DNA of 64,000 bases from Rhynchopus sp. YZ270_cl-10 (Eukaryota), in the NCBI GenBank assembly GCA_964035575.1, contig OZ037838.1:682001-746000 (forward strand). The letters run 5' to 3'. Shown here piece by piece: positions 1-64,000 of this stretch (position 1 is the first letter of the stretch; every line of letters starts with the position of its first letter). The notes below the pieces were generated by a model, which saw only the letters and a program-made list of their open reading frames with translations, had not been told where the DNA came from and made no database searches. Made by a program: the position numbers and the translations under genes.

Positions 1-37
1 AGGTCGCCCGAAGGACGTTGTACTGCACACTGCACAT
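1..37 (-). CDS. possible N-terminus of a minus-strand gene running off the window (MCSVQYNVLRAT...)
   Basis: ATG at 37 on the minus strand, preceded by a long pyrimidine-rich tract on that strand. Only 12 codons are visible. Confidence 0.2.
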   Translation of the reverse strand, partial: MCSVQYNVLRAT

Positions 38-1000
38 CTCATACCACATAACAGCTTTGGGCAAGGGATTTTTTCTTTTTTCTTTTTTCTTTTTTTCTTT
101 TTTGGGGAAGAAAAATGAGAATTGGGGTATGGAGGTATAGTGAGAATGGAGAACGGGAAAAAAAGGGGAGGGAAATGCACAGACAAAAGGGAGGGGGTGG
201 CAGGGGGGAGAGGGAAGGGGTAGAGGTTAGTACAAACAGGTGAACAGGTGGTGAAAGACAAAAAAAAGCACCGATACAACTGTGTGAAGCAGGGGTTCTT
301 TTTAGAATAAGTAAAAGAAACGAAGGCTTATCCGGGACTGCCAGAAAACCATCAATTTCACGGCTAAAGGGGCAAAAAAAAAAGAGTTTGTATATTTTCT
401 GTTTTCCCCCCTTTGCTTTTGCTATGTCGACCATCGCCTAAAGCACCCATCTTGGGAAACTCGGGGGCTGTACTCAAATATTCGCCGAAGCTTTTTGTAC
501 TACAAGGGATGGACGCGATTTCGTCCTCAACCCACAGGTTGTTTTTATGGGGAAAAAAAAGAGCTTAGTAGTCCACACATTAGTGTCTTTATTGTATTTT
601 TCATTCAAAAAAAGAATTTGGAAGAAGAAAAAAAAATGGTTGGATTTGTGGAAATCCAAGAACAGTACTTGCTACCAGAGTAGAAGCCAGCGGACAATAA
701 TCATAAAGAGCTGCAGCTGGTTTGTGTATGAAGCGTATCTTACGCAAAGAAAGGGGCATGAGGCACCGCTAAGCTTGAGACCAGTAAATGAACAGAAAGG
801 CAAAAATCACAAAAAGAAATACTAACTCTGAATAGGTAAGTAAAAGAGGAGGAAAAAAAGGTTTGGTTTCGTTGCTCAATTACCCTGTTGGAGGGGTGAT
901 TGGCGACCCGTATCTGAGGAACTATTTCTCCTTTTAAGCTACGCTTTTGTAGGTATTAAAAAAAGAACGTTGAACGATGAATACTGCCTTGCGTGCATAC

Positions 1001-1633
1001 CAGGGTGTTTCCTAATTTTGGAAATTTTCCGGAAAATTCCGACATCCGGAAGCAAATTTTTTCCCTGGAAAAAAAGTGGGTTTTCAGCCCCAAAACATGC
1101 CGCAATTGGTATTTCCGGAATCCGTCCGCGCTGTGGTGGGGTCACTTTGCCGAAATGGCCAAGTTCTTGGTTTTGGTCAAAATGAGTGTAAGGAAAAGGG
1201 GACCAGGTAAATCCCACAACCCAGATTTTCTCTCCCTGATCCTGAAAACATGAAAATGCCCGAAAACACCGGCATTTGCATTTTCGGAATCCGTCCGTTC
1301 TGTGGTGGGGTCAATTTGACGAAATGGACAAGTCCTTGGTTTTGGTCAAAACCCGTCAGTGTAAGGTAAAGGGGGCCAAGTGTTTTCCTGTAGAAACTGG
1401 TAGGAACAGGCAGCGCCGCAGGCGCACGGTACCCAACATCGGTGAAAATAAAAATTCCCGAAAACTGCTTTATTTGAATGATTGGAGCGATCCAGAACAG
1501 CGAACATACTTTTTTCGGGAAAATACCAAAAAATAAGCACTTTAAATACGTCCCTAATTTTTTCCCGCAATTTTTTTCCCTGGCCATTTTTTTCCAAATC
1601 CCCGGAAGCGGAAGCAAATTAGGAAACACCCTG
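1001..1633. mobile_element. non-autonomous hAT-like TIR element
   Basis: TIR cagggtgtttcctaattt / aaattaggaaacaccctg, with a perfect 8-bp TSD gtgcatac (993-1000 and 1634-1641). Confidence 0.88.
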
Positions 1634-2158
1634 GTGCATACACATCAAAAAAAAACAAAAAAAAAAGGGGGCAGCAAGAGGCAGTACCAGTGGCGCGGCT
1701 ACCAATAACTACTATGTAGTCAGCGTCACGCCTACCATGGTAGGTTACAGTGGAAAAAAGGGGGGGCTGTTTCAAACAGAGACATTGTCACTGAAAAACA
1801 CACCACAGCATTCGTGGTGAACATGATAGAATATTGACCTATCTGGTAAATTGTCAGTTCCCGATTTTTCTGGGATTCACACCATACGTTTAAAGAGCGG
1901 GAGGGATAAGGGTTGCTTAAAGGGAGGGGGGAGAATTGAAAATTATAGTCGCATAATCGCACGAAAAAAAGATAAGTCGTTAATTTGATAACATGCGAAC
2001 ACCTTGTGGTGGATGCATGTGGGGAAGAAAAAAAAATTCTTTTGAAAGACATTATTTGAAACATTCGCCACAAAATCTTTTCAAAGAAGAAAAAAAAAGA
2101 TAAAAGAAGCGAGGGAAAAAGTCGATCAAAAAAAAAAAAAAAAGGTCCAGGTAGAATC

Positions 2159-3136
2159 CAGGGCATATCCTAAGTCTGTACCCGGTACCCGCGGGTTTTT
2201 GAAAAAAAGTGCGCCCCTTTTTTTTGCACGGCTATAAGGTCCCACGTTGCCCCTTTTTTTTGCACGAGGGGTCTAAGGGGAAACCTACTTGACAAAAGTG
2301 CCCGTAAAAAAAATATTTGGAAAGATCTGGTGCGAAACAGTCCAAAAACACCATTTTCGGTGGGAAAAAATTCACCCCCTATGGGGCGGCCCGTGGTCGC
2401 AGCGAAGTGTCGTTTTCTAGTTTTTTGTGTACCTGTGTACTGTGTATTTGTGTTTGCTAATCCTTAACACTCGCAAACCCCTGTGTGTGGGTTTTTGGGT
2501 GGTTTTTTGCCCACAAACGGCTTTGTCGTTTTTGGGTGTGAAAACGTGGGTTGTGTGACAAGGCAAAGGGCACGTGTGCACGACCGTGTGTGGCCCACGC
2601 AGGGTTCTGATAACGCGCAAGCGTGTTTTCGGCGCCACATACACGGGTCTGGGCCAAAAAACCGGGTTTTGTGTTGAAACTTGTGGTTTTGGTGCAAAAC
2701 GCCTGTTTTGCCAACAGAATCCTTAAAGAACGCACGGTTTCAAAGGCGTTTCCACGTAAACTCGCGACATGAAAATGGGAATTAAAAACAAATCTCTCAG
2801 ATCTGAGTTCTCAGAAATGGCCCAATCTTTCCAATGCCGAAAAAATCTTACACTTTGGTGACTCTGCGAAATGTCGACAATCCAAACGATTGGTGGACCC
2901 CGTGTGTACTGTGTACTGTGTACTGTGCGGAAATTGACCAAAAACGAGAACTTGTCCATTTCGGCAAATTGACCCCACCACTGGCCGGACGGATTCCGGA
3001 AATGCAAATGCCGATGTTTAAAAGCGCCACCAACGATGAAACCTGGAAAAAAAAATCAAAAAAAAATCCGCCCCTTTTTTTTTGCACCCTTTTGGCAAAT
3101 TTGGCCGCTCAGACCTCATATTTAGGATATGCCCTG
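2159..3136. mobile_element. non-autonomous hAT-like TIR element carrying a nested Helentron-like fragment
   Basis: TIR cagggcatatcctaa / ttaggatatgccctg, with 8-bp TSD gtagaatc (2151-2158 and 3137-3144). Confidence 0.88.
2446..2903 (-). mobile_element. partial reverse-orientation copy of the Helitron2/HINE-like family
   Basis: tttgctaatccttaacactc is the reverse complement of the family 3' end. The body matches 15949-16493 and 44557-45360 in reverse. Confidence 0.7.
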
Positions 3137-4066
3137 GTAGAATCCCATTCAATTATTGGCGTAAGTAACAAAGCCACTTTTGTGGCTCTCAATTGATAGG
3201 GTTAAACAAAAAAAGGACATAAAAGCATGTAGGTGGGCGAAATGAAGGTGTGATTTAAAATCCGTTTACGTTATCAAAAAAAAATGATGAAGCTATTTTT
3301 TTCTTTGCTTTTGAAAAGATGGTGTTGTGCATCCGCGTATCAAAAAAAAGAAGACGAAATAAAAAGGGTGTCACTTTTCGTTCCCTCACCCCCCTTTCTT
3401 GTAGTTGTTCGATGCGCTCACGCTTCCACACACTACCTCACACCTGCCAGAGTCGGGTGGTGGTGTTGCGGAGCAACAGTTAGGGTGAACGACGACGTGA
3501 CACTTTCCACTCACAAAATAGCGTTTAAAAAAAACCCCCCTCCACCCTTTTTTGACAACTTTTTTTTTTTCAAAAAAAAAAGGAAAACTTAAAACACGAT
3601 GCAGGTGACCTCAGACACACACATCGGAACACAATAACGAGAAAAGATACCACCTGTTCTTTTTGTATGAGTAACGTGACCCTTAGTGAACTGAGACTGC
3701 CAGAACAGATTCACAGTTGTAAATCCTCTTGGCATCTCTTGGGTGTTGGCTATATCCGGTGATAAGTACCGGTTTTTTTTCAAGAACAGGCTAAAAAAAT
3801 GTGTATTTCAATGTGGACGGAACCACAAAAAACAAAAACAAAATAAGAAGACATTTTGAGTTGGGATTTTGAAAAAAAAAATAATTTTTTTTCTTTACCC
3901 TCGTAAACCCGCAAGGGGTTGCGCCGGGAGTCCTGTGGCGCGATGACAGCTCGGTGCTTAAGGTTGATGCACCACAGGAAGGGCTTGGCGTGAAAAGAAA
4001 AAGGGGGGGGGGGGGGGGGGAGACGTAAGGAAAAGGGGTTGGTTTGTTTCTTGATGTACGTTCTTG

Positions 4067-4115
4067 GAAACTTGGTTGTATTAGTGTAGACACCCGAGGA
4101 TGAACTCCACTATAC
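4067..4115. mobile_element. ~50-bp hairpin mini-element, copy 1
   Basis: gaaacttggttgtattagtgtagacacccgaggatgaactccactatac, flanked by tacgttcttg / tatgttcttg. Confidence 0.65.
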
Positions 4116-4446
4116 TATGTTCTTGATGTGCCAACCCCCTCCACGTCATCGCGTATTGGCGTGAAATGAATCAACCTATACTCGAGGAGCGCGGAGAGAG
4201 AAAAAAAAAACTTTTTTTTTTGAGGGCAAAAAAAAATCTCAGATCTGGTCAGACCAGATCTTTTTCAAAAAACCCAAATTATTCCTAGGTCTGATCGCAA
4301 AATAAAATACAAACAAACATACGCACGGTTGGGGATCACAAACATTGTACTCATTTCCGCCGGTTGTACTTGTTCACTTGGAAGAATAGATAATTGTTTT
4401 TTTTGGTGTGAAGTTATTGTTGAGTAACAACATTTTCTCTTTTTTT

Positions 4447-4499
4447 GAAAACTTGGTTGTATTAGTGTAGCCACCCTAGAGTGTGCTCCACTAATACAA
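4447..4499. mobile_element. ~50-bp hairpin mini-element, copy 2
   Basis: Same motif with stem gttgtattagtg / cactaatacaac, flanked by the direct repeat ctcttttttt. Confidence 0.65.
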
Positions 4500-5198
4500 C
4501 TCTTTTTTTATGACGTCGAAAACGTCTTTTTTTTAAAAAAGATAAGAGAGCGTGTAGTGACTCTGGCGAAGTGATTCTCTCCTACCATAACGTGTCTTGA
4601 CGGTGCGAGCTAACGTTAACGCTCTGCAGTTAAGTCAGGGACGTAGGAAAAACTCGGTGCTGGTCCTTGTGATTGGCAAAGAAAAAAAAGGGAAAGAAAT
4701 AATATTTTGTTTTCCCGTTCTCTTTTACGGACTGAGAATGGTCCAGCTCCTTTGTTTCTCTTTGGGAGGGGGGAGAGGTCATTTGCCTTTTAATGAATTT
4801 AAAAGAAAAGGAAAACTACGGGTCGGGCCACTTTAGAAAATGGGGATATAGTTCGAATTTGTCCAAAAGGGAATTTTGTTCAAGTAGCACTGGTATCGCG
4901 CAAAAAAAAAAAAGGGGGGGAAAAAAAACTAACGGTGAGACAGAGACAGAGAACATGACGGATGAAATGTACCTCTCGCCCCCCCCTCAAATGTGAAAAA
5001 TCCCGAATCCTAGAATAAGCCCTGTTCTGATGGTTTAAAAGAAAAGAATAACAAAAAAAAATCAAATTCTAAGCACAATATGCTGGGTACAATACTATTC
5101 GAAAAGCCAAAACTGCTATAACTGATCGTGACAAAACGTTTTCCCAAAGGAAAGACACAGCACTGTATTTTGGTTGTTGTTGTTGCTTTTTTTTGATT

Positions 5199-5246
5199 GA
5201 AAACTTGGTTGTATTAGTGTTGACACCTGAGGATGTGTACAACTAA
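5199..5246. repeat. ~50-bp hairpin mini-element, copy 3
   Basis: gaaaacttggttgtattagtgttgacacctgaggatgtgtacaactaa. Confidence 0.6.
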
Positions 5247-5959
5247 CTTTTTACCTCGTTTCGAACGTCCACGAAGTGGTTATGACTGACCACCTAATTT
5301 TGCTTGAAATATGATGGAGTTTAGTGGTATTCAAACACCACTAAGCTCCTTCAAACTCCTATGTGCACGTTTTTTTTGGAAAAATAGGATGGAACACCCC
5401 ATCCCACACGAATGTGAAGGAATGCAGCCACCACTAACCTCCATCAAACTCCCTACTGAACTGCATCAAATTTTCAGGCAAAATCAGACTGAGAAAAGTT
5501 CATCAAATTAATCAGACAGCTGTTTTTTTTTTTTTTTTTCTGTTGTATTGATCACTTTACACCTACCGGTATAAAAGATCTGTACTCACTATTAACTAAA
5601 ACCTTGTTTTTGAAGGAATAAAAAATCATAAAACAGCAAAAAAAAAAAAAAACAACTGATTTTCAAGAAGGAAAAATGTAAGGTAAGGTACAATAGGCTG
5701 ATCGACACTGACCTTGGTCGGGTGGTGATCTCATGGTGATCTATGGTGATCGTTAGTGATTGGTATAAATCGGCGCTGAAAAGAAAAGAAAAAAAAAAAA
5801 AAAAAAAATGTGAAAAAATGGGCCTGCCAGACCCACTTCCAATCAGCCCATTCAAGGTACCAACGTCTCGGTGGACGCATGCAGACACCGAAATAATTGA
5901 AAATTCCCATTGTCTCATAAGGAGCAGAGACAGACACGCACTTTTGTGGTCGCTTGCAT

Positions 5960-6974
5960 CAGGGTAGATCCTTATTTTCGCTAAAAACGCTGAAAATCCC
6001 AGATTTATTTTCGTTTTTTTCCTTTTTTTTTTCTCTCCCGTTTTTGAAATTTTTCCGCGCAGGCCTGACGCTAACTTCAGGTTTTTGGGAAATCGTGGGG
6101 TGCTGATGGTTGTCCGCGAGCGAAGTGTGCGAAAAAAAAAATGTAAGGTGTACCTCCGCATTCTGGCTGTGACCCTTGTCGGACACTGCGCCCTCTGACA
6201 AGGGTAATACTTTCTAGAAACATTCTGAAAAAAAGTGGTAGTGCCCGGCATTAGCAAGAAAATTTTCAAAATTAAATAGTAGTGCCGATGCACCAGCAGT
6301 TTGGGTAGGCGAGACAGCATTGGGTGAACCTCCGCGAGCGCAGCGAGCGGAAATTTTTTTCGCAGTTTTTGGGCAAAGTTCAAAATCCCACCAAAAATTA
6401 AGTGGGGATTTTCGACAACAATACTGGGGCCCCTATGGGTTTTTGGATTTTGGCCGAACAGTGTTGTGTTTCTGCCTTGGTCCGGTTGAAGTCTTTATTA
6501 CTGGATCTCATACTCCGTACAGGTGACCAATACCCGACCTTTAACACACATGCACTTCTTCGAAACCTCCACCCTCAGCACCAACCTTTTTACAATGGTC
6601 CGCTTTGCGGGTTTGCGGACATAGTAATTGTGTTCTTCAAGGTTGTGCTTCAAAATCGTCTTATGCAAGGTGACACTGAGAATTGACACTCATTGGTCCT
6701 TGTCTTATGAACTGAAGACAAATATTAAAGGGGCATTAATGGCGGGCCGAAGGCCAGCCAAAAAAACGGTAGCGAACTTTTATTTTTTTTTTCCTTTTGG
6801 TTTCCCCCTTATTTTGACTTTCCGGATCGATTGCGGACCGTGGTGGTGCCACTCTGTGCCTGGAAATTAGTAGGTAACCAAAAAAATGGTCCAGAGAAAA
6901 AAGGGAAAAAAAAAAGGAAAAAAAAATAAAAAATCTCGAATCCTTATTTTCACTTTCGCTAAGGATCTACCCTG
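5960..6974. mobile_element. non-autonomous hAT-like TIR element
   Basis: TIR cagggtagatcctta / taaggatctaccctg, with 8-bp TSD gcttgcat (5952-5959 and 6975-6982). Confidence 0.88.
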
Positions 6975-7435
6975 GCTTGCATGACCGTTTTTGCCAAAAA
7001 AAAAAGGGGGGAAAAAAACATTAATTTTGTTTTCAAAAAATATGTATCCAGGTAAATTTAGGGGGGGGGAAGAATGGAGAATTTGTAAGGGTCAGATGAG
7101 CCTCCATTACTCGTGTGTTACAATAAATGTGCAACAAAAATATTACGACCCATCCACAACCTGCAGCCAAAATAGGGGCAAAGGATAGGGAGAGGATGAG
7201 GACGTGGTAATGGTGATTGTATTGTGGATGACTATATTGGTGTTCTGTGGGGGGCATATTGACAGGTCCCTGACAGGTCCTTGACAGTATTTCAGTAACA
7301 CCATAGGTACTTTTTTTACCATCAAAAAAGAAATCAAAAATTGCAGCTTTTTTTTTGTTTGTTTGCATGTTTTGATAATTTTCTGATGGCTTAAACTGAA
7401 ATATACTACATGGCAAATACAATACAGAAAATGAA

Positions 7436-7498
7436 GGGGGAAGGGGAAGGGGGAAGGGGAAGGGGGAAGGGGAAGGGGGAAGGGGGAAGGGGAAGGGG
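7436..7498 (+). repeat. (GGGGAA)n-type microsatellite, G4-prone
   Basis: About 10 tandem ggggaa/gggggaa units. Confidence 0.9.
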
Positions 7499-8244
7499 CT
7501 TTTGTCTGTGATTTCAAGGGAGTCCATATAACTTTCCAGTGATCAAAAAAAGTCCAGAAAAAAAAAGAAAAAAAAAAAGAAAAAAAAATTGGTATTATTC
7601 TTGTGTAGACACAGGCTTTGATCAACAATTGGAGACATAAAATGGTGAGAAAAAAATTCTTTCTGGCGTCAAGTCTGGGTAGGGGTTAACACAAACTTGG
7701 ACAAGACCATAAAACAGGTTTTTTTCAAGTGTGCTAAAAACCGAAAAGGCGAAAAAGAAAGTGAGGGGGTGTCGACAGCAGTAATGGGTATTTTGAATGG
7801 GTTTTTATGAAGTTCTCCTGCAGGAATGGGTGTATACAGTTTCGAAAAACTGAATATTGTCCAGTGGGAGGGTGATTTTTCACATTTTAAAAAGGGCGAA
7901 AATACATTTTATGTTTCTTTGTATTTCTTGGTTTCTTTATTTCTTTTTTTTGCACTGTTGTCATCAAAATTAAACGCTACACACAAAAAAAAGGGGGAGG
8001 AAAAGTAAAAGAAAATAACTTCGACTCCATCCTTGACTATAAAAAATACCCGCTAGGGGCCTCCTCAAGACTGTGAGTATAAAAATAAAAATAAAAAGAA
8101 ATGTGGAAAATATGGTGACAAAGTAAACGTAAGCCGCCCAGGGCAGGGGGGATTTAAGACACATGGCGATACCATACCATACCCTGGGTAACCTGCTGAA
8201 CATGCTTTTGTGAATGCTTTTTTTTTGTTGTTTTTTTTTTTTTT

Positions 8245-8292
8245 GAAAACTTGGTAATATTAGTGTAGACACCCGAGGATGTACTCCACTAT
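8245..8292. repeat. ~50-bp hairpin mini-element, copy 4
   Basis: gaaaacttggtaatattagtgtagacacccgaggatgtactccactat, after a T tract. Confidence 0.6.
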
Positions 8293-8847
8293 ATTTTTTT
8301 TTTAAAAAAAAACATGAATTTCACTAAAAAAAAAGGGGGAAATATTACCATTTTAGCATGTCACATAACAAAGAAACAGGCACGTTACCCGGGTCACATG
8401 GTCACCATGTGGCAAACCACCCTGAGGGGGGTCAATCCTGTGCATAAAGGGGTGTGTGGGGGAGGGAAACAAACCGGAACGTAATAGAAAGAAAAAAAGA
8501 GAAAAAAAAAAAACACTAATTTTTCAAATGAGAAGGGAGAATACAATAATGGCTTGGATAAGGTGAAGAACCACGATAAGGGGGGTGGGAAGGGGGTTCA
8601 GGGACCCAGGGATTCATATAAAAAAAAATTGGTTATTGATGCAGACACCTCCAACTGACCCACAATGCCACCCCAGATGAAAGCACAAATAAAAGAAAAC
8701 GTGAAAGAGTAAAGAGAGAAGAAACTATCAGATAGATTGGGGTAACTGAAGGGGGGTGATTTGCACTTCTTACGTGCACCCCCCATTCAGCCACACCATA
8801 GGTTTTTTTGTTTTTTTTTTTTTGTTTTTTTTTGAAAACCTTGTTGT

Positions 8848-9498
8848 CAGGGCTCTCGGAGATCACCCCCAAAACCCAAAAAGGGGGTGATTTGGGGTCA
8901 AAAAAATTTCCCCACACTATGTGCAAAGGGAGGGACGTGGGAAAGAAACAGCGGTCATGGCACCCGAAAGGTTCCGGGCGAAGCCACGGTACGCAACATT
9001 TCTATAAAATGTTGACATAAAATGGCACCGTCGTTGGTAATTATCGTCAGTTTGCATGAATTTTACTTCCATATTTTGCTAAACGAAAGTTTCTGGCGAA
9101 GCCACGGTACGCAACATTTCAAAAAAATGCGCTTAAAATTGCACATTATTACAGCCAAACTATGTCAAAGGGAAGGATGGTTGTAAGCTTGCGCCGCAGG
9201 CGCACGGTACGCTACTTTTTTCTTTTGCCATGCTGTATGCTTCCTTTTTCCTTCGGCGTTTGACCAATTGAGTCGCGTTCTGGCTGTGACGGGTCACTTT
9301 GTTCACTGCTGTGTGAACAACGGAGCTCTAGTAGAAAGACCCCCCAAAAAAAAAATCCGGATTTCCCAACCTTTTTTTTTTTTTTGGGGGGTGATTTTCC
9401 TAAAAAATCACCCCCCCCAAAATCCGTTTTTTTTTTTTTTTTTTGGGGATTTTTGGGCAAAATCACCCCCCCCCCCCCCCCCCCCCCCGAGAGCCTTG
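8848..9498. mobile_element. non-autonomous hAT-like element inserted into copy 5 of the mini-element
   Basis: TIR cagggctctcgg / ccgagagccttg, with 8-bp TSD cttgttgt (8840-8847 and 9499-9506). Removing it restores gaaaaccttgttgtattagtgtaggcacc. Confidence 0.85.
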
Positions 9499-9861
9499 CT
9501 TGTTGTATTAGTGTAGGCACCCGAGAATGCACTCCACTATCCATTTTTTTCCGTGAGAGAGGAGGGGATCGGAAAAAATGGACGTAATATCGGGAGAGGA
9601 ACACATCGGTAATAAGATAACCCTACTGAGCCTCTCGTGCTCTGGTTCACCTTAAAGGGGGGGGGAAGACAAACAGCAACCCATATAAAGAGCGATAAAA
9701 AGAGAGGAAAAAAAGGGGGTTCGTGAGAAAAAGAGAAAAATATTCCCCTTTAAACTATGACACTTCGAGACACGCCTGTAAGGGCTGCTCTGGGTGATCA
9801 TCTCAGTAACTAGAGGATACTCTGTCTGAGTTTTAAAAAAAAAGGGGGGGGGGGGAAATAT

Positions 9862-10272
9862 CATGGATGTCCAAAGTACTTGAAGTATATCAAGTACTTG
9901 ATCCCCCAAAAAATCCAATACTTGATACTTCAAGTACTTTACACCCTATTTTTTTTTCTAGTACTTTTTTACTTGTTCTCCCTCTGTCAAGTACTTTTTT
10001 CACAAAAAAAACGTCAAGTACTTGATCAAGTACAAAAAAAAGTGGGTACTTGATCAAGTACTTGACGTTTTTTTGCGAAAACAAGTACTTGACAGACTCT
10101 GCCAGAGGGTAAAAAAGTAAAAAAGTACGAGAAAAAAAAAATAGGGTATCAAGTACTTGATCAATCTTCAAGTACTTGACTGTCATTTTGAGAGGAAAAA
10201 AAAGGGGGGTCAAGTACTTCAAGTACCATAAAAAATCCGAAAAAAGTACTTCAAGTACTTTGGACATCCATG
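9862..10272. mobile_element. MITE with many internal AAGTACTT palindromes
   Basis: 26-bp TIR catggatgtccaaagtacttgaagta / tacttcaagtactttggacatccatg, flanked by the direct repeat aaatat (6 bp). Confidence 0.85.
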
Positions 10273-10827
10273 AAATATGAGTATGCCTACATATCTTAAT
10301 ACAAATGGAAGCGAGGGAGAGGAAAAAGAAAAAGAAAAAAAAAAGAGAAAAATAAAAAATATTCATTTCGGGCACTCCCTCATTCTACCCAAAGAAAATA
10401 TTTTTATTTTTTCCCATCCCATCCCACATTATTTCCCTTCACCCACCCCATAACACCCTCTCCCTCGTTCTCACAAGAATACGGTAGGGTTCTATAAGAA
10501 AGATAAAAAATCAAACACAAATTGAACAAAAAAAAATTTGTTCCAACACTTCGATACCTCTCTCCCCCCCTACTCCCTTTCCCCTCATTGTCATAATCAT
10601 TGTATTTTTTTTTTCTTGTATCAAAAAATGCATTGAGTTGATGTGTTTTGATATGGAAAAGAAGAAAAAAAAAACTTTGCAAGATGAAATGTGTCTCTCG
10701 TGTATACACACATCTTTTACTACTGTCAGTATCGTGCTGGAACAATGCTGGGAGTGAAATTTATTTCGAGGAAAAAAAAAAAAATACAGTAACCATTTTG
10801 TCCCGCTTCTTTTTTTTTTCCTTTTTT

Positions 10828-11775
10828 TTACATCGGTAGAATTGGTCCTAACACGAGAAGAGACCCATCGCTTTCGTCTGTTCTCTCGTCTGTTTGATGC
10901 GATTCAGAGGACATCCAAGAAAGCTCAGGAGCCGCGGAGTACGGCGCGCTTCCTAGCGAGCCCTCATCCTCCGACCCCTCACAGTCGCGCTGCACACCTT
11001 GCTGTCCTTGCCCCTGACCTTGACCCTGCACCGTCCCACTCAACTCCTCGATAACACCGTTACGGCATCCTGAAAGAAACTCTTCCCGGGTTACCTCTCT
11101 TGCCTCTTTGTGGGTGTTGTCAAAAAAGGTGAAATGTACGTCATCAAGGCGGGTGAGGAGGGTCTGGATGTTGGTCATGGTGGTTTCGTATCCTCGGGAG
11201 GAAAAGGTTTTGCCTTCGGAGAGAGCTCTGGCGGAGCCGCGTGAGGCGCAGATTTCTTTGGGTGCGAACATTGCGGCGATGGTAATGGAGTAGCCGGCTG
11301 CACGGAGTTTTGCTACCTTTGCCGCTGCTTTGTCACTACACCCAATGCAGTCAGGGACAACAAGGTGCTGCCGATTTGCGACCGCGGAAGAAAATATATG
11401 GGATTTGGCACGCTCTGAGACTTTCGCAGCTTTGAACGTATCCCAAGCGTCTTTGTGGATGCTGGGAGGTGTTTGGGTCAACGCGTCGTTCTTAACTGCT
11501 TGCCAACCACCATGGTAATCACGAACCATCGCTCCGTCAACGACAACAGCTTCACTCATAGAAATTCCGCATGCTCTGCGTAAAGCATGCTGTGTGATGC
11601 GTGTTTTCCCTGCAGCAGAAGGCCCTAATACCCACAACGCCTGAGGGCGCGTTCTATTACACGGTGCCGAAGAAAGGTTCACTGCGTCATACAATTCCCT
11701 TTCCTCTTCCTCCGTAAGACCCGCAGTCAATCCACTGCGAAGCTCAGCCGGAATTTCCACCTCGCTAAAACGCAT
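10828..11775 (-). CDS. zeta-toxin/AAA_33-like P-loop kinase-fold protein (315 aa, intronless)
   Basis: Walker A motif LWVLGPSAAGKT, then VVVDGAMVRDYHGGW and an RGSAR lid-like motif. GC-rich coding composition, with a pyrimidine-rich tract upstream on the minus strand. Confidence 0.8.
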   Translation of the reverse strand: MRFSEVEIPAELRSGLTAGLTEEEERELYDAVNLSSAPCNRTRPQALWVLGPSAAGKTRITQHALRRACGISMSEAVVVDGAMVRDYHGGWQAVKNDALTQTPPSIHKDAWDTFKAAKVSERAKSHIFSSAVANRQHLVVPDCIGCSDKAAAKVAKLRAAGYSITIAAMFAPKEICASRGSARALSEGKTFSSRGYETTMTNIQTLLTRLDDVHFTFFDNTHKEAREVTREEFLSGCRNGVIEELSGTVQGQGQGQGQQGVQRDCEGSEDEGSLGSAPYSAAPELSWMSSESHQTDERTDESDGSLLVLGPILPM

Positions 11776-12739
11776 TGTGAAAGGAAGAGAAGAGGGAAGG
11801 GGGAAGGGGGAAGGGGAGGGAGAAAAGGAGAGAGGAAAAAAAAGAGGTGTTTTTTTTTTTTAGTGTGGTGTAGTGCGGTAAAACCGCGGGGTAAAAAAAA
11901 AAAAAAAAAGGGCTCCTCCTTGTTTGGGAAAATGGAGAGAGGGAAGGGGGAAGGGGGGAGTGTTTTTTTGTGTCTGTTGTGTGGGTGAAAAAGAAGGGGG
12001 GGAAATGGATGGGGTTCTGTGGTAAAATAAAAGTGGGGGGGGGGGGGGGGGGGGGAAATGAGGGGGTGTTTATCGTGTTGGACGATAATGTGTTCTTTTT
12101 ATACCAATACTGGGTAAAAGATCGGTACTCAACGTAGATTGATCTTTTATTGTTGCTGTTGGTGGTGGGGCAGGGGAGTTTAAAATATCGGTTTACCGGT
12201 TTCAAAAACCGAAAAATTCGGTTTGAGGATTTTGAAAAAAAAAAAAAAAAAAAAAGCTATGGAAAACAGGCCTGGGCCTAAAGTGGGTGCCCGGGGCCCG
12301 ATTTTGATTTTATTTTATTTTTTCTAAGGATTTTACACGGGGGGAAAATTATTTTTTCTAAGGATTTTATACGGGGAAAATTTATTTTTCTAAGGGTTTT
12401 TCTGAGGGGAAAAAGTCTGGGGGGTCGGGCCGGGCCCCGTGTGGCTGAGAATAACTCGCACTCTGCCCGGGGAGTGCGGTACCAAGCCATAATGAACAAA
12501 AAAAGTCTCCACCCCGCTTCCTTCTGTCTCGTCCCTTTCACCTCCCGCACAACAGAATAAATAATAATACAGTATGGTGCGTGTGACTGCAAACGTCGAG
12601 GGAACCTTGCTTCTTGCAGTGCTGCAAGTGCTCGCCACCACGGTGGTAGCAAAGTGCATTGCGTTGGCGCACTTGGGCAGGCCCTGACGGCACTGAGGAA
12701 CGAAAAAGAAAATAATTCCGCGCCGCCCAGGGCTGCACC

Positions 12740-13290
12740 TTATAAAAAAATTTGCCTGCGGCGCCATTTTCCCTTTTTTGCTCTGCAAAAAAGGATTCAC
12801 TGAGTGGCTTTGTGGTGTAAAGCTGCATTTTTTATACTGTACCCTATTTTTTTTTCGCCTGCGGCGCCGTTTTATATTCATCCCGAACATTCGGGGTGCA
12901 CGTAGCGCGTAGCGCGCCCGGGTTTAGGACCCCTTCTTGAATTTCGAGGGGGCGGTTCACGTTACAGTGGGTCTAGAATCATAGTTCAATTTAACCCCGC
13001 TAAGCGACTCGCTGGTGGTAATGACCAAAACGTGTATCAGCCAAGAACTTGCCCATTTTTTTCAAAATGACCCCGTGACAGTGAGGGTAAAAGCTCGGAA
13101 AACCCGAAAAAGGCCAAAAAAAACCCCCCCGAAAAGGGAAAACCGAGAACATATTTCGGCAGGGGGGCAGCCTGTTCTCAGAAAAATCCAAAAATTGCCT
13201 GTAAAAATCCTTAGAAAAAACCCGGGTGCCCGATCCAAAAAAATGGAAAAAACCCCAGGGTGCCCGCCCACCCCTGTATGGAAAATCTGG
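12740..13290. repeat. dispersed repeat family member (other copies ~46330-47170; fragments ~51410-51580 and ~53690-53870)
   Basis: Shared blocks tttgcctgcggcgccatttt, gtagcgcgcccgggttt.ggacccc and ttgaatttcgagggg. Confidence 0.75.
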
Positions 13291-13291
13291 A

Positions 13292-15768
13292 CATACAAGT
13301 AAAACGGACGTCACGGAAATGAAAAAAAAATGCTCGACCCACTGCCGTCGTTGCCGTGAAAAATAAAAAAAAACGGCCGTGAAAAAAAAGCGTACAAAAA
13401 TTTCACGGCCGTTAAAAAAAAACAACGGCCGTGAAATTTTTGTACAAGTCTTTGAAGGAAGACACAGTGAAATATGAGAAAAAGCGCCACTCAAGAACCA
13501 TCCCACCTGATTTTTACCCCTGAAGAAAAGGAGGGTAGGGCAGGAGAGGACCGGTTAAGTGGTATCGCACAGAAAACTGCGCTGGGTACTGGGTACTCTT
13601 GTAGGGTCTTGTTGCCTTTTGGCACATGTATTGTGTCCACGGTGTGTTGTGTTCACTGCTCTGAAGGTGCTGGCTCTCATCTACCTGATGGGGTAAGTGA
13701 CACAGCATCTGACCCGCCATCTGTAATCTTCTGGCTTCAACACTGCCTTTCAGTTCAGCGTCCCGAGCGTCTCACAACCTCTTATTACTCTTTGCCCGAG
13801 AAGGATGTGTTTGGACTCACTCAAACCCCGTTCATCACTCTTGTGCCAAAGAAAGTGAAGTTATTAATGCAGGCACCTCCGACTGACCCACTTATGATGC
13901 CAGCCATCCGGATGAAAGCACAAGTACCCTGCGGCCAACAACAGAAGATGTAAAAAGGAAACCTAATGACTGGCCCGTACCGTAAGAGAACGAGGGCGGT
14001 TCACAACCGCTCGACAGCCGGCGGCCCACCTTCCGTTGAAGAGTTGTGAGCTTACAGGTACTGCAGTTCGCTGCACCCAACGCTTGATGCACGATAGTCT
14101 ACACAAGAGAGCAGAAACCCAAAAACACAAAAAGGGGTGGGCGGGGGGGTCACAACATCTCTCTCTTGGCGCCCCATGCTGTACCGACAGTTGGGCCTCA
14201 CCCTTTCTCTTAGGGATATACATGGACGTCCTTACAGGCAGCACACCGTAACCCAAAGGCGTGGCAGAGAGACTCCGCAGAGCGACTCTGGCCTGACCGC
14301 TGGCCATTTATGCTCCGGGTGCGAGCACCCATCATAGCATAGTGGGGCCAGCCTGACCCAGCATTTATATACCCTGCCAGGGTGAACTTGCTTAAAAGAG
14401 GGCAGGGGCGTTTAGACCCTGAGGACTAGGGGAAGTCCCGCATACCCAACAGAAAGACAAAGGCTATGCACTGGTGATAAAGGAGAGGCAGGGTTGCTGA
14501 AAAACAAAAAGACCCTGAAGGCACAAAAACGCCCCGCATACCCCTCCTCGCCTCCTGTTTTGTAATCTCTCAGGTAGGAGACATCGGTTCGAGCGGTCAA
14601 CACCTTCATAGAGTTTCTGGAGGAACAGACCCCCGGATGCAATTTAAGGTACAGCCCAGGACCTAACCCTACCTGAAAGAAAACATCGGACAAACAGTAC
14701 AAGTTCACGGGAGCAAAAGGGCGGACCCCTCCCTCTGCGCGTTTCTCGCCAACGTAGCGAAGAAGATCCAGAGGTGTCCAGAACGTGATGCGGTCTATTT
14801 TCCGACAAAAAAGACGGAGGATAGTGCGCGTGACCAGTTGTTCAATGGTGTGCTGATTCTGTCGGAAGACTTTGCACTGGAAGCTGAAGAACACTGCAAA
14901 TGGTTCAACACAGATGAGGTTCGTCTCACAGTATTGCTGTGCGCTCCACAACGGAAAGCCCATCAAATATGAGAAGAGTACTTTGCTCAAGAACCGGTTA
15001 CAAGTGCTGAAACACGAGAAATATGCCACTCCTAAGAACCCGGAGCACGTACAAGTGCTCAGAAATGCCACACTCCAACCACAATGAACAGTGGGGTAAA
15101 AACGTGGGCGGGCAGCGGGAGACCAGCGCAGTGAGGAGAGCCAGGAGCGCAGGGCACGCAGGTGATGGTTTGGATAAGTCCATTTCCTGTGAGAGTGGAA
15201 TCCGGTCGAAGTCATAGTGGGGCGGAACAAAGGTTGCAGCTGAGCTGTTCTCCAGGCGTGAGTGGCAGATTGTTGATACGGAGGCTGTTGTTCAGAGACA
15301 ACCGGTGTATGAGGATGCTCCCCATCAGACGCTGGAGGTAGCATCAATACTGTCCTTCAGGGCAGTAGGGATAACTCCACAGTTCGACACACAGTAGGCC
15401 ACGGCGACCTGCCAGCAGTTGTGACGGAGTGGAAACTAGGATCTGAGCGTAAAGCATTGCAGGCAGGGCAGGACCACCATAAGTGCTCGTTCGTGTCGTC
15501 AGCTTCCCAATCGCAGTGGGGCCAATTTTTTTTTTGCACTTTTTATGTTGCTTTTACCCCCCCAAGACTGACTTGGGAGGGATGGGAAAGGGGGTCTGGC
15601 CCTGTCTACGAACGAAAAAGAAGAAACAAGCAAAAAGCGTGGAAATATTTCACGGCCGTGATCAATGCAAAATTTCACGGCCGTTAAATTTTTCAGATTT
15701 TCTTCACGGCCGTGACCTCCCCGACAAAAAAAATTTATTCCCGTCGTGACGGCCGTTATACTTGTATG
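13292..15768. mobile_element. 2.5-kb P-element-like TIR element with degenerate internal cargo
   Basis: TIR catacaagta(a/t)aacgg(a/c)cgtcacg, subterminal cacggccgt repeats, and 7-bp TSD atctgga (13285-13291 and 15769-15775). No transposase recognised. Confidence 0.8.
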
Positions 15769-15948
15769 ATCTGGATTTTGAAAAAAAAAATTTTTTCCTC
15801 GTAACAGGGTTTCTGGCCAGAAAAATCCTGTTTTTGCAGATAATGTGACCCCACCATTTGACGGACGGAGCTCGGAGAAGCCAAACATGAGTGAAAGAGG
15901 AAGGGGGAAGTGAGGCCCTGGGCCGGTTAACCCCATCCCTCAAAAATT

Positions 15949-16493
15949 CCTTAACACTCTGTGTTAAGGTTTTTAAGGTTGCTTTTGCTACGCACCCTGT
16001 ACCTACACCCCCATACGGGGTCCATCAAAAATCGACATTTCACGCAGAGGCACCAAAGTGTAAGATTTTTTTGGCGTTGGAAAGATTGGGCCAAAAAAAT
16101 GAGGTATTTAGAATACAGTTTTCTGAGAGATTTGTTTTTAATTCCTATTTTCGTGTCGCGAGTTTACGTGGGAAACGCTTTAGAAACGTGCGTTCCTTAA
16201 GGCAAAACGGGCGTTTTTCACCGAAAAACACGAGTTTCAGCCCAAAACCCGGTTTTTTGGGCCCAGACCCGGGTATGTGGCGCCGGAAACGCACTTGCGG
16301 GGTACCGAAGGTGGGCTACGGTTTGTAACCACTCGTTGCGTTGCTTGGGTTCCGTTCGATGCATTCAGATCGGTTGCGTTGTGTTGGATGCGTTCGTTGC
16401 GTTCTGTTCGTGGGTGCCTGTTCGTTTCTGTTCAGATCTTTGCGTACATCAACCACCATCAAGAGGGAGTGTTAATGATCAGCAAAACTAAAT
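15949..16493 (+). mobile_element. Helitron2/Helentron-associated (HINE-like) non-autonomous element
   Basis: 5' hairpin ccttaacac-tct-gtgttaagg, subterminal inverted copy gagtgttaa near the 3' end, T|T insertion without TSD, and an internal cgttgcgtt repeat patch. Confidence 0.72.
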
Positions 16494-18733
16494 TCTTGGT
16501 ATTTACAACCCGCCTCAAAAATTCACTTTTTGTAAGAAAATTCTTAAAAAAGGAACAGAAATCGAAAAAAGTTGTTAAGGGATGAAGGGTTGGGGGTGGG
16601 GCCCGTGGGGGGGCGAGAAAGCTCGGAATTCGCTTTTTTTTGCCCAAACCGATTTTTTACCTCAAACCGATTTTTTTGAAAAAAATCCAAACTTTTAAAC
16701 TCCCCTGTGGTGGGGGGAGGGGTTTGAAAATGTTTTTTGTATGTTTTGAAAGTGCTTTGTGCTCTGTTTAATTTTGCTTGATAGTTTTGTAGACGTGGAG
16801 TTGGAGAGGAAGGGCGCGTTACTTTGTATGAGATTACGACTTATCCTCTTGGTGGGGGGAGGGGTTGGGTGGAAAAAAAAAAAGGTCACGCAACACTGTC
16901 CGTCCCCCCTTGTTGCCACGGGAGGGAGGGATCAATAATTAGCCAAAACAAAAAATAAAAATAAAGGCGTTACAAGATGAACTTAAGCCCCACTACGCTT
17001 ACTTAGGGGGTTTAAATACAAGAAAACCTCCCCGTACAGCCAGGTCTACGCCTAAAAAGGGGTGTCTTTACTCCACCCGGTAGTCGCCTTGAGAGAAGGA
17101 AGAGCAACAAAAGAGAGACAAAAGTATTTCAACATCTGCAATCAATAAATTGGCAGCATGGGTATAGGGATCAACAAAAAAATGTTCCCAACATTCTCAG
17201 AAGAGACAAAAAAGGGTAGTTGATACAATGGTCCTACGCTTCTGTGTTTAGGCAACCAAAGTACTGTCAAGTTCAAGGTGTACTATGCCCCTTCTGACAC
17301 GTCTAGGGGGTTAGTAACAATTTTCTTTTTCTCTTTCTGTTTGTTGAAAATCAGTTATTTTGTTATTTGCGTGGTAGCAGGGATTACGCTCCACGTGTGG
17401 AACGTATGGAAATCCATACGTGAATTGTTTTTGAAAAGGTGGAATCCATACGTGTCCATACGTGTCCATACGTAGGTAATTTGGGTTTTGGATTGGGGCT
17501 GGGGTGGGGTAGGTGAGGAGTGGGGCTCCGCCCCCACCTCTCACCTACCCCCTACAGAATTCTATTTGTAGGAGACAATATTCTTTTTTACCGGAAAAGG
17601 AGCATGCAGCATGGCGAAAGAAAATCACATTTGGGTGCCATGACTGATGATTTCTCCAGTTCTTCGAACTTTCACAGCCCTTCTCAACCAACTTTGCCAG
17701 GGAGAGCGCGCGCGAAGCGCGCGCGGTTTTTAATTGTTTTTGCTTAGAATTGTACGTGTTGAAAATCCATACGTACTTTTTTTATTTTTGGGGGAGCTGC
17801 GTAATCCCTGTTTGTATTTCAAAGTCAAATTCCGGGCTATCCTATTAGGCTGATCGCACTAATGTGTATGCGGCCTCGCTGTGCGGAGGAAGGCTTTTTT
17901 CGTTGCATCAACGAGTCAATCAAGAGGTGGGCTCTGTGGTCAACACCACCCCGAAGGCTGGATGTGGACATACAGTGTGACGTCATTTAAAAAATATTTT
18001 TGAGTCGCGAGTAAAGTGAAACAAAACACAATGTACCCAAAACGAGGAGTGGGACAAAAAAATAAAGAAAAATTGAAAGTGCAAACGCCTTACCGTTCAT
18101 CGGGCGGACGCAGGGCACTGGTGGAAATAATAACAAATTGTGTGTGGAGAGGCGGGGAGAAGATAAGAGAGGGAAAAAACAAACAATTCGTCTTGTGATG
18201 ATGTTTTCACATATCAGGTGACGTGTGGTGTGTGGAAATAGTGTAACACCGGGAAAAGGGCGGGAATTTGGGTCACAAAGAGAGGTTACGAAAAGGGCAT
18301 ATTTAACAGTTTTAGCAGTCAACAAACGTGGATACACAAAAAAAATAGGTTGCAATACATAAATACGGGGGCATCTATTTGGTGTAGACGGTCTGTGCAA
18401 GCTCAATTCTTTAGAAAAAATTGATATTTATTTATTTTTTGTGTCGACACACCTAAGAACCCACTTCGGGCTAATACGCTCTGTACTCAATGTTTATTTT
18501 TCTCCTTGCAGGATTAACAAAGGCCATACTTTGCAGAAAATAACAGATTTTTTTTCTGAAAACAAAAAATACGAATACAATACCACCGGCTCGCACACAT
18601 ACACATATTACAGGCAATCTAGCTACCCACACCTGCTTGCAAGCAATATAACGCACACCGACTCACACAGTTTACTAATTCAAATAAAATATGTCACAAA
18701 TGGGTATAAAAACATCTTCATCTCTCTCTCGTT

Positions 18734-18973
18734 CTACACACAGACACGCATGTGGCTCCATTCTTCTGAGTACTTTTGCGGCCATGGGAGCTCGTCTTCT
18801 TGTGTGTTCTCGGCATCGGCGGGGGTCGCGTACACACCAGCAAAGACACCAACGAAGAGCGCGCTTAGCATACTGTCGATCCCGCTCCAGTGGATCTGGA
18901 TGTGTCCTGACCAGGTGCGTCTCTGGTGTGCCTTTGCAAACCTTCTTGTTGTGTTCTGTGCGATGCGCAGCAT
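18734..18973 (-). CDS. small putative mitochondrial single-pass membrane protein (79 aa)
   Basis: MLRIAQNTTRRF presequence-like N-terminus, hydrophobic segment MLSALFVGVFAGVYA, and an upstream polypyrimidine tract with AG on the minus strand. Confidence 0.55.
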   Translation of the reverse strand: MLRIAQNTTRRFAKAHQRRTWSGHIQIHWSGIDSMLSALFVGVFAGVYATPADAENTQEDELPWPQKYSEEWSHMRVCV

Positions 18974-19631
18974 ATTGGGAACGAAAGGGGCGAAGGGAGA
19001 GAGAGTACAAAGAGAAAAAAGCGGGGCTAAAAAAGAAAGAGGGCGTCAAAGTCGAAAAAGGGTTGTGTGTTATGTGAATGCTGTGGTGTTGCTTTGCAAA
19101 GGTGGGGATTTCGTTTTGAGGAGGAGGGAGCTGAGGAGAAGGATCATTGTTCAACAGAAGATCAGATTTATATACTTTCAGTTCACAGAATTGAAAGTAT
19201 TTGAGAGGGTCAACATATGCACCCTTTTTTTTTTTGGTTTTAGATTTTTTATCATTATACAGAAGAGAAAAACTGAAAGAGGATTGGAGGAGGGGGGAAG
19301 GGGAGGTGTGTAGGATGTTCGTCTAGAAGATGCAGTATCTTAACAAATTAGCAAAAAAAAGAAAGAAAAACAAAGTTAATAAGATGAATATGCCTCACGT
19401 ATGTACACCTTAAAAGAGGGAAAACTTGAGAAATGGGAATTCACAGACACAGATCCGAAAAACAAAATAATCAGTTAAAACCAGGCAAACTTTTTTAAAT
19501 TCTTCAATCTGAGTGACCTCTGGGGTCAGGGGCATTTATTGTATCGACATCCCCCTTTACCATTTGCGAATCTAACTACGCGTGGATATATCCTCGCATC
19601 TAAAAATAACCCCCCCCTTCCTTTTTCTTCC

Positions 19632-21776
19632 CTAAGACTCATAAGACTCTAGTGCAGCTGCACTTATGCGTTGCTCACGACGGATGTTTGCTTTGAGCAG
19701 CGCAATCTTCTTCTTCAATGCGTACTGCTGTGCAGGGGTTGCACCCTCTGCCGCTGCATCGTTCTCTAGTACAGAGAGCTGCGCCTGCAGTGGCTGTACT
19801 GCTGCTGCGTGGTCAGAGACGACTGCGGCGCGCGTTCGTAGGTTGCCTACCGCCTTCTCACGCTGTGGTGACAACGCGACTGGATCGGGTGGGGGTGGTA
19901 ACACATTCGTGGAGGGGCCTTTGTACAGCGACGCAGCCTCGGAGACGAGGCTGCCTTGGTGATAGACACGTATGGTGGGCGGCTTGGCTTCGTGGGCATA
20001 GTGGTATTCACCTTCCCCGTGGAGCACGTCGTCTACCCAATGGCACGTCAGGCGGCTCCCCTCCCGGTAGTGGTAGGTGCCTTCACCGTGCTTCACCCCT
20101 GCGTTGAAGTGCCCAGCAAAGCGGTCGTTGTTCGAGCAGGTCAAGACCCCGTAGCCGTCGTAACGGTCGTTGATGTACTGCCCTTCGTAGCTGGAGCCTG
20201 AGGCAAGCGTTTCCTTCCCTTCGCCGTGGCGGCGGCCCTGCTTGAACGCACCACAATAAGAGCTCCCATTCTTGAAGCTCAAACTGCCCTTCCCATGATA
20301 CGCACCCCCCGCAAACGCCCCTTCATACACATCGCCATTCGCAAACTTCAGCACCCCGGTTCCGTGCTTGAGGTTCCCCCGGAACTCCCCGGTGTAGTGA
20401 TAGGCGCCATACTTTATCTCGATACCCTGCCCAGACTTGACCCCGGCCTCCCAGCTCCCCTCATAGGTGTCGGATGAGGCTGCCTCGTACCAGACCCCTA
20501 CGCCATGGAAGTTGCCGCACACAAACCCGCCTTCGTAGTAGTCTCCGTTTGCCATGTCGAGGCGCCCCCTGCCGTCGTAGAGCCCAGCCTTGAAGCCGCC
20601 TTTGTAGGCGTGCCCTTCTCGGGTGATCGCGCCAGCTCCGTGGAAGGTGCCGTCTTTGAAGCTTCCGGTGTACTTTAAGGGTGAAGAGTTCGAGAGCGTG
20701 CCTTCGCCGTCGAATTTGCCGTTGAGGACAGTGCCGGTGTAGGTGTGGCCGGAGGAGAGACGCATAGTGGCGGTGCCGGTCATGGCGCCTGCAAGGAAGA
20801 TGCCGTTGTACTCGAGAGAGGTGTTCTTGATGGTGAGCTCGCCGGTGTTGAGGCAGGGCGTCATGAGTGCTGGTGTGAGTCTCTTTTTCAGCAGCCCCAG
20901 GCCACTGTATACGTCGTCTACCCAGGCGCCACGGTACGACCACGTGCCGTCCTTTGCCTCTGCAAACCCCTGCCCGCAGCGCCGCCCCGCAATGAACTCC
21001 CCATTGTACAACGCATCCGCCGTCGCCAGCCGCCCCTGGCCGTGCATCACATCGTTGTACCAGAGTCCCACGTAGACCCACTGCTCCTCCACCCAGCCTT
21101 CACCCTGGCCACGGCGTTGGCCCTCACTGAAGTTTCCTACATACTGCTCGCCACTACGGTACTTCATCTTGCCAGCCCCATGCGGAAGCAACGCAGTCAC
21201 GCTCCCTGTATATTCCCAGTCATCGTTGCACAATGTGCCGGACCCAGTTACAGCGCCGGCAACGAAGGTGCCGATGTAGGTGGTCCTGCCTGTGTCTAAT
21301 GCACCCTGTCCATCCCATTCTCCCGATAGCCATTCACCGTCGTACGTGACGGTGGTGGTGGGGAGGTGCTGCAGAAGCTTCGGTACCGCAGTGTAAGTCG
21401 CCTTGCCAGTACCGGAGCGGAGCCCGCGCAGAAAGGTGCCGGTATAGGTGGAGTCGCCCGGGATAGTTTCTGTTGCATGTCCGCTGCGTTCGCCGTGTGC
21501 CCAGGACCCATCATAGACTCGACCATCCAGCCATGTGCACCGTCCCTGTCCGTGCCGCGCATCAGCCATGAAACAGCCTTCATAGGTCCACCCCTCGCTG
21601 CTCTTGCACACCCCGTTCCCGACGCGCTTCCCCTTCACCCACTGCCCGGTATAAGTGTCCCCCGTTGCGCCGCACACAAATGTCCCCTTGCCATGAAACA
21701 GGCCACTCTCAACGGCCTCACCACTGTATTTGTCGCCATTTTGATAGTTGCGTTTCAAATCGTAAGCGCCGAACAT
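19632..21776 (-). CDS. MORN-repeat protein with C-terminal coiled coil (probable start MFGAYD at 21776)
   Basis: More than 20 Y-x-G-x-W/F...G-x-G repeats (e.g. GDVYEGAFAGGAYHGKG). The first true ATG is at 21776. Confidence 0.95.
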   Translation of the reverse strand: MFGAYDLKRNYQNGDKYSGEAVESGLFHGKGTFVCGATGDTYTGQWVKGKRVGNGVCKSSEGWTYEGCFMADARHGQGRCTWLDGRVYDGSWAHGERSGHATETIPGDSTYTGTFLRGLRSGTGKATYTAVPKLLQHLPTTTVTYDGEWLSGEWDGQGALDTGRTTYIGTFVAGAVTGSGTLCNDDWEYTGSVTALLPHGAGKMKYRSGEQYVGNFSEGQRRGQGEGWVEEQWVYVGLWYNDVMHGQGRLATADALYNGEFIAGRRCGQGFAEAKDGTWSYRGAWVDDVYSGLGLLKKRLTPALMTPCLNTGELTIKNTSLEYNGIFLAGAMTGTATMRLSSGHTYTGTVLNGKFDGEGTLSNSSPLKYTGSFKDGTFHGAGAITREGHAYKGGFKAGLYDGRGRLDMANGDYYEGGFVCGNFHGVGVWYEAASSDTYEGSWEAGVKSGQGIEIKYGAYHYTGEFRGNLKHGTGVLKFANGDVYEGAFAGGAYHGKGSLSFKNGSSYCGAFKQGRRHGEGKETLASGSSYEGQYINDRYDGYGVLTCSNNDRFAGHFNAGVKHGEGTYHYREGSRLTCHWVDDVLHGEGEYHYAHEAKPPTIRVYHQGSLVSEAASLYKGPSTNVLPPPPDPVALSPQREKAVGNLRTRAAVVSDHAAAVQPLQAQLSVLENDAAAEGATPAQQYALKKKIALLKANIRREQRISAAALESYES

Positions 21777-21932
21777 CAGAGAAACAGGGAGGGGCACTGG
21801 AAGTGTGATATGTGTAGCGAGGAAGAGGGGTACTATGGGAAAGAAAAAGCAAAAAGGCACACCAGAAAACGAATACTGGTGTGGCCGTCAACAGATGGTA
21901 AAAGAACGAGTAATTTGATTTCACAACAGTTT

Positions 21933-22128
21933 ATACATGACAAGTGACTTTTTTGTCATTTCACTTGTCATTACAAGTGAATAGCCTATATCCCCATAGA
22001 AAATCACTTGTCATGACAAGTGGACAAGTGGCTCACTTGTCATTCACTTGTCATTTACTTGTCACCCATTTCACTTGTCATTCACTTGTCATTTTCACCT
22101 GTCCCTTGTCACTGGGTCCCGTCGTGTA
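21933..22128. mobile_element. short degenerate element related to the 50182-53365 TIR family
   Basis: tgacaagtg / cacttgtca repeats and the terminus ccgtcgtgt. Confidence 0.5.
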
Positions 22129-22135
22129 CAGCTTA

Positions 22136-22480
22136 GCGTACCCCCCCCCGCAGTGTGGTATACACCCAATCTCCAAAAGCCTCCAAAGTGAAAGATATTT
22201 TCGGTGTCAGAATGATTCGGCGTAAAAACATGTAATAGAACATCAGATCTCTGACACATTAGTATATAATTGCTATTCTGGTGTCGCGAGTTTATGTGGG
22301 AGATACCTGAGAAAACGTGCGTGCCTGAAGGATTCGATTTGGCAAAATAGGCGTCATTCACCAAAAAACTGATACATTCTCCTTCTGGATTAGATTTATA
22401 GTCTCAAACCACTTCATGTAGGCTGTGAAATACATTATTTCAGTGTAAGAACCATGAGGAGGCCGTTTGTGCACAAAGAC
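22136..22480 (+). mobile_element. diverged HINE-like element body running directly into the satellite
   Basis: Collinear similarity to 44598-44945: ccaaagtg.aagat, tcagatc.ctga, gtgtcgcgagttta.gtg, cgtgcgt.cct.aaggattc, agaaccatg. Confidence 0.6.
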
Positions 22481-22540
22481 AACACAACAACCCCACTCAA
22501 CGCACCTCATTCTACTGCGAAAATTTCCTCTTTCCAACAC

Positions 22541-25500
22541 AACGCGTTCGTCTGCAAAAACCCACGCTTTCGAACGCAACACGTTCTTCTGCGAAAACCC
22601 ACTCTTTCCAAAGCAACGCGTTCATCTGAAAAAACCAACGCTTTCGAAAGCAACGCGTTCTTCCGCAAAAACCCACGCTTTCGAACGCAACACTTTCTTC
22701 TGCGAAAACCCACGCTTTCGAACGCAACGCGTTCTTCTGCAAAAACCCCCGCTTTCTAACGCAACGACTTCTTCTTCAAAAACCCCCGCTTTCTAACGCA
22801 ACGCGTTCTTCTGCAAAAACCCCCGCTTTCTAACGCAACGACTTCTTCTGCAAAAGCCCACGCTTTCGAACGCAACGCGTTCTTCTGCAAAAACCCACGC
22901 TTTCGAACGCAACGCGTTCTTCTGCAAAAACCCCCGCTTTCTAACGCAACGACTTCTTCTGCAAAAACCCCCGCTTTCTAACGCAACGACTTCTTCTGCA
23001 AAAACCCACGCTTTCGAAAGCAACGCGTTCTTCTGCAAAAACCCACGCTTTCGAACGCAACACTTTCTTCTGCGAAAACCCACGCTTTCGAACGCAACGC
23101 GTTCTTCTGCAAAAACCCCCGCTTTCTAACGCAACGACTTCTTCTGCAAAAACCCCCGCTTTCTAACGCAACGCGTTCTTCTGCAAAAACCCCCGCTTTC
23201 TAACGCAACGACTTCTTCTGCAAAAACCCACGCTTTCGAAAGCAACGCGTTCTTCTGCGAAAACCCACGCTTTCGAAAGCAACGCGTTCTTCTGCAAAAA
23301 CCCACGCTTTCGAAAGCAACGCGTTCTTCTGCGAAAACCCACGCTTTCGAAAGCAACGCGTTCTTCTGCAAAAACCCACGCTTTCGAAAGCAACGCGTTC
23401 TTCTGCGAAAACCCACGCTTTCGAAAGCAACGCGTTCTTCTGCAAAAACCCACGCTTTCGAAAGCAACGCGTTCTTTTGCGAAAACCCACGCTTTCGAAC
23501 GCAACACTTTCTTCTGCGAAAACCCACGCTTTCGAACGCAACGCGTTCTTCTGCAAAAACCCCCGCTTTCTAACGCAACGACTTCTTCTTCAAAAACCCC
23601 CGCTTTCTAACGCAACGCGTTCTTCTGCAAAAACCCCCGCTTTCTAACGCAACGACTTCTTCTGCAAAAACCCACGCTTTCGAAAGCAACGCGTTCTTCT
23701 GCGAAAACCCACGCTTTCGAAAGCAACGCGTTCTTCTGCAAAAACCCACGCTTTCGAAAGCAACGCGTTCTTTTGCGAAAACCCACGCTTTCGAACGCAA
23801 CGCGTTCTTCTGCAAAAGCCCACGCTTTCGAAAGCAACGCGTTCTTCTGCAAAAACCCACGCTTTCGAAAGCAACGCGTTCTTCTGCAAAAACCCACGCT
23901 TTCGAAAGCAACGCGTTCTTCTGCGAAAACCCACGCTTTCGAACGCAACGCGTTCTTCTGCAAAAACCCACGCTTTCGAAAGCAACGCGTTCTTCTGCGA
24001 AAACCCACGCTTTCGAACGCAACGCGTTCTTCTGCAAAAGCCCACGCTTTCGAACGCAACGCGTTCTTCTGGGAAAACCCACGCTTTCGAACGCAACGCG
24101 TTCTTCTGCAAAAGCCCACGCTTTCGAAAGCAACGCGTTCTTCTGCGAAAACCCACGCTTTCGAACGCAACGCGTTCTTCTGCAAAACCCACGCTTTCGA
24201 ACGCAACGCGTTCTTCTGCGAAAACCCACGCTTTCGAACGCAACGCGTTCTTCTGCAAAACCCACGCTTTCGAACGCAACGCGTTCTTCTGCAAAAACCC
24301 ACGCTTTCGAAAGCAACGCGTTCTTCTGCGAAAACCCACGCTTTCGAACGCAACGCGTTCTTCTACAAAACCCACGCTTTCGAACGCAACGCGTTCTTCC
24401 GCAAAACCCACGCTTTCGAAAGCAACGCGTTCTTCTGCAAAACCCACGCTTTCGAAAGCAACGCGTTCTTCTGCGAAAACCCACGCTTTCGAAAGCAACG
24501 CGTTCTTCTGCGAAAACCCACGCTTTCGAACGCAACGCGTTCTTCTGCAAAACCCACGCTTTCGAAAGCAACGCGTTCTTCTGCAAAACCCACGCTTTCG
24601 AAAGCAACGCGTTCTTCTGCGAAAACCCACGCTTTCGAAAGCAACGCGTTCTTCTGCGAAAACCCACGCTTTCGAACGCAACGCGTTCTTCTGCAAAAGC
24701 CCACGATTTCGAACGCAACGCGTTCTTCTACAAAAGCCCACGCTTTCGAACGCAACGCGTTCTTCTGCAAAAGCCCACGCTTTCGAACGCAACGCGTTCT
24801 TCTGCGAAAACCCACGCTTTCGAACGCAACGCGTTCTTCTGCGAAAACCCACGCTTTCGAACGCAACGCGTTCTTCTGCAAAAGCCCACGCTTTCGAACG
24901 CAACGCGTTCTTCCGCAAAACCCACGCTTTCGAAAGCAACGCGTTCTTCTGCAAAACCCACGCTTTCGAAAGCAACGCGTTCTTCTGCAAAACCCACGCT
25001 TTCGAAAGCAACGCGTTCTTCTGCGAAAACCCACGCTTTCGAAAGCAACGCGTTCTTCTGCAAAACCCACGCTTTCGAAAGCAACGCGTTCTTCTGCAAA
25101 ACCCACGCTTTCGAAAGCAACGCGTTCTTCTGCGAAAACCCACGCTTTCGAAAGCAACGCGTTCTTCTGCGAAAACCCACGCTTTCGAACGCAACGCGTT
25201 CTTCTGCGAAAACCCACGCTTTCGAACGCAACGCGTTCTTCTGCAAAAACCCACGCTTTCGAAAGCAACGCGTTCTTCTGCGAAAACCCACGCTTTCGAA
25301 CGCAACGCGTTCTTCTGCAAAACCCACGCTTTCGAAAGCAACGCGTTCTTCTGCAAAAACCCACGCTTTCGAACGCAACGCGTTCTTCTGCGAAAACCCA
25401 CGCTTTCGAAAGCAACGCGTTCTTCTGCGAAAACCCACGCTTTCGAACGCAACGCGTTCTTCTGCAAAAACCCACGCTTTCGAACGCAACGCGTTCTTCT

Positions 25501-27559
25501 GCAAAAACCCACGCTTTCGAACGCAACGCGTTCTTCTGCGAAAACCCACGCTTTCGAAAGCAACGCGTTCTTCTGCGAAAACCCACGCTTTCGAACGCAA
25601 CGCGTTCATCTGCAAAAGCCCACGCTTTCGAACGCAACGCGTTCTTCTGCGAAAACCCACGCTTTCGAAAGCAACGCGTTCTTCTGCGAAAAGGCACGCT
25701 TTCGAACGCAACGCGTTCTTCTGCAAAACCCACGCTTTCGAAAGCAACGCGTTCTTCTGCGAAAACCCACTCTTGCGAACGCAACGCGTTCTTCTGCAAA
25801 AACCCACGCTTTCGAACGCAACGCGTTCTTCTGCGAAAACCCACGCTTTCGAAAGCAACGCGTTCTTCTGCGAAAACCCACGCTTTCGAACGCAACGCGT
25901 TCTTCTGCAAAACCCACGCTTTCGAAAGCAACGCGTTCTTCTGCAAAAACCCACGCTTTCGAACGCAACGCGTTCTTCTGCGAAAGCCCACGCTTTCGAA
26001 AGCAACGCGTTTTTCTGCGAAAACCCACGCTTTCGAACGCAACGCGTTCTTCTGCGAAAACCCACGCTTTCGAACGCAACGCGTTCTTCTGCAAAACCCA
26101 CGCTTTCGAAAGCAACGCGTTCTTCTACAAAAACCCACGCTTTCGAAAGCAACGCGTTCTTCTGCAAAACCCACGCTTTCGAAAGCAACGCGTTCTTCTG
26201 CGAAAACCCACGCTTTCGAACGCAACGCTTTCTTCTGCGAAAACCCACGCTTTCGAACGCAACGCTTTCTTCTGCGAAAACCCACGCTTTCGAACGCAAC
26301 GCGTTCTTCTGCAAAACCCACGCTTTCGAACGCAACGCGTTCTTTTGCAAAAGCCCACGCTTTCGAACGCAACGCGTTCTTCTGCGAAAACCCACGCTTT
26401 CGAACGCAACGCGTTCTTCTGCGAAAACCCACGCTTTCGAACGCAACGCGTTCTTCTGCAAAAGCCCACGCTTTCGAACGCAACGCGTTCTTCTGCAAAA
26501 GCCCACGCTTTCGAACGCAACGCGTTCTTCTGCAAAAGCCCACGCTTTCGAACGCAACGCGTTCTTCTGCGAAAACCCACGCTTTCGAACGCAACGCGTT
26601 CTTCTGCGAAAACCCACTCTTTCGAAAGCAACGCGTTCTTCTGCAAAACCCACGCTTTCGAAAGCAACGCGTTCTTCTGCGAAAACCCACTCTTGCGAAC
26701 GCAACGCGTTCTTCTGCAAAAACCCACGCTTTCGAACGCAACGCGTTCTTCTGCGAAAACCCACGCTTTCGAACGCAACGCGTTCTTCTGCGAAAACCCA
26801 CGCTTTCGAACGCAACGCGTTCTTCTGCAAAAGCCCACGCTTTCGAACGCAACGCGTTCTTCTGCAAAAGCCCACGCTTTCGAACGCAACGCGTTCTTCT
26901 GCAAAAGCCCACGCTTTCGAACGCAACGCGTTCTTCTGCGAAAACCCACGCTTTCGAACGCAACGCGTTCTTCTGCGAAAACCCACTCTTTCGAAAGCAA
27001 CGCGTTCTTCTGCGAAAACCCACGCTTTCGAACGCAACGCGTTCTTCTGCAAAAGCCCACGCTTTCGAACGCAACGCGTTCTTCTGCAAAAACCCACGCT
27101 TTCGAACGCAACGCGTTCTTCTGCAAAAACCCACGCTTTCGAAAGCAACGCGTTCTTCTGCGAAAACCCACGCTTTCGAACGCAACGCGTTCTTCTGCAA
27201 AAACCCACGCTTTCGAACGCAACGCGTTCTTCTGCAAAAACCCACGCTTTCGAAAGCAACGCGTTCTTCTGCGAAAACCCACGCTTTCGAACGCAACGCG
27301 TTCTTCTGCAAAAGCCCACGCTTTCGAACGCAACGCGTTCACCTGCAAAAGCCCACGCTTTCGAACGCAACGCGTTCTTCTGGGAAAACCCACGCTTTCG
27401 AACGCAACGCGTTCTTTTGCGAAAACCCACGCTTTCGAACGCAACGCGTTCTTCTGCGAAAACCCACGCTTTCGAACGCAACGCGTTCTTTTGCGAAAAC
27501 CCACGCTTTCGAACGCAACGCGTTCACCTGCAAAAGCCCACGCTTTCGAACGCAACGCG
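22541..27559 (+). repeat. 37-bp satellite, block 1 (consensus gcgttcttctgcaaaaacccacgctttcgaacgcaac)
   Basis: About 135 tandem 36-37-bp units with a degenerate left edge. Confidence 0.99.
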
Positions 27560-30500
27560 TTTTTTTTTTTTTTTTTTTTTTCTCTTTGGCCTTTAGTGGT
27601 CTTTTTATTGCGATAGGTTAGTACACAATGAACAAAAAGCAAGGTGGGCGCACCACTCAAACAAAATGAACAGAACACAAAAGGTGGGCACGGCCCAGGG
27701 TATCTCATTACACCTCCCCTGACGTTGGTCTCCTGCTTGCTTGAGAGGCCGGGGAATCACTTTGGAGTCAAACAACTCGTACGCGAGGATACCTCCCCTA
27801 AAACTGGAAAATACAAATGGAGTGGTGCGCGCAGTAATGTAAGCGGTGTCGTGGCGTGCTTAGCCAAAGGTATACGCTTAAAAGTCACTCAAAAAAAAAA
27901 AAAAAAAAAATAAAAGGGAATATGCATTGTGTAAGTATAACTAGTGTGTATTTATATGGGGCGGTGTGGAAAGTGAAACGTAAGGCAGCAAATAGGGTAC
28001 ACACAGCTCGCCCCCATCACACGCTTTCCCCCTTTCATATCCCAAGATAGCACCCAGGGCGCAATCGATTTTAACATCAACAAAATGCAGTGACTGGTGT
28101 GTTTGTGTGTCTTTAGGGGCGAGGGGGCGGGCAGAGTGAGAGGCAGGCATCTGTGGCAGTCGCAAACCCCCAGCAGGTGCCCTGATCTCTTAGGTAGGTT
28201 TGTGTTGTGGCGGCGTACACGATTTGCCCTTGTTGTGGTGTTGGTGGCGTTCTTTTGGGGCATGTGGCTCGTGTTATTACCTATGAGACTCGGACACCCA
28301 GCAGAGGCGCAACTTCCACTTCAGGTACCCATCGCTCTCCCCACCCCTCCTCCCCTTGTCGTCGCATTTGCCTGTGCCGCAATCGGGTGTGCTTAGGGTA
28401 CTACATCGGGCCACGGGCAGGGGCTGAGTCTGGGGGTTGTCGTGGCAGAAAAATAAGCTAGTGAGTAGGGCACGAGTAGTACGTTCCCACATTGCGTAAC
28501 GTATCTTACTTGCATATGGGGATAAGGGGGGTTAAATGGTAGTACAGGTGGCTCGCATCGGGGGTGTCGCTACGCACCCGTCTACTTTACAGTGACTGCT
28601 GCCGAAAATAAAAAGGTGGGAGGTTACAGGGGCGCGGTACCCACTGGCGCCTCCCCGCAAGGTGTTGATAGCGACAGGTTGTTTCAGTTTGCAATTGCGA
28701 AAAAAAAAAAAATATTTTAAAATAAAACATTTTTTTTTTTTAAAAATTAAAATTTGTGTTATTAAAGTTTTGTTTTGTTACAAATTGTAGAAGTGTGTGT
28801 CACTACCCGTGGGGGGGAAGTTTGGGGCTACTGCGGTTGACATAGTGTCCCATAAGAGTGTGCTGTTGTTTTCGCTAGTAGCGTACCTGGTGGAGCATGC
28901 AAGGTGGCCTAGTAGACTCCTACGCAGCTTCACCGGCACGTGTGTATTGTGTAAAGGGGGAAGGGTGAGGTGGGGGTATTAAATAGGGGAGTTGGGGAAT
29001 TTGGGATTTTGGTGGGCGGGAAGAACGTCCGTATGGTAAGACGCGCCGCACGCCTCTTTGGGCACATGTAGTGTTTGTGTGTGCATGTGCTTGCATGTTT
29101 AGTCATAAGGGGGGTTTTGATGGTTGTGTTGGTAGCTCGCATCGGGGGTGTCGCTACGCACCCTTTCACCTAACAGTAATTGCTGCCGTAAAAGAAAAAT
29201 AAATGATAAATGAAAAAGAGGAGGTTACCAGAGCGCGGTAGACACTGGCGCCTCCCCTCGAGGTGTTTGGTTGCGACAGAAAAGGTTACATTTTGCATTT
29301 TAAAAGTATCAAAAGAGGATAAGGTGTGAGCAGTTAAAGTAAAGGTGTGGGTCACTACCCTTTGAAGGGGAACAATGGGGTAACTGCAGCGCGGTAGTCG
29401 CTGGTGACCCTCAAGATTGTGTTGTTGTTTTGACAGGCAGCGTAATCGGTGGAAAATGCAAGGTGGCCGGGTAGACCCCTAAGCAGCTTCACCGGCACGT
29501 GCGTATTGTGTAAAGGGGGAAGGGTGTGTTGGCGGTATTAAATAGGGGGGAATTGGGGCACGGGAAGAGCATTCGTAGGGTAGATGTGTGGTACACCTCC
29601 GTCCGCACATGTATAGTTTACTTTAATTGATTAATGTACAGTCAGATGCTCCTAATCTACTTGTGTTTAACGACTGTTGACCTCCAAAAGAGCGGTAAAT
29701 ACATTGTGCTGTGGTACAGAGAGTGTAGGGAGTGGCGGCATAAAAAGGGGATAACTAGGTGCATAAAGAAGCGTCCGCTGGGTAAAATGTGGAGTACGCC
29801 TCTCTGGGCGTACTTCGAGTGCGGAGGGACCTGGGGCTTCAATAGCGAGAGAGAATTATGCATCAGGGATTTCTACGGTGTGAGAAGTGTGGTAGAGATG
29901 TGGAAAAATGGGTAGGGGGAACGCTGAATGAGCGAACGAAAGGCTTTTGATTGGGTAACATGTGGGGAAAGACAGCAGAAAAGCAACAAAATACCCGTTG
30001 TAAATAGGGGGACATGAATAACACGCTTGTTGTCAGGGGCTAGCAGCGCGACGTAAGTCGTACTGCAGCCTATGACACAAGATTAAACACAGAACATAAT
30101 AATATTAATCAACAACAACTCAGTCACGACTAACTACCGTTACGGAGGTACTCCTCAAGCGGGCCAGGCAGGAAACTCTCGCTGACGAGGTACTTCAGGG
30201 CGGTCGCCGGCTCTCGCATGAGGAGGGTATGGAGGTCCGGGAGGCTTTCGCTACACGTTTGTCGGCAGGAGAAGAACAGGTGCTTCAGGGTGCAGGGCTT
30301 GTCGCATCGCAGGCATGTGGCAGTGTTCGACGAGGTGCGGAAGTCGAACGTTAGCTGGTTGCTGCCAGCTCGGAGGCTGCGGATGGTGGTTTCCCCCCTG
30401 CGGGTGAGGTCCGTGCAGTGGACGGGAGGTTGCAGCACCGCTACGTCCGCTCCGGCCTTCCTGGCGTACACCGTGTTCGTGCCGGGCTGCTCGACGGAAG

Positions 30501-31362
30501 GGGTGTTCGCCAGGTGACGTCTCGCACATGATCTGGCGGCAGAGAAGGACAGGCCAGGGCTCTGCACCATCTTGGTGCCTTCTGCGGCCGCAGCGTCAGC
30601 AGCATCATTGCCCAGGACCTGCACATGCGAGGGGACGTAGTGCAGTATTAGGTTTATGTTGTTGCCGGCAAGCCGGTGTAGTCCTTTCCAGAGTTTGTGT
30701 TCGAAGTCCTCTCTGGCCTTCTTGGGACCGCTCTCTAGCGCACGCAGGGACGATTGCGAGTCTGTGAGGATGGCGCAGGTGGCCCCAGGGGTTGCTTTGT
30801 CAAAGAGAAGGTCAATGGAGTGGCCTATGGCGATCATTTCGGCTTGAAAGCTGCTTGCGCCGGTGCCGGCCCCGTAGGAGAAGGAGCAGTTGGGTTCTCG
30901 CATCTCGGGGAGCTTGTACAGCACTACCCCAGCACCCCCGCTTTTGCCCTGGACAGAGCCGTCGGTGTAGGCGTGCCATTCGCAGGGGGGAAGGCGTTGG
31001 AGGGCCTCCTCTGTGAGGAGCAGGAATTTTTCGTCATCTGGCTCAGGGTCGGAGCGGCGTATCCCAGGTATCGTGGCGGTGATACTTAGGCGGGGCAGTA
31101 CGTCACTCCAATACCACGGGTCTACAGGCAGGTGACGCTGCATATCTGCCATATGCACCCCAGGTCTGCGGAACTCCTTGTGTGCCTCGGAGGAGAGTCG
31201 CTGGGCGGCGGAGAGCCAGTTGTTGAGCGTGAGGGAGGCGGAGGTGTAGCCGCAGGCCGCTTTCCCTGGCGTGTCGGTGTGACGCCGAAACAACTCGAAC
31301 GCAGTTACGGCGTCCAATCGCATCAGGTCCACTATCGGGGTCAGGCGTGCCTCCCACAGCAA
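27560..31362 (-). mobile_element. 5'-truncated ingi/I-group-like non-LTR retrotransposon, long copy A (3.8 kb)
   Basis: Poly(A) tail (T22 on +), ~2.55-kb 3' UTR, and an RNase H + CCHC ORF end. The 5' junction is with satellite. Confidence 0.9.
30130..31362 (-). CDS. C-terminal ~410 aa of retrotransposon ORF: post-RT tether, RNase HI, C-x2-C-x7-H-x4-C knuckle (5'-truncated)
   Basis: Motifs YTDGS, SSFQAE, TDSQS, YVPSH, GNDAAD and CLRCDKPCTLKHLFFSC. The N-terminal part of the called ORF is translated satellite. Confidence 0.92.
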   Translation of the reverse strand: MLWEARLTPIVDLMRLDAVTAFELFRRHTDTPGKAACGYTSASLTLNNWLSAAQRLSSEAHKEFRRPGVHMADMQRHLPVDPWYWSDVLPRLSITATIPGIRRSDPEPDDEKFLLLTEEALQRLPPCEWHAYTDGSVQGKSGGAGVVLYKLPEMREPNCSFSYGAGTGASSFQAEMIAIGHSIDLLFDKATPGATCAILTDSQSSLRALESGPKKAREDFEHKLWKGLHRLAGNNINLILHYVPSHVQVLGNDAADAAAAEGTKMVQSPGLSFSAARSCARRHLANTPSVEQPGTNTVYARKAGADVAVLQPPVHCTDLTRRGETTIRSLRAGSNQLTFDFRTSSNTATCLRCDKPCTLKHLFFSCRQTCSESLPDLHTLLMREPATALKYLVSESFLPGPLEEYLRNGS

Positions 31363-33985
31363 GTTCTTCTGCAAAAACCCACGCTTTCGAACGCAACGCG
31401 TTCTTCTGCGAAAACCCACGCTTTCGAACGCAACGCGTTCTTCTGGGAAAACCCACGCTTTCGAACGCAACGCGTTCTTCTGGGAAAACCCACGCTTTCG
31501 AACGCAACGCGTTCTTCTGGGAAAACCCACGCTTTCGAACGCAACGCGTTCTTCTGCGAAAACCCACGCTTTCGAACGCAACGCGTTCTTCTGGGAAAAC
31601 CCACGCTTTCAAAAGCAACGCGTTCTTCTGCAAAAACCCACGCTTTCGAACGCAACGCGTTCTTCTGCGAAAACCCACGCTTTCGAAAGCAACGCGTTCT
31701 TCTGCAAAAACCCACGCTTTCGAACGCAACGCGTTCTTCTGCGAAAACCCACGCTTTCGAAAGCAACGCTTTCTTCTGCGAAAACCCACGCTTTCGAAAG
31801 CAACGCGTTCTTCTGCAAAAACCCACGCTTTCGAAAGCAACGCTTTCTTCTGCGAAAACCCACGCTTTCGAAAGCAACGCGTTCTTCTGCGAAAACCCAC
31901 GCTTTCGAACGCAACGCGTTCTTCTGCAAAAACCCACGCTTTCGAACGCAACGCGTTCTTCTGCGAAAACCCACGCTTTCGAAAGCAACGCTTTCTTCTG
32001 CGAAAACCCACGCTTTCGAAAGCAACGCGTTCTTCTGCAAAAACCCACGCTTTCGAACGCAACGCGTTCTTCTGCGAAAACCCACGCTTTCGAAAGCAAC
32101 GCTTTCTTCTGCGAAAACCCACGCTTTCGAAAGCAACGCGTTCTTCTGCAAAAACCCACGCTTTCGAACGCAACGCGTTCTTCTGCGAAAACCCACGCTT
32201 TCGAAAGCAACGCGTTCTTCTGCGAAAACCCACGCTTTCGAACGCAACGCGTTCTTCTGCAAAAACCCACGCTTTCGAACGCAACGCGTTCTTCTGCGAA
32301 AACCCACGCTTTCGAACGCAACGCGTTCTTCTGCAAAAGCCCACGATTTCGAACGCAACGCGTTCTTCTGCGAAAACCCACGCTTTCGAAAGCAACGCGT
32401 TCTTCTGCAAAAACCCACGCTTTCGAAAGCAACGCTTTCTTCTGCGAAAACCCACGCTTTCGAAAGCAACGCGTTCTTCTGCAAAAACCCACGCTTTCGA
32501 ACGCAACGCGTTCTTCTGCGAAAACCCACGCTTTCGAAAGCAACGCTTTCTTCTGCGAAAACCCACGCTTTCGAAAGCAACGCGTTCTTCTGCAAAAACC
32601 CACGCTTTCGAAAGCAACGCGATCTTCTGCAAAAACCCACGCTTTCGAACGCAACGCGTTCTTCTGCAAAACCCACGCTTTCGAAAGCAACGCGTTCTTC
32701 TGAAAAAACCCACGCTTTCGAACGCAACGCGTTCTTCTGCGAAAACCCACGCTTTCGAACGCAACGCGTTCTTCTGCAAAACCCACGCTTTCGAACGCAA
32801 CGCGTTCTTCTGCAAAACCCACGCTTTCGAAAGCAACGCGTTCTTCTGGGAAAACCCACGCTTTCGAACGCAACGCGTTCTTCTGCGAAAACCCACGCTT
32901 TCGAACGCAACGCGTTCTTCTGCAAAAGCCCACGCTTTCGAACGCAACGCGTTCTTCTGCAAAACCCACGCTTTCGAACGCAACGCGTTCATCTGCAAAA
33001 GCCCACGCTTTCGAACGCAACGCGTTCTTCTGCAAAAACCCACGCTTGCGTACGCAACGCGTTCTTCTGCGAAAACCCACGCTTTCGAAAGCAACGCGTT
33101 CTTCTGCGAAAACCCACGCTTTCGAAAGCAACGCGTTCTTCTGCAAAAACCCACGCTTTCGAACGCAACGCGTTCTTCTGCGAAAACCCACGCTTTCGAA
33201 AGCAACGCGTTCTTCTGCGAAAACCCACGCTTTCGAACGCAACGCGTTCTTCTGCAAAAACCCACGCTTTCGAACGCAACGCGTTCTTCTGCAAAAGCCC
33301 ACGCTTTCGAACGCAACGCGTTCTTCTGCAAAAGCCCACGCTTTCGAACGCAACGCGTTCATCTGCAAAAGCCCACGCTTTCGAACGCAACGCGTTCTTC
33401 TGCAAAAGCCCACGCTTTCGAACGCAACGCGTTCATCTGCAAAAGCCCACGCTTTCGAACGCAACGCGTTCTTCTGCAAAAACCCACGCTTTCGTACGCA
33501 ACGCGTTCTTCTGCGAAAACCCACGCTTTCGAAGGCAACGCGTTCTTCTGCGAAAACCCACGCTTTCGAACGCAACGCGTTCTTCTGCAAAAACCCACGC
33601 TTTCGAAAGCAACGCGTTCTTCTGCGAAAACCCACGCTTTCGAAGGCAACGCGTTCTTCTGCAAAAACCCACGCTTTCGAACGCAACGCGTTCTTCTGCA
33701 AAAACCCACGCTTTCGAACGCAACGCGTTCTTCTGCGAAAACCCACGCTTTCGAACGCAACGCGTTCTTCTGCAAAAACCCACGCTTTCGAACGCAACGC
33801 GTTCTTCTGCAAAAGCCCACGCTTTCGAACGCAACGCGTTCTTCCGCAAAACCCACGCTTTCGAACGCAACGCTTTCTTCTGCGAAAACCCACGCTTTCG
33901 AACGCAACGCTTTCTTCTGCGAAAACCCACGCTTTCGAACGCAACGCGTTCTTCTGCGAAAACCCACGCTTTCGAACGCAACGCG
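31363..33985 (+). repeat. 37-bp satellite, block 2
   Basis: Tandem units. Confidence 0.99.
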
Positions 33986-34406
33986 TTTTTTTTTTTTTTT
34001 TTTTTTTCTCTTTGGCCTTTAGTGGTCTTTTTATTGCGATAGGTTAGTACACAATGAACAAAAAGCAAGGTGGGCGCACCACTCAAACAAAATGAACAGA
34101 ACACAAAAGGTGGGCACTGCCCAGGGTATCTCATTACACCTCCCCTGACGTTGGTCTCCTGCTTGCTTGAGAGGCCGGGGAATCACTTTGGAGTCAAACA
34201 ACTCGTACGCGAGGATACCTCCCCTAAAACTGGAAAATACAAATGGAGTGGTGCGCGCAGTAATGTAAGCGGTGTCGTGGCGTGCTTAGCCAAAGGTATA
34301 CGCTTAAAAGTCACTCAAAAAAAAAAAAAAAAAAAATAAAAGGGAATATGCATTGTGTAAGTATAACTAGTGTGTATTTATATGGGGCGGTGTGGAAAGT
34401 GAAACG
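33986..34406 (-). mobile_element. retrotransposon 3' stub B (421 bp)
   Basis: T tract followed by ctctttggcctttagtgg..., ending at gaaacg. Confidence 0.9.
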
Positions 34407-35048
34407 TTTTTTTTTTTTTTTTTTTTTTTCTCTTTGGCCTTTAGTGGTCTTTTTATTGCGATAGGTTAGTACACAATGAACAAAAAGCAAGGTGGGCGCA
34501 CCACTCAAACAAAATGAACAGAACACAAAAGGTGGGCACTGCCCAGGGTATCTCATTACACCTCCCCTGACGTTGGTCTCCTGCTTGCTTGAGAGGCCGG
34601 GGAATCACTTTGGAGTCAAACAACTCGTACGCGAGGATACCTCCCCTAAAACTGGGAAATACAAATGGAGTGGTGCGCGCAGTAATGTAAGCGGTGTCGT
34701 GGCGTGCTTAGCCAAAGGTATACGCTTAAAAGTCACTCAAAAAAAAAAAAAAAAAAAAAAAAAATAAAAGGGAATATGCATTGTGTAAGTATAACTAGTG
34801 TGTATTTATATGGGGCGGTGTGGAAAGTGAAACGTAAGGCAGCAAATAGGGTACACACAGCTCGCCCCCATCACACGCTTTCCCCCTTTCATATCCCAAG
34901 ATAGCACCCAGGGCGCAATCGATTTTAACATCAACAAAATGCAGTGACTGGTGTGTTTGTGTGTCTTTAGGGGCGAGGGGGCGGGCAGAGTGAGAGGCAG
35001 GCATCTGTGGCAGTCGCAAACCCCCACCAGGAGCCCTGATCTCTTAGG
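34407..35048 (-). mobile_element. retrotransposon 3' stub C (~640 bp), head-to-tail with B
   Basis: T tract plus UTR, ending tctcttagg|gcgttcttctgc. Confidence 0.9.
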
Positions 35049-37262
35049 GCGTTCTTCTGCGAAAACCCACGCTTTCGAACGCAACGCGTTCTTCTGCGAA
35101 AACCCACGCTTTCAAAAGCAACGCGTTCTTCTGCAAAAACCCACGCTTTCGAACGCAACGCGTTCTTCTGCGAAAACCCACGCTTTCGAAAGCAACGCGT
35201 TCTTCTGGGAAAACCCACGCTTTCGAAAGCAACGCGTTCTTCTGCGAAAACCCACGCTTTCGAACGCAACGCGTTCTTCTGCAAAACCCACGCTTTCGAA
35301 AGCAACGCGTTCTTCTGCAAAAACCCACGCTTTCGAAAGCAACGCGATCTTCTGCAAAAACCCACGCTTTCGAACGCAACGCGTTCTTCTGCAAAACCCA
35401 CGCTTTCGAAAGCAACGCGTTCTTCTGCAAAAACCCACGCTTTCGAACGCAACGCGTTCTTCTGGGAAAACCCACGCTTTCGAACGCAACGCGTTCTTCT
35501 GGGAAAACCCACGCTTTCGAACGCAACGCGTTCTTCTGGGAAAACCCACGCTTTCGAACGCAACGCGTTCTTCTGCGAAAACCCACGCTTTCGAACGCAA
35601 CGCGTTCTTCTGCAAAAGCCCACGCTTTCGAACTCAACGCGTTCTTCTGCGAAAACCCACGCTTTCGAACTCAACGCGTTCTTCTGCAAAACCCACGCTT
35701 TCGAACGCAACGCGTTCTTCTGCGAAAACCCACGCTTTCGAACGCAACGCGTTCTTCTGCAAAACCCCCGCTTTCGAACGCAACGCGTTCTTCTGCAAAA
35801 CCCACGCTTTCGAAAGCAACGCGTTCTTCTGCAAAAACCCACGCTTTCGAAAGCAACGCGATCTTCTGCAAAAACCCACGCTTTCGAACGCAACGCGTTC
35901 TTCTGCGAAAACCCACGCTTTCGAAAGCAACGCGTTCTTCTGGGAAAACCCACGCTTTCGAACGCAACGCGTTCTTCTGCAAAAGCCCACGCTTTCGAAC
36001 GCAACGCGTTCTTCTGCAAAACCCACGCTTTCGAACGCAACGCGTTCATCTGCAAAAGCCCACGCTTTCGAACGCAACGCGTTCTTCTGCAAAAACCCAC
36101 GCTTTCGAACGCAACGCGTTCTTCTGCAAAAGCCCACGCTTTCGAACGCAACGCGTTCTTCTGCAAAACCCACGCTTTCGAACGCAACGCGTTCATCTGC
36201 AAAAGCCCACGCTTTCGAACGCAACGCGTTCTTCTGCAAAAACCCACGCTTGCGTACGCAACGCGTTCTTCTGCGAAAACCCACGCTTTCGAAAGCAACG
36301 CGTTCTTCTGCGAAAACCCACGCTTTCGAAAGCAACGCGTTCTTCTGCAAAAACCCACGCTTTCGAACGCAACGCGTTCTTCTGCGAAAACCCACGCTTT
36401 CGAAAGCAACGCGTTCTTCTGCGAAAACCCACGCTTTCGAACGCAACGCGTTCTTCTGCAAAAACCCACGCTTTCGAACGCAACGCGTTCATCTGCAAAA
36501 GCCCACGCTTTCGAACGCAACGCGTTCTTCTGCAAAAGCCCACGCTTTCGAACGCAACGCGTTCTTCTGCAAAAACCCACGCTTTCGTACGCAACGCGTT
36601 CTTCTGCGAAAACCCACGCTTTCGAAGGCAACGCGTTCTTCTGCGAAAACCCACGCTTTCGAACGCAACGCGTTCTTCTGCGAAAACCCACGCTTTCGAA
36701 CGCAACGCGTTCTTCTGCAAAAACCCACGCTTTCGAACGCAACGCGTTCTTCTGCAAAAACCCACGCTTTCGAACGCAACGCGTTCTTCTGCGAAAACCC
36801 ACGCTTTCGAACGCAACGCGTTCTTCTGCAAAAACCCACGCTTTCGAACGCAACGCGTTCTTCTGCAAAAGCCCACGCTTTCGAACGCAACGCGTTCTTC
36901 CGCAAAACCCGCGCTTTCGAACGCAACGCTTTCTTCTGCGAAAACCCACGCTTTCGAAAGCAACGCGTTCTTCTGCGAAAACCCACGCTTTCGAACGCAA
37001 CGCTTTCTTCTGCGAAAACCCACGCTTTCGAACGCAACGCGTTCTTCTGCAAAAGCCCACGCTTTCGAACGCAACGCGTTCTTCCGCAAAACCCACGCTT
37101 TCGAACGCAACGCTTTCTTCTGCGAAAACCCACGCTTTCGAAAGCAACGCGTTCTTCTGCGAAAACCCACGCTTTCGAAAGCAACGCGTTCTTCTGCGAA
37201 AACCCACGCTTTCGAACGCAACGCGTTCTTCTGCGAAAACCCACGCTTTCGAACGCAACGCG
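35049..37262 (+). repeat. 37-bp satellite, block 3
   Basis: Tandem units. Confidence 0.99.
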
Positions 37263-37897
37263 TTTTTTTTTTTTTTTTTTTTTTCTCTTTGGCCTTTAGT
37301 GGTCTTTTTATTGCGATAGGTTAGTACACAATGAACAAAAAGCAAGGTGGGCGCACCACTCAAACAAAATGAACAGAACACAAAAGGTGGGCACTGCCCA
37401 GGGTATCTCATTACACCTCCCCTGACGTTGGTCTCCTGCTTGCTTGAGAGGCCGGGGAATCACTTTGGAGTCAAACAACTCGTACGCGAGGATACCTCCC
37501 CTAAAACTGGAAAATACAAATGGAGTGGTGCGCGCAGTAATGTAAGCGGTGTCGTGGCGTGCTTAGCCAAAGGTATACGCTTAAAAGTCACTCAAAAAAA
37601 AAAAAAAAAAAAATAAAAGGGAATATGCATTGTGTAAGTATAACTAGTGTGTATTTATATGGGGCGGTGTGGAAAGTGAAACGTAAGGCAGCAAATAGGG
37701 TACACACAGCTCGCCCCCATCACACGCTTTCCCCCTTTCATATCCCAAGATAGCACCCAGGGCGCAATCGATTTTAACATCAACAAAATGCAGTGACTGG
37801 TGTGTTTGTGTGTCTTTAGGGGCGAGGGGGCGGGCAGAGTGAGAGGCAGGCATCTGTGGCAGTCGCAAACCCCCACCAGGAGCCCTGATCTCTTAGG
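37263..37897 (-). mobile_element. retrotransposon 3' stub D (635 bp)
   Basis: Same 5' junction as stub C. Confidence 0.9.
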
Positions 37898-38267
37898 GCG
37901 TTCTTCTGCGAAAACCCACGCTTTCGAACGCAACGCGTTCTTCTGCGAAAACCCACGCTTTCAAAAGCAACGCGTTCTTCTGCAAAAACCCACGCTTTCG
38001 AACGCAACGCGTTCTTCTGCGAAAACCCACGCTTTCGAAAGCAACGCGTTCTTCTGGGAAAACCCACGCTTTCGAAAGCAACGCGTTCTTCTGCGAAAAC
38101 CCACGCTTTCGAACGCAACGCGTTCTTCTGCGAAAACCCACGCTTTCGAACGCAACGCGTTCTTCTGCAAAACCCACGCTTTCGAAAGCAACGCGATCTT
38201 CTGCAAAAACCCACGCTTTCGAACGCAACGCGTTCTTCTGCAAAACCCACGCTTTCGAAAGCAACGC

Positions 38268-38271
<4 letters not shown>
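37898..38271 (+). repeat. 37-bp satellite, block 4
   Basis: About 10 tandem units. Confidence 0.99.
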
Positions 38272-38298
<27 letters not shown>

Positions 38299-38608
38299 TC
38301 TCTTTGGCCTTTAGTGGTCTTTTTATTGCGATAGGTTAGTACACAATGAACAAAAAGCAAGGTGGGCGCACCACTCAAACAAAATGAACAGAACACAAAA
38401 GGTGGGCACGGCCCAGGGTATCTCATTACACCTCCCCTGACGTTGGTCTCCTGCTTGCTTGAGAGGCCGGGGAATCACTTTGGAGTCAAACAACTCGTAC
38501 GCGAGGATACCTCCCCTAAAACTGGAAAATACAAATGGAGTGGTGCGCGCAGTAATGTAAGCGGTGTCGTGGCGTGCTTAGCCAAAGGTATACGCTTAAA
38601 AGTCACTC

Positions 38609-38639
<31 letters not shown>

Positions 38640-41600
38640 AATATGCATTGTGTAAGTATAACTAGTGTGTATTTATATGGGGCGGTGTGGAAAGTGAAAC
38701 GTAAGGCAGCAAATAGGGTACACACAGCTCGCCCCCATCACACGCTTTCCCCCTTTCATATCCCAAGATAGCACCCAGGGCGCAATCGATTTTAACATCA
38801 ACAAAATGCAGTGACTGGTGTGTTTGTGTGTCTTTAGGGGCGAGGGGGCGGGCAGAGTGAGAGGCAGGCATCTGTGGCAGTCGCAAACCCCCACCAGGAG
38901 CCCTGATCTCTTAGGTATGTTTGTGTTGTGGCGGCGTACACGATTTGCCCTTGTTGGGGTGTTGGTGGCGTTCTTTTGGGGCATGTGGCTCGTGTTATTA
39001 CCTATGAGACTCGGACACCCAGCAGAGGCGCAACTTCCACTTCAGGTACCCATCGCTCTCCCCACCCCTCCTCCCCTTGTCGTCGCATTTGCCTGTGCCG
39101 CAATCGGGTGTGCTTAGGGTACTACATCGGGCCACGGGCAGGGGCTGAGTCTGGGGGCTGTCGTGGCAGAAAAATAAGCTAGTGAGTAGGGCACGAGTAG
39201 TACGTTCCCACATTGCGTAACGTATCTTACTTGCATATGGGGATAAGGGGGGTTAAATGGTAGTACAGGTGGCTCGCATCGGGGGTGTCGCTACGCACCC
39301 GTCTACTTTACAGTGACTGCTGCCGAAAATAAAAAGGTGGGAGGTTACAGGGGCGCGGTACCCACTGGCGCCTCCCCGCAAGGTGTTGATAGCGACAGGT
39401 TGTTTCAGTTTGCAATTGCGAAAAAAAAAAAAAAAATATTTTAAAATAAAACATTTTTTATTTAAATTTAAAATTTGTGTTATTAAAGTTTTGTTTTGTT
39501 ACAAATTGTAGAAGTGTGTGTCACTACCCGTGGGGGGGAGTTTGGGGCTACTGCGGTTGACATAGTGTCCCATAAGAGTGTGCTGTTGTTTTCGCTAGTA
39601 GCGTACCTGGTGGAGCATGCAAGGTGGCCTAGTAGACTCCTACGCAGCTTCACCGGCACGTGTGTATTGTGTAAAGGGGGAAGGGTGAGGTGGGGGTATT
39701 AAATAGGGGAGTTGGGGAATTTGGGATTTTGGTGGGCGGGAAGAACGTCCGTATGGTAAGACGCGCCGCACGCCTCTTTGGGCACATGTAGTGTTTGTGT
39801 GTGCATGTGCTTGCATGTTTAGTCATAAGGGGGGTTTTGATGGTTGTGTTGGTAGCTCGCATCGGGGGTGTCGCTACGCACCCTTTCACCTAACAGTAAT
39901 TGCTGCCGTAAAAGAAAAATAAATGATAAATGAAAAAGAGGAGGTTACCAGAGCGCGGTAGACACTGGCGCCTCCCCTCGAGGTGTTTGGTTGCGACAGA
40001 AAAGGTTACATTTTGCATTTTAAAAGTTTCAAAAGAGGATAAGGTGTGAGCAGTTAAAGTAAAAGTGTGGGTCACTACCCTTTGAAGGGGAACAATGGGG
40101 TAACTGCAGCGCGGTAGTCGCTGGTGACCCTCAAGATTGTGTTGTTGTTTTGACAGGCAGCGTAATCGGTGGAAAATGCAAGGTGGCCGGGTAGACCCCT
40201 AAGCAGCTTCACCGGCACGTGCGTATTGTGTAAAGGGGGAAGGGTGTGTTGGCAGTATTAAATAGGGGGGAATTGGGGCACGGGAAGAGCATTCGTAGGG
40301 TAGATGTGTGGTACACCTCCGTCCGCACATGTATAGTTTGCTTTAATTGATTAATGTACAGTCAGATGCTCCTAATCTACTTGTGTTTAACGACTGTTGA
40401 CCTCCAAAAGAGCGGTAAATACATTGTGCTGTGGTACAGAGAGTGTAGGGAGTGGCGGCATAAAAAAGGGGATAACTAGGTGCATAAAGAAGCGTCCGCT
40501 GGGTAAAATGTGGAGTACGCCTCTCTGGGCGTACTTCGAGTGCGGAGGGACCTGGGGCTTCAATAGCGAGAGAGAATTATGCATCAGGGATTTCTACGGT
40601 GTGAGAAGTGTGGTAGAGATGTGGAAAAATGGGTAGGGGGAACGCTGAATGAGCGAACGAAAGGCTTTTGATTGGGTAACATGTGGGGAAAGACAGCAGA
40701 AAAGCAACAAAATACCCGTTGTAAATAGGGGGACATGAATAACACGCTTGTTGTCAGGGGCTAGCAGCGCGACGTAAGTCGTACTGCAGCCTATGACACA
40801 AGATTAAACACAGAACATAATAATATTAATCAACAACAACTCAGTCACGACTAACTACCGTTACGGAGGTACTCCTCAAGCGGGCCAGGCAGGAAACTCT
40901 CGCTGACGAGGTACTTCAGGGCGGTCGCCGGCTCTCGCATGAGGAGGGTATGGAGGTCCGGGAGGCTTTCGCTACACGTTTGTCGGCAGGAGAAGAACAG
41001 GTGCTTCAGGGTGCAGGGCTTGTCGCATCGCAGGCATGTGGCAGTGTTCGACGAGGTGCGGAAGTCGAACGTTAGCTGGTTGCTGCCAGCTCGGAGGCTG
41101 CGGATGGTGGTTTCCCCCCTGCGGGTGAGGTCCGTGCAGTGGACGGGAGGTTGCAGCACCGCTACGTCCGCTCCGGCCTTCCTGGCGTACACCGTGTTCG
41201 TGCCGGGCTGCTCGACGGAAGGGGTGTTCGCCAGGTGACGTCTCGCACATGATCTGGCGGCAGAGAAGGACAGGCCAGGGCTCTGCACCATCTTGGTGCC
41301 TTCTGCGGCCGCAGCGTCAGCAGCATCATTGCCCAGGACCTGCACATGCGAGGGGACGTAGTGCAGTATTAGGTTTATGTTGTTGCCGGCAAGCCGGTGT
41401 AGTCCTTTCCAGAGTTTGTGTTCGAAGTCCTCTCTGGCCTTCTTGGGACCGCTCTCTAGCGCACGCAGGGACGATTGCGAGTCTGTGAGGATGGCGCAGG
41501 TGGCCCCAGGGGTTGCTTTGTCAAAGAGAAGGTCAATGGAGTGGCCTATGGCGATCATTTCGGCTTGAAAGCTGCTTGCGCCGGTGCCGGCCCCGTAGGA

Positions 41601-42083
41601 GAAGGAGCAGTTGGGTTCTCGCATCTCGGGGAGCTTGTACAGCACTACCCCAGCACCCCCGCTTTTGCCCTGGACAGAGCCGTCGGTGTAGGCGTGCCAT
41701 TCGCAGGGGGGAAGGCGTTGGAGGGCCTCCTCTGTGAGGAGCAGGAATTTTTCGTCATCTGGCTCAGGGTCGGAGCGGCGTATCCCAGGTATCGTGGCGG
41801 TGATACTTAGGCGGGGCAGTACGTCACTCCAATACCACGGGTCTACAGGCAGGTGACGCTGCATATCTGCCATATGCACCCCAGGTCTGCGGAACTCCTT
41901 GTGTGCCTCGGAGGAGAGTCGCTGGGCGGCGGAGAGCCAGTTGTTGAGCGTGAGGGAGGCGGAGGTGTAGCCGCAGGCCGCTTTCCCTGGCGTGTCGGTG
42001 TGACGCCGAAACAACTCGAACGCAGTTACGGCGTCCAATCGCATCAGGTCCACTATCGGGGTCAGGCGTGCCTCCCACAGCAA
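38272..42083 (-). mobile_element. 5'-truncated non-LTR retrotransposon, long copy E
   Basis: Near-identical to copy A (offset 10721 in the ORF), with the same 5' junction. The poly(A) junction is shifted by 3 nt (gcgttc|ttt). Confidence 0.9.
40851..42083 (-). CDS. RNase H + CCHC C-terminal ORF fragment of copy E
   Basis: Translation identical to 30130-31362. Confidence 0.92.
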   Translation of the reverse strand: MLWEARLTPIVDLMRLDAVTAFELFRRHTDTPGKAACGYTSASLTLNNWLSAAQRLSSEAHKEFRRPGVHMADMQRHLPVDPWYWSDVLPRLSITATIPGIRRSDPEPDDEKFLLLTEEALQRLPPCEWHAYTDGSVQGKSGGAGVVLYKLPEMREPNCSFSYGAGTGASSFQAEMIAIGHSIDLLFDKATPGATCAILTDSQSSLRALESGPKKAREDFEHKLWKGLHRLAGNNINLILHYVPSHVQVLGNDAADAAAAEGTKMVQSPGLSFSAARSCARRHLANTPSVEQPGTNTVYARKAGADVAVLQPPVHCTDLTRRGETTIRSLRAGSNQLTFDFRTSSNTATCLRCDKPCTLKHLFFSCRQTCSESLPDLHTLLMREPATALKYLVSESFLPGPLEEYLRNGS

Positions 42084-43940
42084 GTTCTTCTGCAAAAACC
42101 CACGCTTTCGAACGCAACGCGTTCTTCTGCGAAAACCCACGCTTTCGAACGCAACGCGTTCTTCTGGGAAAACCCACGCTTTCGAACGCAACGCGTTCTT
42201 CTGGGAAAACCCACGCTTTCGAACGCAACGCGTTCTTCTGGGAAAACCCACGCTTTCGAACGCAACGCGTTCTTCTGCGAAAACCCACGCTTTCGAACGC
42301 AACGCGTTCTTCTGGGAAAACCCACGCTTTCAAAAGCAACGCGTTCTTCTGCAAAAACCCACGCTTTCGAACGCAACGCGTTCTTCTGCGAAAACCCACG
42401 CTTTCGAAAGCAACGCGTTCTTCTGCAAAAACCCACGCTTTCGAACGCAACGCGTTCTTCTGCGAAAACCCACGCTTTCGAAAGCAACGCTTTCTTCTGC
42501 GAAAACCCACGCTTTCGAAAGCAACGCGTTCTTCTGCAAAAACCCACGCTTTCGAAAGCAACGCTTTCTTCTGCGAAAACCCACGCTTTCGAAAGCAACG
42601 CGTTCTTCTGCGAAAACCCACGCTTTCGAACGCAACGCGTTCTTCTGCAAAAACCCACGCTTTCGAACGCAACGCGTTCTTCTGCGAAAACCCACGCTTT
42701 CGAAAGCAACGCTTTCTTCTGCGAAAACCCACGCTTTCGAAAGCAACGCGTTCTTCTGCAAAAACCCACGCTTTCGAACGCAACGCGTTCTTCTGCGAAA
42801 ACCCACGCTTTCGAAAGCAACGCTTTCTTCTGCGAAAACCCACGCTTTCGAAAGCAACGCGTTCTTCTGCAAAAACCCACGCTTTCGAACGCAACGCGTT
42901 CTTCTGCGAAAACCCACGCTTTCGAAAGCAACGCGTTCTTCTGCGAAAACCCACGCTTTCGAACGCAACGCGTTCTTCTGCAAAAACCCACGCTTTCGAA
43001 CGCAACGCGTTCTTCTGCGAAAACCCACGCTTTCGAACGCAACGCGTTCTTCTGCAAAAACCCACGCTTTCGAAAGCAACGCGTTCTTCTGCAAAAACCC
43101 ACGCTTTCGAAAGCAACGCGATCTTCTGCAAAAACCCACGCTTTCGAACGCAACGCGTTCTTCTGCAAAACCCACGCTTTCGAAAGCAACGCGTTCTTCT
43201 GAAAAAACCCACGCTTTCGAACGCAACGCGTTCTTCTGCGAAAACCCACGCTTTCGAACGCAACGCGTTCTTCTGCAAAACCCACGCTTTCGAACGCAAC
43301 GCGTTCTTCTGCAAAACCCACGCTTTCGAAAGCAACGCGTTCTTCTGGGAAAACCCACGCTTTCGAACGCAACGCGTTCTTCTGCGAAAACCCACGCTTT
43401 CGAACGCAACGCGTTCTTCTGCAAAAGCCCACGCTTTCGAACGCAACGCGTTCTTCTGCAAAACCCACGCTTTCGAACGCAACGCGTTCATCTGCAAAAG
43501 CCCACGCTTTCGAACGCAACGCGTTCTTCTGCAAAAACCCACGCTTGCGTACGCAACGCGTTCTTCTGCGAAAACCCACGCTTTCGAAAGCAACGCGTTC
43601 TTCTGCGAAAACCCACGCTTTCGAAAGCAACGCGTTCTTCTGCAAAAACCCACGCTTTCGAACGCAACGCGTTCTTCTGCGAAAACCCACGCTTTCGAAA
43701 GCAACGCGTTCTTCTGCGAAAACCCACGCTTTCGAACGCAACGCGTTCTTCTGCGAAAACCCACGCTTTCGAACGCAACGCGTTCTTCTGCAAAAGCCCA
43801 CGCTTTCGAACGCAACGCGTTCTTCTGGGAAAACCCACGCTTTCGAACGCAACGCGTTCTTCTGCAAAACCCACGCTTTCGAAAGCAACGCGTTCTTCTG
43901 CGAAAACCCACGCTTTCGAAAGCAACGCGTTCTTCTGCAA
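42084..43940 (+). repeat. 37-bp satellite, block 5
   Basis: Tandem units. The variant order at the start mirrors block 2. Confidence 0.99.
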
Positions 43941-46039
43941 ATGCAGAGAGTGATGCAAAGAAGCAGAAGAAGTCCACTGCAAAGAATGCTGCTGCGAACA
44001 GCCAGGGGAAAGAGGAGTCTGCGAGTGGGGTGAAGCGCAGCAGTGATGACGGCGCCGATGCCGAGTGGCCCGGACTCGATATCGCTATGGCTGTGAGCAA
44101 GCAGGAGTCCGCAGGCCCGGCGGCAGGGACGACACGTGCCAGTGGGTTGCCACATGGAATACAGGATACGGGGTTTCTGCACCAGGAAGAACTTCTGGTG
44201 CACAACATGTAGAGGGTTCTCCCCATTGCGCTGGACGATGTGGAAGATTCGACCTATGGATTCTCCTCTTTGCACATGGTGGGATACGAAACCTCCTTAG
44301 CAGTGTCGCCGCCAGGATTCCAGGCCAATGATGTGACGTCGCTCACCTCGCGCCCTATCGCAACTCGGGGAGACGGAGCATGTGCGTTGCATGCGTTGCT
44401 GGGGAGGCATTTGTTGCATGGCGAGATTGTGTGCCGAGGTCTGCCAGATGTGACGGAGTCACAGCTCAGGGACAGGCCTTGGCATCATGCCAGGGTATAT
44501 GCGTTGAGAGAGCTCGTCAAGCATAGTGGCTTGTTCTTGAGGTGTGCCCGACAGTTCCTTAACACTCTGTGTTAAGGTTTTTAAGGTTGCTTTTGTGGCG
44601 TACCCCCCCACCCCTTGGCACCCCCGACGGGGTACCCCAAAAAATGACATTTCTCGCAGAGGCGCCAAAGTGTAAGATTTTTTCGGCATTGGAAAGATAG
44701 GGCCAAAAATCGAGTTCTTACTAAATCAGATCGCTGAGAGATTAGTTTTTAATTCCTATTTTCGTGTCGCGAGTTTACGTGTAAAATGCCTTAGGAACCG
44801 TGCGTTCCTTAAGGATTCTTAAGGATTCTACAGGGAAAACAGGCGTTTTGGCCAAAAACACGGTTTTTAAGGCAGGTAACCGGGTTTGCGGCTTGGGAAA
44901 CGTGCCAACGCGGTGTGAGAACCATGCGTGGGGGTTTGTAACCACTCGTTGCGTTGGTTGCGTTGCGTTCGTTACGTAGCGTTCGTTGCATACAGAACGC
45001 TACGTACACATAGGTTACGTAGTGTTGCATGCGGTTGCATGCGTTGCGTTCGTTGTGTAGAGATCGTTACGTACAGAGCGCAACGTATGGAGCGGTTGCG
45101 TTGCGTTGGTTGTGTTCGGTTGGTTACGTTCGTTGCGTACAGATAGTGACGCACGCATCGGTTCCGTTGTGTTGGATGAGATGCGTTGGTTGTGTTCGGT
45201 TGGTTACGTTCGTTGCGTTCAGATCGTTGCGCACACATCGGTAGCGTTGTGTTGGTTGTGTCGTTGACACATGTTCGTGGGAATCTGTTCGTTTCTTTTC
45301 AGATCTTTGCATACATCAACCACGATCAATAGGGAGTGTTAAGGATTAGCAAAACTAAATTTTGCGGCTTGACTCCAAGCTCGATAAGCACTGTGCGGAC
45401 GCGAAGGCCGAGTTGACCAGACTCGAGTCGCTACGAGGTGCTCTCATTTTTGAGCACGTCAAGGCTAGGGATTTGTGTGCTGAAGATTCGCAGTTCTTAC
45501 TGGAAATGAGGACGCTGCATGAACTTCATCGCGAGATGAGTCACGCGGACTTCATGCCACACGTGAATCCGGATTTGTGCAATGAGGGTTACAAGACGTG
45601 TGACCACATTCGTGAACGTGTGCGCGACGTTGCTGTTGCTGATCTCTTCCCGCAGGATGAGGCTGTTCAGCGTCAGACAGATGTGATCACGCGCAAGCAG
45701 GAGGAGTTCTATTCCTCAAGAGGCGTACAGGAAGAAGTTCGTCAGTCGGGACTATTACCTGTCTGTGAAGAAATCGAGGCAGTGGCAGTGGCGTTCGGCA
45801 AAAGGGTGCTATTGGTCCACGAGGACACCAATACTTGTGTTGTGATGAATCCGGAAGCGACCCATGTTCGCGTCATCCTGCAACAAGGGGATACAGCAGC
45901 ACCTGAGAAGTGCCATTTCTCCCTGCTGAAACAAAACTCGCGCACGCCACCAAATTTCCAGTGTCCGCAGTGTCGCACCACTTATTTTTTTCGCATTTTG
46001 AGGGGGGGGAAATGCAAAATGAAAACAAAATTTTGGTAG
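43941..46039 (+). pseudogene. UIM + OTU-like cysteine protease (deubiquitinase) pseudogene
   Basis: LDIAMAVSKQE (UIM-like), ATRGDGACALHALLG (OTU Cys loop) and EIEAVAVAFGKRVLLVH...CHFSLL (His loop), all in one frame. There is an in-frame TAG at 44210 and an 804-bp insertion. Confidence 0.7.
44557..45360 (+). mobile_element. Helitron2/HINE-like element inserted in the OTU pseudogene
   Basis: 5' hairpin ccttaacac/gtgttaagg and 3' subterminal gagtgttaagg (45334-45344). Excision at T|T restores RQF-LRLDSK with no TSD. Confidence 0.8.
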
Positions 46040-47197
46040 ATTCACAGAATTCAGATTTTTGCTAAGGTGCTGGCAGCTGGCCCCAAAAAAAAAAAAAAAA
46101 ATATTTTCCCCCAGGGAAGTTCCTAAGTGGGACCGAGAACATGAAATTCTGGATTTTAGTTTTTTTTTCCTTTTTTTTTTTCCTTTTTTTCCTTAGGGGG
46201 CTTTCTTGTGGTTTCTGGTGGGTTTCACTGTAGGTGACACACCACCAGTGTGGTGAAATGGTCGAAACTCTCAAAAGCAAGAGTTTTCAGGGGGCAAGAA
46301 AAAAAAATTGACAACAAAATCCTTCACTGTCCAGGGCTGTACCCCCAATTTTTTTTTTGCCTGCGGCGCCATTTTTCATTTTTTGCTCTGCAAAAAAGGG
46401 TTCGTTGGAAGCTAGATTTTTACACTGTACTCAAATTTTTTTGCCTGCGGCGCCATTTATATTATTTTTTGCTCCGCAAAAAGAGAAGTGCAACGCCTCA
46501 CCGTTCATCGGCGGAAGCACTGGTTCCACGGGTTATCGAACCCCAGAGAGCACTTCATTGGCATGCACGCGGTTACCGCGAGGGAGCGTGTATGCAGGTA
46601 CAAAATCACTGCCCCATCCAAATAATATTCCCAACGTCTTTGGGGATCCCCTTGCATTTTGCAGCCAAAAATGCAACTAGACCAAAGCAAAAAGTTCCGC
46701 GCGAGTGTAGCGCGCCCGGGTTTGGGACCCCTTTTTGAATTTCGAGGGGCGGTTAAAGTGGGCCCAGAATCACAGTTCTGACACTCATTTAGCATTGTGA
46801 GCAACTCACTAGTGGTCGTAACCAAAATTTGTATCAATCAAGAACTTGTCCATTTTCTCGAAATGACCCCACTACAGTGAGGGTAGAGCTCGGAAAGCCC
46901 GAAAAAGGGCAAAAAACCCCACCCAAAAAAAGGAAAAAAACGGGAACATAAATCCAGAATTTTGCTGTTTTTTCCCAGAACAAGGAACAACCCTGTTTTC
47001 CCCCCACATTTTTTGGTCCAGGGTCACAAAAAAAAATCTCCGATTCCTGAAACCCCAAATCCTGGCGGAAACCCTGCCGGGGGGGGAAAAACAAAAAAAA
47101 AAATTTTTGTTTTTTTTGACAAAAACGGCCAAAAACGACAAAATAGTTTTTACGACAAAAATTCCTTCACAAATTGTACAGGATGAGACCCCCTATG

Positions 47198-47564
47198 GAG
47201 TGGCGCTTTCACGGTCTGCTTCTGTCTTTGCTGTGGAGGGACGTGGCAACGTGCACCTCTTTGATTGGAGTGGTGCGGCTCTTGGCACTATTGATGTGGG
47301 TGGGGATGTCGGGGCATGCAGTTCACCCTGTGTGGGAAGTATGTTGTAGTCTGGGTAGAGGGTACGGATTCTGATGATGACACAGAGGACGACTGCAACA
47401 ATACACCCCTGAACCAGTATGATGTGGCGACCATGTCCTGTGTGCGTGTGATACCACAGTGTTCTGGTGCATTTGCGATATCGCCGTGTTCACGTGTTGT
47501 TGTGGTTGTGCAACCAGATGGCGTTATTGTGACAAAGCATCTGTACCCACACAACAGTGAGTGA
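47198..47564 (+). pseudogene. 3' fragment of a Ubl-propeller paralog with a frameshift
   Basis: VALSRSASVFAV...LYPHNSE*, with a frame change just before MQFT. Confidence 0.85.
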
Positions 47565-47719
47565 TGTGTGACCAGGGGAGGGGACCCAAGACCCTGAAAA
47601 CACCCCCAAGAAACCCCCCTTTTAGCCCTGTTGCAGGAACACGTATTATCTCTTCTTATTTGTCGTTGCGAAGTGACACCACCAACCATCACATCAAACA
47701 CAACAGACCCCTTAACAAT

Positions 47720-48829
47720 ATGATGGATGTGACCTTTGTGCTGGAAGAGTCAGGCGTGACTGCGACAGTGGAGGTGCCGTGCGAGGCGGACGTTGCAGCG
47801 GCAAAGGAGGTTGCGTGCACGGCGCTTGCTGTCTCGCCTGCGTCTGTCGAGATGCGCATCGGCACGCAGGTGCTGGAGGGGACGTGCCGTCTGCAAGATA
47901 CTGCGTTTGATGCAGGGGTGCAGGTTGTGCTTGCCCGCTGCTTTGCCGACATCAAGTGTCCTGCTGAGTACAGTGCACCACATAGGGGACACTTGTCGCT
48001 GTCGCGTTGTGGAACACTCTGCGTCTATTGTAGCAGGGATGGGCATGTTGGCGGCTTCGACACAGAAACCTTTGACACTGTCTTCTCATTTGAAGCGGAA
48101 AAAAATGTATTCGGTCCGCCTGCCATCTCGCAGTGCAAGACACGCTGCTACCTGGCGTGTGGGGATTGCCTTCTCGAGGTTGCGCTTCCGGGTGGGGAGG
48201 TGGTCCGCAAAGTCGACTGCGCTTTGTGGACCTTGCTCTCCTGTGGCAGTGTTGTTGTCTTTCAGGGCAAAGACTGCGTCTCTGTGTATGACGAAGACCT
48301 GACGTTGCTCCGCTCTCTCTCGCATCAAGGGTGCTGTCCTGTGGCACTGTCGGACTGTGGTGGGTGGGTGCTCACCTCCTCCCACACGGAGAAGAACGTA
48401 CATCTGTGGGATGTGAACACAGGTGAAGCTGTTGCATGTGTGCCTGTGGTGCCGGGGTCTAGTCTGGCGCTTTCAAGGTCTGCCTCTGTCTTTGCTGTGG
48501 CCAGCTCTGGCAAAGTGCAGCTCTTTGATTGGAGTGGTGCGCCTCTTCGCAGTATTGATGTGGGTTGGTGTGTCTGCGGCATGCAGTTCACCCCGTGTGG
48601 GAAGTACCTTGTGGTCAAGGTACAGGTTAGAGGTAATGATGACGGACAGTGTCCCGACTCTGTACACCTGCACCAGTATGATGTGACGACCATGTCCTGT
48701 GTGCGTGTGATACCGCAAACCCGTGTTGGAGGGTCCTTTGCGATATTGCCGTGTTCGCGCGTTGTTGTGTCTTTTCAACCAGATGGCATCATTGTGACGA
48801 GACATCTGTACCCACACAACAGTGAGTGA
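47720..48829 (+). CDS. ubiquitin-like domain + WD40/YVTN-like beta-propeller protein, copy 1
   Basis: N-terminal beta-grasp-like pattern (no GG), blade motifs VHLWDVNTG and VQLFDWSG, and a conserved leader caacag-accccttaacaatATG. Confidence 0.85.
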   Translation: MMDVTFVLEESGVTATVEVPCEADVAAAKEVACTALAVSPASVEMRIGTQVLEGTCRLQDTAFDAGVQVVLARCFADIKCPAEYSAPHRGHLSLSRCGTLCVYCSRDGHVGGFDTETFDTVFSFEAEKNVFGPPAISQCKTRCYLACGDCLLEVALPGGEVVRKVDCALWTLLSCGSVVVFQGKDCVSVYDEDLTLLRSLSHQGCCPVALSDCGGWVLTSSHTEKNVHLWDVNTGEAVACVPVVPGSSLALSRSASVFAVASSGKVQLFDWSGAPLRSIDVGWCVCGMQFTPCGKYLVVKVQVRGNDDGQCPDSVHLHQYDVTTMSCVRVIPQTRVGGSFAILPCSRVVVSFQPDGIIVTRHLYPHNSE

Positions 48830-49030
48830 CGTGAGACCTCGGGAGGGGAGGGGAGGGAGGGTGGTGATGAATATAACCCAAGGTACGACAAAAAAATCCC
48901 AAGACCCTCAAACCACCCCCAATAAACACCCCCTTTTTGCCCTGTTGCAGAAACACGTACTCAACCTTCTTATTTGTTGCGAAGTGACATCACAAACCAT
49001 CACATCAAACACAACAGACCCCTTAACAAT

Positions 49031-50173
49031 ATGATGGATGTGACCTTTGTGCTGGAAGAGTCAGGCGTGACTGCGACAGTGGAGGTGCCGTGCGAGGCGG
49101 ACGTTGCGGCGGCAAAGGAGGTTGCGTGCACGGCGCTTGCTGTCTCGCCTGCGTCTGTCGAGATGCGCATCGGCACGAAGGTGCTGGAGGGGACGTGCCG
49201 TCTGCAGGACACTGCGTTTGGTGCAGGGGTGCAGATCGTGCTTGCCCGCCCTCGCTTTGCCGACATCAAGTGTCCTGCTGAGTACACGACAGAGCCGCAA
49301 GCCATGACGTTCACGCTGTCGCGTTGTGGAAAGCTCTGCGTCTATGGTAACAGGAGTGGGGCCGTTGTTGGCTTCGACACAGAAACCTTCGATACTGCCT
49401 TCTCGTTCAAAGTGGACAAAGATGTTCGCGGTCCACCTGCCATCTCGCGGTGCAAGACACGCTGCTATCTGCCGTGCAACAAGAAAGGTCTTCTCGAGGT
49501 TGCGCTTCCGGGTGGGGAGGTGGTCCGCAAGGTCGAAGGCCTCTCCATTTTATTACGGACGTGTGGCGGTGTTGTTGTCTCGAAGGGCGAAGACGGCGTC
49601 TCTGTGTATGACGAAGACCTGACGTTGCTCCGCTCTCTCTCGCACGAAAGGTGCAGGGAGGTGGCAGTGTCGGACTGTGGTAGGTGGGTGATCACATCCT
49701 CCCAAGAGAACAACCTACATCTGTGGGATGTGAACACTGGTGTTTCTGTAGCGTGTGTGTCTGCGGATTGGTGGTGTGAAGTGGCGCTTTCACGGCCTGC
49801 TTCTGTCTTTGCTGTGGGGAGCGATAGCAGTGTACGCCTCTATGATTGGAGTGGTGCGGCTCTTCGCAGTGTTGATGTGGATGAGTATACTATCGGGTGC
49901 ATGCAGTTCACCCCGTGTGGGAAGTACCTTGTGGTGCGGGTAGATGTTGCGGAATTTATGGATGACTCCGATCCTGATGGCTATCCCTATGAGGAGAAAT
50001 TTTACCTGTACCAGTATGATGTGGCAACCATGTCCTGTGTGCATGTGATATCGCTACGATCCCTCTCCTCCTCAGACTCCTTTGTGATATCGCCGTGTTC
50101 ACGTGTTGTTGTGAATAGGCAACGAGATGGCGTCATTGTGACGAGACATCTGTACCCACACAACAGTGAGTGA
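49031..50173 (+). CDS. Ubl + beta-propeller protein, copy 2
   Basis: Tandem paralog of copy 1. Confidence 0.85.
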   Translation: MMDVTFVLEESGVTATVEVPCEADVAAAKEVACTALAVSPASVEMRIGTKVLEGTCRLQDTAFGAGVQIVLARPRFADIKCPAEYTTEPQAMTFTLSRCGKLCVYGNRSGAVVGFDTETFDTAFSFKVDKDVRGPPAISRCKTRCYLPCNKKGLLEVALPGGEVVRKVEGLSILLRTCGGVVVSKGEDGVSVYDEDLTLLRSLSHERCREVAVSDCGRWVITSSQENNLHLWDVNTGVSVACVSADWWCEVALSRPASVFAVGSDSSVRLYDWSGAALRSVDVDEYTIGCMQFTPCGKYLVVRVDVAEFMDDSDPDGYPYEEKFYLYQYDVATMSCVHVISLRSLSSSDSFVISPCSRVVVNRQRDGVIVTRHLYPHNSE

Positions 50174-50181
50174 TGTGTGAC

Positions 50182-53100
50182 CACACGACGGACTAGTTAT
50201 GGCCATGACAGGTGATATGACAGGTGGTGTTACTAGTTATAAATATGACAGGTGATAATTGAATATTACTAGTCATATGACAGGTGGTACCTGTAAAATG
50301 ACAGGTGCACCTGTCATTTTGACAGGTGCACCTGTCAAATGACAGGTGGTACCTGTCAAAATGACAGGTACCACCTGTCATATGACAGGTGTTTTTGCCG
50401 GTGGCTATTGCCTCCCAGGGAAAGGGACTCTCGAATTTTTTTTTTTGCCCCCTTTTAGGGCGAATTTCGACGATTTGAGGCCATTAAAAGCAAAATTTGA
50501 CACTTTTGAGCATCTATGGGGGTCTAAAACGCGATTTTGCGCACCACGATTTTTCGTGGGATTTACGAAAGACAAGTCAATTTTTGACCCCAAAAAAATT
50601 CACAAAATTGCCCTCGGTGGTCCTCACCCCCACATGTCCTCAATACTGGGCGAAAAAATGCAAAAAAACGCAAAAATCGGGTGTTTTAATCTGGGTGCAC
50701 CAAATACACGGGAGTGCGGTACTAAGCCATAATCAGTTTTTCCGCGCTGAAGAATCCGATGAAGAATTCTTCAAAAAAAAAAAAAGGTACAAATAAAAAA
50801 ATTGAAGAGGTGGGCTGGGGCCCGAAGGGTCGCCCACCTCTTTCATCTTCCTCCCAGCCTCCTCGCCCGAGCCATCTGCCGACTATTTCCTTCCGTTGCA
50901 ACCCGACCTCGGAGATGACAAGGAGTGGGGAGAAGCTCCTGGTGGATCCGGTGAAGCCGGGGACAAGCAGAGAGGAGATGAAGACGCAACTGAAGAAGGA
51001 GTACGGGATAATGCGAGTTTGTGCGACTCGCCTTCTGACCCCCTGTTTCGTCTTGCGAAGATGAGCGGGCATTTTCGTGATTGAAGTTGGTGAAGACACG
51101 TCTCCGCTCACAAGTTGTCGACGAACCCCTTGCTGCACTTTTGCATGCCAAGAACCATCCCGAGGGTACCTCAGTGAGGAGGTGTCCGCAGAGATTCTGC
51201 ATCTCTTTGAATAATATTATCATAAAGATCCACCCCACCCACCACCGTGCGAAAGCTCGGACCCTTTTTAGGCCAGGAATTCTAGTTTCTCCGCCGGAGG
51301 CCCAGAACTTCCGGCGCGCTACGCGCGCCGGGCTCGGGACGTATTTACCTTTTATGCACAAAATCACTATTCTTCATCAAAAATCCCGCTGCATTTTTTA
51401 CAATGTACCCTAATTTTTTTCCGATCCAAAAAAATGGAAAAAGCCCGGGTGCCCGCCCACCCCTGCAAAAATCGACTTGTACAGCCATTGCTTTGGTGTG
51501 GGCTTGTTCACACCGGGCAGAGTGCGAGTTATTCTCAGCAACACGGCCCCGGCCCCCCAGATTTTTCCCGTAAGAAAACCACCTGCGCGAACCATAGGCA
51601 TTTTTTGTCCTCCCTCAAGTGCTCCCTCGAACCTGGCGGGAGGGAGGGAAATAGCTATTTACTGACGCAGTGGTGGGTTTGTATGTCCAATGATGTTCTC
51701 GTACCTGGAGAGTGGACCGAGTGCGAGGTATGTTTTTAACCCCCGGTATTCACCACCCCCGCTCCCCCTTTTCGACATTGTCCCGCTCTGGATGTACGTC
51801 TCGCCTCCGGATGTAAATTGAGGCTATTTTTTCCCGCCCAAATTAGCGACTCAGGATTTGTGCTCCTCTATCTATCTCTTGTTGGGTGTCCACCCCGGTA
51901 CAGCCGGTCATGTACCAAGGTACACTGTTCACGAGAGGGTTTTGTATTTCAAGTCAACTTTTTCTTTTTGTTCTAAATGTCACTTTTGTCCTCAATTTCT
52001 CTTAACAGGTACCCGAACCGACGACCCTTCATTGTGACAGCGAAGCAGTGCCGACGAGCTGGTGCAAATATTTCAAAATCAGGTGGCGACCGAGACCACC
52101 CTAATGAAAAAGTCGGGTTTATAAACCAACTTTTCCATTAACCCACCCCATAGACCACCCTAATTATTATGAAACTCTTAGTCAGTCACTGCTATAGCCA
52201 TTAACCCAGGGAGCATAGCTAGTGCAAGAAATTCGACTTCGGGATCCGGAAAGTCTGTCCTCTGCTTGCGGAGGACTAGACACAAGAAAATATTGCGTTC
52301 CCCAGAAACCAGTTTTTGTCACAGTAATTTTTGCCCAGGGCATGCTCTTGAAGCATGGCGGCTTGGTGTGAGAAGGGGCAGTGTATTGTTTTGTTCTAGA
52401 TTTCAACGGTTGTTAGAACGAGTCAAGTGGATGCTTATCTAAACACTGACTTTAGTACAGACCCGAGAGATCACACATGACTTTGAGGAAAGAACAAAGC
52501 AATGCATCTGTACCCGCACGCCAGGTTGTAGTTACTTCAGAATTTTCTTAAGTTTGCGCGAAAGAGAGCGGGGGCAACTCCTTTGTGTCATAAGTCCGCT
52601 GTGCAGAACAAAGCTAGGAACCTTAAAACACTACCTGCGTGGTGGCTGAATTCACATCCCTTAGAATTACCAGAATTCAGCCTTTGTTGAAGTAACGTAC
52701 ATACTTGTATGTGCGTGTCACGCTTCTCCATCCTTAAATGGGTGCACTGCTTCACTGCAGCGGGTAAGCCTCTCTCGACTAGTGCAAACTTAAGAATTTT
52801 CTGCTGTAACTTACCAAAATCGATTTTCTTTCACCCCAAACACCCGCAACACCCCACCTGCTACTTCGGTAGCCTGTGTTGTTGGGAGTTGGTTCTCATG
52901 TTGATCCCCAGTGTTTTGCACTGCTTCTTCTGAGCCCAACGCTGTTTGGCCTGTCGACGTAATAAATACGAAGACAGGGCGGCGGTGCCAACAATTTTCC
53001 GATGATGTAACGTTTATCTGATTGATTTATCGTTTGATATACCTTGTGTCCTACTTCATGCACACCCAAGAAAGGTTATTGAACGGTACTTTCAAGCGAT

Positions 53101-53365
53101 ACTTCGTTATGTCATTGGGGGTACCTGGGTACCTGGGTACCTGGGTACCTGGGTACCTGGGTACCTGGGTACCTGGGTACCTGGGTACCTGGGTACCTGG
53201 GTACCTGGGTACCTGGGTACCTGGGTACCTGGGTACCTGGGTACCTGGTGCCTGTATTTTGACAGGTGGTACCTGTCAAAATGACAGGTACCACCTGTCA
53301 AAAATTTTCACCTGTCATTTTACTAGTAAAATCACCTGTCATGGTCATAACTAGTCCGTCGTGTG
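50182..53365. mobile_element. 3.2-kb CAC...GTG TIR element with subterminal TGACAGGTG repeats
   Basis: ~35-bp TIR cacacgacggactagttatggccatgacaggtgat / atcacctgtcatggtcataactagtccgtcgtgtg. Flanks are gtgac / gtgat. It sits in the spacer of the Ubl-propeller array. Confidence 0.8.
53119..53249 (+). repeat. (GGGTACCT)n 8-bp microsatellite
   Basis: About 16 perfect units inside the TIR element. Confidence 0.95.
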
Positions 53366-54207
53366 GTGATCAATACAACCCAGGGTAGAAAAAAACCCAA
53401 GACCCTCAAAACACCCCGAGAAACATGCAATACTTTCATCCGTGGCTGGCATCGGTGAGCCGGAGGTGCCTGCATTAATAACTTCACTTTTTTTTTTTTT
53501 TGGATTGAATCAGCCCCTCCGCTACGTTTTCAGATTTTTTTTGAGTTCTGTTGCGGGGGTTTTTTTTTCACCCTGCGACAGTGTCTTATCCAGGAATTCA
53601 GATTTCAAGATTGGGGGGTCAGCTGTTTTTGTGCCCAAAAATTTTCCAGTCCTGCTGACCAGGGACATTGGGAACATAGGGAACTGTATTTTTTTTTGCG
53701 GAGCGAAAAACATCAAACAAATGGCGCCGCAGGCGAAAAAAAATTTAGGGTACGGGGTAAAAATCTAGCTTTTTACAGCACAGAGTCACACATCGAATCC
53801 TTTTTTGCGGAGCAAAAAAGGAAAAATGGCGCCGCAGGCAAAAAAAATTGAGGTACAGCCTGGATGGTGCGGTCAGCAACCCAGTTCCCCATGGTACTCC
53901 AGTGGTTCAACCATGGGATTTTTTTTTTTTTTTTTTTTTTCTTTTTTTCAGACTTCTGTTGCGCCGCAACAGAACTTTATACGGTAGCGGAGCCCCTGGA
54001 TTGAATTGATTTCAGCACATTTCCGGGGGGACAAGCCATGAGGTTTCTTTTCACATCTCCTGTGTGTTTGCTGCAGGGGTAAACATCTTCAAATTGCTTG
54101 CTTTTGTCAGAGTTTGTTGAAACACGTATTTAACCCACCAATCTTCTTTGTCGTTGCGAAGTGACACCACCAACCATCACATCAAACACAACAGACCCCT
54201 TAACAAT

Positions 54208-55329
54208 ATGATGGATGTGACCTTTGTACTGGAAGAGTCAGGTGTGACTGCGACAGTGGAGGTGCCGTGCGAGGCGGACGTTGCAGCGGCAAAGGAGGTT
54301 GCGTGCACGGCGCTTGCTGTCTCGCCTGCGTCTGTCGAGATGCGCATCGGCACGCAGGTGCTGGAGGGGACGTGCCGTCTGCAGGACACTGCGTTTGATG
54401 CAGGGGTGCAGGTTGTGCTTGCCTGTCCTCGCTTGGCCGACATCAAGTGTCCTGCTGCGTACAGTACCCAGGGGAGTGTGAATTACTTGTTGCTGTCTCG
54501 TTGTGGAACGCTCTGCGTTTTTTGGAACTGGCCTAGGCATGTTGGTGGCTTCGACACAGAAACCTTCGACACTGTCTTCTCGTTTGTAATGGACAGGGAT
54601 GTGTGCGGTCCGCCTGCCATCTCGCAGTGCAAGACGCGCTGCTACGTGCCGTGCGGTCATGACTTACGTGTGGTTGCACTTCCAGGCGGCGAGGTGGTCA
54701 ACAAAGTCGACGGCTCGTCGAGTGCAATATTTGCGTGTGGCGGTGTTGTTGTCTCCCAAAGCACAGACGGTGTCTCTGTGTATGACGAAGACCTGACGTT
54801 GCTCCGCTCTCTCTCGCACAAAGGGTGCGCGCGCGTGGCACTGTCGGACTGTGGTGGGTGGGTGCTCACCTCCTCCTACAGTGAGGACAACGCACGTCTG
54901 TGGGATGTGAACACAGGTGAAGATGTGGCATGTGTGCCTGCGGGCAGGTGGTGTCCAGTGGCGCTTTCACGGTCTGCCTCTGTCTTTGCTGTGAGGGAGC
55001 AAAACACCGTGCACCTCTATGATTGGAGTGGTGCGGCTCTTCACAGCATTGATGTGGGTGTATATGGGATGGTTGCGGGCATGCAGTTCACCCCGTGTGG
55101 GAAGTACCTTATTATACAGATGGATGTTACGGGTGACGAATATGATTATAGCCGCACTGCACAACTAGACCAGTATGATGTGGCGACCATGTCCCGTGTG
55201 CATGTGATGCCGCACACCTATGGTGGGTCATTTGCGATATCACCATGTTCACGCGTTGTTGTGTTCGGGGAATTATCTACCACAACCGGCATTGCAACAA
55301 GGCATCTGTACCCACAAAACAGTGAGTGA
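54208..55329 (+). CDS. Ubl + beta-propeller protein, copy 3
   Basis: Paralog with the same leader and N-terminus. Confidence 0.85.
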   Translation: MMDVTFVLEESGVTATVEVPCEADVAAAKEVACTALAVSPASVEMRIGTQVLEGTCRLQDTAFDAGVQVVLACPRLADIKCPAAYSTQGSVNYLLLSRCGTLCVFWNWPRHVGGFDTETFDTVFSFVMDRDVCGPPAISQCKTRCYVPCGHDLRVVALPGGEVVNKVDGSSSAIFACGGVVVSQSTDGVSVYDEDLTLLRSLSHKGCARVALSDCGGWVLTSSYSEDNARLWDVNTGEDVACVPAGRWCPVALSRSASVFAVREQNTVHLYDWSGAALHSIDVGVYGMVAGMQFTPCGKYLIIQMDVTGDEYDYSRTAQLDQYDVATMSRVHVMPHTYGGSFAISPCSRVVVFGELSTTTGIATRHLYPQNSE

Positions 55330-56841
55330 TGTTTCGCGAGGGGTGGGAGGGTGGTGACTGTATTCTGACAGAAGGGGACAGTGCAAGTGTCTGCAGAGGG
55401 TATACCATCAACTGCTTAGGCCATACCGTCAATCTAGCTCAAGCGGACGGCTTTTCACACATACCACACAAAGACTTCGTTGCTTCACGCAACTAACGAA
55501 ACCATAGCGAAACCCTTGCCCTCCCTACTTCTTGTTGACTTGTCAGAAACTACACAGCGAAAAACAGCACAAAACAACCCACACGTCATCTCCTACCAGA
55601 GGTGGAACAGGAAGAAGACAAAACAATGGACGCGACCTTCATGTAGGGTCTAGGGTGAGCCTGGCAACCCCTGTCTAATGCTCTAATTCTTTAACAAACT
55701 TTCCGTAGTCAGACACATGTATGTTCCTCAAAGCATATTTTTTCCAGTGTCCTCCAGTGTTCCACCACTTTCCCCCCCTGCATTTTGTGCTTTTATCTAT
55801 TCAAAAAAAAATATTTATTTATCAAAAACCCCGCATTTTGTGTACCATTTTACAACACAAGGATAGATGGATACTTTGCATGCTCGATAAGACACGGATC
55901 TCAGGCGCGCCGTGAGGGGTTGCAACCCGTATGTGCGCGAGATCTGTGGATCTGAGTACAGAAGTAAGGAAAACAATAGGAAAGCACCCCATATTCCCCC
56001 ATATTTATACAGTGTGCGGCCAATGCCTTGCCATCCGTCTTCACAGTTTCACAGTTTCACAGTCTTCCCACAGATGGCCAACTTCACATTGGAAGGATCG
56101 GGGAGGTCTGTCCCTGTACGTGCTCGTCCAGCTTAGGGATCTCAATGAGGATTCCATTTGAGGCCCTTCCTCCACGACGTTTCCATCCTCAGAAACACTC
56201 AGCGGAAGTGAGTGTCAAGCACGTTCTCAACCTTATCAAAGGTGCGCGTCTTCTGCCTTGCAAGCACTGCGCGCTTATCGGTGATCTCAGCCACCATATC
56301 TCCGTTAGCTGGATACCATTTGGTGATTTGGGATAGCTTATCCAACGCAGTCCCGGTTACTTAGACATGACACTTTGTCCCCTTGTTCTCTTTACTCATG
56401 GCCATTCAGTGCGATGAGCCCCGCATCCGGGGTTTGTCCGCCCTCGATGACGTGGGCGTCCAACCAGTGTCCGTCCTGCGTGCGGCCACCACAGATGTAG
56501 AACCCATTCGGGGTCTGGCCTTTTCTGGGGGTGAGGTGGATGCCTTAGCGCCATGTCGGCTTTGTAACCACATCGAATCTACGAGACGGGCGCGAGATCG
56601 CGAGGCTGGGGTCATAGCTGGAGGATGAATCTCATATTGTACCCCTCTCCATAATGGGGTAGTGTGCCTGGAGAAGCGACACTTCCCACCCTTTCTGTCG
56701 ACCGAGCTGCATTTTTAGCACGTTTTCAACTCTTTCTTTTGCAATGAGTGCACAAAACAAACCAGAAATGTTACTCTTCACCCTCTTTCCCCTTTCCCCG
56801 GTCACCTAACCTCCAGGAGTGAGTACACAAGAGGGGACAAT

Positions 56842-57829
56842 ATGCTGCGGTGCGTACCGATCCAGAGGAATATCCTGCTGCGTTCACTGCCACGAGCACA
56901 CCGATGGAGCACCGAGAAGCCTGCCCACGAAGCAGAAGGCACAACAGAGATGCCCAAAGAAGCAGAAGCGAACAAACTGAAGCTGGACCGCGAGATGGGG
57001 GTGGAACCGTCCAACAGGGTAATGTACAACCGTTATAACTAAACTATGGGACATCTGCCCATCATATGATTTTTTTTTGTCGTCACCTCTCTTAGGACCC
57101 ATTCACGAAATCCTCTCGCCTGAGTTTTTGAAGATTCTCAAAAAATTTTTAATCAAATCCCTGTATCTGGGCTACCACGCGCAACAACCCTTTCACATCA
57201 CACACCACAGTTCCCTTGGCGAGCACTTTTCCAGGGAGGTGCAGTAATGGTCTCGCTGTGCGTGGGTGTGTTCATATACAGATACTGGGTGACCCGGAGT
57301 TTGGTCAAACCCAACCGGGAGATCTATTCTAAGAAGAGCAAAGTATGCCCAAATCCCTCCCTCCCTCCCCCCCTCCCTCCCTCCCTCCCTCCCCCCCTCC
57401 CTCCCTCCCTCCCTCCCCCCCTCAATCAAACTTGTTTTTGAGCAGCTTGTTTCCCTATACCACATTTCAACTTTTATGTTTTCTTCTTTTTCTCCATCAA
57501 AAAGAACAAAAAAGATTGTATTCCCCAATTACCATCTTCTTCAAGCAGTGGCAGGACACACTTCTGTCCATTGCTCAACACCATTAATTTTCTTTCTCAC
57601 CAACTAAATCAAAAAACAAAAAAAAAAAAAATAGAAACTAACTTTCGGTTCTGAATAAAAAGAAAACAATGAAAAACAACTTTTTCGTTTATCGCTCCGC
57701 AAGCTTGTTGTGTTTTTTCGCTGAAGTGTGTGTTGTATGAGAGAGAAAAAATAATGAGTGAGAAAACACAAGCTGGCGGGCACGCACCTTCCGTCGTTTC
57801 TATTTCCTATTGTCAAGTACCTTGATTTA

Positions 57830-57864
<35 letters not shown>

Positions 57865-58055
57865 AGGATGACGCCGTCGGCCTGTACCGTGGTACGACCA
57901 GAATGGAGGAGGCAAGGAGCGTGTACAACGATGGTCTCTTCCCTCACGCAAAACTCCCCCTCGCTCCGTGGAAGGCCTTCTGGATGGACCCCATCCCAGA
58001 ATCTAAGCTTACAGACGAAGAAAGAGCTGCGAAACGTGCCCAGCGTAATGTATAA
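56842..58055 (+). CDS. 3-exon putative mitochondrial membrane protein, ~165 aa (exons 56842-57018, 57211-57342, 57867-58055)
   Basis: MLRCVPIQRNILLR N-terminus. Two phase-0 GT-AG introns give a continuous ORF with a TM-like segment GAVMVSLCVGVFIY. Confidence 0.75.
57354..57423 (+). repeat. (CCCT)n-type intronic microsatellite
   Basis: Direct reading. Confidence 0.9.
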
Positions 58056-58833
58056 TTCCACAAAAAAAAAAAGAAAAAAAAAGCTCTATCCAGAAAGAAG
58101 AAAAAAGGTAAACATCCTAGCCCTTTTGGTATTTTGAGTCAAAATCTTAGTGCAGTGATGATGTGTCGATACAACGAAACAAGTACAGAAACCTTAAGAG
58201 GGTCGGGCTAGAGTTAAACCCAATGGTTCGTGTAGTGCAATTGGGGAGGAATGAGGCTCTTACCTTTGTGGATGGGGGAAGGGGGATTTTTTTTTGACAA
58301 GATTGTGTCAAAAAAAAAAGTTGGGGTAAAAAGCTGTTGGGGTTGTTGCCCTGCTGATGTATTTGTGTTGGTGTTGTTGTTGTTTTTTTTTTTTTTTTCG
58401 GAAGAAAAAAAAATTTCACCCCCTCCCCATATTTTTTTGCGTTTAGTTGTAAATTAGGCTCAGCGTTGTTTGTAAGCCAATCTCCTCTATGGCAGGAAGT
58501 TATTGTTTCGTTGCGGATGACATTTTTCTACGATTTTTTCTTGATGTCAACTATGTCCAATGTACTCCATTATATTATGATTTTCTTTTTCGTGCAATGT
58601 GCAACAGGAACAGCAACACAGTCGCCAAACCCAACCCTTTGCTTCTACAGAAGCAAAGCTACCCCTCAAGGGGTTTTCTGCAGCTAAGCTCCCAGTCCCT
58701 TAATGGGTAATGTTCTGCATAGGTAGGGCATTTTTTTTTTGCCCATAACTGATGTTCAAAGACGCTATTCGCCTTGCTTACGCTTCACTTAATTAAACAC
58801 CCACACCCCTTCAGGACTCTCACAGCCCACAAT

Positions 58834-59295
58834 ATGTCGCTCACCATGGGAACTGAGGACTTCCAGCACATGCTGCGTATCCTGAACACGAACGTTGACG
58901 GCAAGCAGAAGGTGCCCTACGCCATCCGCACCGTGAAGGGAGTCGGCCGCCGTCTCGCTTTCATCGCCTGCCAGCGCGCAAGCGTGGACCCCAACCGCCG
59001 TGCGGGCACCCTCTCGAACGAAGAGGTGGAGCGTATCGTGCAGGTCATCTCCAAGCCGGAGGACTTCAAGGTGCCCACATGGTTCCTCAACAGAGTGAAG
59101 GACCCCAAGGACGGATCCACCATGCAGTGCCTGTCCAACCAGGTCGACAACAAGATTCGCGAGGACCTTGACCGTTTGAAGAAGATGCGCAACCACAGAG
59201 GTCTTCGTCACATGTGGGGACTCCGTGTCCGTGGTCAGCACACGAAGACCACCGGCCGCCGTGGACGTACCGTCGGAGTGTCCAAGAAGAAGTAA
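58834..59295 (+). CDS. RPS18: 40S ribosomal protein S18 (uS13), copy 1
   Basis: [15 protein letters not shown]...[33 protein letters not shown]. Confidence 0.98.
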
Positions 59296-59771
59296 GCTTC
59301 TTGCCTTTTTTTTTTTAAACTCTACTTGACGAATATCAGCTCAAGTGGAGCGAGCCTTTGGGATAGGGACGAGGGCAGGGAAAGGGTCGGGTGGCTGTTG
59401 CCACTTTGACTCTTAGTCTCTCCATTGTGCTCGTGGTGGGGGGGAAGGCAACCGTAGCAATATCGAAATTTCCCCACCTCCCCTCTCCCACCCCACCCCA
59501 CCCTGCCCATCTTTTTTGTACTAGCCTATTCCCACACACCATTCATGCAGATGCAGACCACTCTCCCCGAAGGGGTTTCAGACTTCACTATATGTGTGTA
59601 GTCTCTGATCCCACACTGCAGACGGCTTCCACGAAGACAGCGTCGGCCTGATGATCATCTGTGTACACACACACCCATTGGGGCCATATTCTGCGCAAGA
59701 ACTACCCCTATTAGTTCTCAAACACACACCACCTTCCAGGACTCTCCCCTAATCCAAACACAGACCACAAT

Positions 59772-60233
59772 ATGTCGCTCACCATGGGAACTGAGGACTT
59801 CCAGCACATGTTGCGTATCCTGAACACGAACGTTGACGGCAAGCAGAAGGTGCCCTACGCCATCCGCACCGTGAAGGGAGTCGGCCGCCGTCTCGCTTTC
59901 ATCGCCTGCCAGCGCGCAAGCGTGGACCCCAACCGCCGTGCGGGTACCCTCTCGAACGAAGAGGTGGAGCGTATCGTGCAGGTCATCTCCAAGCCGGAGG
60001 ACTTCAAGGTGCCCACATGGTTCCTCAACAGAGTGAAGGACCCCAAGGACGGATCCACCATGCAGTGCCTGTCCAACCAGGTCGACAACAAGATTCGCGA
60101 GGACCTTGACCGTTTGAAGAAGATGCGCAACCACAGAGGTCTCCGTCACATGTGGGGACTCCGTGTCCGTGGTCAGCACACGAAGACCACCGGCCGCCGT
60201 GGACGTACCGTCGGAGTGTCCAAGAAGAAGTAA
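59772..60233 (+). CDS. RPS18: 40S ribosomal protein S18 (uS13), copy 2
   Basis: Identical protein, in tandem at +938 bp. Confidence 0.98.
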
Positions 60234-60981
60234 GCTTCTTGACTTTTATTGCTCAATTTGACCAACATCTATTGCCATATGACGCAAGGGGACGTGGGTA
60301 AGGAACAAAGGGGAGGTTCTCATGAGGGTCGTTTATAAAAAAAAAATACTACAATGAAGAACATCAAGAGAAATACTGCCCGTACCTTTTCCCACATTAA
60401 AAAAGAACAAAAAAAAAAAAATCAAAAAAAAAAGAAAAAATCTCAAAAAAAAACAGCCTCCCTCATATCACCCCCCCCCTTTCTTCTTCAGAAGAGAAAA
60501 AAAAATAAAATAAATCCTCAACCAACCAACCTTCTCCCTCCAGGCGATCTCATAAAAGAGTTTTCCACACCCCATATACACAACCCTTTTGCGACCCTCC
60601 TCCTTTCTCCTCCCCACATTTACTTTTTTTTTCCATGACATTTTAACACTTTACTTTCTCGTGCTTTCCCCACTCCCATGCAGCACAATTTGATACATTG
60701 GTCCCCGGCACACCCCTGTATGGGTGCCCCACGGTTCAGCTTTTTTCCGTAACGACCGTTTTTTTTTTCTCTCTCTCTCCTTTTTTTTTTTGTTAAAATT
60801 TTCGGGTGACTGTCAATTACTCTTTAGGCTTTCTCCTTCTCTCACAAACCCGCTTTTCATTGTTATAAGGTGACTAACTCAGATCACGAGAGGCTTAGGT
60901 TCATCTTATAAAACCCCCCCCCCTTTTTTTTTACGAATTTTTCTCTTCTCTCTTCGAAGTGTCTTTCACTATTTTTAGTTT

Positions 60982-63900
60982 ATGGAGTTGGAAGAAATGG
61001 ATTCTGATCACGTAATTAACACCCATGAAGAGGAGCCATTTGACAAAGGGAAGGTGGGTACAAGCATGCAATCACCACGTGGTGTGATGAAGGCGAGGAA
61101 ATCTGTTTCATTTAATCGTGGCGCGATAGGCGATCCTGAGACCGATTCGAGCAGCCCCCCAGCGTCACCCCGCCCGAACAACGAAGCAAAATTTCTTCAC
61201 GACAGCACTGCGGCCGCGGGCGAGCGACCCCTCTCCTCCTCCTCCCCTTCCTCCCCAGCCTCGTCCCCAAGGGCGAAACCCTCCTTATCCCTTTTCAAAT
61301 CTCGCCTACTACGCGCGAGCTCTGGTGTTCCTGCCGACTCTACTGCCAATACCCCAAAGGTCGAAGGAGACGGAGCAGAAGCAGGAGGAGAAGGAGAAGG
61401 GTCTGAAGCCTCCCCCATTGCAAACACCGCCGCTTCACCTGAGGACAAAGACGAAGATGACCTACCCAAGATGACTCTCCGTGACCGTCTCCTAGGGGTC
61501 GCGAAGAAGACGCGGGCCTTGGAAGCTGCGGAAAATGGCGGACCTCCCGGAGACGGAGGGACGTCCCCAACGGGAGGCCGTTTCAAGCTGGCTAACGTTG
61601 TGAAAAAATTTCAGATGGTGAATAAGCTTGCTTCTGAACGGAAGGCGGAGCAGGAGGAAGACGATTTTATGAATATCACCGCGGAAACGCAGGAGCACAT
61701 TGACGAGGCAAAGAAGTTCAAAGGCATCCTCGCGGACGACTGGTGGATCCCCTTCTGGGAATGTCTCCTCCTTGTAGGAACGCTCTACTTCGAAGTGTCC
61801 GTCACAACAAACGACGTATTCTTCAACTGGAGACCCGAACTTCACCTCCCCTTTGACGCCTTCTTCAGCATAATCTTCTCCATGGACGTGCTCCTCCGTT
61901 GTGTCATGCATGATAATACAGTGGTATGTAAAATCAAATGTCGTTAGGGTGGCACAACTTTTTTTTTCGTTTCCCGCTCGCTGACTCTGGGAAAAAAATG
62001 CGCGCGCGCAAAAAAAAAGTTTTTTAAAAAAGTTTTTCCTGAAAAAAAGTTGTGGGAACAGGGTGATCCTGTGGGCTTTTTATAAAATCGCCTCACGGGC
62101 CCCAAAAACGGGTGACCCAAAACACAGTTTTTTAGCATTTCCGGAATCCGTCCAGAAAGTGGTGGGGTCAATCTCGAAAATTGGACAATTTTTTGACCAC
62201 TTAAATTTTTGAAAATATGAGCCCGGTCACAATATCAATTATTAAAGTTATTACACAGAGACCCGAAGGGTTGGTTGTGATGTATAGGTCTTGTGCCAAA
62301 TGTTGTTCAGCAACAAAGAGAAAGCGATTATCACTGAGGTTGAGCTTCATCTTAGTTGAAATTCATCTTGCCCTTTTTTGCGGCTTTGTACAGAAACCAC
62401 CGTATTTTTACCCCGCGTATAGGCGCGTACACGGTCCTATACGGTCATGTACGCGGGGTAAAAATCAGGTGGAGAAAGAGTCTTCGGGGATAAATGATTG
62501 TCCAGGTAACACTATAATGTTATGAGAACCACCCCACACCCACCAACCACAGGGCAACCCAACGAAGAAGGAAGTGTTTGTGCAGTACTTTCGGAAGTGG
62601 TTCTTTATTGATTTGCTGTCTGCGTTTCCGTTTCACATAGTCTTGTTTTTAATGTATGTTTTTCTTCTTCTTTGTTAGTCTCTCTGAGGGAAAATGACAT
62701 TTTAAAAAGGGTGCAAGCATTCAGCACTCTTACGCTGTGTTGTCCTCGTCTTTTGAGTTTCGATTTTATATAAAGTTTCTCCCTTTTTTTTCGCTCTTCC
62801 AAATCCGATTTGTAATACACAAAAAACAAAAAAAAAATATACAGCGGAAACGAAACGCTGCACACTGTGCTGTACCACCTGACACTGCTGAGACTACTGC
62901 GTGTCTTCACCTATTTCAGACAGGTCAACAAAGAAGCGATCAGTGCAAGGTATGTTGGATGCCTCTCTCCCCCCCCCCCCCCCCTTTTAAAATACATTCA
63001 ACCAAAAAGCTTGGTGTCTGCATAAGCGCGGCTTTGAGAATTTTTTTCACTTCTTCACTTCTCTTCGTTGTACACTTCTGAATTTTCACTTCTTTTCATT
63101 AGAAAATAATATGAAATAAAATTTTCATACTATATCTGTTACAACGTTATCGAAAACATAAAGAACGTTGAAGTGTTATTTTATGAATTTTTTTTTTTTT
63201 TCAACTGGACAACAGATGGACAAAACTCCATCTTTCGATTGAAAATTATATCTTAATATTTTTGCCACTCCACACCTCCACACCTCCACACCTCCACACC
63301 TCCACACCTCCACACCTCCACACCTCCACACCTCCACACCTCCACACCTCCACACCTCCACACCTCCACACCTCCACACCTCCACACCTCCACACCTCCA
63401 CACCTCCACACCCCCTCCCCCTCCCCCTCACAGCTACATCAAGACGCACTACCAGTTAGTCCCTTTGATTTTGATGGCCTTCTGGAGCATCGCTGCACTC
63501 CACTTGATGGTGGTGGTCCGTCTTGCGCTCATATCCGATAGACGCAAGGAGGACTACGCATACATAAATGCCATCTACTACGTGCTCTATACAGGTCTGC
63601 CACACACACCCTCGCCCATTTCCCACCCGCTCCCCAAAGCGATGACATTGTATGCCATATTCGCGTTTACGAACTGAGCTATGATGGCCCTTCGTTTTAG
63701 CACGTTGTTTTTCTTTCTTTTTTTTCTTTTTTGAGATTTTTTTTGACATTACTTAAAACAGTGACAACCGTTGGCTATGGGGATGTGGAGGTGATAACAG
63801 AGCTGGAGAGGATATATGCCTGCTTTCTCTTCATTTTCGGTACCATTGCGAATGCTGCTATCATTGGAAAGCTTTCGAAAATCATGCAGGCGCACAATAT

Positions 63901-64000
63901 CGAGAGTGAACGGAAACAACGGATGATGGAGACTCTCGCGGTGCTGAAGTACTTCAACATACCGCGGAGCCTGCAGCAGGAGGTACTGGCCTTTCAGTCG
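60982..64000 (+). CDS. voltage-gated K+ channel of KCNH/CNG (CNBD) type, spliced and 3'-incomplete (exons 60982-61923, 62553-62653, 62845-62949, 63434-63594, 63762->64000)
   Basis: YFRKWFFIDLLSAFPF (S3), LLRLLRV (S4), TTVGYGD filter and C-linker-like YFNIPRSLQQEV. Four phase-compatible GT-AG introns. Confidence 0.9.
63269..63411 (+). repeat. (TCCACACC)n 8-bp intronic microsatellite
   Basis: About 18 perfect units upstream of the acceptor at 63433. Confidence 0.95.

Follow-up and report, generated by a model that had tools for sequence, protein, structure and literature searches.

The window, by which is meant the whole 64,000-nt stretch of diplonemid DNA analysed here, contains a 37-bp satellite array interrupted by five pieces of one non-LTR retrotransposon (LINE). 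On balance, these pieces are best regarded as copies of a dispersed Ingi-like LINE with a preference for a short motif, for which the array probably forms a local hot spot, with later amplification through unequal crossover.

The satellite array and its LINE copies

The array extends over 22530-43938 and comprises 332 monomers of 37 bp, broken up by five LINE pieces that all lie on the minus strand. In window order, the satellite segments, the copies and the features of the element are:

22530..27559, plus strand: S1, 37-bp satellite segment, 137 monomer units; left edge degenerate
27560..31362, minus strand: copy 1, T22 + 3,781-bp LINE, 5'-truncated
27582..30129, minus strand: 3' UTR, 2.55 kb; AATAAA 22 nt before poly(A)
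30130..31362, minus strand: pol ORF, 3' part (410 aa), with RNase H (residues 131-263) and, at 350-366, a C-x2-C-x7-H-x4-C knuckle; stop codon 44 aa beyond the knuckle
31363..33985, plus strand: S2, satellite segment, 72 units; initial 976 bp identical to S5
33986..34406, minus strand: copy 2, T22 + 0.40 kb; head-to-tail with copy 3
34407..35048, minus strand: copy 3, T23 + 0.62 kb; poly(A) adjoins copy 2 at GAAACG|T, not satellite
35049..37262, plus strand: S3, satellite segment, 61 units; initial 234 bp identical to S4
37263..37897, minus strand: copy 4, T22 + 0.61 kb; target duplication GCG(TT)
37898..38271, plus strand: S4, satellite segment, 11 units
38272..42083, minus strand: copy 5, T28 + 3,784 bp; target duplication GTTC(TT); ORF at 40851-42083
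42084..43938, plus strand: S5, satellite segment, 51 units; abrupt end in an unrelated reading frame

In every copy the T-run starts at the first coordinate given and the element body ends at the last (34406/7 for copy 2), and the bodies are 98.4-99.8% identical to copy 1. The original prediction described five same-orientation pieces of one poly(A) LINE, and its coordinates and junction letters were all verified. It also listed three different 5' ends (3.8, 0.64 and 0.42 kb), the first two of which stand; the 0.42-kb end coincides with the fifth poly(A) end in a single junction (34406/34407), at which element meets element rather than satellite. Contigs of four of four sequencing runs from four studies (X1, X2, X4 and X5) extend past 31362 in element sequence, by up to 2.5 kb in X1, and the proteins P0134, P0147 and P0284 carry the ORF further upstream, indicating that the window copies are 5'-truncated. 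A poly(A) 3' end, variable 5' truncation and a target duplication of 5-6 bp mark the element as a LINE of the target-primed reverse transcription type, as had been proposed.

Apart from A/T runs, no element sequence is present in the 42,591 bp of the window outside 22530-43938, in agreement with the earlier reading. No Rfam family matches the array or any other part of the window, nor the 3' UTR at E ≤ 1, so an origin of the array or UTR in SL RNA or another known RNA is unsupported. Nothing was found in viral contigs, JGI metagenomes or prokaryote genomes for the monomer, the element protein or the element 3' end.

Coding capacity and affinities of the element

The predicted RNase H and C-terminal zinc knuckle are both present: the RNase H domain (PF00075, E 8.4e-9) retains the acidic motifs YTDGS, FQAE, LTDS and GNDAAD, and is followed by a single knuckle. 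Alignment to relatives identifies the upstream continuation of the ORF as the RT thumb region, so that RNase H lies downstream of RT, as in Ingi elements; an Ingi/I-like architecture in a euglenozoan host, here a diplonemid close to Rhynchopus, is supported, as first suggested. The stop 44 aa after the knuckle leaves no room for an RLE. Of the long relatives, P0002 ranks best (36% over 99% of the query) and carries Exo_endo_phos_2, RVT_1 and RNase_H; an APE family is found in 9 of the 15 relatives scanned, and no RLE-type family is listed in the same 15. No full-length protein of the window element was found among the candidates scored, the APE region being missing from the truncated copies; judging from the relatives and the missing RLE, the element is likely of the APE type. 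Of 36 relatives longer than 900 aa, 8 contain a 2A-like motif, the closest relatives being without it; 2A peptides are also reported in CR1, L2, Rex1 and Crack (PMC3708506, available text). No solved structure matched the ORF piece, and a long relative matched the RT domains of L1 ORF2p and R2 only. The last 299 nt of the element show no unusual folding (z -0.31).

The element shares with the Ingi clade (Tbingi, L1Tc) a euglenozoan host, a poly(A) tail and a short target duplication, and its relatives combine APE, RT and RNase H as does autonomous INGI (PMC12278014, in the part available). It differs from the clade in its 2.55-kb 3' UTR, within which one segment is present in two diverged copies (28522-28997 and 29105-29558, 67% identity). 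The accessible text of PMC5814959 gives L1Tc two C-terminal C2H2 fingers, whereas the window element has a single CCHC knuckle, and cites a 9-bp target duplication, against 5-6 bp here. CRE, SLACS and CZAR are likewise euglenozoan non-LTR elements found at one site of a tandem repeat, but they are described as having an RLE and an SL RNA gene target (PMC12278014, same part), whereas the window ORF has RNase H and ends 44 aa after the knuckle, in an array with no Rfam family.

Junctions and the number of insertions

The four poly(A) ends on the satellite side all join it at GCGTT/CTT, and the prediction that they fall at one spot of the monomer was verified to the letter. On the 5' side, the satellite restarts with GTTCTT (31363, 42084) or GCGTTC (35049, 37898); there are only two distinct satellite-side 5' junctions among the five pieces, and both are in register, as had been claimed. 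The target duplications measure 5-6 bp, a length left ambiguous by the TT that target and tail have in common, and defined only modulo 37. Both nick positions read TT/CT, with the putative nicks 3 bp apart, and the junctions are consistent with the earlier proposal that priming would occur from the TT of TTCTT.

Copies 1 and 5 have identical 5' junctions and are exactly identical over 2,597 bp across that junction, 976 bp of which is satellite. Copies 3 and 4 likewise have the same 5' junction and share 538 bp, 234 bp of it satellite, and copies 2 and 4 share 496 bp, including 75 bp of satellite in the 3' flank. Given these common junctions and flanks, the five pieces collapse to two, or at most three, insertions, which bears out the caveat that came with the original prediction. 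There are three 3' haplotypes, namely copy 1, copy 5 and copies 2-4. A T at 27692 marks copies 2-4, is absent from copies 1 and 5 and recurs as a variant in X4 and X5, suggesting that copies 2-4 derive from a different source copy. Between copies 1 and 5 there are 9 substitutions in 2,181 bp, and the adjoining 2,597 bp are free of them, a distribution with P 0.0009 under even spacing. It is very unlikely that a single insertion gave rise to all five pieces by deletion and duplication in the array. Copies 1, 2 and 4 do have GCG|T22 in common, only the two 5' junctions exist and arrays recombine often, but such an origin is contradicted by the distribution of T27692 among the copies and other samples and by the short copy's own coherent target duplication, GCG(TT), and deletion from the long copy would need an end in exact register.

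If any of 74 positions could be hit, a common strand and phase has P = 0.149 for two events and 0.017 for three; if nicks are required after TT, the values are 0.26-0.28 and 0.07-0.08. Because the events are so few, little weight attaches to the common phase (P 0.02-0.3 depending on the null). Under a uniform null, finding none outside the array has P 0.049 for two events and 0.011 for three; the window was chosen for its pattern, and only 2-3 events enter these statistics. The share of the window's motif sites that falls inside the array, all on one strand, is 55% for TTCT, 75% for GTTCT and 93% for CGTTCT, and with 75-93% of the 5-6-base sites there, a short motif preference is enough to place copies in it. 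That there was no real sequence preference, and that two insertions primed at any TT came to be neighbours by chance and were then multiplied, is unlikely. Two events on the same strand within 5 bp are unsurprising if nicks follow TT (the 0.26-0.28 above), both would fall inside the array with P 0.08, and selection against gene insertions favours repeats; however, TT/CT is read at both nicks, and a possible third event (the substitution spread between copies 1 and 5) and a possible fourth (in X2, below) used the same site.

Copies beyond the window and site specificity

The sole satellite-poly(T) contig across four public runs comes from X2, and contains a satellite-T23 junction in the same phase (place 43934). 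This junction matches none of those in the window exactly (one letter or more differs), and adjoins a 36-bp monomer as copy 5 does, with 2 mismatches and 1 gap against the reference (copy 5: 1 and 1); in view of this common monomer, it may be the same old insertion. The longer T-run on the monomer's other strand is unused by all 2-3 insertions and by the X2 junction. No satellite-poly(T) loose end is listed in X3, X4 or X5, whose contigs cannot show absence, and no element 5' end joined to satellite is listed in the four runs, where junction contigs may hold only 30 satellite letters. X1 covers the element, its satellite part being without coverage, a contig blank that is not counted as evidence, and the poly(T) junction itself was masked in the run read comparison. 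In X2, the junction contig has a depth of 53 versus 3,716 for the element 3' end, a hint only, as depth is not copy number; a rough depth conversion, again only a hint, gives 8-23 monomers per element 3' end in X2 and 9-27 in X5 versus 66 in the window. Element depth, which is likewise not copy number, climbs toward the 3' end from 1,394 to 3,716 in X2 and from 2 to 5.25 in X5.

Blocks 100% identical to the window ORF are present on four other contigs (6,564, 1,020,051, 1,619,506 and 2,712,987 bp). None of four testable foreign protein ends reads as satellite or as an element frameshift, and the neighbours are non-satellite. Dropped before this count were the P0283 tail, rejected as a foreign flank because it is the element's own UTR (internal deletion), the P0133 and P0134 tails, rejected as frameshifts, and the P0147 N-terminus (upstream element DNA unread). 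The four ends comprise the P0284 C-terminus, two more on the 3' side and the P0282 N-terminus, the only one located where target DNA is expected. The P0284 tail was rejected as a target flank: the same stretch is found in four unrelated proteins, including two of Helitron type, and represents the terminus of a different mobile element that is nested in the LINE copy; the foreign stretch of P0282 may be a nested insertion too. No element poly(A) end was seen adjoining non-satellite genomic DNA. The DNA around the foreign-end proteins is unread, and satellite could lie further out. We infer that most copies are dispersed.

It is rather doubtful that the element is dedicated to the satellite, its APE recognising an extended sequence around AACGCGTTCTT, like TRAS/SART on telomeric repeats, with the copies elsewhere as debris. 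The four of four poly(A) junctions, the two of two in-register 5' junctions, the empty 42.6 kb outside the array and the same-phase junction in the independent run X2 would all fit such dedication, and stray truncated off-target copies of TRAS are on record (PMC4700185, in part). Behind this, however, stand no more than 2-3 events, and the window was selected for its pattern; the two nick positions are 3 bp apart, and the one junction contig in four runs may repeat the copy 5 insertion. Pieces identical to the ORF occur on four other contigs next to non-satellite sequence, and APE elements with a specific target have been reported mostly from the Tx1 and R1 clades (PMC4640811, in part). The satellite specificity originally proposed is thus neither shown nor refuted. 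TRAS/SART (R1 clade) and Tx1-clade elements are APE-type, as is likely here, and like the window copies they sit in tandem repeats at a constant phase and orientation (PMC4700185, PMC4640811, same parts), but their specificity has been shown genome-wide and biochemically, against 2-3 events here, and their targets are telomeric or microsatellite repeats rather than a 37-bp array. YURE elements (NeSL/Utopia relatives) in U2_sat are likewise occasional satellite insertions of weak specificity (the available text of PMC4640811), but they are RLE-type, and U2_sat derives from U2 snRNA genes, unlike the window case.

For a dispersed LINE with a local hot spot, the preferred reading, the endonuclease (APE) would prefer the short motif TT/CT, present in every monomer. 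It would nick the plus strand after TT in GCGTT/CTT/CTGC, and the TT-3'OH would pair with the poly(A) and prime reverse transcription; a second nick 5-6 bp away and an early stop of synthesis would yield the 0.6 and 3.8 kb copies. Unequal crossover in the array would then have multiplied the products, giving offsets of 10,721 bp and about 2.85/3.28 kb and the 422-bp head-to-tail repeat. All 2-3 insertions and the X2 junction fall in one 6-bp stretch and in one orientation, which runs against a merely short motif preference. L1Tc reportedly has a 'relative site specificity', in the words of a reference title. The hot spot that ingi has in the RHS multigene family (PMC7563717, in the part available), likewise a multicopy sequence, is comparable to the satellite here and offers a precedent for the hot-spot reading.

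No satellite-targeting diplonemid LINE was found in the literature covered, which included few subscription journals and no Repbase. The words 'ingi', 'non-LTR' and 'satellite' are absent from seven text supplements of PMC10161547, the PDF repeat supplement perhaps being outside those seven, and the available part of that paper defers rigorous diplonemid transposon identification. Diplonemid transposons are barely catalogued, and it is useful to add an Ingi-like family that is young, was active recently and has defined junctions. Its hot spot follows the ingi/RHS pattern and is modestly interesting in itself. Should a diplonemid Ingi-like (APE + RNase H) LINE have come to recognise a lineage-specific 37-bp satellite strictly and to live in it, an improbable outcome, target specificity would have arisen in an APE lineage other than R1 and Tx1, and the target would be a young repeat instead of a conserved RNA gene. 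This would provide an independent case with a fast-evolving target, relevant to LINE endonuclease specificity and to site-directed gene insertion tools.

The satellite array and its surroundings

A 37-bp satellite array is broken up by five minus-strand pieces of a single LINE, which are 98.4-99.8% identical to copy 1:

22530-43938, 37-bp satellite array (five segments, 332 monomer units)
27560-31362, minus strand, copy 1 (long)
33986-34406, minus strand, copy 2 (short)
34407-35048, minus strand, copy 3 (short)
37263-37897, minus strand, copy 4 (short)
38272-42083, minus strand, copy 5 (long)

The T-run is preceded by GCAACGCG at 27560, 33986 and 37263, by GCAACGCGTTC at 38272, and at 34407 by GAAACG, which is there element sequence; the satellite restarts with GTTCTT beyond the long copies and with GCGTTC beyond the short ones. 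The original prediction described array, copies and junctions accurately, and its statement that no copy lies elsewhere in the window also held, as A/T runs were the only matches to the element in the 42,591 bp beyond the array. The array's left edge (22512-22541) also appears as a loose end in public sequencing runs X3 and X4 and is thus common to more than one sample. Fused to the right end is a split reading frame, which had no Pfam match and whose GDGAC...HF pattern we take to resemble an OTU protease motif; in runs X2, X3 and X4 it is preceded by sequence other than satellite. The frame is split by a dispersed repeat whose TTAA ends may mark a non-autonomous piggyBac-like element, and a diverged relative of this repeat adjoins the left edge of the satellite. 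These and the remaining features of the window are as follows:

43939-44572 and 45359-46036, plus strand, split reading frame
44559-45342 and 15951-16475 (partial, 22170-22369 and 2616-2877), repeat with TTAACACTC...GAGTGTTAA at its ends, internal repeats CGTTG-rich
10831-11859, minus strand, single-exon ORF encoding a P-loop kinase domain of the Zeta_toxin family (E 9.9e-11), in a eukaryote
19635-21887, MORN-repeat gene
47561-48826, 48926-50170 and 54121-55326, plus strand, three paralogous genes (79-82% DNA identity), N-terminus ubiquitin-like by eye, weak beta-propeller matches
53119-53248 and 63268-63412, perfect 8-bp minisatellites, GGGTACCT x16 and CTCCACAC x18
50277-50391, 21-bp repeat, related to sequence adjoining the first minisatellite
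58821-59312 and 59759-60250, tandem RPS18 genes, 98.8% identical

Identity of the host and the element

Ribosomal protein S18 of the window is 95% identical to that of Rhynchopus euleeides and 89% to that of Lacrimia lanifica, and the host is therefore a classical diplonemid. The long copies retain the final 410 codons of a pol ORF, in which the RNase H (E 8.4e-9) and C-terminal zinc knuckle (C-x2-C-x7-H-x4-C) of the original prediction were both recovered. The stop follows 44 residues past the knuckle, leaving no room for an RLE; membership of the CRE group is ruled out, as these site-specific euglenozoan elements, unlike the present one, have an RLE and target SL RNA genes. Contigs run past 31362 by up to 2.5 kb in all four runs (X1, X2, X4, X5) and their translation continues the upstream ORF, so that the 3.8-kb copies are truly truncated. 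The best long relative, protein P0002 (36% identity across 99% of the query), combines APE, RT and RNase H domains, as do its Atlas neighbours; an APE family was found in 9 and RVT_1 in 13 of the 15 proteins scanned, and a 1,323-aa relative is encoded by an R. euleeides transcript. This trio is the architecture described for Ingi in an extract of PMC12278014, and the single knuckle differs from the two C2H2 fingers of L1Tc (extract of PMC5814959). By the domain architecture of its relatives, rather than by a tree, the element would be classed as Ingi-like.

Within the 2.55-kb 3' UTR lies a tandem duplication that has diverged (28522-28997 and 29105-29558, minus strand; 67% identity, with conserved blocks). 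Folding of one unit gave a z of -2.65, 5 of 70 consensus pairs are changed on both sides in the two-sequence alignment, and the UTR had no match in Rfam; the duplication may be a structured RNA module. Run X4 has loose ends to either side of 30530-30533 that overlap by 4 bp, which hints at a further element nested in one of the LINE copies. Separately, one foreign C-terminal tail, identical and with the same start point, is shared by five ORFs that are unrelated (proteins P0284 and P0302-P0305), Helitron_like_N and DUF6570 proteins among them; this tail is the terminus of a different active mobile element, either of this genome or of a sibling one.

Number of insertions and choice of site

Copies 1 and 5, offset by 10,721, are exactly identical over 2,597 bp that span their common 5' junction and include 976 bp of satellite. 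Exact identity extends over 538 bp in copies 3 and 4 and 496 bp in copies 2 and 4; copies 2 and 3 together are copy 4 plus a 422-bp head-to-tail repeat, which arose through duplication or else through a template jump that later collapsed. At 27692 the short copies have T, a variant also found in runs X4 and X5, and the long ones G, so the two classes come from different source elements; descent of all five pieces from a single insertion is very unlikely. Nine substitutions separate copies 1 and 5 over the 3' 2,181 bp, whereas the following 2,597 bp have none, a distribution with a P of 0.0009 under even spacing. The two copies are also unlike in 3' junctions and left flanks, making them either two insertions joined by crossover or an old duplication recently homogenised; their two common letters unlike all four runs (28457, 28757) fit such a duplication or a common subfamily. 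Shared junctions and flanks, the source variant and the comparison of copies 1 and 5 thus give two, at most three, independent insertions, in keeping with the earlier caveat of about 2-3.

With the shared TT read as target, the duplications are GCGTT for the short insertion and GTTCTT for the long one (using copy 5's end), and both first-strand nicks fall at TT/CT on the plus strand, which we infer as the nick position. Nick-primed TPRT is established for APE LINEs (general mechanism in an extract of PMC13708176). Here the APE nick would expose a TT-3'OH, which would pair with the poly(A) and prime TPRT, and recombination within the array would then amplify the inserted copies.

Two events would agree in strand and phase with a probability of 0.149 and three with 0.017 if any position is allowed, or with 0.26-0.28 and 0.07-0.08 if nicks follow TT, and would all fall in the array with 0.049 and 0.011; these figures are optimistic because the window was picked for this pattern. 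Coincidental insertion at neighbouring sites, with no real sequence preference, is quite unlikely. Within the array lie 55% of the window's TTCT sites, 75% of GTTCT and 93% of CGTTCT (all plus strand), and a modest sequence preference would explain both the common phase and strand and the confinement to the array.

An element dedicated to the satellite is unlikely, and the data from beyond the window are mixed. One contig of run X2 does connect satellite with a T23 run at the phase of copy 5 (sequence beyond the T-run is absent from it), with at least one letter unlike each window junction, but it adjoins a 36-bp monomer, as copy 5 does, and so may be the same old insertion. ORF blocks with 100% identity are, moreover, documented for contigs of 6,564 bp, 1.02, 1.62 and 2.71 Mb, and none of the four testable foreign ends of ORF-identical proteins read as satellite, although one of these is a nested mobile element's end and only one is on the 5' side. 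Run blanks and depth ratios also point against targeting and were left uncounted, as contigs show presence only and depth gives no copy number. Neither the element's 3' end and protein nor the monomer had matches in viral contigs, JGI metagenomes or prokaryote genomes.

Extracts of the literature report target-specific APE elements mainly from Tx1 and R1 (PMC4640811), present TRAS/SART as the model of phase-fixed insertion into tandem repeats (PMC4700185), and place an Ingi hot spot in RHS genes (PMC7563717); a satellite-targeting diplonemid LINE was not found in the literature searched. On balance, we slightly favor a real, young family of Ingi-like LINEs for which a diplonemid satellite is a local hot spot, where recombination in the array amplified the copies.
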